Assembly (NCBI GenBank): GCA_965153285.1
Contig: OZ229121.1
From: Podarcis tiliguerta
Lineage: Eukaryota
Strand: one strand, 5' to 3'
DNA: 64,000 bases
The notes beneath the pieces are model-generated. The model searched no databases, had not been told where the DNA came from, and saw only the letters and a list, made by a program, of their open reading frames with translations. Every line of letters begins with the position of its first letter. Positions within the stretch are counted from its first letter, which is position 1. The translations under genes were made by a program, and so were the position numbers. Below, in pieces: positions 1 through 64,000 of this stretch.

Positions 1-3000
1 AATTACATGAGCTAATCTTAGAAAGGAAATAATGTTTTCCCTTTTTATTACTTATCAGCATTTTCATTGCTTTCAGGCTCTAATTTATAAGACATTTATA
101 ATTCATAAACATGATAGGCTGCCCTTTGCTAATCGCCTAACTTCCCCATCCATAATTAATGCTCAGATATGAAGTTTAATTATATTTTTAACAACTCATT
201 TAAAGGAAAAGAAGCATGATCAACAACAACAACAAAATCCAGACCTCCCACATGGGCCCAAAGTATTAAATCCCCAATGGTGGGAATAATAACACTGTAG
301 TCATAGTTTATCTTTAAAACTTTGGTATTAAACTATTTTTCATCCAATGTCTCAGTGTACTACACAGAACCATTTATCTAGCAAGGCAAAAAATGAAGCA
401 AAAGAGGAACCAAGGGAAACAACAACTCTCATGCCACCATGATGGTCAAAAATCCAAGAGGACATTGCTAAAAATACCACCTTAATGTCAAGTTAGGTCA
501 TGTAGAGAATGGATGAGTGGCTGAAGTGGAAAAGGAAGTTAGGGGTGGCAGTGTCTAACTGCCCTTCCTTTGTTCCTTCCTGGCTGTGCCATTTAGTTAG
601 CCCTGTACAACTGACTCCCCTTTGCATGCAGCTAGACCCAAGGTCTAAACTAGACCAGGGGGGGTCAACAATCCTTTCAGGCCAATGGGCGCATCTGAAC
701 TGTTGAGCAAGTTGCCTGTGCTCCACCTCCCCTCTATTCATTTATCTTTCTCCTCCCACAGATGAGACCTACCACCCAAGGGACAGAAAGGGTGAATATA
801 GCAGCTTTGCTTTTCCAAGGGATCAGGGTAAAAGGTGGGTCCACAGAATCTAGCTGAGCACTGAAAAGCACATCAAGGTGAGAGAGGAAGTGGGAAAGAG
901 CAGCACTCTTCCAGTTTCCTCCTTCAGCTCTAATGCACTCTTCAAGAGAGAGAAAAGCAACCCCGCCCCACTTCATTACCAAAGGGGCAGTGGGGGTGCT
1001 CAGGCTTTGTGGGTGCTGGTGGAAGACTTCATGGGTGCCACCCCTAGATTAGATTCTAATCACAAACCCAGTGAATGGGGTGTATGCACTGCAGGGAACA
1101 AGGAAGTGGCAAAGCTGACCTGCAGCACATTTATTTAAAAAGCAACGATGGCTCCAATAGTCATCTGTTACAGCTGGGCAACTATTGAATTTCCTCGCCC
1201 TTAATTCACAAGCCCTACATTTTAGCATCTTCCACAGCCATTTTATTTTGATTTCAGGTTTGATTTCAGGTCAGCAAGACTGACTTTCTAGGATGTGCCT
1301 TTTTTACTTTAGCTAATTATAATTAGACCTTGAGCTATATCCATGTATTTTTGCACATGCTATCACCTGCACAAAGGAAAGCCTCAGCTTGCCCCAAAGA
1401 ACACAGGGGATTTGCTGAGAACATTTTTTATGCTACTACAGTTAAATATCTGAGCAAAACTAAAGCAAGGACAAAAGTGTGCTGTGTGCTGTCCAGGGTC
1501 CTGAAGAGAAATGGTAAATGCTTAATCTGTCATATAATTGCTCCGAGCGAAGACATATCAGTTTGCAGAACTGAGAGGGTGATTTTCTGAAATCCACTGA
1601 TTTCAATAGGTCTGCACTGGGCATGACTAACAGTGGGTATCACTCACCTTAGACCATGTGAGGGTGGGACGAATCAAGTAAGCGATTCAGAACAAAGTCT
1701 ACTTTAAGGTGTTAAATTTGCTGAATGTGCAAACTAGAGCCGTGTGATCTAAGAAACTATAGATTCTTTAGTCTTTTAACAGCAAGATAAAAGGGAAAGT
1801 GTTTCACCATACTTACAATGCTGGAACTCTGCACCTTTTATCTTTCTGCTAAAAGACGAAGTAATTATGGTCACATGACATTTCATCCTAGAATCAATAG
1901 AAAGTGAGTACAGTACTTGTCTTTTCTACATAGTCCAATCTAGGTCTACTGTTGCATATTATTTTGCCCCTGAAAAGAGCTTATTGAGAAACTGGTTTCA
2001 TTCCAAAAATAAACATTAATTGCAGATTGATTCTGCATAACTCTGCAGTGTGTCCATTTGAAAACAGATGTAGGTGGTTCTGGCTGTAGGTGTGGGTGTT
2101 TGTGTATACACACCTGCCCAGTGACTTTCTATATATGTGTGTATACCAATATCACAATCACCATTTGTTTCTTCATTCACCTGGAGCATGTGCAGGGAGT
2201 AAAAGGTGTGGATAACCTAATCAAGGAGAGAGTTTTCAAGTAACTGCACCCACTCTTGCACATGGTAGGAGCTAGAACATAAAGGATTCTGGATTGCAGA
2301 AAAACTAAGTTTTTATGCTACAGACAGGTTAGTATGTATACAGCCAATGTTAGGGAGAAAGAGTTAGCTTCCCAAGGTTTTTTTTCTTTTTAAAAAATGT
2401 GACCATCAGGAACACTGGGTTTAATAGAGCTCCATATTTTGTTGGCCACAGATGGGTTTATGAGAAAAGAACTGCAATAAGCAGAGATGGTTTAATTTCT
2501 TTGCAGACTGTGGCTAGATCAATATCAAATATTGCCCGCAGAGGTTTTGAAGAATAGCACAGTAAGTCTTTTGTATGCCAACCTCCTTGGTAATCTATAG
2601 TAAAACTTTCAGCCTGAAGTTGTAACAATCCCCAACATTTTAGTAAAAAATTGTTTTAGTGTATGTCTCCATTGACTTAAGAGTATTGTATGAATTGTCA
2701 ATATTTAATCACAGGACACATGCAAGAGAAGGGGAAGGTCGTCTCTGTAGCCCCCCTTTGGGGATGATGGAATTCTGCTTTCCAAATTAATTGACCCCTC
2801 TTATGCACACTTAGCTGCTGCCTATTTTTATTAAAACAACTTAGCTTTGAGCCAGTTCAACCAGATAGAAAAACACTCTGTCTTCTGATGGAATGGTGTC
2901 AAGTCTCCACTGAGAAGCAATTCCCCTACCACAACATTTGAGCTAAATTCCTCAAACCATCCATGTATCTGAATGGCTCAATTCTTAACACTGAAAGCAG

Positions 3001-6000
3001 TCCATGCTTCTGTTAGAGAGACATGACCTGAGCAATGGTGGTTTCAGTGAATAGGGATCAGAGGCTTCTTCAGAAACAGGTGGAACTAAGGATGTGCAGT
3101 TTCAGCTCCTGTCTGTGGTTGGCAGTTCAAGGCTATAGATTGCCCAGGCCTTATACAAACACCATGGAACTGGTCTTCTGCCCTTCTGCTTGATCAACAC
3201 AACAGAGTCCTCTGCCCACTGTAGTTTAGCCTGTTGCTCAGGAGCAGCCAATTTGGTGCTCTCCAGATCTTGTGGGATTATGACTCCAACCACCCTTGAC
3301 CAATGACCACGCTGGTCAGGGTTGATGGGAATTGGCTATCCTTGCTCTAGGTCAAGCCTTGAGCAACAGGCACAATGAATCCTGAATTTCCAGGTCTGGT
3401 TTGAATATGCAATACAGCTCACAGAGATTAGAAGGCAAGAAAAAGGCACTGCTTCTGGAATCTGCTGCCCAAGGAGGCTGCTTCCATGTTCAAAAGCAAG
3501 AGTGCACAGGAGACTTTGTATCTATCTAGCTGGAAGCACAGTGCAATCTCCTCACCCCTCATATTTATAAGTTGCAGACACATTTAATGTTCCCTAATAA
3601 ATACTGAAAAACCAATGTGAAATATTCCCTTTAAGCAGTTGTGACATGCACCTCAAATCCAAATGGAGACTGAAGCACAGGAGTAGTGATCCACTCCATT
3701 TTTAGTCGTGCGTGCCATATAAATTCTATTTTGTGTGCATAGGCAAAACAAACCACTTTGGAAACCAAACTCATCATTTCATTTTCTGGCTCTCTTTTCA
3801 CAGAGATGCAGTTTCCTTACAGCCTAAATTCATATTCTCATCATGAATTTCTTCCTGCAGCACTGTATTTGATGGTCTTGAGTTCACCTTGATTTTGTCT
3901 ACAGATAATAGTATTATAGAAGGTGCAGCAGGCGGGAGTTGTGTTTTCTCTTCCCCACCTCCAGTTTGCCTGGAGCTTGAGAAATATTTATAAAATACCT
4001 TTCCATGGAAAGCTTAGACATACTGGTGTTTTTTTTATCACTGTCACACACTATCTGCTGTGTATTAACAAGATGGTTTTGGAATGACACAATCTAGGTT
4101 GTCTATTTAGAAAATACAACCGACGCAGCTGCATTCTATGAAGTGTGAAGCATTCTTAGCTCCTACTGACAAACGTGGTCAATTTGGGCATTTAAAGATA
4201 ATGTACAACCATGTCTCTTAAAATGGTGGCCTTCCTTTGGGAAGGGGGGGGGGGCAGAATAAAATCATGTTTTCAATTAGATACTCTGGGCCATCTCTGC
4301 TGCCATTTCACCCTGATTTGCCCTGGATATAATCTGAGAGAGAAAAGTGGAGCCCAGTGGTCTTGATGCATCTGTAGATGAACTAGTTCTCCTAGTATAT
4401 TCAAGTATTAGAAGTTACAAGTCCTGTGAAGGTGGAATTAAAGGGTGTTTCTATCCTCCATCGGTGTTAGTAATTTCTCTGAATCTAGTGCACAGGCAGA
4501 ACTGTTGACACCCAGCACATACTGTCATGACATCTTGGTTGGTTTATTGCAGAGGAGAGGAAATTTTGGACCCCCAGCTACCACTGGACTACAACTCCCA
4601 TCATCCCCAGTCACTGGCTATACTGGCTGAGAGTATTGGGAAAGCCGCAGTCTCCCTATCCCTGGTTTACTGTAATGTGCTCTACAGGGCCATCTTGGGA
4701 AAACATTCAGAAACTTCAGCTGACCCATAATGCTGAAATCAGTTGGTTGCCCCCCCCCCCTTCTTAAGAGCATATTATTCTTCTGTTGCAAAAAGTTTCA
4801 GATTAGTTTCCAAGCATGCTTCCAAGTGCTGCTTGTGACATTGAAAGCCCTTATTGGGCACAATTTCATGCAAACTGAAAGGGACATGCGGAAAAATTGA
4901 GAGAATGAGCAAGGTAATTCCTCAACCCATACTGTTTCTCTACAAACCCTCTCCTTAGAACAGCTGAAATGGCTATATCCTGACTTTGTGAGGTGCAATC
5001 TCACAGCGACTGTTAAGTGTGGGTGGTGGAGGGAGAACTCTTCTTCTCACTATTGAGGGTGCTTCGGTCTTTGACCACATAAAGGGTAGGCAGACACCTA
5101 CCCTGGTGGCCTGGAAGGGAGACATGCAAAGAATGAATAAAAGCTGTCCACCTCAGCCCATCATATTGAAGTTGGCATGTGTGCAGTTCAGTAAGGGTCA
5201 CACAGGAGAAGCTGAAAAATACTCTCTCTCCACCCAATATATTTCAAGACCCCAGCTCCTTCCATTGACCATGGCTTTACCACTTTCTAGGGCAGCCTCT
5301 TCCAGTCAGGAGATACCACTTACAGATGTAATGGAGGCTAATGGCCACAGCTGTCACCTGGGTGTATCAAATTCAGTGACCTGCCCTTGAAGATCTTTAT
5401 ATAAGCTCCTATTAAATCAGATCCTGGATCTATTTTTTTTCTTTGTGCTTTTGCATATTTTTGATGCACATTGTTTATTAGCATAAATACAGAATTATAT
5501 TAAGCATAAGTGCAATCTATCCATATTATGCAAACAGGATGCCAATTTTGCCATTTGACATACTGACAATCAATCTGCTGATGCCCTCTAGGTTTCAAGC
5601 ATAAGTGTTGATAAAGAGCTTTTTAAAGGCCTTTGATGAGAGCAGCACACTCTGGCAATTGATGCTTTTCCTGACACCATTTCAAAGACAGATCAACTGC
5701 AGCACAACTCTGAGGACACAGACGGAGCAGTTTGAAAAACCACTCTTGCAGCATTTACTTAAGTGCAGGTAAATCAAGTAAAATTCAGCACACTTTTCAA
5801 TAAAGCAGGCCTTTGTTTTGTATTAAATCAGTTTTTTTAAAAAGTTTGTACAGTCACAACATGATCACACTGGGGGGGGGGGCGCTTATTGTTATGATAG
5901 TGCACACAAGCATACAAAGAGAATCCAAGATACAATTTCAGTCCTCAACACTAGGGATTAGGTGGGGTTGAAGTGATGTGTGCATTTATTCTAGATGTCC

Positions 6001-6174
6001 TATATGGCAGCACGTTACTAAACAGAAGATAACGTCACTTGTGAGTATATACTGGAAAAAACACCAATTAAACACACCAAAAACCCTGCAAAAATGAATA
6101 AAAATGAACACCTAAGTCTGCTCCTCTCAATGAATGTATCAAGCTTATTTTTGTGATTTATTGAAAGGTTCTTT

Positions 6175-6175
<1 letters not shown>

Positions 6176-6206
<31 letters not shown>
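6176..6206. repeat. (CA)n microsatellite
   Basis: Directly visible CA run. Confidence 0.95.
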
Positions 6207-6208
<2 letters not shown>

Positions 6209-7234
6209 CACACACAAAATCCTCTCTTGATAAATTAATTATAGAACTACACTGTCAGAAGAGTATGGGATAAAATATGGGAGAAAATAGCTGCATTAAT
6301 TATGCAACCAGAAAGTTGCACAGCTTCTCCCTTTAAAAAAATAAATCTTGATATTTCAATATACCCTAAAGGTCAAGTGCAGGTTGGAAGAGCTTAAAAA
6401 CTGATGCACACTTTTGAAACAGCTTTCAGAACTTGGGAGCACTGACCACTTTGTGATTGTTGATGTAACAGGTAAATGCGGTTAGCCACTGGGGTGAAGG
6501 AGACTCATGTTCCAGAAAGGAAGAAACATGAAATCTTGTAACTCTCTTCCAATTGCTTAAACTTGGTTAAGTGGGCATGACAGCTGCAGCTGTTCCTGAA
6601 CTGGAATAAGCTGACCACAGCAGTCCAGATATTGGTAATTACAAAATTGAATTACTGCAGGGCACTCTATGTGGACCTCCCTGTGCGGTTGGTGCAGAAA
6701 GTTCAGTTGGTGCAGAATGCTATGGCATGACAGCAGACAGGCATGAGATCCTAGCAGCTTGTTTGTATTTGTTTGACTCACACCCTACACCTTCCACCAA
6801 AGTTGTCCAGGGCAGAATATTATACTCTCTGCACTAGCTGCTGATTTCTTACTGAGCCACATTCAAGGTTTTAACCATCCTTCTTGAAATAAATGTCTTG
6901 TTGCATATGTGCCTACTTGACTGCTTTGATCTGCAAAACCTGAACTTCTGCAAGTGCCAGATAATGCTTTTTTAGGAGTCAATATTTCAGTGTGGCAGCA
7001 CCTATACTATAGAACTCCCTGGCAATTAACATTAGGAAAGTGCCCTCACTATACTGTTTTAGATACTTGCAGAAACTTTTCTTTTTAGTTCAGCAAGCCT
7101 ACCCACAGCCATAATTTAGTAATGTTCTATTTTCTGATTTCCTCCCCCCGCCCCCGTGTATTATTGATAATTTTTATAGCTTTATGTACACTGATTATAC
7201 ATGTTTATTAAAAAAAAGCAGCATTAGTAACAAT

Positions 7235-7620
7235 TTCCAGTGGGATAGCCAATTTTGTGGCAGCAAAATTCACCAAGGTGCTTAAGGACCTTTAAAGTCT
7301 AACAAATGTTAGAGCCAGAGAAAAATCTATGTAATATAATTACAGTGTTCATTCAAAAAAAACCACTGGTGATAGTAACACAAACCACCCAGCATTGGTG
7401 AACTTTATCTTATAGTTCAGCAGTTTCATGCTGAAGTCTCCCTCTGAAGGTCTTCTGTTCAAGAATGATCACTTCAACATCAGTAACAGTGTCCTATGTG
7501 CTTGAAATATTCTCCCACTGTTTCTGAACCTGTGGTAAACTTATTATTACTGCTTATTTCCAAAATATGCTTCTATGCCTGATGTAAATTGCTGCATTGT
7601 GAGTCTCTGTCTGGCAGCAT
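7235..7620 (-). mobile_element. Degenerate Penelope-like element fragment (C-terminal endonuclease region and terminal repeat)
   Basis: Minus strand reads approximately PVGEYF...VIILEQKTFRGRLQHETAEL, like the squamate Penelope GIY-YIG C-terminus; flank 'gggatagcc...accttta aagtctaacaaat' resembles the Penelope terminal repeat. Confidence 0.6.
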
Positions 7621-9120
7621 TTGGAAGTCACGGCTTTCATCTAATAAATATTAGGGAACGCTTAGCTTGAATAGAAGGGTAACTAACAGATTCACAGTGC
7701 AGTCCTAAGCGTAAGTCCCATTCAGTTCAATAGGACTTATCCCCAAACTACACCCTTATGCTTGGATCCAAGATCCCACTAAGTAAATAGAAGATTTTTC
7801 CACTCATATGCGACAGGTGTACATGTGTCATTTTCCCCTACCTGCAGTCCTGTGCTGACAGTTCCCTCAACTCTTATTTGGAGACAAACAGAGAAGGAAG
7901 CCTGCAAACCCCCAGCTTATGTCTGACTCCCCATTTCCACAGCAGGATATTTGGAGCCAAGCCTCAGTTTTTTACTCTATATATTATGTGTGTTTTTTAA
8001 GGCAATTTGTTCTGTTTTCCAACTGATAACAGACATTAAAGGCCTGAATCCAGGAAACTGACACATATGCAGCTGGTTTGGGTAATGTGTGCAGGAAAAA
8101 AATGTTACGGAAACAGTAAACACAGTTATGGTTGCTCTTCTATTTTGAAGCCTGGCATGCTTGCTTCTTGTGGGTGAGTGATATAGTGGGGAGTGTGCTG
8201 TCTCCCCAAACTGGATGCCTCCCATCTCCAAAGAAAGCTTCCATTTATAAATTTCTGGAACGACCCTTTTTTCGTGCAGCCCCTCATCTCCCAATCTATT
8301 TAACAGCTTCTTCCCCCACACATTTTTTTTTCCAGATGGCAGGCATTAAATATTTCCTAACCAAGCAAGGGAGAGGAGGGAGTGATGGAGAAAGAAATTG
8401 GAACCAATTCCATGCTACTCATTAGTGCCTTGGATGCTGGATGCATGAGATATGCCCTGTGGTTCCTCATTTCCTTCCTAGCAATCTGAACGAGCATGAA
8501 AATCAGACTGGAAAAGGACCAAAAAGAATGGGCTGCAGAATAATTCTGCTTGCAGATATATGTGCTTCAGACCTAACTGAACTCATTAAACTTGATGCTT
8601 ATATAACTGTGTGAAGGGCTGAAACCTAAGCTTCAATAAAATTCAAAATTCCCAGACTGGCTTTATATCAAAGGTCCATCCAGCCAGAATTCTGTCTGTA
8701 ATAAGTGTCCAGTCAGATACCACAGAGAAAACTCACAAGCAGTTTGGGAGGCAACATTATTGTTTGCAGTGATTTCACAATAATTAAGAGTTAAACTTCT
8801 GCTAAATATGGATCCATAACTAAGATGGCCAATGACTACTGACATATACACTTGTTCTCCTTCCACCATCCCACCCATTAGCCTAATCTTCTTCTTTTGT
8901 CAATTATGCTAACCACCATTGCAAGCCTCCTGTGGATATAAAAATATAAGTATTTGAAAGAGGATGCATGTTTAAGGAGTTGCATGCAGATATCTGATGT
9001 GAACTCTTGGGGAAAGAGCTGCTCTGTCCAAGTGAAGACTTTCAAGTTCCTTTTAAGAGGAATATCTTCATATCTCTCGCACTCCCTCCCCCCAAAAACC
9101 TCATTATTATTGGGAAAAGG

Positions 9121-9122
<2 letters not shown>

Positions 9123-9166
<44 letters not shown>
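9123..9166. repeat. (GT)n microsatellite
   Basis: Directly visible. Confidence 0.95.
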
Positions 9167-9168
<2 letters not shown>

Positions 9169-9205
9169 CTATATATATCCATCTTCCATGGATGGCCCTC
9201 TAGAT

Positions 9206-9341
9206 CAGGCTTCCTCAAACTCGGCGCTCCAGATGTTTTGAGACTATAATTCCCATCATACCTGACTACTGGTCCTCCTAGCTAGGGATCATGGGAGTTG
9301 TAGCCCAAAATCATCTGGAGGGCCAAATCTGAGGAAGTCTG
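9206..9341. mobile_element. URR1-like hAT MITE
   Basis: TIRs caggcttcctca / tgaggaagtctg; palindromic body (ctccagatg...gactataattcccat / atgggagttgtag...catctggag); 8-bp TSD ctctagat / ctctaggt. Confidence 0.85.
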
Positions 9342-9358
9342 CTCTAGGTATTATTGGT

Positions 9359-9409
9359 GATCGGCAAGTCCTAGGCGCTGAGGTTTTACCACAGCGCCAC
9401 CTGCGTCCC
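9359..9409 (-). mobile_element. Sauria SINE 5' head fragment
   Basis: Near-identical to 26707-26758 (gatcggcaagtcctagg...cacagcgccacc.gcgtccc). Confidence 0.8.
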
Positions 9410-9619
9410 TATTTATCTCTAGCTAAAAAGAGGAGCTGTGAAATGGGAACATTTTTATCAGGGAAATGTGAATCGCTCCACTGAGAAATCAGACAAGCTA
9501 CCCCCACTCTAGGTGGACAGCAGACCTTGAAAGTTCCGTTTCAGCTCTACAGAGATGGAAGGGGAATTTTAAAGCATCTTGTCAACTTCATCACTATAAC
9601 GAAAGATCATGGTATAGCC

Positions 9620-9848
9620 AGCATGGAGCAGGAGACTCGTAATCTGGTGAACCGGGTTCACTTCCCCGCTCCTCCACATGCAGCTGCTGTGTGACCTTGG
9701 GCCAATCACACTTGTCTGAAGTCTCTCAGCCCCACTCACCTCACAGAGTGTTTGTTGTGGGGGAGGAAGGGAAAGGAGAATGTTAGCCGCTTTGAGACTC
9801 TTTCGGGTAGTGATAAAGCGGGATATCAAATCCAAACTCTTCTTCATC
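9620..9848 (+). mobile_element. tRNA-derived CORE-type SINE with L2-like tail (Squam3-like)
   Basis: B-box-like 'gggttcacttcc', CORE motif 'gtgaccttgggccaatcac', tail 'gccgctttgagactc...aaagcgggatat' plus short (tct)n. Confidence 0.7.
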
Positions 9849-10772
9849 ATAGGTAGGCTGTGGCCAGAAGAATGAATATGAAAAGCTGGAGACTACTTGC
9901 CGGGAGCAGTTTTATAGAGCATTAATGTTGTCTGTCTACAGCCACCCATCTTCCCTTACCCAATATATCCAATGGTGTCCCACTCCAGGAAGCCGAAAGC
10001 ATGCAAGACAATCAATACAAACTGCTTTTTAACTAAGTATTTCCTACACTAGGTAACTTTGGGAGGTTGTAGATTACAATTATGGTTTCCCCCAGCTTTC
10101 TGACCATCTCAGGCATCCAACTCCAACCAGCTGTCCAACCCCCAATCACCAGATGACAGCCTTTTTTTCTCATGCTAACAGATGGCATAGCTTCCTTACC
10201 TTGTTTGTTAGAGGAATTATGAGCACCAAAAACCTCCTTCCCCAAGGCGTTGCTATACATGCTCAGAGGTACTGCTAATTGCTGGACCCATTTGAGGGTG
10301 TGTGTTTTTAAAAAAATTATTTTATGTGTTTTATTATTCAGTCACAATTACTCTGCCTTTTAATCTTTAGTGAGTGTGAATCCAAGGCATTTAATACTAG
10401 ACTATCTTAGTGTGACAACTACATTGGAAGCCACATATGGCAACCTGACAAGGCTGGGAACTCTTGGGAAACACATTTTTCAAATTACATCGGGTATAAC
10501 TAAACAGAACATTAAAGCCACACAGACATTGGCTACACTTTCACTACTTATCTCTCCTAGTGACAACTTGGTACACAAAGACTTTGATTTTAAACATTTC
10601 TAGCTGCCACCAAGAGGGAAATTGCAAAATTTTGGAAGGATGCCGAAGGGCTGACAATTTGGGAATGGCCTGAAAGAATATGGCACATAGCTTAGGCAGA
10701 AAAGCTTGCACACATACAACAACAAGAAAAGTCTGAGGGAGTAAGATTTATTCATATCAATGTGGTACTATA

Positions 10773-10807
10773 CAGTGGTACTTCAGGTTACAAACACCTC
10801 GGGTTAG
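10773..10807 (+). mobile_element. Truncated Tigger/pogo-like MITE left end
   Basis: TA|cagtggtacttcaggttaca, the same terminus as 27965 and 56366. Confidence 0.6.
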
Positions 10808-10808
10808 A

Positions 10809-11233
10809 GTGGGGTAGCTTGTGGCATTCTGAATACCAGACTGATATTTTTAAAATGCATTCTCCCTCTGCCTGCCCAGCCCCCAAATATTTATAAATCA
10901 CAGGAGTTTCAGGTAGCCACTGTCATCTTTAAAAATGGTCTGAGTGACCAATGCCATGTAGGACCGAAGGAACTAAGCAGCCTTCTATATTTTGGGCAAA
11001 TCCTGCTTGTTATTTTATCTTCTTCTGCCTGTTTTACTCAGAGGCAAAACAAAAGCTGGTGGCCTTGCAGAGAAGACAACTTCTCCTTCCCATGATCACC
11101 CTTGTACATCCTTAATTCTGATATTATAGTTTCGACTGATTTTTATCCTTACTGTGCAGAGTTGCACAGTTACACTAGGTTAAAGATGACCACAATTTAG
11201 CGGTATATGAATTGTTGAGATTAAATAACTGTA
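10809..11233 (+). repeat. Dispersed direct repeat, copy 1 (copy 2 at 36218-36624)
   Basis: Collinear high-identity match from gtggggtagc...ggcattctgaat to ...gattaaataactgta. Confidence 0.9.
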
Positions 11234-12578
11234 CATATGTACATATGAACCTATCATGAAGATGCTTAACCAGACAATGGAACAATCCCTATTCTGGCAA
11301 ACCACACATGTGTCCTATCAATGCATGAGCAGCACTGTCTAATCCCACCCGCTGGCATCACACATTCTTGATTAGCTCAACCCCCTGCCATCTGCATGCA
11401 TGCCACAGACATCTGCAGGAAGGGAATCAATGAGTGTGTACCTGTATGCACAAATATTCCTGCAGGTATTAATGTTGTACAGGCAATTCTCAACTTACAC
11501 ACATCCCAGGGATAGCACACATACTCAAAACACACTCTCTCCCTGTACCTTCAAAAGGTCTTCCATGGGTTGTGCAGCTGCCCCCTGAATGCTTGTGCCC
11601 TTGTATTTTTTTGCCAGACACCTAAAGTTGAATTCAAGCAAGTTAAAAATGGCTAAATTGCAAGCTGACTGTATATGTGACCGCCGGGGCAGAGGCAGTC
11701 AGTGCAGTTTGGCCTGCCCAAGGCTACAGGCAGGCTGCCACATTAGTGGCCCCGGAATGATGAAGAAATCAGGAAAGGAGAAGTTTAACCAATTTGTGCT
11801 AGGTTGTTTTATTTTGGGGTGGGAGTGGGGTTAGTCTAATTTGTAGCACAATTCAGCAACAACTAGCAGCACTTAAAACCTTTGAAATTAAATATCACTT
11901 ATGATACTGTAGCATATATACAAACTTTAATTTGCACATTTCCTTTATAAATGTAGTGTGTGCATGGCAACAAAAAAGCAGGCTCTTAATAATTAAACAT
12001 CTCTATGTTATTTTTCTTATATTGTCTTAACAGCCTGTTTTTCATAACCTATCACTGAATTACAAAAAATTAAATATTCAAAACTGAGATACGAGAATGT
12101 GAGGTCAACAAAGAGGTCTTCTACAATGTCTAATAATGATTGTGTGTCCATGTAATTATGCTTAATATCCCTTAGGTTCCTTTGTTTTGCATGATCAAAT
12201 ATTCATTTGAAAAGATAAGCACTCAAAAAACAACAAAAGCAGACTCTTTGTGGGCATCATAATGGGCTTTCTAAATGCCAAAGAACTACTATATATTTTT
12301 ATGCATTAGGAATGTTTGTTTTGTATAATTAAACATTTTATTTTTAAAAAAGCTAAGAAACAGAAATAAAAAATATGATATTTAGTAGGGCTAAAAGCCC
12401 CCTTCCCATAAATAAAACATGACTGCATATTTATGCGTCCTTTTAAAAATTGTTCCATAACAGTTAATGACAACCATTGTACAAAGTTTGGTACATCGGT
12501 GCTTGATTACAAGAAATATACTTTCTTAAAACATTAAAAAAAAAATAATTGTCCTCCCTCCAGACAAATTAACAATTA

Positions 12579-12789
12579 CAGTGGTACCTTGGTTCTCGAA
12601 CTTAATATTGTTCCGGGAGTCCATTCGACTCCCAAAACCATTAGAAAACCAAGGCGTGGCTTCCGATTGTCTGCAGGAGCTTCCTGCAGTCAAGCAGAAG
12701 ATGTGTTGGATGTTCGGCATCCGAAAAACATTCGCAAACCGGAACACTTAGTTTGGTAACTAAATTGTTTGAGAACCAAGGTATGGCTG
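12579..12789. mobile_element. Tigger/pogo-like MITE
   Basis: TA|cagtggtaccttggttctcgaac ... gtttgagaaccaaggtatggctg|TA. Confidence 0.8.
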
Positions 12790-13043
12790 TACTGGTGTCA
12801 TAAGGCTCATCAATGAGTGCTGACATACTGGAACGCTTGTTAACAAAAACTATAATATAATCATGAAATGCTATTAAGCAACTATATTTTCCTGACCTGT
12901 TCCTGGAACAGAAGCAACTTTTATGCAGGAGGTAGTAGGGCAATCTGGATTATACCACACCACTCCATTATCAGCTGCACAGACTTTCATGCTGTGTACA
13001 CCCCATGCAGTTATGGCACATTTCCCCCACACCAAAAGAACTA

Positions 13044-15395
13044 CCGTATTTTTCGTCCCATAGGACGCTCCGTCCCATAGGACGCACCTACTTTTTGGGG
13101 GGGGAAAGAAAGGAAAAAAATTTTTCCATTTATTTCCCCCCCAAAACCAGGTCGGGGAACAGTGGGATGGCGGCGCTGCGCCTCCCCGCTGTCCCCCGAC
13201 CTTGTGGGGCTGGCCGATGTCTGCCTGGCGCCAGGGCGCTCTGCTGCAGGGCGCCCCATGCGCCGGGCGGCAGCTGCCGCCCGCAAGCCTTGCGCGCCGG
13301 GGGGAGTTCTCCCCCGGTGCGCGAGGCTTGCTGGCACTTGCGCGAAGCACGGGGCGTCCTCCGAAGGGCGCCCCGTGTCCCGCGCTGCAGGCTGCCGCCG
13401 CAAGCCTTGCGCGCGGGGGGGGAGTTCTCCCCCGGTGCGCGAGGCTTGCTGGCACTTGCGCGAAGCACGGGGCGTCCTCCGAAGGGCGCCCCGTGTCCCG
13501 CGCTGCAGGCTGCCGCCGCAAGCCTTGCGCGCGGGGGGGGAGTTCTCCCCCGGTGCGGAAGGCTTGCGGACACTTGCGCGAAGCACGGGGCGTCCTCCGA
13601 AGGGCGCCCCGTGTTCCGCACTGCAGGCTGCCGTCCGCAAGCCTTGCGCGCCGGGGGGGGAGTTCTCCCCCGGTGCGGAAGGCTTGCGGACACTTGCGCG
13701 AAGCACGGGGCGTCCTCCGAAGGGCGCCCCGTGTTCCGCGCTGCAGGCTGCCGCCGGCAAGCCTTGCGCGCCGGGGGGGAGTTCTCCCCCGGTGCGCGAG
13801 GCTTGCTGGCACTTGCGCGAAGCACGGGGAGTCCTCCGAAGGGCGCCCCGTGTTCCGCGCTGCAGGCTGCCGCCGGCAAGCCTTGCGCGCCGGGGGGGAG
13901 TTCTCCCCCGGTGCGCGAGGCTTGCTGGCACTTGCGCGAAGCACGGGGAGTCCTCCGAAGGGCGCCCCGTGTTCCGCGCTGCAGGCTGCCGCCGGCAAGC
14001 CTTGCGCGCCGGGGGGGAGTTCTCCCCCGGTGCGCGAGGCTTGCTGGCACTTGCGCGAAGCACGGGGAGTCCTCCGAAGGGCGCCCCGTGTTCCGCGCTG
14101 CAGGCTGCCGCCGGCAAGCCTTGCGCACCGGGGGGGAGTTCTCCCCCGGTGCGCGAGGCTTGCTGGCACTTGCGCGAAGCACGGGGCGTCCTCCGAAGGG
14201 CGCCCCGTGTCCCGCGCTGCAGGCTGCCGCCGCAAGCCTTGCGCGCGGGGGGGGAGTTCTCCCCCGGTGCGCGAGGCTTGCTGGCACTTGCGCGAAGCAC
14301 GGGGCGTCCTCCGAAGGGCGCCCCGTGTCCCGCGCTGCAGGCTGCCGCCGCAAGCCTTGCGCGCGGGGGGGGAGTTCTCCCCCGGTGCGGAAGGCTTGCG
14401 GACACTTGCGCGAAGCACGGGGCGTCCTCCGAAGGGCGCCCCGTGTTCCGCACTGCAGGCTGCCGTCCGCAAGCCTTGCGCGCCGGGGGGGGAGTTCTCC
14501 CCCGGTGCGGAAGGCTTGCGGACACTTGCGCGAAGCACGGGGCGTCCTCCGAAGGGCGCCCCGTGTTCCGCGCTGCAGGCTGCCGCCGGCAAGCCTTGCG
14601 CGCCGGGGGGGAGTTCTCCCCCGGTGCGCGAGGCTTGCTGGCACTTGCGCGAAGCACGGGGAGTCCTCCGAAGGGCGCCCCGTGTTCCGCGCTGCAGGCT
14701 GCCGCCGGCAAGCCTTGCGCGCCGGGGGGGAGTTCTCCCCCGGTGCGCGAGGCTTGCTGGCACTTGCGCGAAGCACGGGGAGTCCTCCGAAGGGCGCCCC
14801 GTGTTCCGCGCTGCAGGCTGCCGCCGGCAAGCCTTGCGCGCCGGGGGGGAGTTCTCCCCCGGTGCGCGAGGCTTGCTGGCACTTGCGCGAAGCACGGGGA
14901 GTCCTCCGAAGGGCGCCCCGTGTTCCGCGCTGCAGGCTGCCGCCGGCAAGCCTTGCGCACCGGGGGGGAGTTCTCCCCCGGTGCGCGAGGCTTGCTGGCA
15001 CTTGCGCGAAGCACGGGGAGTCCTCCGAAGGGCGCCCCGTGTTCCGCGCTGCAGGCTGCCGCCGGCAAGCCTTGCGCGCCGGGGGGGAGTTCTCCCCCGG
15101 TGCGCGAGGCTTGCTGGCACTTGCGCGAAGCATGGGGAGTCCTCCGAAGGGCGCCCCGTGTTCCGCGCTGCAGGCTGCCGCCCGCAAGCCTTGCGAGCCC
15201 AGGGGAACTCCCCCCAGGTGCGCAAGGCTTGCAGATAGCTTCCTGGAGCCTGGAGAGCAAGAGGTGTCGGTGCGCACCGACGCCTCTCACTCTCCAGGCT
15301 TCCGCGAAAGCCTGCATTCGCCCCATAGGACGCACACACATTTCCCCTTCATTTTTGGAGGGGAAAAAGTGCGTCTTATAGGGCGAAAAATACGG
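13044..15395 (-). mobile_element. Non-autonomous Tc2/pogo-like (TcMar) DNA transposon, copy 1, with internal 119-bp tandem array
   Basis: TA|ccgtatttttcgtcccataggacgc ... gcgtcttatagggcgaaaaatacgg|TA; CCGTA termini with TA TSD are Tc2-type; no transposase ORF; strand given relative to copy 2. Confidence 0.9.
13283..15183. repeat. GC-rich tandem array, 16 units of 117-120 bp (mode 119), two hairpins per unit
   Basis: Unit gcaagccttgcgcgccgggggggagttctcccccggtgcgcgaggcttgctggcacttgcgcgaagcacgggg(c/a)gtcctccgaagggcgccccgtgttccgcgctgcaggctgccgccg; ~75% GC by hand count. Confidence 0.97.
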
Positions 15396-15708
15396 TATAT
15401 CTTCTTAAGGGTGCTGAGAACTGCAGCTCTGTGAGCGGCAAAATACAGCTCCCAGATTCTTGAAAGAGATGTGTTTTTAAAGTCCTTTGCATGGTGCATA
15501 TGCAGCCCCAGTGTGTTGGATGACTCAATTCAAAGTGCTTTCAAGTCCTTAACTCTGAAATAGGGAGTTCCCTGACTTCCAACAGGCCATGATGTCATTT
15601 TTCCTTTGCAGAGGAATGTGGGTTCTAGCCATGCTGCAAAAAAAAGATCCAAGCCAATCCAAGCCAGACTTGAAGTCACTGCCAAATAACTGATCACCAC
15701 TATCTACT

Positions 15709-16010
15709 ACAGCCTTGCCGTACTCCTTTCCCAATTTTAAACCAATCAGTTGTTCCATATCCAGTTCTAACTGTAGCTTCTTGTCCCACATAGAGATTTC
15801 TCAGGAGACAGATGAGGTGATCAGGGACTCCCATTTCTTTAAGAACTTGCCATAGCTTGCTGTGGTTGACACAGTCAAAGGCTTTTGCATAGTCAATGAA
15901 GCAGAAGTAGATGTCTTTCTGGAACTCTCTAGCTTTCTCCATAATCCAGCACACGTTTGCAATTTGGTCTCTGGTTCCTCTGCCTCTTCTAAATCCAGCT
16001 TGCACTTCTG
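15709..16010 (-). mobile_element. Bov-B (RTE) LINE reverse transcriptase fragment
   Basis: QAGFRRGRGTRDQIAN...FCFIDYAKAFDCV...GVPDHLICLLRNLY.GQEATVRTG.GTTDWFKIGKGVRQGC. Confidence 0.95.
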
Positions 16011-17275
16011 ATCAGTTATGCATCCTCAAAAGAATTTTGCAATGCACCCTGATCATTTGTGATTTTAAAAATGGTGGAAGCGAGACCTAGCGGCTGGCAC
16101 AAAAGGGCTTGGACTCACTCCCCCCCCCCCAAAAAAAAAAAACAACCAACAAGCACCCACAACATTTCTGCACTCTGGACTGGGCAGACATGCAATGCTG
16201 AGGAATTGGCAACTATTACAAGCTTAGGGGAAAATTTATAGGGTCGATGTAGAGCATTCATATCCTTGATGAAACAGTGGCTGACTAACTTTCAGAAGAA
16301 CCCACATACATACATACACAATTTCCCTGGAAGTCTGTGCCATGGTAGAGAAAGTTATGCATTGTTGAGAATTGCAAGTGTGCAAGACACACACACACAC
16401 ATTATATGTCTCCAGTCCTTGATCTTTCTAAGCCAAAAAAGAGACATGTAGGCAATATTCCACCTAAGCTCATCAAGAAGGAAACCTCATGCCTTCAAGT
16501 GCTCCAGCCAATAGTTGCAAAATAAATGAATGACTGCAGCTTTTAAATTCTTAGCATTTTATATTTATTGCATGGTATTGTGTTGCTGGTAGTAATATCA
16601 CATGGGTTTTCATGATGGTTCTGTGCTTAGCCTGCATGCTTTCAAAATGGATAGCAAGAATCCTTAAGGAATGAGTAGATAAGCAAGATTTCACACACAC
16701 AATGTTTTCATATCATTTTGGACAGAATAAGTGCTATATTCACTGTTTGCGCTTCTCCAATACACAGAGATCTCTCTGCCTCATTATGCACAGCACTGCA
16801 GAAACAAGGAGGGGAACCCATGTACTTCAAGCACCTCAATCAAAAGCCTTAATATAGTTCGGAAACACTGACTTCTGTGATTTCATTCCAATTTCCACTG
16901 CACAAACGCCACATTAAGAATTTCACGGGAAACTGGGTGTAGGGAGGACTGGGAAGGAGAGCAAAGTGCCTCATTTTAGAACACCTTTATGCAGAAACAG
17001 AATTTCAACAGGAAAGCAGAGAACAGGTTTGGTTTTCCATTGGATTAGCCCACCACCATGGCACTATCTCTCTAACCAATCTAGACCCTACTTTAATGTG
17101 AACATAGGTGCATGCACACATGTGTGAAAGAATAGCTACCTTTCATTTCAGCATTCAGTTAGAGAAATATACTGCATAATAATCCAGAGGTAGTGTAATG
17201 TGGAAGCAAAGAGAGTGAGCCATGCATCAAAAAGTCTCTGGGTAAGAGATTCCCTGTGCTAAGGGCTTTGTAAAC

Positions 17276-18449
17276 CAGGCATAGGCAAACTCAGCCCTCC
17301 AGATGTTTTGAGACTACAGTTCCCATCAACCCTGACCACTGGCCCTGTTAATAATAATAATAATAATAATAATATCTTTATTGTCATTGCCCCCTTCGGG
17401 GACAACGAAATTACCTGGCTGCTCCATAAAAACACTAATTAAAAAATATAGTAAAATACAGCAAAGGAGATTTGATGACTTTCAAAGTCCGGGCTTCCCA
17501 TTCAGGGCCGAGATCGCTCTGGAGAAGAAGCTGTTCTTAAGACGGCTCGTTCTTGTCTTCATCGTCCTGTATCTCCGTCCCGACGGCAAGAGCTCGAAGA
17601 GACAGTGACCAGGATGCGATGGATCTTTTACTATGTCCAGTGCCTTCCTATGGCACCTTGTGGCATAAATCTGCTCTAAGGTGGAGAGTGGGCAGCCAAC
17701 AATGCTCTCTGCTGCCTTCACAACCCTGCGCAACCCCATCCTGTCCTGGGTAGTACAGCTTCCGTACCACACACATAAGCCATAAGTAAGCACGCTCTCA
17801 ATGGCACAGTGATAGAAGGCAAGCAGCAGTTTCTGCGGAAGATGGTTTTTCCTTAGTATTCTCAAAAAATACAGTCTCTGCTGCGCCTTCTTCACAAGCC
17901 CTCTTGTGTTGACACTCCAGGACAGATCCTCTTGTAACTCAATGCCCAAAAATCTGAACGTTGTTACCCTCTCCACACAGACCCCATCAATCAAAAGTGG
18001 CTGGACATTGCTCTTCTGTCTCCTAAAGTCCACCACAAGTTCCTTTGTCTTCCTTGTATTTATGAGCAAGTTGTTAGCTCTGCACCACTCTGTCAGCCGC
18101 TCCACCTCATCTCTATAATCCATTTCACCCTCCCTTTCAGAGATGAGCCCAATCACGGTTGTGTCATCTGCAAATTTGACAACCCTATTACTAGGGTGAG
18201 TAGCGACACAATCGTACGTGTAAAGAATATAAAGGAGCGGACTGAGTACACATCCCTGTGGTGTTCCTATGTTAGTTTTAAGCATATTAGAGGTATAAGG
18301 GCCCAACCGAACCCTCTGGGGGCGGTCTGACAAAAAGTCCAATATCCACCCACAAAGTGATAATGGAAGCCCCAGATCTTCCAGTTTAGCTAGGGATGAT
18401 GGGAGTTGTAGTCCCAAAACATCTGGAGGGCCGAGTTTGCCTATGCCTG
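17276..18449. mobile_element. URR1-like hAT MITE split by Rex1 insertion (halves 17276-17350 and ~18387-18449)
   Basis: TIRs caggcataggcaaact / agtttgcctatgcctg; 8-bp TSD ttgtaaac / tcgtaaac. Confidence 0.9.
17351..18386 (-). mobile_element. 5'-truncated Rex1/Babar-clade LINE (RT C-terminal half, 3' UTR, (ATT)n tail)
   Basis: WILDFLSDRPQRVR, GTPQGCVLSPLLY, KFADDTTVIGLI, KKAQQRLYFLR, DPSHPGHCLFELLPSGRRYR; stop at 17482; 3' stem-loop, AATAAA and (ATT)n tail. Confidence 0.9.
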
Positions 18450-18607
18450 TCGTAAACCAGTATCACTAGGCTTGTGAATATGGAGAAAACAACAGTGTCC
18501 CAAGCAGAGGGGGTAGAATTAAGGATCACTGAGATAAACATCTGTGAAACATCTGTATATGTAAAACACACAGCATATGAATGCTGAAGTATTATTATAA
18601 TCATTCA

Positions 18608-18730
18608 CTTATCAATCAATCAGTCATCTTATTTGTATGCCGCCTTTCCAAAGCTAAATCATGTTCAAGGTACCTGACAACTTATTAAAAAATTACATAA
18701 TTACAAACATAGCAAAAGTGGAAATAAACA
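18608..18730 (-). mobile_element. L2-like 3' end with (ATTG)n tail; related copy at 62957-63080
   Basis: atcaatcaatc...ttatttgtatgccgcctttcc...aaaaaattacat.attacaaacata shared with 62957-63080. Confidence 0.55.
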
Positions 18731-20005
18731 ATAAACATCAAAAAGTACACAACCAAACTGAACAGTTTCCACATAAATCATAAGAATATCATAAGAATAT
18801 AATATTATTATTATTATTAATAATAGCCTCCCCTCCACGAAACAAGACCCCCTAAACATTATCCTAGCTCAAGCCCAGCACCCTCAGCTTTTTGTAGTTG
18901 GAGTCAGTCAGGGCCCCACCCTCCCAGGTCAGGTGGGGAAAGGCCTGCAAAGCAGGCAGCAGTCTTCCAGAACTCACAGCCAAGATGGTCTCTGGACTCT
19001 GGATGGTCTCTGGCAGCCTCAGCTTCTGCAGCTGGAGTCAGGGCCTAGTCTTAGGCTCAGTCAAGGGGAAATTTGAATATGAATTTGAAACCAGCTGTGA
19101 CATTCAGTTAATGAGCATAATCTGTATCCCTTCTAGACAATAAGTATGGTTTGGGATGTAAAACGGGATAATTCAAGACTGTGCAGCCACAATTTTAATA
19201 GGAGCTGTACATCATTTGCAAGTACTGAAACTTTTTGCCTCAGAAAACGCAATTTCATGTTTTCTACAGAAGTATCCCACGCAAATGATTCACAATTGCT
19301 TTCCATTTTTATTGCTTATTAATTGTACTGTCCCAATTTTATATTCTTCCTCCTCTGTAACTGACTGTTGGAAAGGTACAGCCAATGAGACCCTGTAATG
19401 GCAGCCAAATTAGTTTCCACTGCACTTCATAGGCGGACAGAGCCAAGTTGAAAAGTGATTCTAACTATGCCCACAATATAAAACTTCATACAATGTAGCC
19501 AGAAGCAACACAAGCTGTTTGATCCTTGCTTTGTGGGGAGAAGGACAAAAATGCAAGCCACAGTCATCTCTCCCAATTTCATGCTTTGGGGAGAAATGTT
19601 GTTGAGCTAGTAAAAAGGCATGAAGAAACACTTGGGAACATACTCTGTATGCTTTAAGGAACAAAACTGGTGGGGAGGGGGCTGGCTAAATCTTGTTCTC
19701 AAAAGTGTTGCTGAAATGTGTACACCATCCTCCCTGATCAACAAGAACATTGGTCTTAAAAAGAGCACAATAGCAGTGAAACAACAAAATATCTAAAAGC
19801 AATCACACACTCTCAGAGCTAATAATTTCTGTTCCAGGGACAGAAACTTTCAACCATCAGATGCCTGGGTAAACAGGGAGGGCATAAAAAAAAAACCAGG
19901 GACCCACCACTGAAAAGACCCTGTCACCAACCAGGTAGCAGCAATTGTCCCCGCCCCCTCTTTTGCTTATGCTAGAAGGTATTCAATGTCAACCCAAGAT
20001 ATTTA

Positions 20006-21683
20006 CCGTATTTTTCGCCCTATAGGACGCACTTTTTCCCCTCCAAAAATGAAGGGGAAATCTGGGTGCGTCCTATGGGGCGAATGCAGGCTTCGCGGAC
20101 CTCTCCGCAAACAGCAGGAGCGCTCCCGCTGCTGGCGGAGAGGTGCCTGCATGCTGAAGCCTGCGTGCGCTGAGCTCAGCGCGCCCAGGCTTCGCGGACC
20201 TCTCCGCTAGCAGCGGGAACGCTCCCGCTGCTGGCGGAGACGTGCCTGCATGCTGAAGCCTGCGTGCGCTGAGCTCAGCGCGCCCAGGCTTCGCGGACCT
20301 CTCCGCTAGCAGCGGGAACGCTCCCGCTGCTGGCGGAGACGTGCCTGCATGCCGAAGCCTGCGCGCGCTGAGCTCAGCGCGCCCAGGCTTCGCGGACCTC
20401 TCCGCTAGCAGCGGGAGCGCTCCCGCTGCTGGCGGAGAGGTGCCTGCATGCCGAAGCCTGCGCGCGCTGAGCTCAGCGCGCCCAGGCTTCGCGGACCTCT
20501 CCGCCAGCAGCGGGAACGCTCCCGCTGCTGGCGGAGAGGTGCCTGCATGCCGAAGCCTGCGCGCGCTGACCTCAGCGCGCCCAGGCTTCGCGGACCTCTC
20601 CGCTAGCAGCGGGAACGCTCCCGCTGCTGGCGGAGACGTGCCTGCATGCCGAAGCCTGCGCGCGCTGAGCTCAGCGCGCCCAGGCTTCGCGGACCTCTCC
20701 GCTAGCAGCGGGAACGCTCCCGCTGCTGGCGGAGACGTGCCTGCATGCCGAAGCCCGCGCGCGCTGAGCTCAGCGCGCCCAGGCTTCGCGGACCTCTCCG
20801 CCAGCAGCGGGAACGCTCCCGCTGCTGGCGGAGAGGTGCCTGCATGCGGAAGCCTGCGCGCGCTGAGCTCAGCGCGCCCAGGCTTCGCGGACCTCTCCGC
20901 TAGCAGCGGGAACGCTCCCGCTGCTGGCGGAGACGTGCCTGCATGCGGAAGCCTGCGCGCGCTGAGCTCAGCGCGCCCAGGCTTCGCGGACCTCTCCGCT
21001 AGCAGCGGGAACGCTCCCGCTGCTGGCGGAGACGTGCCTGCATGCCGAAGCCTGCGCGCGCTGAGCTCAGCGCGCCCAGGCTTCGCGGACCTCTCCGCTA
21101 GCAGCGGGAACGCTCCCGCTGCTGGCGGAGACGTGCCTGCATGCCGAAGCCTGCGCGCGCTGAGCTCAGCGCGCCCAGGCTTCGCGGACCTCTCCGCTAG
21201 CAGCGGGAACGCTCCCGCTGCTGGCGGAGACGTGCCTGCATGCCGAAGCCTGCGCGCGCTGAGCTCAGCGCGCCCAGGCTTCGCGGACCTCTCCGCTAGC
21301 AGCGGGAACGCTCCCGCTGCTGGCGGAGAGGTGCCTGCATGCCGAAGCCTGCGCGCGCTGAGCTCAGCGCGCCCAGGCTTCGCGGACCTCTCCGCTAGCA
21401 GCGGGAGCGCTCCCGCTGCTGGCGGAGACGTGCCTGCATGCCGAAGCCTGCGCGCGCTGAGCTCAGCGCGCACAGGCTTCGCGGACCTCTCCGCTAGCAG
21501 CGGGAGCCAGCACTGGGCTCCCACGGCTTGCAGAGAGCTGCCTGTTTGGGGGCTGGGGTCGGGGGAAGCTCGGGCTTCCCCAACCCCGCGCCTGGGGGGG
21601 AAATAATTTTTTTCCTTTATTTCCCCCCCAAAAAACTAGGTGCGCCTTATGGGACGGTGCGTCCTATAGGGCGAAAAATACGG
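20006..21683 (+). mobile_element. Non-autonomous Tc2/pogo-like (TcMar) DNA transposon, copy 2, with internal 99-bp tandem array
   Basis: Perfect 27-bp TIR ccgtatttttcgccctataggacgcac / gtgcgtcctatagggcgaaaaatacgg, TA on both sides; both subterminal regions match copy 1 in reverse complement. Confidence 0.92.
20088..21507. repeat. GC-rich tandem array, 14 full plus 1 partial 99-bp palindromic units
   Basis: Unit aggcttcgcggacctctccgctagcagcgggaacgctcccgctgctggcggagacgtgcctgcatgccgaagcctgcgcgcgctgagctcagcgcgccc; ~73% GC by hand count. Confidence 0.97.
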
Positions 21684-22832
21684 TAGCTGCCTGAAGCATT
21701 ATTCAGATGGTGCTAATTCTGCCTTAGGAAGAGCCGAAATGAATCTCCTTCCCTGCTGCAAATATGAATACTAGTCTCGCTGCATCATCCAGAAGCCAAT
21801 TCCTACCTTCATGTATTGTTTCCTCCATGGTGCCAGAGAGAGCAGGATGTTGCATAGCATGGGTAGCCCTGAAAGCATTATTGCTGCATAAACCACAGCT
21901 TCCCCAACCAGCCTTACACAGATGGCATTATAGTACACATGTGTAGGACGAGGGTGCAATGCAACAAATCTAAACACACATATCTGGAAGCTGCACTAAA
22001 AGAACTTATAGCTCATGCTTGGCATGAATGAAGGGCAGGGTTCAATCCTTGGAATTTCCTTGAATAATAGGCCAAGAAAGACCTATTTGAGAGTTGTCAG
22101 TCAGAACAAGCTATGGCTTCTGGTCCCGCCTGCCTTAATGGGGACAGCTCCCACAACAGCAGGGGATCATTGGCAAATGAAAAAGAAGAATAGCAGAGGG
22201 TAAATCATCCTTGCAAATTTCCCCAGGGATGGGGAATAGGCTTCACTCTCAGTCCATCTCTGTACCTGGCTCTCGCTCTGGCATGGAAAGGGAGGCGCCG
22301 AGTGCAAAAGCACTTCGCTTGGCGAAAACCGTCCTACTACCACCATTAAGAAGCAGAGACTCTCTGTTTATTTGGATATTTAATTGGCTTTAAAATACTG
22401 GCATGTGATGGAAAAGGGTTGCAACAACATACTGCCAAATATGCCAGCTACATGGATCAAAGGTTTGAACTGAGATAAGATTTTATTTGGCGTGAGAGTC
22501 GGTTCGGGAGAGGGAAGCCCGTGGTTTGTTTATTCTAAGCTTCTTTTATATATTTATGATTCGGCAACCCTCTCCAGAATATAAGATAAAAAGATATTTA
22601 CAAGTGAAGAAGGGACATTGGAGTAGTATTGCTATTAGCAAGCAAAAATGGAAACTGTGTGTGATCTAAAATGAAGGAGGGGGAGGGGAAGCTGAAGTAC
22701 GACTGTGTTGGAAAGAGAGAGTCATTCCCCTCACCTCTGTTTAAAAACAACAGACAAGGAAAAAGAGACTGAGATTTGTGCGTGCTACTGACAGAATGTA
22801 ATCTAAGATAAAGATTAATTGGGCCATACATC

Positions 22833-23537
22833 TCATAGAATCATAGAATCATAGAATCATAGAATCATAGAATCATAGAGTTGGAAGAGACCACAAGGGC
22901 CATCGAGTCCAACCCCCTGCCAAGCAGGAAACACCATCAGAGCACTCCTGACATATGGTTGTCAAGCCTCTGCTTAAAGACCTCCAAAGAAGGAGACTCC
23001 ACCACACTCCTTGGCAGCAAATTCCACTGTCGAACAGCTCTTACTGTCAGGAAGTTCTTCCTAATGTTTAGGTGGAATCTTCTTTCTTGTAGTTTGGATC
23101 CATTGCTCCGTGTCCGCTTCTCTGGAGCAGCAGAAAACAATCTTTCTCCCTCCTCTATGTGACATCCTTTTATATATTTGAACATGGCTATCATATCACC
23201 CCTTAACCTCCTCTTCTCCAGGCTAAACATGCCCAGCTCCCTTAGCCGTTCCTCATAAGGCATCGTTTCCAGGCCTTTGACCATTTTGGTTGCCCTCCTC
23301 TGGACACGTTCCAGTTTGTCAGTGTCCTTCTTGAACTGTGGTGCCCAGAACTGGACACAGTACTCCAGGTGAGGTCTGACCAGAGCAGAATACAGTGGCA
23401 CTATTACTTCCCTTGATCTAGATGCTATACTCCTATTGATGCAGCCCAGAATTGCATTGGCTTTTTTAGCTGCCGCGTCACACTGTTGGCTCATGTCAAG
23501 TTTGTGGTCAACCAAGACTCCTAGATCCTTTTCACAT
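22833..23537 (-). mobile_element. Young 5'-truncated CR1 LINE (ORF2 C-terminus, 3' UTR, (ATTCTATG)n tail)
   Basis: EKDLGVLVD...[12 protein letters not shown]...[19 protein letters not shown]...[12 protein letters not shown]...LEKRRLRGD...WNLLP; (catagaat)n at 22833-22878. Confidence 0.95.
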
Positions 23538-25055
23538 GCTGGAAGGAAAAGAATTTGGGGGCTGTGATAAGAATGCTGCAGAGATTCTGGGAGTTGGAAG
23601 GGAGTATCAAATCTTTTGAAAACTGCCCACCTTTTCCTAGGCTGAGGGGGAAATGGCAAAGATCTGAAGCATGTTTTACTAGTGAGACAGAATGGTTTCT
23701 AGCGGACTGTTGCCTGTTGTTCCAATACATCGAAGTAAGGGATGAAGAGATAGGACCTCTGAGAAACTTTGAGATTCAAATCTGCCCCAAGCCACGATGT
23801 GAGAAAACAACAGCTGGGAAGTGAAATAATTTGGCTATTATTGGGGGTATATTGGTAAACTAATAAAAAAAATCAAATAAAATCAGAACAAGGTATACAC
23901 AGCTGAAAGGACCAGCATGGCTCTGTATAAGGCAGCTTCATATGTTATTTTTCAAGTTCAGAGATGTGTGCCTTGGAATATTAGCTGCTGAACAGCAAAC
24001 AATGGAGGGGGCTGTGTTCTTGATCCACCTATTGACATCCTAAAAGTACTGGGAGAGGCACCATTTACAATGGGATACTGGACAAAATTGACACTTTGAC
24101 CAAGGAGAACTGTTCTTACGTTCCCGAGGAGCTAGCCTTTTTGAACCTATATCCCTGACTTAACAAGTTTGTAGACTTGTCTTCTTCAAACAGATGGGAA
24201 GACTTCAAAGAAAGCTAGCAAAGTAAGTTCATTTTTCTGAAAGACTTTCTCTACTTGCTGCAGTCGGTTACACAAATTGTCTCCCTAAATCAATATTGAC
24301 GTATTTTTCTCCCTCCATCTAGCATGGAGCTATTTTTTATCTAATGGCGCAGTCTGCTGTTGGGAGAGGTTTTTTCTCTGCTGCAATTTTTTACATGGAA
24401 CTGGAATTTTCTTTTCCCCCATGCGGTTCAGGTGCTCTGAATGTAGTGAATGTAGTGACTAAATGTACAGTATTCCAGTCAGGCATCCATATTAAATGCT
24501 AATATCGGTCTTCAAATCTATTTCCAGGACTATATATATATTCCATGATCATACCACAGGAACCTAACAATCTCATTCTCAGCCTTTAAAAGTTTCTAGT
24601 CCTTAAGACTACAAGGAAAGATTTCAAAGTGTGTGGTCAAATGTCTGGTGAAGTCTCAGAGGCTGATGGGTAAAAGCAAGTGCATATTGAACATGTGCAT
24701 GATTTCTTATGATGAACACAACGGGCCCAGCAAAAGTGCTCCCTGTATCTCTTTGAGAATAATGCATATTTAATGCAATTATGTAAAGTATGCACGTTTG
24801 CATAATTTATACAGATCACAGAATTAAATTCTGTTTCAGCAGAATTTGAATATGTAATAAATTTTAATTAATTTTGTTTAGCTCCCGGTCTATATTATTT
24901 TGCTTATTTCTAATTGGCCAGTACAAAATTCTAGCAATGGCAACATATTTTAATCGACAAATGATTTTTTGGGAAGTGCATAATATATTAAGAACTGAAC
25001 ATCTATTCTCAATACACACAATGATTTCTCAAAACAAGCTGAATGAAACCAACCA

Positions 25056-25056
<1 letters not shown>

Positions 25057-25108
<52 letters not shown>

Positions 25109-25110
25109 AC
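25057..25110. repeat. (AC)n microsatellite
   Basis: Directly visible. Confidence 0.95.
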
Positions 25111-26395
25111 ATGTAATAATTTATCATCCTACTCCTTTACATCCAGAAGCAAGTCTTATAAAAGACAAGCAAACAACAACATGATTTTGTGTCTCATGTT
25201 CACTGGGACCAATATGACAATTACTAATGATAAATAACATCCAATAGTTGTTCACAGCTGTGCAATAGATAATACCTTGACAGGTCTCGTATCACCATCA
25301 AAATAATTTAATGTGCCATCAAATATTATTAAAAAGCATTTCTACAAATTACCCAGGCATGGCCTAATGCATATAATGTCAACTCAAAATCTCATGAGGT
25401 GAAATATTTGTTTCTTTTCTTAAGAAGTGCCTGCCTACTAGTTTGTCTTTTGGTCACAATTCGTCCTGGTGCAATGTCCCTCCTCCACTGTTCTGTGTGA
25501 CAAGGGCTGAGAGACACAATCCTTCTCTGTGTTGATCTCCACCTTTTGTACAGAGCCCTGCACAGTTCTTACTACCTCCTTTTCCAACAGAGATCAGTGC
25601 TCTCATTGACTTCCCTATGAGAAATTTACATTGCTGCAGCAGGAAAAAACAATTGTGGCAAAAGCAAAGCATGTGTCTCTGAATTCACTGTCTCTGGTGA
25701 CGATGGAAGTCAATTTTGTCCTTTCTTCATGCGCATCCACCTTTACTTTCTCATACAGAAGTAAAATACTTATTTTGCATTTACAAATATGCAGCAATGA
25801 TGCCTTTACTGAAACATTAGACAACTACTCTGTTTGCATTCAGAAGTTAGTAACCTGAAGGCAGTACTCCGGAAGCCCTACCCTCCAGCAAACTCACAAG
25901 CTGGTCTTAGACAAGGTGCTATCTCTCTCAGACAAATCTGAAGTCTCTCACCCCTTCCCGGCAACCCACAATAATGGAATCAATGCTTACAGGACTGGTG
26001 CAAGACTTACTGAGAAAGTATGCAAATTGCTTTGAACAATCTAAAGCACTACACACATGTCATGCATTATTATTTTGTGGCTTGACTTTCTAACAGTTAG
26101 AACCTGCTTCACATTTCCACATAACGTGGAACAACATAAAGGGGATATAATCAACAAGGCGGAAAATCTTCCTCCTACCCTCAGTATGAATGACCACAGT
26201 TATCTAGTGAAGTAATTTGCCTCCAGTTGACTGTGTTCCTGTATGCACTCTATTTAGTTCCTCCCACAGAATGGATAGCTCCCATTGATTTATTTGACAG
26301 AAATGAAATATGCAGTCTGTCATCATGAATCTGTCCACCAAGTGAGAACACCATCAGATGCTCTTCTCTGTGTCCTCACCTTTAGAGACACCTTT

Positions 26396-26758
26396 AAAGG
26401 TAAAGGTACCTCTGCCCGTACGGGCCAGTCTTGACAGACTCTAGGGTTGCGTGCTCATCTCACTCTAGAGGCCGGGAGCCAGCACTGTCCGCAGACACTT
26501 CCGGGTCACGTGGCCAGCGTGACGAAGCTGCTCTGGCAAACCGGCACCAGAGCAGCACACGGAAATGCCATTTACCTTCCCGCTATAAAGCGGTACCGAT
26601 TTATCTACTTGCACTTAAGGGTGCTTTCGAACTGCTAGGTGGGCAGGAGCTGGGACCGAACAACGGGAGCTCACCCCGCTGCAGGGATTCGAACCGCCGA
26701 CCATGCGATCGGCAAGTCCTAGGTGCTGAGGTTTTACCCACAGCGCCACCCGCGTCCC
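26396..26758 (-). mobile_element. Full-length Sauria SINE
   Basis: Minus-strand head gggacgcgggtggcgctgtggg, B-box ggttcgaatccc, core 'ctagcagttcgaaagcac...gtgcaagtagataaat', (ACCTTT)n tail. Confidence 0.92.
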
Positions 26759-26802
26759 TGGACACCCGAGACACCTTTAGAGAGTGGGTAATTACAAAAA
26801 GT

Positions 26803-27168
26803 GGGATGCGGGTGGCGCTGTGGGCTTGCCGATCAAAAGGTTGGTGGTTTGAATCCCTGCTTCTGTCGGTGAGCTTCTGTTGCTCGGTCCCAGCTCCTGC
26901 CAACCTAGCAATTCGAAAGCACGCCAAAAAGTGCAAGTAGATTAATAGGTACCACTGTGGCAGGAAGGTAAAAGGCGTTTCCGTGCGCTGCTCTGGTGTC
27001 GGTGTTCCATTGCGCCAGAAGCAGCTTAGTCTTGCTGGCCACATGACCCGGAAAAACTGCCTGTGGAGCGGAAAAACACCAGTTCCTTCGGCCTGTAAAG
27101 CGAGATGAGCGCCGCAACCCCCGAGTTGTTTGCGACTGGACTTCACTGTCAGGGGTCCCTTTACCCTT
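26803..27168 (+). mobile_element. Full-length Sauria SINE
   Basis: Head gggatgcgggtggcgctgtggg, tail ggtccctttacccttt; 14-bp TSD taattacaaaaagt at 26789-26802 and 27278-27291. Confidence 0.92.
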
Positions 27169-27274
27169 TTGTGGTTGTTTTTTAGTCGTTTAGTTGTGTC
27201 CGACTCTTCGTGACCCCATGGACCAGAGCACGCCAGGCACTTCTGTCTTCCACTGCCTCCCGCAGTTTGGTCAG
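27169..27274 (-). mobile_element. Bov-B 3' terminus fragment
   Basis: Reverse complement of ...ggcgtgctctggtccatggggtcacgaagagtcggacacaactaaacgactaaa; matches 35084-35186. Confidence 0.9.
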
Positions 27275-27964
27275 ACCTAATTACAAAAAGTAGTGCCTTT
27301 TTGTGTTGGCACCTAAGCTGTGTCTCTTCAGCCTATCCACCTGGTTTCATCTCTTTTAGGTGCCAGGCAAAAGTCCAGATATCTCATGCTGTAAATGGTA
27401 CTCAATATCATGTGTGTTTGGTTTTTAAGCTGCACCTTTTATCTCTGCTCCTATTCTGTTTTTACTGATGTTTAATGTTGAAACGTTATGTTAATGTTTT
27501 GTATGACTCCCTGTTTGGAAACCATCCTAGCTCTGAAAGGATGGGAATAAATCCAATCTATAAATCAATACAAAAGCCCCCTTTGCCAATATTCATGAAT
27601 AGTTGTGGTTTAAGGTGGTTTGCTTGCAAAAGTGCAGCTCACATCATTTGGTAGCAAACAAAATACATACCTTCATTAAAAACAAAGTCAGTGCTTTTTA
27701 TAAACCTTTGCTTTCCTGGGCTGAATGCTAAAACATGCCTCATCAATTTTTAAACTTTCCACTTGCAGATACATTCTGTCATAAGGTAACATTTCCAACA
27801 AGCCAGTTGTAATATGCATTCCAAAACTACAATCATGTGAGGAGTGAACCATGTGCCCACAGGAAATAGCTTTGAATCAGCTCTGTGTACAAGGGAGAAA
27901 TTGACCCCCCCCCCGCTACATTTGCCTCTGACAAATCTACCTGCTAGCTTTCACTTGGAAAGTA

Positions 27965-28203
27965 CAGTGGTACCTAGGGTTACATATGCTTCAGGTTACA
28001 GACACTTCAGTTTACAGACTCCCCTAACCCAGAAATAGTGCCTTGGGTGAAGAACTTTGCTTCAGGATGAGAACAGGAATCGTGCTCTGGTGGCACAGTG
28101 CCAGCGGGAGGCCCCGTTAGCTAAAGTGGTGCTTCAGGTTAAGAACAGTTTCAGGTTAATGGACCTCCGGAATGAATTAAGTTCTTAACCCGAGGTACCA
28201 CTA
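27965..28203. mobile_element. Tigger/pogo-like MITE
   Basis: TA|cagtggtacctagggtta ... ttaacccgaggtaccact; same family as 56366-56614. Confidence 0.85.
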
Positions 28204-28221
28204 TATTTTTAAATCCAATGA

Positions 28222-28263
28222 TTTGGTTTGGTTTGGTTTGGTTTGGTTTGGTTTGGTTTGTTT
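28222..28263. repeat. (GGTTT)n microsatellite
   Basis: Directly visible. Confidence 0.95.
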
Positions 28264-31149
28264 CTTTTGCAATTAGACCTGCAGGTGACAAATGCAACTT
28301 CTGGAAGTAAGGAACTTTCAGATCTATACCAGGTAGCAGGAGAGTGATCTGGGAAAGAAATCCCTCCTCTCCCCCTTCAATAGAAAAATATTTTATTAGC
28401 TGCAAGAGTAATAAAGCAAACCTGCTGATAGCAGGGGATATTACTAGAGTAAAGAGAGACAATAACCACGTTTTAGGCTGCACTGCAGCGACACAAATAC
28501 ACTGGCAATGATTTTTGTCAAATCATCTATCTGCCTACCTCAGTGTAATTTCAAATTATTGGCTGTGAACTACTTTGCCAAGGGAAGCTTTTTTTAAAAA
28601 ATATGCCCCTGGGGGTTCATCTCGCAGAAACAGCAGGTAAGGAAAGGATTAATATATCCCTGCAGCAAATGCAGCTCTGGAGAGTTCCTTTGTACTGGCC
28701 TCCAGCTTAGTCTGCTGCAAAGAGAGATGGGAATTGTGCGTCCAAATGTAAAGGGGAAGCACAAGGGGGGGTGCATGGAGGGGGTGACCTTTCAATTTAA
28801 AGGCAAAGGCTGTGCTCCCCTAGCCTGATCCAAAGGAGCAATCAATATTAATTAAGTGGTGATGCAGTCAATAAAGGTGCTGGGCTTGAGGTTTGGGGAG
28901 TGGTGTTTGGTGAAGTGATTTAGGACTTGGCCAAAGGACTACTCACCGCAGTGCCGCCTTCTGATGGATTGGCCAGTCCTTGGGTGCTGATTTCCTGCTA
29001 TGTGACCCTGGGCCCTCCTGTCCTGAGTGCGCCTCACATCTTTTCCTAGCAGCCTCCAGACTAGAGGCAAGGGCTGGCGCCTCAAACAAATAGGTTTGGG
29101 TTGATGATTTATCAGGTGAGAAAGGAAGGCTGTAATTGACTTCAGAAACCTAGGAGCTAAATTGCTGGCGGAGCTGTTAGAGAAGACAGCAGAGGTTTCA
29201 AAGAAAAGCTATATATGCCTCTCTGCCTTACGTATGTTGCATGAGAAGAGAGGAGCCCCAAATCAACGGTGGGTGGGTGCTTGCATATGTGTGCATGTTC
29301 CTGTATCACAAAGGATGAGAAGCCCCCTCTCTGTGGTTTTGTTTCCAGGGTGTGTGCATGTTTAAAAGGAATGATTTCCCCACCCGCCAAAGCAGCAGCA
29401 GCAGCCTTGCGGAAGTACAGAGCAAAATTGCTGATCCAGAGCTTTACAACAAAAAGAAGGCTGTTGCTGTTGTTAGTTTAAATGAATTGAGTAATTCATC
29501 TCTCCCTGCTCTCCCCACCTCCCCTCTCCAGTTGCTCAGCGCACCTCTATACATCATGCACTAAATTTCAGCTGACTCCTCGTTTTAAAGCCTTGGGAGG
29601 AGAGAGAAAAAGAGAATGGGGAAGGAAAGAAAAGGGGGAGGGGGGAAATGAATTTCCATAGTAATTTGTAGCTGAGCTGAAACAGAACAACTGCAGCCTA
29701 GAAATTAATTTATTCCTTCATTCCATGACGTTCTTGTGAGCTCTGAGCTCCTACTCTGTCCTCCACCTTATTAGCATGCACTTAAACACAAATTGAATTT
29801 TGAATAATCCCTGTGTCTCTAGCAAAGTTCCTTTCCCCTGGCTTTTCTCTCTCACGCCCACCACACCCACTCCCCCCTCCGCCACCCATCCCAAACTGCT
29901 GCTGTATTTTCCTGTGCAACACCACAGACATCAGCAAATGCAAAAATGCAAAGGCAAAAAACCCCACAAGTTTAACAAAAAAAGAGAAAAGTTTTAACTC
30001 TGTGTACTACTACTCTATGCAGACCAAAGGAAACACCCATGCATTCAGGATATGCATTCTAAAGACTGCAGAGAACATAGGATTTATTTTGCAACATTTA
30101 TTTGTTTCAACAGGGACATTTCTGGATGTAGTGCCTTGGAAACATGCAAACCAATGGAAGAACAGTTACCTACCAGTTTACTGATGGCAGAGGCTGCTGA
30201 AGAAAAGGTGGTGCTGGTAGTAGTGGTCACTTTTTGGTGCGCTGATATCATCATTGACATGGTGGCAAAAATGACAAGAGATCTCCTTTTACTCTTAAAT
30301 CAGATCAAAGCCATGCTCTGCCTTTCCACCACACAAAAAGCTTCTGGATCCTCTCTTGCACTCAGCATACCTTCTCCTTTCCATTAGGAAATCATGCCCA
30401 AATAATCCAACATCTTTCTCATATGTGGTTTTGCTCCTCTTCCTCCAGGGCTTTGTAACACCAAGATAAAGTAACCTCTCTCCCACTCCTTCCCAATAGC
30501 AAGTCCACAGGAAATTTTTTGTGAATGGCTTGCACAAAGATGAAATCAAGCCACTTACAGGCACAACTGCTCGCTTCACCCCAACTTAGCTCTGCAAATT
30601 CTCTCTGTGATATCTAACTAGCTAGATATTTTACAACCCACCCACCGTCTCTCCCCCTTCTCTCTTTTCTCCTCTTCCCCAAGCCCACCGGCTCCAAATG
30701 CGGCTTATAGTCTTTGGTTGTGATAAACCCCCAACAATATTTATGCTGTTGCCTTAGCCTGTCGTAAATTATTTCAGCTCCCAGGAAGAGATAGCCCCTC
30801 TGGCTCTGCTGGGTATGCCATTTTATTTATGTTGCACTTACATACCTGAATACTGAACTCTGTATTTAAATAAGACAACAAATCAATGCTACAAGGAAGG
30901 AGAAAGGGGGAGGGAGGGAGACTAGCAAGTCACTAGGTCTTTCCTTTTCAAAGTGCTGAAATAACAAATAGATTTAAATAAACTGTTGACCAGGTGAGAA
31001 AATATCACTGTTGCAATATAGGGGTGTGCCTCTTATATATCAGAGGGAGTGGGCAGGAGACTCACCATTAACATTTCAGTTAAGTCTCTGCTATGGGTAG
31101 TGCGATATCAATGGGGGACAAACAAATAGGATATTGCTACAGTCGGTAT

Positions 31150-31398
31150 CTCCTGCCAACCTAGCAGTTCGAAAGCACGTCGAAGTGCAAGTAGATAAAT
31201 AGGTACCACTCCGGTGGGAAGGTAAACGCCATTTCTGTGCGCTGCTCTGGTTCGCCAGAAGCAGCTTAGTCATGCTGGCCACATGATCCAGAAGCTGTAC
31301 GCCAGCTCCCTCGGCCAATAAAGCAAGATGAGCACCGCAACCCCAGAGTCATCCGTGACTGGACCTAATGGTCAGGGGTCCCTTTACCTTTACCTTTA
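31150..31398 (+). mobile_element. 5'-truncated Sauria SINE
   Basis: Core plus (ACCTTT)n tail; TSD acagtcggtat / acagtcagtat. Confidence 0.92.
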
Positions 31399-31579
31399 AC
31401 AGTCAGTATATCTTTTTGAGCTTGAGCTTCTCAGAAAGGTTGGAGGGTTACCAGTTGGTTCCATATTATGATGGGTTTGAAGGTGTACTCAGGTGGCAAT
31501 TTAGACCAACTTCCTAACCGCCTCCAAATGCACTCAAGACACCCCTGAAAGCAGCTTCATGCAAGAACATTTCCAAAAA

Positions 31580-31890
31580 GGTAACTGTGTTTGCTGGTTT
31601 TGCTGCAACAGACTAAAAGCCTCGTGGGACCATGCAGACTAGCAAATTTATTATGGCATAAAGTTTTCATAAAATAAAGTCCACGTCTCCAGATGTATGA
31701 TGCACTATCCTACGCTGGCAAGCAGATATTTATTTTACTCTACATTGCAGAGTCCACAGCTATGTGCATATACACCTGTCAACTTGAGAAAATGCTCCAT
31801 GTATCCGATGTAGTGGGCTTTGTCCCATGAAAGCTTGTGCCACAACAATTTGCTAGTCCTTATGAAGTACCACAAAAGTGACTGCTGTTT
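31580..31890. mobile_element. Degenerate Penelope-like fragment with inverted terminal repeat arrangement
   Basis: 'gactagcaaattttattatggcataaagttttcat' and the inverted 'atgaaagcttgtgccacaacaatttgctagtc'. Confidence 0.55.
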
Positions 31891-33036
31891 TCATAGGAAG
31901 ATTTCCTACATAGGTTACCACACTTTCGTAGCATGCAATGCAGACACTTGTCTGTTCTCAGTTGTGTACAGGCAGCAGGAAGCCACAACTGGCAATGAAT
32001 TCCCATCAAGTTTTCCATGCAGCCCAAATGTTTTGCCATGCATGTTTCCTAAATAATATGTGTTCTTTAAATGGTAAGAATGCAAGAAGCACCTGCTGGC
32101 CCACCTAAGCCAGCATCTTGCTCTCATGGTGCTTATCCTGTGGGAAACTCTAAAGCAGAACTCAGGCACAAGAACATTCTCCACTCCTGTGGTTTTCAGC
32201 AACCAATAATAGCAATGTATACAGGAAAATAGACTTGTGGGAAGCAGCCCTCAGAGGCAAGCTTATTTCTAGTTTTGCTCTTTCTTACTTTTAATTCTTT
32301 AATTCTTGAAAACCACACCATTTGTCACTGGTAAATGAAGGGGAGCTATGAGCTTGCTGGATGTTCGGAGGTGGGCAGAAGGTGGAGCTTAATTACTCCT
32401 TAATAGCTGTACTTTGTCTCATTTGCAAAATAAAAACTTAACAAAAAAATTTCAGTTCATTGTTTTCAGCTGAAATGAGTAGATACCACAGTGTTTTCCT
32501 TTGGTCTCAAGAAATGTCACAGCTATTCTTTCTATAATGAGTTGTGGTGCTGTAATAAAGGGTGGGGCGAAAGCCCTACTCTAGAAACATTTTGTAAAAT
32601 AGTACAAGGACCAAGGTAAATTCCTCTTGATTTATCTATTTCAGTAACAGATAAAGAGCTGTCATATAGAAATAACTATGTGAACCGCCAAGAGAAATAT
32701 CTGAGTGAAGGAAGACCCAATGTATATACTCCTCTTTAAAGAACATTGTAGGAACCAAGCGGTTTTGTCCTTAGTTCAATACTGCCCTCTTGCCTGAATG
32801 ATAACAGGCTATCATGGCTAGAGAGAACTCGCACTGCACAATGCATTACTTGGGTCATACAGAAAACATGTGTAGCACACTAAAATCAGAAAAGGAATTA
32901 CTTTCACTTGTTTTCCAGAACAATAGGTGCACTAGGATCAGGATTTGTTCTTATTGGTCTCTATCTTTAAATAGGAAGAATCGGGTCTGGATGCAAATTA
33001 AGGAATTTGTCAGATAGCTAGGAATAGTTCAGGGAA

Positions 33037-33163
33037 GGGCCATAGCTCAGTGAGGAGAGACTGTTCTCTGAAATCCTGGAAACCTGCTGCCAGTCAGTGT
33101 GAGCAATACAGAATTAGATGGAACAATTGTCTGACGCAGTATAAGGCAGCTTCCTGTGTTCCT
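33037..33163 (+). mobile_element. tRNA-derived SINE with CR1-type tail (internally deleted)
   Basis: gggccatagctcagtg head; 'ctgctgccagtcagtgt...tagatgga...gtataaggcagcttcct.tgttccta'; related pieces at 23905-23945, 34665-34980 (minus) and 35555-35700. Confidence 0.65.
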
Positions 33164-33269
33164 AAAAGGTTTTCAATCCCAGGGATTCAAAACCCTGCCT
33201 CAAAGGCGTGGCTCAGTCAACCTGACCACAAGAATATATTTTGTTGTAAGCTGGCATCTGTCTCGGGAG

Positions 33270-33700
33270 CCAATAGAGGAGTGTGCCTTTTGGAGTGAAG
33301 TCAAACCATTGGAGAGTTACAGCACCTGCTATGGCTTTAGAGACAGATATGGGAGAGACATGTTTTGTTGCAGCTGGGACAGATGAAGGCATCTGGTTCT
33401 GCTGATGCAGATGCATTGTGCCATTTCTTCTCTCTACACTCCTCCTCTGGCCACTGCTGTGGATCCACAACCTGACCGTCTGTCTCCAGGCACTGTGCTC
33501 GTCTGCAAGGGATTTTCACACAGTGGGGTTGATGCTGCCAGGCTTCTCATTTGCAAACATATTTGTAACACAGAGTTGGTCTGCCAACGGACCTGGGGAT
33601 CCTGCCATCTTCCATTCTGTGGCCATGATCAAGCCAGCGTAGACGTCACCAAGAGAGGAGTGTGAACATGCTGGGAATGTAAGCTTGGAAGAGCTTGTTT
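33270..33700 (-). mobile_element. Degenerate RTE-clade LINE 3' region (not Bov-B)
   Basis: Minus strand HRMEDGRIP...GRPTLCYK.VCK and C-terminal zinc finger DAFICPSCNKTCLSH. Confidence 0.75.
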
Positions 33701-34725
33701 GAGACTCTGTTCCACCATGTGGTGCCCAAAATCTTCCACTCCCAAAATTTGCAATGGCTACTTTCAAAACACAATACCAATTGTTACCTTTTCCGAAGAG
33801 TATGTGCTTCCTCTTATATATAGCTTTAAAAAAAAAAAAATTCTCAAGGATTATAAAATTTATGCCACTGTATGTGGCTGACAGAAATACAGGCTCAGGG
33901 TATAGCACAAAGGGACGTGGTGCTGCAAGCTTGCTGAAGCTAACCTGGTCTAGGTCTGGTCAGTAACTGTATGTGAGACCACCTGGGAAACTGATATACA
34001 GCTCCATGAGTTCCATCATAGAATAAAAGCAATATATAAATGCGATAAAATAAATCATATTCCTTAATATGAAATAAAACTGAACGTCAAGAGCAACATT
34101 TGCAGAAGGCACAATCTATCAAAGTAATCTCATGTGTAACATTTGAATGAAACATTGCAAAACATAAAACCACAACCCTTTCGCAAAATCCTTTCCCCCT
34201 CCAAACAACCAACCAACACATTCCAGATGAGGCACAAATGCAGCATGGGGGAAAAAATATCTCCGACAGAATAAAACTCATCATCAGTTTTATGAGCTAT
34301 TCCACCCAAAGAGAAATATCTTTATTTTAATACCCAGTTATCCTATGCTTTTTATGCATATAAGCTGCCCATTAAACGAAGCCGTATTGAATGGGAAAAG
34401 GATAATCATAATTATAATACAAACTTGATTTTTCCAGTTTTGTATTACTTATTTGGCATGCTGAATTGCTATGGTATTTGACTGCCTTATATTTCAAATG
34501 GCTCTGCTCACTTAGTCTCACACAGGACAGGGGCCTCGCACGGTTCATTCATCAGAACAAATTGACACATTAGCAGCTTGGTGCATAACAAATTGACTGG
34601 CCATTCCCAATTATCTCTACCCTCACAGTTGTGCTATTCTGAAGAAGGAAAGCATGCCCATTATGAACATATGAAGCTGCCTTAGACTAAGTTCTTTGGT
34701 GCATCTAGCCCAGTGCTGTCAATTA

Positions 34726-34862
34726 CAGGTGTGGGAAACCTGTGGCCACCCAGATGTTCTCCAATTCCAGTTGTCATCAGCTGCAGCTAGCATAGCCAAA
34801 GATAAAGTATGATGGGAGTTGGAATCAAGCAAGATATGGAGGGCTACAGTTCCCTCACCCAG
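34726..34862. mobile_element. Old URR1-like hAT MITE nested in a SINE
   Basis: caggtgtgggaaacctgtggcc...cagatg...gatgggagttg...ggagggctacagttccctcaccc. Confidence 0.6.
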
Positions 34863-35083
34863 TCTACAGTGACTAGTAGCTGCTCGCCAAGATCACAATC
34901 AGATGTCTTTCATACCACCCGCAACTTGATCCTTGCATCTGAAGGTACCTGGTTTTGAACCCAGATACTTCTGCGTACAAAGTGTTTCACCCCTGAGGTT
35001 CCTCTCCAGACTACTCTGGTAGGTCAGTATGTTTAGAATGCATAATAGCCTCATTGTGTCTAGATAGCCACTTTCAGGTAATA

Positions 35084-35443
35084 TTGTTGTTGTTTAGTTG
35101 TTTAGTCATGTCCGACTCTTTGTGACCCCATGAACCAGAGCACGCCAGGCACTCCTGTCTTCCACTGCCTCCCGCAGTTTGGTCAAACTCATGTTGGTAG
35201 CTTCGAGAACACTGTCCAACCATCTCGTCCTCTGTCATCCCCTTCTACTTGTGCCCTCCATCTTTCCCAACATCAGGGTCTTTTCCAGGGAGTCTTCTCT
35301 TCTCATGAGGTGGCCAAAGTATTGGAGCCTCAGCTTCACGATCTGTCCTTCCAGTGAGCACTCACGGCTGATTTTCTTAAGAATGGATAGGTTTGATCTT
35401 CTTGCGGTCCATGGGACTCTCAAGAGTCTCCTCCAGCACATCT
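35084..35443 (-). mobile_element. Bov-B LINE 3' end
   Basis: CWRRLLRVPWTARRSN.SILK.IS.ECSLEG.I.KLRLQYFGHLMRREDSLEKTLMLGK plus (CAA)n tail. Confidence 0.95.
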
Positions 35444-36217
35444 GGTTTAAAAGGAAATACACTAGCTTGCATAGTTTTAGACTGCACAACTGTTGTTCAC
35501 ATGAACTGTAAAAACTGTTGCCATGTTCTTGCTTACTTGGTTCTGTCAATTGTGGGAGGTCTGTAGCTCAGTGATTTGCATGCTTCCAGGTGGAGTTGTG
35601 GGAAAGCTTCTCCTTCATTTGGTCCTTCCTGAAACCCTGCAGAGCCACTGCCAGTCAGTGTCGACAATACTGAACTAGATGGACCACAGGCCAGACTTGA
35701 AGCTGAACTGAAGTTTTCTTATTACCTGGATTTTCTTGAGTTCTGTTCTCTGTTCTGATGGTTGTTTTGATTATTATGCTGTTTTAATATTGGTCTAAAG
35801 GATTGGAACCATTCTACTGCTTCACTCAGTGAATGGTAGTTCAGACTAAGATTAAATAAATAAGACCAAACATTCATCTGGCTTACTTGGTTTGTGAATC
35901 ACATTTGTAGACATCAACATTTTTTTTCCCTTTTAAAATAAAAAATTAAAGGTCCCTAAATAAACTTGGTGCTTCAGCCACCTCTAGATCCAAAAGGATT
36001 CCTACCTGTGGCAATGTCTGTGGGGTGCTCTTGTCAATCACTGCCAAAGTAATCTTTAATATCTTGATCTTGCAGCCTTGTCTTCCTAAGAGACTTTCTC
36101 TAAAGTGCAGAAGTAATCGCCGTCAGAACTGCCATTCGAACTGTTATCAATCCCTTGGCTCTTCTATTGGACGACTGCTAAGCCTTCCAGCATCTCTTTA
36201 CAAATGCAAGGCGCAGG

Positions 36218-36624
36218 GTGGGGTAGCATGTGGCATTCTGAATGCCAGACTGATATTTTTAAAATGCATTCTCCCTCAGCCCACCCAGCCCCCAAATATT
36301 TATAAATTACAGGAGTTTCAGGTAGCCACTGTCATCATTAAAAATGGTCCTAGTGACCAATGCCATGTAGGACCAAAGGAACTGAGCAGCCTTCCATATT
36401 TTGGGCAAATCCTGCTTGTTATTTTATCTTCTTCTGCCTGTTTTACTCAGAGGCAAAACAAAAGCTGGTGGCCTTGCAGAGAAGAGAGCTTCTCCTTCCC
36501 ATGTACTTCCCTTGTACTTCCTTAATTCTGATATTTTGTCCTTTCTGTGCAGAGTTGCTTGTACACTAGGTTAGAGACGACCGCAATTTAGTGGTATATG
36601 AATTGTTGAGATTAAATAACTGTA
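36218..36624 (+). repeat. Dispersed direct repeat, copy 2 (copy 1 at 10809-11233)
   Basis: Collinear high-identity match. Confidence 0.9.
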
Positions 36625-38565
36625 ATTCAAATAGAACAGAATACATTGTGCCATAGTGTGTGGAAGACTGTGATCTGCTGACCTTTGTGTCTGCTGTCTG
36701 AGATGCTAAATGTTAACTGGCCAATTTCAAGGCTCTCTCCCCTTATGCTTCTTTTTCTTTAAAGTGGACTTATGTAATATTAAAGAGAAAGGATGCCCTC
36801 TGACAGAGAGACAACTCCTCTGTAAAGTCGGACGCACGGCTACCTTACAGAGATCTGGCTTTGGGGACAGGAAGGCAAGCAGCGAGAGGCAGGTGACCTG
36901 CCCACCTCAGGAAAAGGCCGTGTGTGGAAAGCAACTGTGACTCAAAGAAGTAGCTTAGTTCCACTCTAAGACTTAGCAGTAAAATACTTCATTCCTACAC
37001 TCAAACTGAAAATGGCTTTTTAAATACTGGTAAGTTTGCAGACAGATACAATAAGCTTCATGGCAACTAACAGTACTTGGGAGTTGACTGATCAGATGCA
37101 TTTGGCTTAGCCTCTCTGGGAGATGCTTAACAGCAACTGTAATTTTTCAGTTTAGATTTTTCCTCTTTAAGCTGCCTTTTCCATGTCTCCTTTCTCCTTT
37201 TGGATGCTCAGGAGCAAGCAATGAACTAGATGACTCCTGCTTTAATTGATACTGCTACGTAAATTTCCATCTGCTTTGTCCACAGGCTGAGAAGAAAAAA
37301 GCAGCAGCAACCTTTGCATTGAGTAAGGGGCTGCATGGCAGCCTTTTGAAAAAAAGGAGATGCCACCTAATTGCTTCTGCCCAAAGGAACAGAACTAGTT
37401 ACACCTTTCTCCTGAACAGTTTGAGCTGTCTCCTTCAATCAACCCAGGAGAACTAGCAATAAGCTACTGTTAGATCTTCCAAGAGCAATTTGAAGCAGCA
37501 AACCAGCATCTAGAAATGTACAAAAGCTTTAAGCAGTAGTGCATTCAGTAGAGGATACAGCAGTAAAGTGTCCGTGTGAGAACAGCCCCCACAAAAGAAG
37601 TGGGGATAAAACCTAACTGCAAAATCCCATCCTCTGTACTAAAAAAGCTTGTCCCTAATTCCAGGCGTATGGGAGATTACTTCAGTCCTGATTTGTTCAC
37701 AAGTAAGTACCTCTCCACTTGCTGAAATTAATGTAGTCTCCTTATTATCATAATCATTTCACAGGTCCAGAGCCTGCATTTTGATATTGTGCATTTGCAA
37801 AGAAGTGCCAAAGTTAAGCCTTGATGAAACTAAAAAAAAAACGACTGAGCTGACTACTGGTAATGACCTTGAGTGACTCAGTTTTTGAGTTTGAAAGGTG
37901 GGGGATAAAAAAAATACTTCAGAGATATAACTCAGAATAGGTTTATAGGACATTGTTTCCAATGAATTCCCCACTCCAGATAATTCACAAAATTTATTCA
38001 TGAACTTGAAACGGTAGGGATGCAGGAGTGGCACTGAAGGTGGCAGGTACTAATAAGTAATTGGACCCCTCACATTGCTGGCTGTGGTGTTCTGATTAGT
38101 TTTTGTGTTGAACCTTGCCTGAGTCATTGGATGACAGAGGTCAGACTTCAATACCTGTGCCACCTTCTGTGGTTAGATTTATACATGTTATGTTACCAAG
38201 AAAGCAGCCCCCTCATATACCGTTTAGAGAGGCCATATGTCTTATTTTACAAATGGCACTCCTATATTCCAAGTCTAGTTTAAAGAACCATAATGAGGGT
38301 GCTCAGGGGGCCTTGAAATTGGCCATTAACCAGACAGCAGGTTAATGAAACATACAAACCACCTGATCACAGTTCGGTCACATCCATCTACTTCAGTGAA
38401 ATGTGTTTCTACTTGACTGTAGCAACTATTTCTAAATTTGCACAAACACATATAAACTAGCATATTCAAACATTAAGCAAATCTGTGTCCTCTTTTTGCT
38501 AACGCATTCTTTTTTTGGAGACACATGTGTAAGTAGCCAGCCTATCTAAAAGGTACCCTGACAAA

Positions 38566-38920
38566 AAAAAGGGACCCCTGACAATTAAGTCTAGTTGCGA
38601 ATGACTCTGGGGTTGCAGCGCTCATCTTGCTTCACAGGTCGGTGTTTGTCCACTTCCGCAGACAGTTTTTCTGGGTCATGTGGCCAGCATGACTAAGCTG
38701 CTTCTGGTGAAACCAGAGCAGTGCATGGAAACGCCGTTTACCTTCCCGCCGGAATGGTACCTATTTATTTACTTGCACTGTATGCTTTCGACCTGCTAGG
38801 TTGGCAGGAGCAGGGATAAACAACGGGAGCTCACCCCGTCACGGGGATTCGAACTGCCGACCTTTCGATTGGCAAGCCCAAACAGCACAGTGGTTTAACC
38901 CACAGCGCCACCCGTGTCTC
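38566..38920 (-). mobile_element. Sauria SINE
   Basis: Collinear with 45639-45994; head ...acccacagcgccacccgtgtctc. Confidence 0.9.
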
Positions 38921-40217
38921 ATAACTACCATGGAGTTATTGCGAAACACATGTGAATTCCATGCTGGCTTTGTTACAGTGAATAGAGAGGGAGGCGATGA
39001 GACAAATATATATAATTTAGCCACTGTTGGCATTACCAGGTGGCCATGAACATGAGCATGAAGAGAAGGACCGGAGGACATCATCTGTGAGGAAGTGGAA
39101 CGGAAAATTACTAAAGGGTAGATATAGCTTAAGATCTATATATAACTGTGGCAACAGGACATGAGGCCGAATTTTTGTCAACCTGTTGATTAGGATGCTA
39201 TTATTGCAGGCTAGCACAGGGAGTAGCTTGACTCTGCTGGTTTTGCTGAAAATAGCATGAAAGAACAGCTGGCAGAAGGGGGACTTCTAAGAGAGAACTA
39301 TCTAAGGCAATTAGCCTCAGTTTTATTGATTGAAGACAAAGTGACAATGTTTTAAAAAATAATTCCGGGGGGGGGGGGGGGATTCAAGGATGCTCTGCCT
39401 GTCCCATCAGTGAAGCCTCACTTTGTACTTACTGGGAGAGGTCTAGATCTTGTTTCCACCTGAGAATGAGAGACACGGGTCATCCTCTTTTGTTACAGCT
39501 GTCCAGAAGATGCAATGAATCATTGCTGTTTGGGAGTTATCAGCTATGGTGGTTGAATTCTTATGGGCAAATTCACAGCAGTGTAGGATGCCTAAGTTCC
39601 TTCTTTGAAACATCATCCCATTACATTTAGGATGGGCGCTGTCTCTATTATCTCTTGGGTGCCTCCATTGGACTTCAATTTATTTTTATATATGTGTTTA
39701 TTGTTGATGTATTTTTGGGGTTGGTCGCTTTAGGATGCTTCATGGGAAGCAGTAAATAACTAAAAGCCTTTATTGCACTTGTAGTTCTACATTGGGGAAC
39801 AAAACTAGTTGTGTGTTTTCCTTTCTGTGGTCTGGATTTTTGTTTCCCAGCCTGTTTAACCCTTACACTGCCCTGTGCCAGTGTTTACAGTGCTGAAATG
39901 AATGTGTGAGCTAGAAAAACGATCAGGGAGTCTTTAATCAATAGTGGGAACCGGGGGAGCCTTAATACATTACATCATGGTGTAACATAGAACTTGGTGA
40001 AAAGTCCTTATTTCAGAATGCTGCCTAGGCATAGAACACTATGAAACAGATGCTAGTTCTTTCCAGCCTCATCAACTGGAAGTTTCCTGTGGCCACCCTA
40101 ATTATTCAACACCTTCCAAAATGGCACGGGTGAATAAGCTGGGTGTGTGTTTATTATTTGAACAAAATTGGAAGGAAACAAAACACTTAGAAGAACAGGA
40201 TGAAAATGCATGATGAG

Positions 40218-40545
40218 AACTACCCACGAAAGAAGAGTGGCAAATGAAATTAATGAACTATGCAGAATTAGATAAAATGACAAGAAGGATCCGAAACCTG
40301 CGGGACCAGAGATTCTTAGAGGACTGGTGTAAATATTTGAACTATTTGAAAAGCAATTGTAATTGCTAGTAGGACTGCAAGAAGTTTTGTAAGGAGGACT
40401 GTGCGAAATATTGCAATGAAGACTATGAAGAGAGTTCGACGATTAAAAGTAATAGAGAAATTAAGAAATGTAGACAAAGTGATAAAGATTGAAAAATCTT
40501 CAGATGTGGCCAATGGAAGTCCAAAACATTGTATAAGATAAGAAA
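40218..40545 (+). mobile_element. L1-clade LINE 3' fragment
   Basis: Reads EEWQMKLMNYAELDKMTRRIRNLRDQRFLEDWCKYLNYLKSNC, like the squamate L1 ORF2 C-terminus. Confidence 0.7.

Positions 40546-40596
<51 letters not shown>
40546..40596. repeat. Compound (TA)n(CA)n microsatellite
   Basis: Directly visible. Confidence 0.95.
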
Positions 40597-40598
<2 letters not shown>

Positions 40599-42774
40599 AA
40601 TGCATGATGGGTTTGACAAATTAGAGCACTCAGTTGGAAGGAACGACATCAAATTCGTATGTGACCTAACTGAAATATGGCAAGAAAAGCTGAAATGTTT
40701 GAATACATAGAGTGTGGGGAAATCTGACAAGACATCCGACATTTCTACTAATGTAGAGTCAGCAATGCAATCCTGTTAGAAAAAGGAAATTCTATTTTTA
40801 GTTGTATGTATTAAGAATAAACTGAATGCAATGGCTGAGAAATAATGGCATCAGTGTTCTCAGCATATGCTGCATGTCAACTAGAGACTATTTGGTCACA
40901 GATGGAAGTCGATTGACATTTGTTGTTGTTTTTGTCAATGGCTGCCATTCAAAAGCCCTGCTTAGCAGCAAAAAATGCCTGCATCATGCAGCTCATTTCA
41001 CATGGGTGTACGATCTGCACACCTGTTAGCACTGTCCATAGCCAGCAGGGACAGGTGACACGTAAATGCCACATGCATTTATATGTGCCAGGATGGAAGA
41101 ATATATGTTGAACTTATTATTGCACAGGTGGTATTAAGCTCCAATTTTCTCATATGAAGTAAGTGCAAGGACAGCCAACCAAACATGTAACTTTCTGCTC
41201 TAAATATTTATTATTTCAGAAGAGAAAGTCAGCAATGCTTGTATCACCACTGCCTCTTATTAAAACTAAAATAGAAATAGAAACAGAAACACCTACTGTT
41301 TGTAGTCCCCGCTTCTCTCCACAGGAATGTTTGCCTGTATTAATGGGCACAGGCCTGATTTTTAAAAGGCTGTATTTATTTATAACTGGTGTATATATAC
41401 TGTACACCACATTTTAGGGCACAATTAACAAAAGCAGTTTTGTAAAATATAATAAACTAACCATCCAATTAAAATCACATTGCACCCCCTTAAAACTGAA
41501 CAACAGCAGTTAAAACATTGGCTGCACTTAATAAAGGCAGCAGAAATTAATAAAAACAACCTGTTTTTTTAAAAGAGTTTTACATACTTAAAAAAGAATA
41601 ATCCTAAATCTTTCTAGGGGGGAGAGCTGCATAAGTGTGGGACCTCTGCCGAAATGTTGTGCAAATTACAGTTTTCACATGAATAACACATAACCATCCA
41701 AATTTGTATTTACTTAAGCAAGCCTATGTGAAGTTCGTGTAGGCTCGGGTCACTATGACTCTCCTTATAAGAACATCCCCATTTACCTGAGTGCGTGCAC
41801 ATTGTATTATGTAAATATTTTCACTTTCCCCAGGATGTATGGATAAGTGGAGCTGGACTGCAACAGCTTAGAAAACCTTTGGCCCTCCAGATATTGCTGG
41901 ACTACATATCCCACAATGCCTGCTTATTGCTCATAGTGGCAGGGGATAACTGAAGTTCAGCAAACATGTTAAGCCAAACCTTAGCAGCAGCATGGTTATG
42001 ATGAGATAGGATGGTACATAGGCGCCACACAAGAGGAAAAGCAGCAACTGCAGTAAATCCAACATACATTACTTCTGCGAGAGTGGCTTTGTATTTTGAT
42101 TTTACACAGGTGGTGAGTGTACCTTTACCGCTCATTGCACATAGCAGCTTATACCGGAGAAGTTTTGATAGGGAAAACAGGATGTTTAGTGGATTTCCTT
42201 TTAATAAGATTAAATTATATGATGCATGTAGGAGAGATTAACGTGCTTAGCCTTTAAAACACAAATCACACTCCCCGAAAAGTCATGAGAGTTTTGAATT
42301 AGAAGGATTTGCAAAGCTGAAGTGAGCTTGTGCATCTGCAGCCTCTTGTTGATTGTGGGATTTAATTAGCCCACTCTGGGTCCTGATTGTGTGTGGAAGG
42401 GAGGGGAAAATGTATTTTGCTAATTCACTAGCTGTTTTGTGAGGTTTGTCTACCTCTCTCTCTCTCTGTCTCTCTTTCTCTCTTTCCAGAACATGACTGA
42501 CAGCCTGTTTACAACACATCCCTGATGTCATTCTCCTGATGCCACACCAGTAACAGGATAAACCTTCTTCAGTGGAATCTTTTTTTCCAAGTGCAAAAAT
42601 ATGAGTGTTAAAGAAGAATTGAAAAACAAGGTTTCTCCATCTGTGAAATCAATATGCCCAGTTTTGTTGGTGTGTAGCTGCCTCTTTGCTTTCTTCTGCT
42701 CAACACAGAGAACAGAGATTCTTAGATCAATAGCTTCCCTGCCTTCTACTAAAGACATTAGCATGTGTTATATA

Positions 42775-44083
42775 TATATATGATTTTACATCACATACAC
42801 ACATACTCATAAAACTAAACATAAAAGTAATAATACACAATCAAAGAAATAAAAATAAAACATAGTAGCATACGGAAACTTACACAGATCAAATACTCAA
42901 CAATATATATATATACTGTATCATATTTCAATTCTTCTTTTCTTCCAATTGACTTCCTTCATCCTCAACACAGTTCTCTTTTCTTTTTTGGTAAACTGTC
43001 TCCTTCTTAGTTCATTATTACCCATTTTCTTTCTGTTTTTAACTTTTATGCCATAATTTATTTTGCAGAAGTTAATCAAAACAAGTCCAAGTATTAATTA
43101 GAGGGCACCGCTTTTTAAGGCATTCTCTATATTTTCCCCATTATTTTTGAATTTTTTGCTTGGGCTGACCCCTAATGGCTTCTGTAAATCTAGCCAATTC
43201 AATATAGTCAAATAGTTTATCTCGTCAGTCTTTTTTTGTTGGGATTGTTTCTTTTCCCCAAATTTTGGCAATTAGTGTACCCCCAGCCCCTGTAGCGTAA
43301 AGTAATATTTTCTTATTAACTCTGGCTAGATCTGTGTCTAATATCCCCAAGAAAAAACTTCTTTTTTCTTTTTCTTTTTGTTTTGTTGCAAATACATACA
43401 AATCAAAACTTACAAACTTGAAAAAGAAAAAAGAAATTAAGAAAGATTACAAAAAAGAAAAAAGAAAAGAAAAAAGAAAAACAGAAACATACATAAATAT
43501 CATACACTGATACAGTTAAATCTTAATAAAGAAAAAAGAAAATCATAAATAAAATGACATTAAGTCATTCATTATTAAACTAATACTTTACAGATCAAAC
43601 ACACATTTTAAACAACTACCTCTTCCGTGTCATCCATCTTCCTAATAAAACTGAGATTTCTTAAATATTTCATTTTTTTCGTGTTTTTTGTTCTTTGGGC
43701 TTCTGTCAGTCTTACAACAGTTCATTATTCCTAATTGAAACTAACTTATCTGTATTTCAGTGTTTTCTTAACAAAGTTTTGTTTAAACATTTTCTTTAGC
43801 TCTTCATACACCATATCCCAGAAGCCTTTAATTTTATCACCTGTCCACCACATATGTATGAGTGTCCCCTCTACTTGACTACACCTCCAACACAGATCTG
43901 ATTTTGTTTTATACGTTTTACATATTTTGGTTGGTGTTAAATGCCATCTGTAAAACATCTTTATTAGATTTTCCTTTGTCGCTTCACAAGCCGTAAATTT
44001 CCAACTTTCCATCCATAATTTTTCCCATGATGAAAGTTCAATAGTTTTACCTATGTCCATAGCCCATCTAATCATTACCTCTT
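42775..44083 (-). mobile_element. L1-clade LINE 3' portion, interrupted by a ~400-bp A-rich insertion (~43360-43762)
   Basis: WEKLW...KENLIKMFYRWHLTP...CWRC..EGTLIHMWW...FW...FVKK, resuming after the insert with FLGILD...LLYAT...LIAKIWG..TIPT...KLFDYIELA. Confidence 0.8.
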
Positions 44084-45638
44084 TTACTTGTTCGTCCTTA
44101 ACCTCCCATTCCAGTAATGTTCCAACATAACACGTGTGTGTTTTGCCTGTGCATCAGATTTAAACTGTCCTTTCCTCCCCTCCCCAGAATTTTTGCATTT
44201 GCTCTGCGAATGACTCAAGAATGGTCCAAAACCCATGGCAAGTTCTCCAGCTATATAGCATGCTGTGTGGGAACCACAAGGAGGCAGCTCTGAGTTCCTA
44301 TTGGAAGAATTATTGGGTGCCAGAAATGCAAGGATGTCAGAAGCTGTCCACTGTACAGCAGAGCACATCAATTTACACATTCATTGAGATCAAGAAGTGA
44401 GGCTGAGTGCACCTGTGTTGTGAGGCAAGATGGTTTGTACCCGGAGAAAGAGCCTATTCAATTATGACTCATCTGTGAAATTCTCTCTGCAGAGAAGATT
44501 ACTTGGCGCCTACATTGCTGCCTTGTTGGTGCCAAGCAATACATTTTTATTCTCTGAGGCTTATTGAGTTTTAATTGTTCTAATCTGCTGTCCTAATTGC
44601 AGGTTTTTATCATTTCTTTTATGGTCGATCTGTGGCACCAAGCTGATTTTGATTTGATTTTGTCTTGTTGTTTACTGTTTGGGGAACCATTCCATTGGAG
44701 AGCTGTATATAGATATATAAAATAATTGTTCATTGTAAGCCACCCAGAGAACCTTGCGTTATGGAGTGGCACGCAAGTGTTATTAATAACCAACCAAATA
44801 AATACTTCACTGCTGCCACATGCAATGGAACATATCAGGCAACTAAACTGGTAGAGTAACATTTCCGGGGGAGTGATACTAAAAACTGGAATTGACATAG
44901 ACATTTCCAGTTATATAATTTTTCAGCAGCAAACATCTATCTGAGAATGTCATTTCAACCATTGACACTTGCAGAGACCTCTAGGGGCATAATTTAACAA
45001 CAGTTAACCAAGACCCAGCCATGACACAGTGTCATGATTTTTCTCCCTTTGCCTATCTGTACATTTTATTTTCAGTAGGATTTTATTTCGTTTTTTAAAA
45101 AAAGGTTTATTTTGTGTCTTGGGAAATCAGCCTTCACGGACATTTATCACTGGAAATATAATCCTCGTAAGCCAACCTCCATCCACATATCTACAGCAAT
45201 CAGATAGGCTGGCTTGCCTGGCTCTGTGTTCCACTCTTTCCATTTGGCTTTGTTCAGCACACCATACCAAGATTTTATGCAAGAGTCAATATTTAGAGAT
45301 TATCACTAGCTTTGTAGCTCAAAAGGGATTTTTCAAAGGAAGATGTGGGAGCTAGCTTCCCCATTCCCTGGGCTGCCTTATAAGTCAATGGGAGTTAGCT
45401 TCTAATGCCTCCCCACCGTCACCAAAAATAAAATCAGCCAGGTTTTAATTTTGCTTTCGTCACTGGGTGATTTTCAATTCTCAGAGGCACATAGAGACTT
45501 TCCAAGTTTGCTACATTCAACACAGAGTCACACCCAGTCACAACTCCCTAAAAGGAACCTGTCTGCAAAGGCAGGTTTGTTGTTTTCATAATTTACACTT
45601 GCCTCTAGGCATATACCATTAAAAATGTGTTAAGAGTA

Positions 45639-45994
45639 AAGGTAAAGGTAAAGAGACCCCTGACCATTAGGTCCAGTCGTGACCGACTCTGGGGTTGTGG
45701 CGCTCATCTCGCTTTATTGGCTGAGGGAGCCGGCGTACAGCTTCCGGGTCATGTGGCCAGCATGACTAAGCCGCTTCTGGCGAACCAGAGCAGTGCATGG
45801 AAACGCCGTTTAACTTCCCGCCGGAGCGATACCTATTTATCTACTTGCACTTTGACGTGCTTTCGAACTGCTAGGTTGGCAGGAGCAGGGACCGAGCAAC
45901 GGGAGCTCACCCCATTGCGGGGATTTGAACCGCCGACCTTCTGATTGGCAAGTCCTAGGCTCTGTGGTTTAACCCACAGCGCCACCCACATCCC
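45639..45994 (-). mobile_element. Full-length Sauria SINE
   Basis: (AAAGGT)n at left, head at right; TSD gtgttaagagta / gtgtttagagta. Confidence 0.92.
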
Positions 45995-46896
45995 GGGTGT
46001 TTAGAGTAGGGATGGGCAAATCAGTTAATCTTGGGTTCTTATTTTTCAGTTTTCTGTATATCCACGTCACGTCAGTTTGCAATGGTCCTCCTCGGCTATT
46101 CCAAACATCTCTGTCCAAGCCTTCTTCCACCGTGAGCCGATGCTAAGAGAAAAGCTGTGGCTGGACCAGAGCCACAAATGCTCAGGATTCTACCATCACC
46201 TGTGCAGGTGTGCCCTCCCCGTCTTACTATCTACCACAGTTATAAAACCCATATAATGTGTGGGCAGGCAGTGTCCTGGGGATGCAATCCCTTCCTGACT
46301 CAACCAGATCCTCTGCCGTTCTGTCGCTCAGTACTTAGCAGAATCCCTCAGATCAGGAAGACACCGTGAAAAGCCATTTCTATTTTAATTCTGAACACAG
46401 GCACACAATCACACTGTGCCAAAAGGAAGAGACCACAGCTGGTACGGAAATTAAATTTACTTGCATGCTTCCAATAATGTATTAGACACAGTGCAAATGA
46501 TAGAGGGATAACAATAAAGAAAACACATTGGAAATTTAGGCCTAGCAGGGGACTTAAGAAGTTTAGGGCATTCTACTGAATAATTTCTGTGACTCTTCCT
46601 AAAAAAAACACACCCCAAAATGCGTTTATTTCTGCTCTTTGTGCAAGCATATGGAAAACAATGATAAACCGGTTCTCTAATGGTCACATTTTATGTCCTC
46701 GTTTAAAAAATGGGGACAAACTGTTAGGAAAGGAACTCTAACCCCAATGGTTAGATTTTTCTTTCTCTTCACAGTTGCACTTTTTCAAATATCAAGACAT
46801 TTTCAGATGTTTCACTTTTAAAGATAATTCTAAAACTTTGTTTATTTACATGTGTATTTTATGCTGCCTGCCATAAAATCCCAAGATGGTATACAG

Positions 46897-47222
46897 CAGG
46901 GGTAGGCAACCTAAGGCCCGTGGGCCGGATGCAGCCCAATCACCTTCTAAATCCGGCCCACGGACAGTCCGGGAATCAGCATGTTTTTACATGAGTAGAA
47001 TGTGTCCTTTTATTTAAAATGAATCTATGAGTTATTTGTGGGGCCTGCCTGGTGTTTTTACATGAGCAGAATGTGTGCTTTTCTTTAAAATGCATCTCTG
47101 GGTTATTTGTGGGGCATAGGAACTCATTAATTCCACACACACACCCCAAAAAAATAGTCCAGCCCGTCACATGGTCTGAGGGACAGTGGACCAGCCCATG
47201 GCTGAAAAAGGTTGCTGACCTT
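46897..47222. mobile_element. hAT-Charlie MITE resembling OposCharlie1 (OC1)
   Basis: caggggtaggcaacctaaggcccg.gggccggatgc; 'catgagtagaatgtgt...tttaaaatgcatctctgggttatttgtggggcatagg'; 'ggtctgagggacagtg...aaaaaggttgctgacc'. Confidence 0.7.
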
Positions 47223-47609
47223 TTGAATGCTGCAATAGCATTCAAAACACAACAATAAACTCCACACACAGAACCAGCAGTGTGCAGCAAGGTGGGGTTT
47301 TGCCAGGCATCTGATCTTTGTCCAGATGAGTCACTGAAGAAAACCTGGATGGAAAATGGTGCAGCAGCAGTGAAGCTGGCACAGAGCACAGTGAGGTTGG
47401 CACAGAAAGTTCAAGTAAGAGGCAGAGCCCCACCACACCAGCCACTGAAGTACAAAACAGCAAAATGTCCCACCTGATAAAAAAATTAAACCAAATGGTA
47501 CTAAAAGCCAGAAGAGGTCTGGAGCAAAGGATCTGTTTGCAGGAGTTGCCTAAACCAACAGTTCCTGCCACAACTAAAAAGGGAGATGATTTCACAGAGA
47601 GGAAGCCAC

Positions 47610-47910
47610 TGCAAAAAAAAAAAAAGCTCTTCTCCTTGTCTCCACAAAATAGACTTCAGCAGGCTGTGCCACACCTGGGCAGCCCTCATTAGCTGATATC
47701 AGTGGCTCAGCAGCTCAGTATGGGGGAAGATGCTCCCTCAGGTAGCTGGGTCCGATGTTGTTTAGGACTTTATAAGTCAATAGAAGAACCTTAAATATGT
47801 CCTGGTAGCATAATGGCAGCCAGTGAAGTTCTTTCATGAATGGCATTATGTGGGGGCATGTGAGGATGCTCTGGTCCGCATCTGCAATAACTGCAGCTCC
47901 TGGAAGCTGC
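47610..47910 (-). mobile_element. L2 LINE fragment
   Basis: Minus strand HIMPFMKELHWLPLCYQDIFKVLLLTYKVLNNIGPSYLREHLP (L2 LHWLP motif). Confidence 0.8.
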
Positions 47911-50900
47911 TACTGCATGTACACAATGGAGGGCTCTCTCCACCCAGTGAGGAACTTTGGAACAGGAAGATCCATCACAGGGAGAGAGGGCTCTCTCCAT
48001 GCGCGACTGTATGACTTTCCAAAGATATTCTAAACGAATGTATATAAGCTGGGTGTTTATATACTGTCACTGTAATACCACATTCTCCCATATGCAATCG
48101 CTGTGCACGCAAATGAAGTCTGTATCTTACTTGTGGGATTCATGTCACCTTCCAGGTCAAAGCTCTCAAGAAGTAGTTTATAAAAACTGGCTAAAACAGG
48201 GGTTGAAAAACAACAACAATCCAATTCGAAACTAAAACAGCAAACTAAAAATGTGTCAGTGAATATCTCAATAAAATAAGGCAGAAGAGGTTTTAAGGTC
48301 CATTAAAAATTGATATAAATGGGGTCATGTGGGTGTACCTCTTTCACAATAGAGTTCAAAAACATGAGGGGGCTAACACTGAAAAAGTCCTGCTTCTAGT
48401 GTTCTATATTTGTCTGACAGTAGGACAGCATGCAGTCTGTAAAGCATGCAACCCAAGAAGATGAGGTTAATATCTTGGTTCAGTCATGTACTCACTAAAT
48501 AGCCTTAAGCAAGTCACTGTTGCTTCGCTGCTCCACTAGCAAAACATGGATAATACAGACCTGTTGCACAATTGTAAGAATTACTGAGATAATATACATG
48601 AAGTGATTGAAACACACTCCTACGTCATTACTCAAACTGCCTATACAAAAATCCAACCATGGGTAGCAAATGCATCATTAGCACAATATGAAAACATGTA
48701 AAATGCATTGCTGTGTGCTAATAATTAAAAATGAGGGAGAAAGCAATGTATACAAGCACAAGACACTCAATTTGAAATGAAGACTTTGAACAACCTGATT
48801 ATTACAGGTTGCCAGTTACCCTGTGGTCATTTACTGCTTTATAGGAAAAAAGATACATACACTCTGCTTTTCCAGCATGTGTTCTATCTTGCAATATAGG
48901 TGGTTATAAACAAACACTACAATAATAAAACTAACTTCAAAAATTAAAAAGCCAATAACTAACTACAAAATGTATCACCTTGTTGTGAAAATTGCTCTAG
49001 GGAGAAATCTCAAAAGCCCAATGAAATAAGGAAGGTTTCACAGCCCTTTTACGATGAAAACGGAGAAGAACATTTCCAGAGGCACATAATTCCACATTTG
49101 GTGTGTTCATCCATATACTGAAGAATGCTTTCACCAGACCCCCTCCTCCTACCAAATATAAATGTCATTTTAATACCCCTGTTTGTCACCATACTTCATC
49201 TGTCTAATAACAATTAATGAGGCTTGCAAAACAGCAATTCCTGAGTGTTGGCTAAGTCAATGTTCAGTCTGAAAATCAATCTTTAGACCGGCCAGGGTGG
49301 ACAGACTTCAGGCTTGTGAGATCTACTTTGTTCTTTTGCTAGACTGTCCCCCCAGTCCACCAACCAGAGTCAAGCACTCGCAGTCCTACAACCAGATTCA
49401 CACAGTCATAATTAGAGAACTGTGTGTTTTTCAGCACATCTTGAGCCTAGACATTTGTTTTCAGTACCAGAAATGAAATGGAGTTAAAGTCAGTCAGTCT
49501 CTGTCTGTCTGTATGTCTGTCTGTCTCTCTGTGTGTGGTTAGCTTTCTTCATTTCAACAGCCCAAATTTTGCAGATAAATAGGAATTTTGTTGCTGCTAT
49601 GGTTTGAAGTCAGAAATGCTTGTCCATCTGTGGCAATTCAACCCAGTCTACCTTCTGCACACACTTGTTCTAGTTCATAAAGAGAAGATGCTAAAGTACC
49701 CAGGACACACCTTTGTTCCCAGCGATTCCTGACCCCAATTTACACAGCCCTATTCTGCCATCATGTGGCAAATCACCTAGAGGTCACATTCAGGAAGAAA
49801 GGCTTCAGTAGGCTGGTTACTATGAACAGTGACCTTTTATACAGTCTGAAAACTCTATAAACAGCAGAGATCAGCATCATGATACACTGCAGAGGTTTAT
49901 TCCGTCCATTTCCTAATGTTGCATAATGTTAGATATTGGTTATTATAGGAGCTAGAAAATGAGACAAGGATAATATATTCCAATTTCTGTGCTCCTACGA
50001 TAACTGCAAATCAAATCAGCAATATCCCAACCACAGTGAGATAACTGACTCAGCTTTTTCTCCTCTTCTCCCCATAAATTTCCTCCAACTTTAATAGCCA
50101 GGCTGAAACGCAAATATGCTTTATGTATTTTCTACTGAATATTGGGTCTTTGTGGAAGAAAATAATTGAGATACTAAAAATCTACAAACCAATTGTTTAG
50201 ACTTTGCTCTTCAGGGTATCTCCATAAAAATGTTTGTAAAACCAATTGAAATGCATTGCTCGGAGCTATAATAAATGTTCAGGAACAGCATATTAGAAAG
50301 TTCCAATTTATATGGGAGAAAAATACGGCTGTGAAGTATTTATGCATGCAGGATACAATATTAAACTGTGGAGCGAAGCTGCTTGCACTTATAGCCACTG
50401 AGAGCCTCAGTTACAAATGACAGGATAATTATTTTAAACAGCACTCCACAAGAATCCAGTAACAAAAAGGGTAAAGTAATTCATGTTTTGAGGTAAGTGC
50501 TAAGCAATGCACCTGTACATCAAATGAAATACAGTACAATTTCAGAGTTACAAATACTTTGGGGATGAAGGGCCATTGGCGGGAGACAGTCAGTATATTT
50601 GCACCTCTCTCTCCTGAGGAACTTCAGCTTCCTCAGAAGTGATCTGCCACATTATTGAGAAGCCAAACTCTTTCCCCAGGTATCTGATGTTCTTGTCTGT
50701 ACCTGTTATGAATTCCAGTCACCAGTAGTCCATCCTCTATAAAGTGTGTTGACAATTTCTATCAGGAAATTAACACCAAACCCAGACCCCCCCCCCCCCA
50801 AAAAAAAATTGTTCAGAAAGAGTTTTTTACCTCCCCAAGCAATTCAGCTGTAAAGTGGAATTTAAAATCTCTCAGCTGCCTTAAATCCAAACTAAACCCT

Positions 50901-51084
50901 TAACACCTACAAAAACCCAACAACCAATTATCTGAATCAGAACCTTGGAGTTTCAATCAGCAGAACCAAAAGCACCAAAAAGTCCCAACCAGCATGTGAG
51001 GATGATTACAAAGATCTGCTCAATTTCTCCAAAGCTTCTGGCATTCCTCTAGGGTTATATTTCCAGAGTGTCCACAGGAAATCA

Positions 51085-51085
<1 letters not shown>

Positions 51086-51110
<25 letters not shown>
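51086..51110. repeat. (GT)n microsatellite
   Basis: Directly visible. Confidence 0.95.
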
Positions 51111-51115
<5 letters not shown>

Positions 51116-51529
51116 TTCAGAGCAAAGCAACTATTATTTTCTATTCAAGGTATTTTCTATTCAAGATTTGCTGTTTTACATTTTACTTTATGGTTCAGAC
51201 CTCCGGAAAGGCAACAACAACAAAAAAGTCTCTCTCTCTCTCTCTTGGGCTCTCAACTATTTATACATCAAAAGAATGAACACGGCATCTTTTATAGGTT
51301 TACCATCAACATTCCAAAATTCAACGTTCTTGCCATATGGAAATCAGAGCAGAAACAAAGAACTATGAAATAATGGAGCAGAACTAAAGGAATCTACTCA
51401 TCCCTGGGTTGATGTACTTCTCTGCCGCATGTATTCCATGCTTGTGGAAAGAGATAGGCTGTATATATGAATGTAGCAAACACACGTTTGACATCTATGC
51501 AATGGCCTCACATTTCTCGCTTTGCCCTG

Positions 51530-51665
51530 AGGCCAGATAGCTCAGTCAGGAGAGCATGAGACTCTTAATCCCAGGGCCATGGGTGAAAGATTCCTGCACT
51601 GCAGGGGGTTGGACTAGATGACCCTTGTGGCCCCTTTCATCTATACAATTTTATGATTCTATGAT
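51530..51665 (+). mobile_element. tRNA(Lys)-like SINE with CR1 tail (POM-SINE/Squam2-like)
   Basis: gccagatagctcagtc.g.agagcatgagactcttaatc head; gggggttggactagatgaccct...atgattctatgat tail. Confidence 0.75.
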
Positions 51666-51850
51666 ATGCTGAGTGTTTGATGAAAAGGACTCGCCCTCAA
51701 TCAAGTTGGCTATATGGTGTTAACTAAGGGTTTTATCTCCTTTACCTCCTATAGAAAAGAAGTTAGTTATGTTAGTGTATGTAGTTAGTGTATGTATCTT
51801 GAAGGCCTTGAAATTTGTAATTCCTCTTCTACTGACTTTACAAAAAACTA

Positions 51851-52216
51851 CAGTGGTGCCTCGCAAGACGAAATTAATTCGTTCAACGAGTCTCTTTGTC
51901 TAGCGGTTTTTTCGTCTTGCGAAGCAACCCTATTAGCGGCTTAGCGGATTAGCGCTATTAGCGGTTTAGCGGCTATTAGCGGCTATTAAAGGCTTAAGGG
52001 ATTAGCGGATTAGCTGGTAAAAGGCTATTAGCAGCTTAGTGCCTTAGAAAAAGGGGGTGTGGAGCGGAAAAAAATGGCAAGAATCGCAAGACATTTTCAT
52101 CTTGCGAAGCAAGCCCATAGAGAAATTCGTCCTGCGAAGCACATTGAAAAACGGAAAACCCTTTCGTCTAGCGGGTTTTCCGTCTTGCGAGGCATTCGTC
52201 TTGCAGGGCACCACTG
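51851..52216. mobile_element. Tigger/pogo-like MITE with internal (TTAGCGG)-type array
   Basis: TA|cagtggtgcctcgcaagacgaa ... ttcgtcttgcagggcaccactg|TA. Confidence 0.88.
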
Positions 52217-53274
52217 TACTATTATCCATGATAATCCAAGGCATTAAATGGAGGAAAACCTACAACCTTCATTGATGGTTTCTTATACAAGTTGCTACGG
52301 TGTTTTGTTTTGTTTTGTTTTGTTTTGTAACATGCTTCTAGCCTTCCTTTAGTTCATTCATGCCCCAAGCAGCAGCTGGAAATGAAAATATAGCTCATAC
52401 TTACTTTTTCCCTTTTTTAGCATCCGTTGGAAGTGAACTAGCTAAAACGTATCCCTGTTACTACAATAACAGTTTGAATTCAAGGTCAGGAAATCAATTC
52501 CTTGCATGTGGAAGTTGTAAATACTGAAATGAAAATTCAAAGCACCTTCTTTTTGGGTGGAGGGCACCAGTTTGGGGGAAGGCTGCCCTACATGACAGAA
52601 TGACTCTCCCCACTTGCAAAAACTAAGGTATCTGAATGAGATGTTTGATGTGACAAAGTGTCATGATTTCCCCTAGGGTGGCAAGAGGACACTTTTGAAT
52701 CATTACTTCCATGGAAAATCATCACTGCTGGTTGCAGTGAAATACATTAATAGCCTTTTTTTGCTGCCTGGGGATAATAGCACTATTAATGCATGTCAGC
52801 CCCCCAGCCTCCTCCATGATGAAGGCTTCCTTTATTGATAGCCATTTGTATGTAAGCAATTTTTTTAATAATAAAAAACACTACTGGAAAGGCTGCCTAT
52901 TGCATGGTAGCAGCAGATTAAAGATGGCCTTAATGAATAAGTAATAAACAACTTTAATTAAAAAAAATGGGGGGTCACTTCAAAATCCTCCCACAGCCTG
53001 CGATAAAGCAGTGATCAGTAAGTAATCTGCTTTCTGCAATAGCAGCTCTAATACACTAAGGACTCAGTTCAGCAGTAATACTGTATCATCTCTACTCTGA
53101 TGTATAATTTCAATGGTGGGGGTGGAACTGAGATATTGTATTAGTGAGAACGAGTGCTCACGATCCCTTTTTTAAATTACATGTCCTGAGCCTACCTGGA
53201 TGGTTGGGGGGGGGGGGTGATATAGACTAGCAAACTATAGTCCTAATTCTGGAAAGTGTCTTAAACCAATAATT

Positions 53275-53407
53275 CTAGTTATAGGTAGGTAGCTGTGTTG
53301 GTCTGCCGTAGTCGAAACAAAATAAAAAATATTCCTTCCAGTAGCACCTTAGAGACCAACTAAGTTTGTTATTGGTATGAGCTTTCGTGTGCATTTCAGA
53401 TACACAT
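53275..53407. mobile_element. Short Penelope-like insertion
   Basis: 'ggtagctgtgttggtctg...gtagcaccttagagaccaactaagtttgttattggtatgagctttcgtgtg'; 14-bp TSD ttaaaccaataatt at 53261-53274 and 53408-53421. Confidence 0.8.
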
Positions 53408-55137
53408 TTAAACCAATAATTTTCACTGAATTTCATGGCTTATGCCAATTTTCAAAAACCTATGAACTTTTAATGTTAAGGAACTACATCTCCCATCATC
53501 CTTGGCAACTGGGTACGCTAGCTAGACTGAGCTGAAGTGCTATAGTTTCCCTGGCTCTGGTTGAAGGTAAGTTAAGGTCTCTGGTCTAAACAGTCCATTC
53601 AGCATTCCATTTCTTTTTTCCTCTCTTGGACAGTGACACTGCAGAAGGGTTGCTCACCGAGTTCCAAGGGGGTGGCAGTTGCGGCCTGGCCCAGCTTTTC
53701 TCCTTGGGGGATGGAGGAAACCATTTCTCCTTGCAGTTGGCCATTGGAATCGCCTTGGCCAGCCACAGGGGCTTGCCTTTAAACTGGCCAATTAAGGCTG
53801 TTGAAGTAGTCCTGGCAAGAGCGGTGGACCAGAGTGCAAAAGTATTCACTTGGCCCCACCCTCCTGCCCACCCTATAATCCGTTCTCTTTGTTCCGTGGC
53901 TCTTAGACTTTGATGTAGTTCAAAATGTTCACAGTATTTTAGGCCAGGAAAGAATTTGCCTCCAAACAAATTGGACCCGTTTTGAGGGTTTTGCCTTCCT
54001 CATAACAATCATCACAACCTTCGATGGATAAGGCGTTGTGTGGAATCCTTAGTCTAGTTTCGTGTGTGGTGGGTGACTTGGTGCATCACTCCAACCCCAT
54101 GCAGGCACAATATCACAGTAAAGGCGTCTGGATAGAAGTTCTGTCCTGAAGTCAAGTGGAGGGCAGATGGACCATAGAACTTCCATTCGTAGCCTGGAGG
54201 GGTCCAGCTTCATTGACCTGCATCTTGAGATGGTCCTTAACCCAACCACAACCCTGATAAAAAATTACTGCTTTTAGGACAAGGGCTAATTCAGGATATA
54301 CACCCAATGCCTGAGACAAAGCCTACTTCCATCTCTTATCAATAAAGTTGTGGCCAATTTTTAATCCCATGAAGTTTCTGTTTCAATCTGTTTTCCTATC
54401 AATACACTAATCATCTGTCCGGGGTGTGTGTGTGCACTCTGTGCCTGGGTTCTCCATGAGATTTGGTACTTATATGTAGGACACAGTTCTGTGCTTCAAG
54501 TCTGAATACCACACACATTTAAAAAGGGGGGGGCAGGTTCAGCACACAATTTAATACAACATGTGCTTGGAACACTGATGGAATGAAAATTTCTGATGCA
54601 CATTCAAGGGACCACTTTAAGCACAAAGCCCAGATTGATATTCCGTGCCACACACACACACCAGTTTTCAAAGAGGGGAGTTGTAAAACATATTATGATA
54701 TATTATGTTGAGTTATGTTTTTATTGTGACATTTTCCTATTGGATCAGATTGTTATTAGCTGTATTATTCTTGCCTGTTTATTTTGTTGCTTCTTCAGGT
54801 TGTAAACTGCCTTGTGTATAGTAATATAGAAAGGTGGTATACAAATTGAAAGTGAAATGAAATATCTGAGGTGGCTGGCTGTAGACTAATTATTTATTTT
54901 GTATATAATGTGGGCAGTGACCAGGGAGCTTTTACAGAGTAAGTTTAGAACAAAGCAGAACTCTGCCCTGATATTTTTTTTATGTGAATGTTGACAGCAG
55001 AGAGGGATAAGGGAGCAAATAAATGAAACTGCCAGGGGATGAATATACACACATTTCTTACATTTATATACTGACTTTCTTCTGTCATGGAACTCAAGGC
55101 TGCATAAGTAGGGCTTCTAGGAAGTATTCCATCTAGG

Positions 55138-55142
55138 TAATA

Positions 55143-55179
<37 letters not shown>
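55138..55179. repeat. (AAT)n microsatellite
   Basis: Directly visible. Confidence 0.95.
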
Positions 55180-56249
55180 GTCTGGGTTGCCAGACATGGC
55201 TCTCCAGCACTGAAGTGTTGGTGTAGTCCTCTGTAAAGGGAGCAAAACTATTTTTCTCTTTTGGTGAACCCGGTATACATAGACAGACAATCTCAAAAGG
55301 ACTATTGTGGTTTGTTGCTTTGCTTCAGCCCATTGTGGTCCACGACCTCCATTCAGCTGGTCTGTGGAAAGGCTGTTGAGCAATCAATAGTTATTGTACC
55401 TTGATTTCCTCCCTCCCCTCCTGACAGCAGATATTGAGGCCATTCTGGCCAGGACCTGAATAGCCAAGCAAGTTAACAAGGCTCTGGTGGCAGTGATTTT
55501 GACAATGATGCTGGCATGGAAGGGGAAACATGTTATGAAAGTGTGAGTTATATGCTTCACTCTGTAGAACAAAAAAAAAAAAGTTTATTGAGGAGCCCAT
55601 CAAGACACCCACCAATTTCCAGGTGGCCTGCAATGGTGGGAAATTTGAGAAGTGCTGCAATACAGCATCCACTACACCACATTGTCCCTTAGTTTATTGA
55701 TGTTCGCATTCTTTATTTGTTGACAAAACTTTTGCCCTGCATAACCCGCAACTGTTTTTGTTGTACTTCCATACAGTCCCACCACAATCAAAGTCACTCT
55801 CTCTCTCTCCAACTGCTTTGTTAATTCATAGCTAAAATGGGATAATTAAAAGGAACAGGAATTTGTGAAGAGTAATCATTTGCATTTATACAGCATCTTT
55901 CATCCAAAAAATAATAATTCCATGTATTCTCCAAAGTACCAATTCATTAAATTTCTCACACAACAAATGGATAAACAAAGAACATTTTAAAAAGTTAATT
56001 CCCATAATGAGAATTTTTGGTATTGTTTTTGTCTTATGTATGTATGTGGCTGACGTGGTTCATCTCAGAAACAAACAGAAGCTGGATGCTTACCAACTGC
56101 CTTGCACACTGAAGCTCCCTGCTTCAGTTTGATTGGCTTGCTTAGGGTGGTGCTTCAGGGAGGCAGCAGCAGGTGACCACACAAATTCATGGGGAAATCT
56201 GATGAGTGGCAAATAAAAATTTGGGTAGGGAACAGTGCCCATGAACATA

Positions 56250-56776
56250 TTGCTCCTCCAGGCTTCCTTTTGCAACATGCTTTCCAGGTCCAAGCAGTTT
56301 CGTCTTTGTCCCACTGCTTCCCCCAGGAAAACCCACTGTTTACCATTGAATTGGAACAAATGGTACAGTGGTACCTTGGGTTACAGATGCTTCAGGTTAC
56401 AGACGCTTCAGGTTACAGACGCTTCAGGTTACAGACTCGGCTAACCCAGAAATATTACCTCGGGTTAAGAACTTTGCTTCAGGATGAGAACAGAAATCGC
56501 GCGGCGACAGCGCTGCAGGCCCCATTAGCTAAAGTGGTACCTCAGGTTAAGAACAATTTCAGGTTAAGAATGGACCTCCAGAACGAATTAAGTTATTAAC
56601 CCAAGGTACCACTGTAATCCACAGAAACCCCAGCTGCTGTTTGTTTCAATTCAGTGGTATAACCGGTGGGTTTTATTAGGGAAAGCGACAGGATGAAAAA
56701 TACCTACACAGACAGACGTGGAAAGTGCAGGCCTTTGCCTGGAAAGCGTGGCACGAAAGAAAGTCTGGGTGAGCCC
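56250..56776. mobile_element. Old fold-back (palindromic) MITE, PIF/Harbinger-like, interrupted by a Tigger-like MITE
   Basis: Left gctcctccaggcttccttttgcaacatgctttccagg pairs with right cctggaaagcgtggcacgaaagaaagtctgggtgagccc, followed by TTA. Confidence 0.6.
56366..56614. mobile_element. Tigger/pogo-like MITE
   Basis: TA|cagtggtaccttgggtta ... taacccaaggtaccactg|TA. Confidence 0.9.
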
Positions 56777-57894
56777 TTAATCTGTATTGCTTCTAAATCC
56801 ATACATGTAATAGTACTGTATTCCATATTAATGGGATAAAGCCAATGCTCTGCAACGCAGCAAGTTTTCCAAACAGCAGCAAAATTTGTTCAGAAAAAGC
56901 TAAGATAAGAACCGTTGCAAATGCCAAATCTGCCCAGGACAAAATACAAATTACAAGTCAATACGGAGCATGCGCTGAAACATTTGTGTTTCCAGATAGT
57001 TAATGATTTTAGCCCTTGGGTCTAATGCAAGCAGACGCTTCCCTGCATAGGTCAGAGTTCAGGAAACCTATTAAATCAATAGCAAAACTCTTCCGAGAGA
57101 AGGCTAAAGCAACTGCCACTGCAGGCTCTAGCAAAACTTTTCCAACTACACGTTCAGCTGCTTGAACAGATCAGCCCAACGTTGTTTACACAGAGACCAT
57201 CAAATGGGTTTGAAATCAGACTGAACATCCTTTGCACAAATATTTGCTTGACAAGTGCCTTGTTTATTTCAAGCAAATTCCAACTCAGTTTTCTGCCCTT
57301 GCCTGATAAGATTTTCCTGCTGAGATGCTCTGCCTCTGTCTTCAATATCAGCATCTAGTACAAATACATTTAACACACCATGTAGTTATTAATCCAAAGC
57401 ATCATTAACCAATACAGTATTAACCTATAGTTTGAACTAATCTTGATCAACTATTCAAAGTTAACCTAATGGGTAGGGGAATTGACTATTCAATCACTTC
57501 ACCTTTACCATTGCCAGCTAACCTCGCTCTAACCTAGTAGTCTTCAAACTTTTCAGGCCTAAGACCAACCTTCAGCCAAAGCAACCATTTGGTGACCTGG
57601 TTCAAAACCATTTTATTTATTTTTAGAACATTTATTCGCTGCCCAGTCAACAAAGTCTGGTTCACACAGAGTTAAAGACAACACACAATCAAAACTTGTT
57701 CAATGAATTACTTCAATTTAATGATGAAAAACCAGCATAAGAAGCAAAACAGCATTTAAAATCCAGCAGAAATAATCTGTTGCAAGACCATATAGCATAG
57801 CTTTAAAAGGCCTGGGAACCCCAGGCTGTTATGACCCACCTTAGGCTGGGTTGCAGTGCAATAGGTGCCAGCCCACCAGTTGGACAATGCTTTA

Positions 57895-58025
57895 ACCAAG
57901 AGATGTACCCTCTAGATGTTGTTGGACTACAACTCCCATCATCCCTGAGCATGTACTATACTGGCTGAGGATGATGGAAGCTGTAGTCCAACAGAATCTG
58001 AAGACCCATGGATTCCCACCCCTGC
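57895..58025. mobile_element. Old URR1-like hAT MITE
   Basis: agatgttgttggactacaactcccatcatcc / ggatgatggaagctgtagtccaacagaatct. Confidence 0.7.
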
Positions 58026-58589
58026 TCTAACTACCCCCTTAATCCTCGCAGATCTTCCACTTCCGACTCATTCAGCCTCTTTGCCCAGTATCTTTTGCAG
58101 ACTGTAAATTCCCTAGGCAGGATCTGTGTTGCTTCTTGCGCTCCCCTCAGTGCCTGCTGGCACTGAATGCCTGTTAAATAACTGTAGCAGTCAGTTTGTG
58201 AATTAAGACAATTTCCTACAAGCCAATTCACACACGCGTTTCTGTGCATTACTGGATGCACAAAACGCCTCCATTTCATAGTATTGTGTCAGAGGCCAAA
58301 GGTGCATTGGAGACATTCAGTCTGCAGAAGCTGTTTTATACAGACAATTTCATGTCTCAGTCAATTAAAAGGAAAACTGATTTGAAATAAACACATAGGA
58401 ATTCCAGGCAGAATTTCATGACTGGACACAATAGTGGAGAAGGAGAATAGTCTGATGAAGGTTGTCAATGAAAGCACTACCACAAAAAAATCCAATAAGA
58501 AAAATGGGAGGCGTTTTTAAGAAAACTGAATGTCGCTGCACAAAAAGCTTTGTAATGAGCTGTTTGGGTTGGGGGTTTTTTAAAAAGAC

Positions 58590-59835
58590 ATGTACAACAA
58601 ATGTAAGGAAGGGACAGGCAGCCAATGACAAATACAGACAAAGAGCCTTGGTTTGTAGGGACAAGGTCAGGAGAACTAAAGCTCAGGATGCCAAAGGATA
58701 CCAAGAATGACAATAAGGGATTTTCCAGGTGTGCTGAAAGCAGGAGGAAGACTAAGGATAATGGTAGACCTGCTGCTCAGTAAGGATGGTGAAATGTTAA
58801 TGGAACTGCTCAACTCCTGCTTTGCTTCCTCTTCTCCCAAAGAAGGAAACTTCAACCTCTCATAAGCAGCATGGCTGCCAAGAGGTCAGGACTGCAGTTA
58901 AAAAGTTGGTCAGGAAATGCCTAGCTGAGTGAGCTCAGGGCCAGACGAACTGCACCTTAGGGATACGAAGGAACACTGTCTGCCTGTACAAATCCAGGAA
59001 AATGGAATAGACGCCGAAGAACTAGAGACATATCCTGCTCACCGCTCTCCCCCCCCCCCCCGCCCCCGAGACGGAGGCAAGGAGTAAACTACAGCAGGTT
59101 ACATAAGATTGATGTGTATAATAATGAGTTATCAAGATAATTAGTACAAACCACTGTGGATTTTCAAGGATAACTACTGCCAGATTGATCTCCTCTCTCA
59201 GTTTAGTGGACTGTGGGAATGCTATGGACATAGTTTAAGATTGCTTTCAGCAAAGCATTTGGCAAAACCCCCCACAATATTTTGGTTAGCAAACTGGTTA
59301 AATGCAAGGTAGATGATGGCAGTGCCAGCTGGGTTCGCAGGTGGCTGGAAAATAGTACTCAGCATCTTCCATTAATCAAACTGGACAGAGGTTTTGAGCA
59401 GGGTTCACAATCATTTTTATCAATGACTCATGGAGTAGAGGGAATCCTTATTAAATCTGCAGATGACACAAATTGGGAGGGATAGCCAACACCTCGGAGG
59501 ACTGGAAGAAAATCCAAATAACCTTGATAGAACAGAAAACAGGGATGAAACTAACAGAGTTACATTCAGCAGACACAGTTACAAAGTTCTGCATTTATTG
59601 TTATGAAACTTGTTAATCATTTGTTATGCAAAGGTCTCCAAACATGTTACAATACATTTAAAAAAAACGTAAAACACAAATACATTTTACTGTTAACAGA
59701 ATCCATACATTTAGGCAAAGTATGCACAGCTACACACTGAGGATACGAGGCTGGGCAGGGGTATACATGAAAAGGATCTCAGGGCTGTGGTCTAACACAT
59801 GTTAAACATGAGTCTTAAGACCCTTCCATGATTTC
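58590..59835 (+). mobile_element. Heavily decayed CR1 LINE ORF2 remnant
   Basis: Remnants: CRDKVRRTKAQ, 'aataagggattttccagg', 'ttcagcaaagcatttggcaaa' (FSKAFD), 'aaatctgcagatgacacaaattgggaggg' (KFADDTKLG), 'gaaaaggatct' (EKDL), 3' 'gacccttccatgatt'. Confidence 0.75.
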
Positions 59836-59854
59836 TAGGCCCAGGTCTGAGAGG

Positions 59855-60063
59855 TTTTAGTTCTGTCCTGCAGTTTTCCCAGGTAAACTCCACTGTTTCG
59901 TACTGAATCGGAACAAAATGTCAATGGACTTTTCTGTGGATTGACTTCCGGTCCAATTCTGCAGTAAACAGTGGGTTTTCCTCCAGAAAGCGGCAGGTCA
60001 AAACGAAAACCTTTCAGACCCATAACTAGGAATTGTGGGACAAATGGCAGTGCAGGTGAGCCC
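59855..60063. mobile_element. Fold-back MITE, same family as 56250-56776
   Basis: Shared 'cccagg.aaac.ccactgttt...tgaatcggaacaaa' arm, inverted arm 'aaacagtgggttttcc', end 'ggtgagccc'. Confidence 0.6.
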
Positions 60064-61569
60064 TCAGTTGTGATGTGGCCTAGAAGAAAAGCAGCAAGCT
60101 GGAGAGCTAGTCAGAACAGTGCTTGAGGGCAGTGTTTGGTTTTTTTTTTGAATCCAAGGCTGTTGCTATAGGAAGAAGCAAGACCATTTTGGAATGTTGA
60201 TGCTCTGAACCCTTCCATCGCAGGTTCAGGTTGTGTATGTGTGTAAATAAACCATAGATCGCAAAGGCACCACAGTCTCCTCTGTGCCTCATTTAGAAAA
60301 GGAATCATGGACCCTGGGTAAATGCCTGGGACCCCTGTAATCTTGCACCATTTGGGGAATGGGGTGGAGTGCAAAAACCAAGCCAAAATATGCAACATCC
60401 TCCCAAATTTAGTGTGTGATGTTCACGATTCACTCTGGTTGTTGACACCATTAACACCATTCTCTTTTCATACAAATGCTTACAATATTTAAAACGAGTA
60501 ACCCAAGAACTGTTTTTAGGGTCCTCTTCTGATTCAGGTTCAACAGAGGGTTCTAAACAATAGTTCAGCTTTTGGGGGGGGGGGAGAATTAAAGCTTTGG
60601 GTTTTGGTTCAGATTTCGGTTCCTATTTAAATAGGAATTGATGAATGTCCAGAGCATCATTTATATAAATCATTTATATAAATGTCATCAGCATGAATCA
60701 CTTTTGCTTCCAGATAAGTGTCTTACAATGTCCACTGAAACTAATTTGATATACTTCACACCATCTCTGCTTCCCGCCTACAAGGACATGCTGGCTCAGT
60801 CTAATTACTCTCCCTGAAAAGTGTTTAACCAGGCTGTCTCATTAATATTAGTACAGTCTCCTTAACATTAGTACTATTAAATTCTTTTTTAAAAGAGAGA
60901 GAGAGAAAGGCCACAGTGTATTAGAACTATGGTGAATAAGATCCCTGCAAAGTGGGGCTTATAGACAAAAAATGAAGCAAGATACTAAAGTTTAGTGAAA
61001 ATCATGATAACAGTGGGGGAAGGTAAACAAGTAATAGCAGAGGGAAGTTGCATTTATCCAAGGCAGATGGGGCAAAAACCAACGCTTTGAAGAGGATAAA
61101 TGCAAACTTAAACAATCCATCAGAATATTTAACACCACAAATTTAGCAGTGGATGCTATTTAGAAAGCTCTAAATACAGAAGGGCAGATTAGCATTATTG
61201 TGTCTATAGTGCATTTTCTTCTTAAGTTACAGTTTCAGCTAACTAGAAATTCATGCAGTCTGATCCTATGAGCGACTGCCCAGCAATGCTCTCACAGTTA
61301 AGGTGCAAGATGTCCTGAATTCTTCTGAGGATGCAGAGGCGGCCATCAGTGATTCCCTCCTGTAATACAGCAACTGGGTTGTACAAGGACAACTACGTGG
61401 CACCAGCAAGGGTTAGTCAGTCCACAATTCACCTCTACATAGTTCCATCCTTATTTCGGACATCATGATATATCAATATATTGCAACGTTTAGTGGGTGA
61501 TATGTTGCAATGCTGAAAACCAGATATCGTCCAGCCCTAGTGCGTGCACATGGCTGAAAGAAGAAACAA

Positions 61570-61875
61570 GGGCTCATCCACACTTTCATTTGTCATGTGA
61601 TCTCTTCTGCTTGTCATGTGATTTCCTGCCACAGGCCCAATAGGTGTTTTGTATTGTATTGTATTGTATTGTATTGTATTGTATTGTATTGTTTTGCTTG
61701 CCCCTCTGCTTTCCCAAGGAAAACCCACTGTTTACTGCTGAATTGGAATGAACATCAATCTGCCAAAAAAAAGCCCCAATCAATGCTTGTTCCAATACAA
61801 CAGTAACCGTTGGTTATTCCTGGGGGAAGTGGGACTACAGAAGAAAATCATGGGACAAATGGCAGTGTGGATGGC
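61570..61875. mobile_element. Fold-back MITE, same family, with internal (TATTG)n at 61651-61690
   Basis: Termini gggctcatccacact / agtgtggatgg; arm 'ggaaaacccactgtttactgctgaattggaa'. Confidence 0.6.
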
Positions 61876-62469
61876 ATATCCTGGCCACTTGGAAGGGACT
61901 CTTACTCACTAAAATGTGGGTGGCTGTTTATAGTCTTGCACTGAATTTTTTTTCCTAGTATATTTTGCAAACTTTCCAACATCTAGTCTTTGGTGTTTTC
62001 ATTTTATTTTATTTTTTCCGAATTGTGAAGAATTATTTTTGCCAAACTTCCTGCAAAATGTTATTTTAACAGCATGAGTATATACAGTTCATTAAAAGAA
62101 ACAGTTCTTCCATCCAAATACTTATTCTACCTACCAAATCCTCACAAAAATAATTTCCAGCCCCCAGAGCATATTATAAGAAGGCATTAGCAAAAGCATT
62201 TTTCACGCTCTCGTAATTAGGTTTTCATTGCTGGAGGAGGAGGAGGGGAAAGCAGTACAAACCCACTCACGGGATGTTGTGGTTGTTTTATCTCTTATAG
62301 GAAAGCCTAGTCAACAAGCATGTAGTAAAGAAATAATGATGAAGTGCCATTTCAAAAAAATCCCCTTCCATTTTCATGTGGGCATCAACCCTTCACCCAA
62401 TTTCACCTAGATTTGAAGGGTGTTCCACATATTGTTCTTAGGTGCAGACCAAGAATGAAATCTTAAGGG

Positions 62470-62690
62470 ATGACCACCGGGAGGAGCATAAAGAGGAGAA
62501 ACTCCCTGGTGCATCTCCAGCAGCACAACCAGACGCCTTCATTTGCCCCAGCTGCAACAACAACAACAAAATGTCTCTCCCATATCAGTCTCTACAGCCA
62601 CAGCAGGTGCTGCAACCAACCAACAGTTTGACTTCACCCCCAAAAGTCACACTCCTCCATTGTCTTCTGAAACACAAGGATGACAATACT
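62470..62690 (+). mobile_element. RTE-clade LINE 3' end (same family as 33270-33700)
   Basis: QPDAFICPSCN zinc finger; reverse-complement similarity to 33270-33430. Confidence 0.75.
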
Positions 62691-62956
62691 CCAAAAAATA
62701 TAAATCATGAATACAGAAAACCGGCATTGTGAGAGGGGCAATAGCCAAGCATACTCTATAGCAAAACTGGGTTTGATGATGTGTTCTTTGTAAACAACCC
62801 AAGGGGGATGTTCTGCATATTCTGGGGGCTACATACAGGTGGTGGGCGGGGCCAAAGGCAAAAATGGATGTGTCTCTTACCTTTGCACAGATATTTCTAC
62901 ACACACACATACACACACACATACACATCTCCACATCCAAGTTAGCAAGAGGAATT

Positions 62957-63080
62957 ATCAATCAATCAATCAATCATTTTATTTGTATGCCACCTTTCCG
63001 AAGTTAAAACCATGCTCAAGGCGGCTTACAACATATAAAAAATTACATCATTACAAACATAACAAATGTAAACAACAACA
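62957..63080 (-). mobile_element. L2-like 3' end with (ATTG)n tail
   Basis: Matches 18608-18730; 'ccatgctcaaggcggcttacaac' stem-loop tail. Confidence 0.55.
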
Positions 63081-63810
63081 CTCAAGTAGGGTTCAGAGCA
63101 AGACCAGTGTGGGAAGGAGAGTTTGGCTTAAGGACCATTCCATGAGTTAGATAAAGATCCCTGGATGGCCACATTCAGTCCCTGAGCCTTACGTTCCTCA
63201 CCACAGTGCAATGCAACGGCCCTTCATTTTCCTCACCGATGCATTACCCAACTGAATATTGGAATCATGTCAAGGGGGGGGGTGTCCTCATTTCCACAGC
63301 CTGTGCAAACATTATGTACAACTCAAAATGCCACAAATACCACAGTGGACAGGCCTCTTGTGCAGTTTTCGGATGTTATCGCCCACGTGTTCTTTTGCAT
63401 AGCTGAAACAATTAGCGTAATTGCAAGGAACTGTTCTCATACGAGCTATTTGGGTGGAAAGAAAGCGGCCAATATGCTAAGCTCAAACCTACCTAATGTA
63501 ACTCTACGGAACAGCCAAGCACGATGCAGAGTGCAAAAGGAGCAAAGGGGAAGCAATAAGAGATGTTACAAAAAGCCAGTGTACAACTAGCAAATGTACA
63601 ACCAGCAGAGTCACAGTGTACAAGTATTTCCAAGAAGTCTTAACTAGTGAGATATGTTGGGGGGGGGTGTCATATGAGAAATGCACCTCTCAGTCATCAA
63701 ATAATCCCAAAAATATTTTGCAATGATTGTATTCAGTTTATATCCAACATACGATGATTGTATCTAATGTTTTCTAATGGTGTAAGAAATGCATACTGTC
63801 ATGTCTGACT

Positions 63811-63947
63811 CAGTGCTATTTTTCTAGAAAAAGAGGTGCCGGAACTCACCACAAACACCTCTCTTGTTCTCTTATAATGGCAATGGCACCCACAATGAGA
63901 GGTGCTGGAAGTGAGATCCTGTGAGTTCCGGTTGAAACAAAGCCCTG
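63811..63947. mobile_element. Short hAT-like MITE
   Basis: Termini cagtgctattttt / aaacaaagccctg; internal ccggaactcac / gtgagttccgg. Confidence 0.65.
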
Positions 63948-64000
63948 GCTTACTATATGACTTGTCTTAATTCTGGAATTTGTGGAGTCCTATTAAAGGC

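Follow-up and report, generated by a model that had tools for sequence, protein, structure and literature searches.

Two elements with shared ends

The window, that is, the whole 64,000-nucleotide stretch of Podarcis tiliguerta DNA that was analysed, contains two elements bounded by the same 27-mer TIR: element A (13044-15395, 2352 bp) and element B (20006-21683, 1678 bp), which lie 4.6 kb apart in opposite orientation. The TIR occurs at exactly four sites in the 64 kb (0 expected by chance), and both elements are flanked by TA target-site duplications, with the following layout of the ends.

13042..13043: TA target-site duplication, left flank of element A
13044, plus strand: TIR site, 3 mismatches
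13044..13125, plus strand: end E2 of element A, with the TIR at 13044-13070 and a G-run/A-T hairpin
13057 and 13074: 14-bp motif CCYATAGGACGCAC, direct pair in end E2 of element A
15308..15395, minus strand: end E1 of element A, with the TIR at 15369-15395 (1 mismatch)
15322 and 15369: 14-bp motif CCYATAGGACGCAC, inverted pair giving a hairpin in end E1 of element A
15395, minus strand: TIR site, 1 mismatch
15396..15397: TA target-site duplication, right flank of element A
20004..20005: TA target-site duplication, left flank of element B
20006, plus strand: TIR site, 0 mismatches
20006..20098, plus strand: end E1 of element B, with a perfect TIR at 20006-20032
20019-20079: hairpin from the inverted pair of CCYATAGGACGCAC in end E1 of element B, z -8.0
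21602..21683, minus strand: end E2 of element B, with a perfect TIR at 21657-21683
21640 and 21657: 14-bp motif CCYATAGGACGCAC, direct pair in end E2 of element B
21683, minus strand: TIR site, 0 mismatches
21684..21685: TA target-site duplication, right flank of element B

Comparison of the two elements revealed two shared ends, E1 (15308-15400 in A and 20001-20093 in B; 93 nt, 96%) and E2 (13041-13125 in A and 21602-21686 in B; 85 nt, 89%), and the inverted pairing of these matches shows that A and B are inverted relative to each other. The four TIR sites, the two matching ends and the TA flanks confirm the preliminary description, which had claimed shared TIRs and ends. Each end carries two copies of the 14-bp motif (8 in the window vs 0.22 expected), and within one element the two ends match in inverted orientation over 27 bp only. 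Neither element contains a transposase gene, no autonomous element is present in the window, and no further fragments of the family were found in the remaining 60 kb. The array-free scaffold would measure ~260-370 bp, compared with 1678 and 2352 bp for the full copies and a size guide for MITEs of <~800 bp.

Palindromic arrays in the interiors

The interior of each element is dominated by a tandem array, accompanied by single-copy hairpins.

13126..13247, plus strand: single-copy GC-rich interior of element A, with a hairpin at 13154-13197 and the diverged array edge
13248..15232, plus strand: array of element A, 119 bp x16.7, 96% matches (TRF), 1985 bp
13400..15063, plus strand: two consecutive 832-bp (7-unit) blocks in element A, differing at 2 sites only
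15247..15300, plus strand: single-copy 54-nt hairpin of element A, AGCCT/AGGCT at its base, z -8.0
20087..21505, plus strand: array of element B, 99 bp x14.3, 97% matches (TRF), 1419 bp
21502..21601, plus strand: single-copy interior of element B, with hairpins at 21502-21522 and 21555-21586

The TRF results bear out the two differing arrays reported earlier (119 bp x16 and 99 bp x14), although the array lengths and the 832-bp duplication are those of the assembly alone, the contigs being short-read and no read spanning them. The units are unalike: local alignment of the 119-bp and 99-bp consensus sequences on both strands gave no significant homology against dinucleotide shuffles (158/300 and 38/300 shuffles scored equally well). 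Both arrays are unidirectional, lie between short TIRs and have diverged edges, homogeneous centres and unit variants in an ordered, non-random arrangement; neither ends in a microsatellite. The 832-bp block pair of element A is a recent higher-order duplication.

Folding against shuffles supported the claim that the modules, including those of the single-copy interior, are hairpins. Each unit folds into two hairpins (of 50 nt and 46 nt in the 119-bp unit; H1 centred at offset 34.5 and H2 at 87.5 in the 99-bp unit), and a palindrome lies at the unit junctions, with H2 crossing the 99-bp boundary in B and a stem running over the boundary in A. All named hairpins folded better than shuffles, with z of -4.1 to -8.5 for array units, -2.9 for 13154-13197, -3.7 for 21555-21586 and, as the weakest, -2.2 for 21502-21522. 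The AAGCCT/AGGCTT brackets that had been noted around the modules proved to be enriched in both de-replicated interiors (A, 5 vs 0.35 expected, 0/1000 shuffles; B, 3 vs 0.30 expected, 4/1000 shuffles) and concentrated at stem bases, and the homology between A and B ends a few bases at most from an AGGCTT. The array of element B begins inside E1: its first 99-bp unit opens with the inner 12 nt of E1, and all 99-bp units open with this border repeat, CAGGCTTCGCGG. Recurrent unit variants fall exactly on mismatched stem pairs and restore pairing, and at one stem pair related species have A..T where C-G or T.G stands here; together these two observations hint at hairpin-templated correction.

Compositionally, the arrays (A, GC 75%, CpG o/e 0.96; B, GC 73%, CpG o/e 1.02) stand apart from their flanks (CpG o/e 0.17-0.31), and both are CpG islands by sequence criteria only (>200 bp, GC >50%, CpG o/e >0.6). 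Elements A and B make up 6% of the window and contain 44% of its CpGs. No single stretch of the array ORFs passed in Pfam, where the signal was sub-threshold or summed repeat noise (SAP, SSI, Cro, DUF5876). A coding reading of these ORFs was rejected, the long ORFs being stop-free GC-rich repeats with no domain signal. Rfam returned 0 matches at gathering thresholds over the whole window.

A recent insertion and a high-copy family

We further analysed four runs with four species labels, one of which is also the label of the best-matching run, using short-read contigs (Logan) placed at 88% likeness, in which paralogues are mixed; A and B are the only copies read directly, and the family-wide statements come from these short contigs. 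At the site of element B, contigs bridged a single-TA empty site in 4/4 runs (joint 20003->21684, where 2 letters fit both sides). The bridging contigs measured 510-1782 bp in three related organisms, and a 648-bp contig in the remaining run, X1, extended 44 nt beyond the joint. Among the contigs listed for this locus, none represented the filled state, running from the flank into the TIR, and the flanks of the samples without B diverge by 0.6-2.5%. Given this clean single-TA empty site in four runs, B is a very recent insertion, which makes its family a candidate for present-day activity.

Between 6,676 and 19,369 contigs were placed per run, mostly on the ends. The summed word depth of E1 was ~25,000-55,000x that of the flank (10^4-10^5) in the four runs; depth is not copy number, and the family is high-copy in a qualitative sense only. 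The 99-bp units were deep in X1, which lacks B, and are thus present at other loci, and 99-bp-like units occurred in all four species. Mobility and the abundance of these units elsewhere agree with the earlier proposal that the family disperses minisatellites. Behind E1, the commonest continuation in all four runs was that of element A (agreement 0.76-0.86), matched by 15247-15300 together with 15278-15307, which indicates that the junction of B is derived. Loose contig ends at 21547 and 21581 mark a segment that is also present in other copies, and related-species contigs crossing the E1-to-array junction of B had <31 nt on the E1 side.

Units of B show a mean difference from one another of 2.1-2.7%, with 5-8 sites for the first unit (u1); the TIRs of B, by contrast, are identical. 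This contrast, together with the absence of B from samples diverged by 0.6-2.5%, suggests that most of the array predates the insertion and that it probably arrived as cargo. As a counterweight to an array older than its insertion, palindromic CpG-rich arrays may have a higher mutation rate than flanks. Contig cover was patchy inside the array of B, which is expected where near-identical units are placed at one site. A TIR scan of JGI metagenome contigs gave 0 matches and is uninformative for a lizard repeat.

Interpretation and rival explanations

We consider it likely that A and B stand for two subfamilies, each bearing its own array, that share one very high-copy, non-autonomous, TA-targeting MITE scaffold of the Tc1/mariner-superfamily type, a putative assignment drawn from the TA and the TIR. 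A transposase supplied in trans would recognise the 27-bp TIR and the 14-bp motif, for which a binding role is predicted. The interior would be a chain of GC- and CpG-rich palindromes sharing AAGCCT/AGGCTT stem bases, in which short border repeats such as CAGGCTTCGCGG and the formation of hairpins or cruciforms may promote replication slippage and unequal exchange. These processes could have grown a different double-hairpin segment into an array in each sublineage; once formed, arrays would gain or lose units where they lie, the 832-bp block of 7 units duplicated in A being a possible example, and travel with the element at transposition. The 99-bp subfamily may have transposed very recently on the lineage leading to the sequenced animal, and the array-bearing subfamilies would be few and derived from a canonical multi-hairpin interior, with no cassette swapping.

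The preliminary description had proposed a fixed scaffold with a hypervariable, interchangeable payload. One scaffold with two unrelated palindromic arrays was indeed found, but the dominance of a single continuation speaks against interchangeability and hypervariability, and we found no evidence of freely exchangeable cassettes in A, in B or in the contigs of the four runs. The corresponding mechanism, in which the ends of the scaffold pick up unrelated palindromic arrays at AAGCCT/AGGCTT joints, either through template switching in gap repair or through ectopic recombination, so that any chassis could carry any payload, would account for two arrays with no detectable homology, for the hexamer pair at the module bases of both elements and for homology that stops within a few bases of AGGCTT. 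We regard it as unlikely: one continuation prevails behind E1 in four species, the array of B begins at a short direct repeat within E1, as local duplication predicts, and chimeric junctions were not seen. An assembly artefact, with real elements but long arrays or a duplication in A that are over-expanded or mis-joined, appears less probable still. Neither array is spanned by a read, the 832-bp blocks are almost the same and cover is patchy within the array; yet the arrays have ordered, non-random unit variants and diverged edges, the 99-bp units reach high depth in independent samples, and patchy cover is to be expected of near-identical units placed at a single site.

Two further accounts concern the nature of the interiors rather than their assembly. 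Their CpG-island composition (GC 73-75%, with CpG o/e ~1 against 0.17-0.31 in the flanks) could point to host DNA, pieces of CpG islands or of GC-rich minisatellites, captured in a Pack-MITE-like manner, but the whole interior and the shared ends have one palindromic architecture and one stem-base motif, no part of A or B occurs elsewhere in the window, and the array ORFs carry no protein-domain signal, which makes such an origin very improbable. We give almost no credence to a cluster of hairpin-RNA genes (miRNA, siRNA or piRNA precursors) located within the transposon. Tandem stable hairpins of 40-50 nt and the recurrence of pairing-restoring variants at mismatched stem positions would fit it, but quasi-palindrome correction or ancestral perfect palindromes also give restored pairing, and stems of 20-24 bp that pair perfectly around 4-nt loops are what palindromes at the DNA level typically show. 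In addition, Rfam gave no match at gathering thresholds, and the stretch occurs in no run on record as RNA, which is weak evidence.

Taking A and B as subfamilies on one MITE scaffold, we can extend the reading to an active cut-and-paste lizard family of ~10^4 copies that continuously makes and spreads CpG-island-like palindromic minisatellites, their symmetry being kept by hairpin-templated correction; this extension is possible but rather doubtful. If true, new CpG islands, fragile or cruciform sites and seeds for satellites would arise from this family throughout an amniote genome. Still-mobile cut-and-paste transposons are uncommon in amniotes. Judged from its sequence, the family would insert CpG-rich, unmethylated-looking, cruciform-prone blocks of 1.4-2 kb into AT-rich, CpG-poor DNA, and it may offer a tractable system for the birth of minisatellites and satellites on transposons, the maintenance of palindromes and the effects of mobile CpG islands on nearby gene regulation.

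Comparison with known systems

Array-carrying transposons of a similar kind are known in clams, flies and frogs, and DINE-type elements are DNA transposons with internal repeats. The general principle, MITE arms with internal repeat arrays, is already published for invertebrates; new here are the clean empty site of B, the abundance of the ends in four runs, the 99-bp units at other loci, the derived junction of B and an array that is probably carried as cargo. No description of such a family in lizards was found in the literature searched, whose scope lay outside Repbase and Dfam, and the TIR string matched just two papers in that literature, both on C. elegans and on unrelated topics.

The tandem-repeat MITEs of bivalves (DTC84 of Donax trunculus and the pearl/CvA type of oysters) have conserved arms with short inverted repeats around an array of core repeats, and the authors of DTC84 called the arms a 'cassette' that houses internal repeats, reported palindromes at unit junctions and drew a link to satellite birth (PMC3879986). 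The lizard elements resemble the DTC84/pearl type in the central array between conserved arms, the junction palindrome and the ordered variants within arrays. The bivalve type, however, has at most ~5 core repeats, duplicates AA at its target and carries a microsatellite at one end of the array, whereas the lizard elements have a TA duplication, a 27-bp TIR, 14-17 double-palindrome units, CpG-island composition and no microsatellite tail. The lizard element is therefore analogous to this type but not a member of it. Internal tandem repeats also expand, and can seed satellites, in the foldback transposon Tetris of Drosophila virilis (PMC4079207), but there they lie within long inverted arms, while the lizard arrays keep a single direction and are enclosed by short TIRs. 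Membership of the foldback class was ruled out by these unidirectional arrays and by the 27-bp limit of inverted identity between the ends.

Compared by features, Tc1/mariner MITEs (Stowaway-like elements and Anolis TcMar-N) share with the lizard elements the TA duplication, short TIRs, absence of coding sequence, high copy number and recent activity in a lizard genome. The Anolis TcMar-N families include the Tc2-related TcMar-N4, and no internal palindromic arrays were reported in that paper (PMC3014272). Squamates also provide a case in which interspersed Squam SINEs gave rise to tandem arrays (PMC10702118). Those satellites have a retroposon parent and are not enclosed by TIRs, whereas the lizard element has a cut-and-paste parent and its array moves along with it.

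Structure of the two elements

A and B are two copies of one non-autonomous, TA-targeting cut-and-paste family that is very abundant. Their termini were defined by a 27-mer, CCGTATTTTTCGCCCTATAGGACGCAC, which has exactly four matches in the window (0 expected by chance) that pair up as the ends of the two elements. Both terminal inverted repeats (TIRs) are perfect in element B, and those of element A carry 1 and 3 mismatches. Inside the TIRs, the two ends of one element are unlike each other, and each resembles the counterpart end of the other element; this matching of the shared ends, E1 and E2, places A and B in opposite orientation.

Features of elements A and B in the window
13044-15395, element A, 2352 bp, from TIR matches, TA on each side
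20006-21683, element B, 1678 bp, from TIR matches, TA on each side
15308-15400 (A) and 20001-20093 (B), end E1, 93 nt, 96% identical
13041-13125 (A) and 21602-21686 (B), end E2, 85 nt, 89% identical
13248-15232, array of A, 119 bp x 16.7 (TRF)
20087-21505, array of B, 99 bp x 14.3 (TRF)

A 14-bp motif, CCYATAGGACGCAC, is present twice in each end (8 copies in the window vs 0.22 expected): the two copies are inverted in E1, forming a 61-nt hairpin (z = -8.0 vs shuffles), and in direct orientation in E2. Blastn with both elements as query found no further family sequence in the rest of the window. The left terminus of A (13044) and the right terminus of B (21683) are both E2 ends, correctly inverted relative to each other across 8.6 kb; in theory, they could move together as a composite element that takes 4.6 kb of host DNA with it.

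Tandem arrays and hairpins

The lengths of both arrays rest on the assembly, the public runs examined being short-read contigs. Similarity between the 119-bp and 99-bp unit consensuses does not exceed that of shuffled sequence, so that the difference between the arrays asserted in the preliminary description holds at the detectable level. Each array unit is made up of two near-perfect palindromes, and the folding of whole units and of individual hairpins is far more stable than that of their shuffles (z = -4 to -8.5). The hairpins described in the non-repeated interior are likewise real (15247-15300, z = -8.0; others, z = -2.2 to -3.7). With array redundancy removed, AAGCCT/AGGCTT is enriched, with 5 occurrences in the interior of A (expectation, 0.35; 0 of 1000 shuffles reached this count) and 3 in that of B (expectation, 0.30; 4 of 1000 did so).

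Divergence is higher at array edges than at centres, and the array of A contains a 7-unit, 832-bp block twice with only 2 differences. The units of B differ from one another by 2.1-2.7% on average, with the first unit differing by 5-8 sites. Three multi-unit variable sites fall in H1, one of the two hairpins of the 99-bp unit (offsets 22, 33 and 55); they fall on its three mismatched pairs, and the minority letter restores perfect pairing at 3 of 3. The arrays have a GC content of 73-75% and a CpG observed/expected ratio of 0.96-1.02 (flanks, 0.17-0.31), and the two elements together contain 498 of the 1123 CpGs in the window. All array frames are open, solely because the sequence is without A/T-rich stop codons; Pfam searches of the array ORFs gave only noise summed over repeats, no individual stretch passing on its own, and an Rfam search of the whole window returned no match. 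Elements A and B are not coding and are not a known RNA.

Empty site and recent mobility of element B

We compared the region 19400-22300 (B and its flanks) at 88% likeness with four public short-read contig runs bearing four species labels (X1, X5, X6 and X10). Each run has a contig joining 20003 straight to 21684 and skipping 1680 bases (X1, 648 bp, reaching 44 nt past the joint; X5, 1489 bp; X6, 1782 bp; X10, 510 bp). Two letters fit both sides of the joint, and the empty site thus carries one TA. Divergence of the flanks from the window is ~0.6-2.5% across runs, and among the contigs listed for any of the four runs none links flank to TIR at this locus. The empty site in all four runs indicates that, of the samples compared, only the assembled genome or haplotype has the insertion. 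Tc1/mariner-type excision usually leaves footprints, and the clean single TA argues that B was never inserted in these samples rather than excised from them. At least the 99-bp subfamily has moved very recently. Summed contig depth over the flanks at 19788-19981 and 22116-22300 is raised 10- to 30-fold in all four runs, indicating that the insertion site of B lay between two further sequences of moderate repetitiveness.

Family abundance and the interior behind E1

Summed word depth, which is not a copy number, reached 4.6 million over E1 vs 84 over the flank in X1, and 1.0 M vs 19.6, 387 k vs 10.6 and 1.29 M vs 52 in the other three runs; 6,676-19,369 contigs per run matched the B region. On this basis the abundance of the family is very high in each of the four organisms, with which two copies per 64 kb agrees. 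Although X1 lacks B, its depth over the 99-bp unit bins is high, and near-identical units must therefore be present elsewhere in its genome. The 99-bp-type units of relatives are fewer and more diverged, with diagnostic letters. At offsets 22 and 47, partners of one H1 pair, contigs from three related organisms have A..T, and the array of B has C-G in its fifth and eighth units and T.G in most of them; at this single pair, compared across paralogous contigs, both arms appear to have changed with the palindrome kept.

Contigs diverging from the reference at 20093, after E1, share one continuation in 4 of 4 runs (agreement, 0.76-0.86), and the shared 30-mer behind E1 matches 15278-15307 in element A at all but 3 positions. 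The E1-adjacent arrangement of A is thus the family norm, and the direct E1-to-array junction of B is derived. In some X1 contigs the E1 TIR is linked to E2 by only 21 other letters, and very small array-less copies therefore exist too.

Origin and spread of the arrays

The array of B starts within E1, and a 12-nt sequence, CAGGCTTCGCGG, closes E1, opens every 99-bp unit and is the 3' arm of H2, the second hairpin of the unit. A segment between short direct repeats is a classic substrate of slippage or unequal exchange. The 99-bp array may have been born by such events between CAGGCTTCGCGG copies, and the same direct-repeat origin would explain the AGGCTT-type motif at module borders. Taken together, the unit diversity, the identical TIRs and the absence of the insertion from ~1% diverged genomes suggest that the array mostly predates the insertion; most of it was probably already in the donor copy, with the caveat that palindromes may mutate faster. 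Arrays would then travel as transposon cargo.

The preliminary description is confirmed as an observation and partly supported as an interpretation. Its view of the family as a disperser of minisatellites is supported on the cargo reading; we found no evidence that the cassettes are interchangeable, as one interior dominates beside E1 and 99-bp-like units are common to several species. To it we add direct evidence for very recent mobility, the putative carriage of arrays as cargo, and the distinction between a canonical and a derived interior.

MITEs with internal tandem arrays have been described in several groups, including clam DTC84, whose arms were termed a "cassette" for core repeats and in which a palindrome at the unit junction is a likely hotspot of length change (PMC3879986). 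Related cases are Tetris of Drosophila virilis, a transposon that fed a satellite (PMC4079207), SINE-derived satellites of squamates (PMC10702118), and recent Tc1/mariner MITE families of Anolis, one of them Tc2-related (PMC3014272). Unlike pearl/DTC84, the present family has neither the AA duplication nor the microsatellite tail that define that group, and it falls outside the definition of a foldback element; it is an analogue, not a member, of both. Literature searches, with Repbase and Dfam outside their scope, found no lizard description of it.

Other repeats in the window

A second, unrelated MITE-like element lies at 17276-18449; its inverted arms are 58 nt long and 91% complementary. 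A minus-strand LINE, truncated at its 5' end, interrupts this element. The LINE has an ORF at 17482-18417 carrying RVT_1 and ALKBH8_N-type domains and a terminal (TAA)n run at 17349-17374. A 16-bp tandem unit, GGTTACAGAC(A/G)CTTCA, recurs at 27978-28019 and 56379-56436, 28 kb apart, and probably belongs to another dispersed repeat. Further dispersed pairs were found at 10806-11094 and 36215-36503 (95%, direct), 26589-26761 and 45825-45997 (86%, direct), and 31150-31398 and 45637-45885 (90%, inverted).
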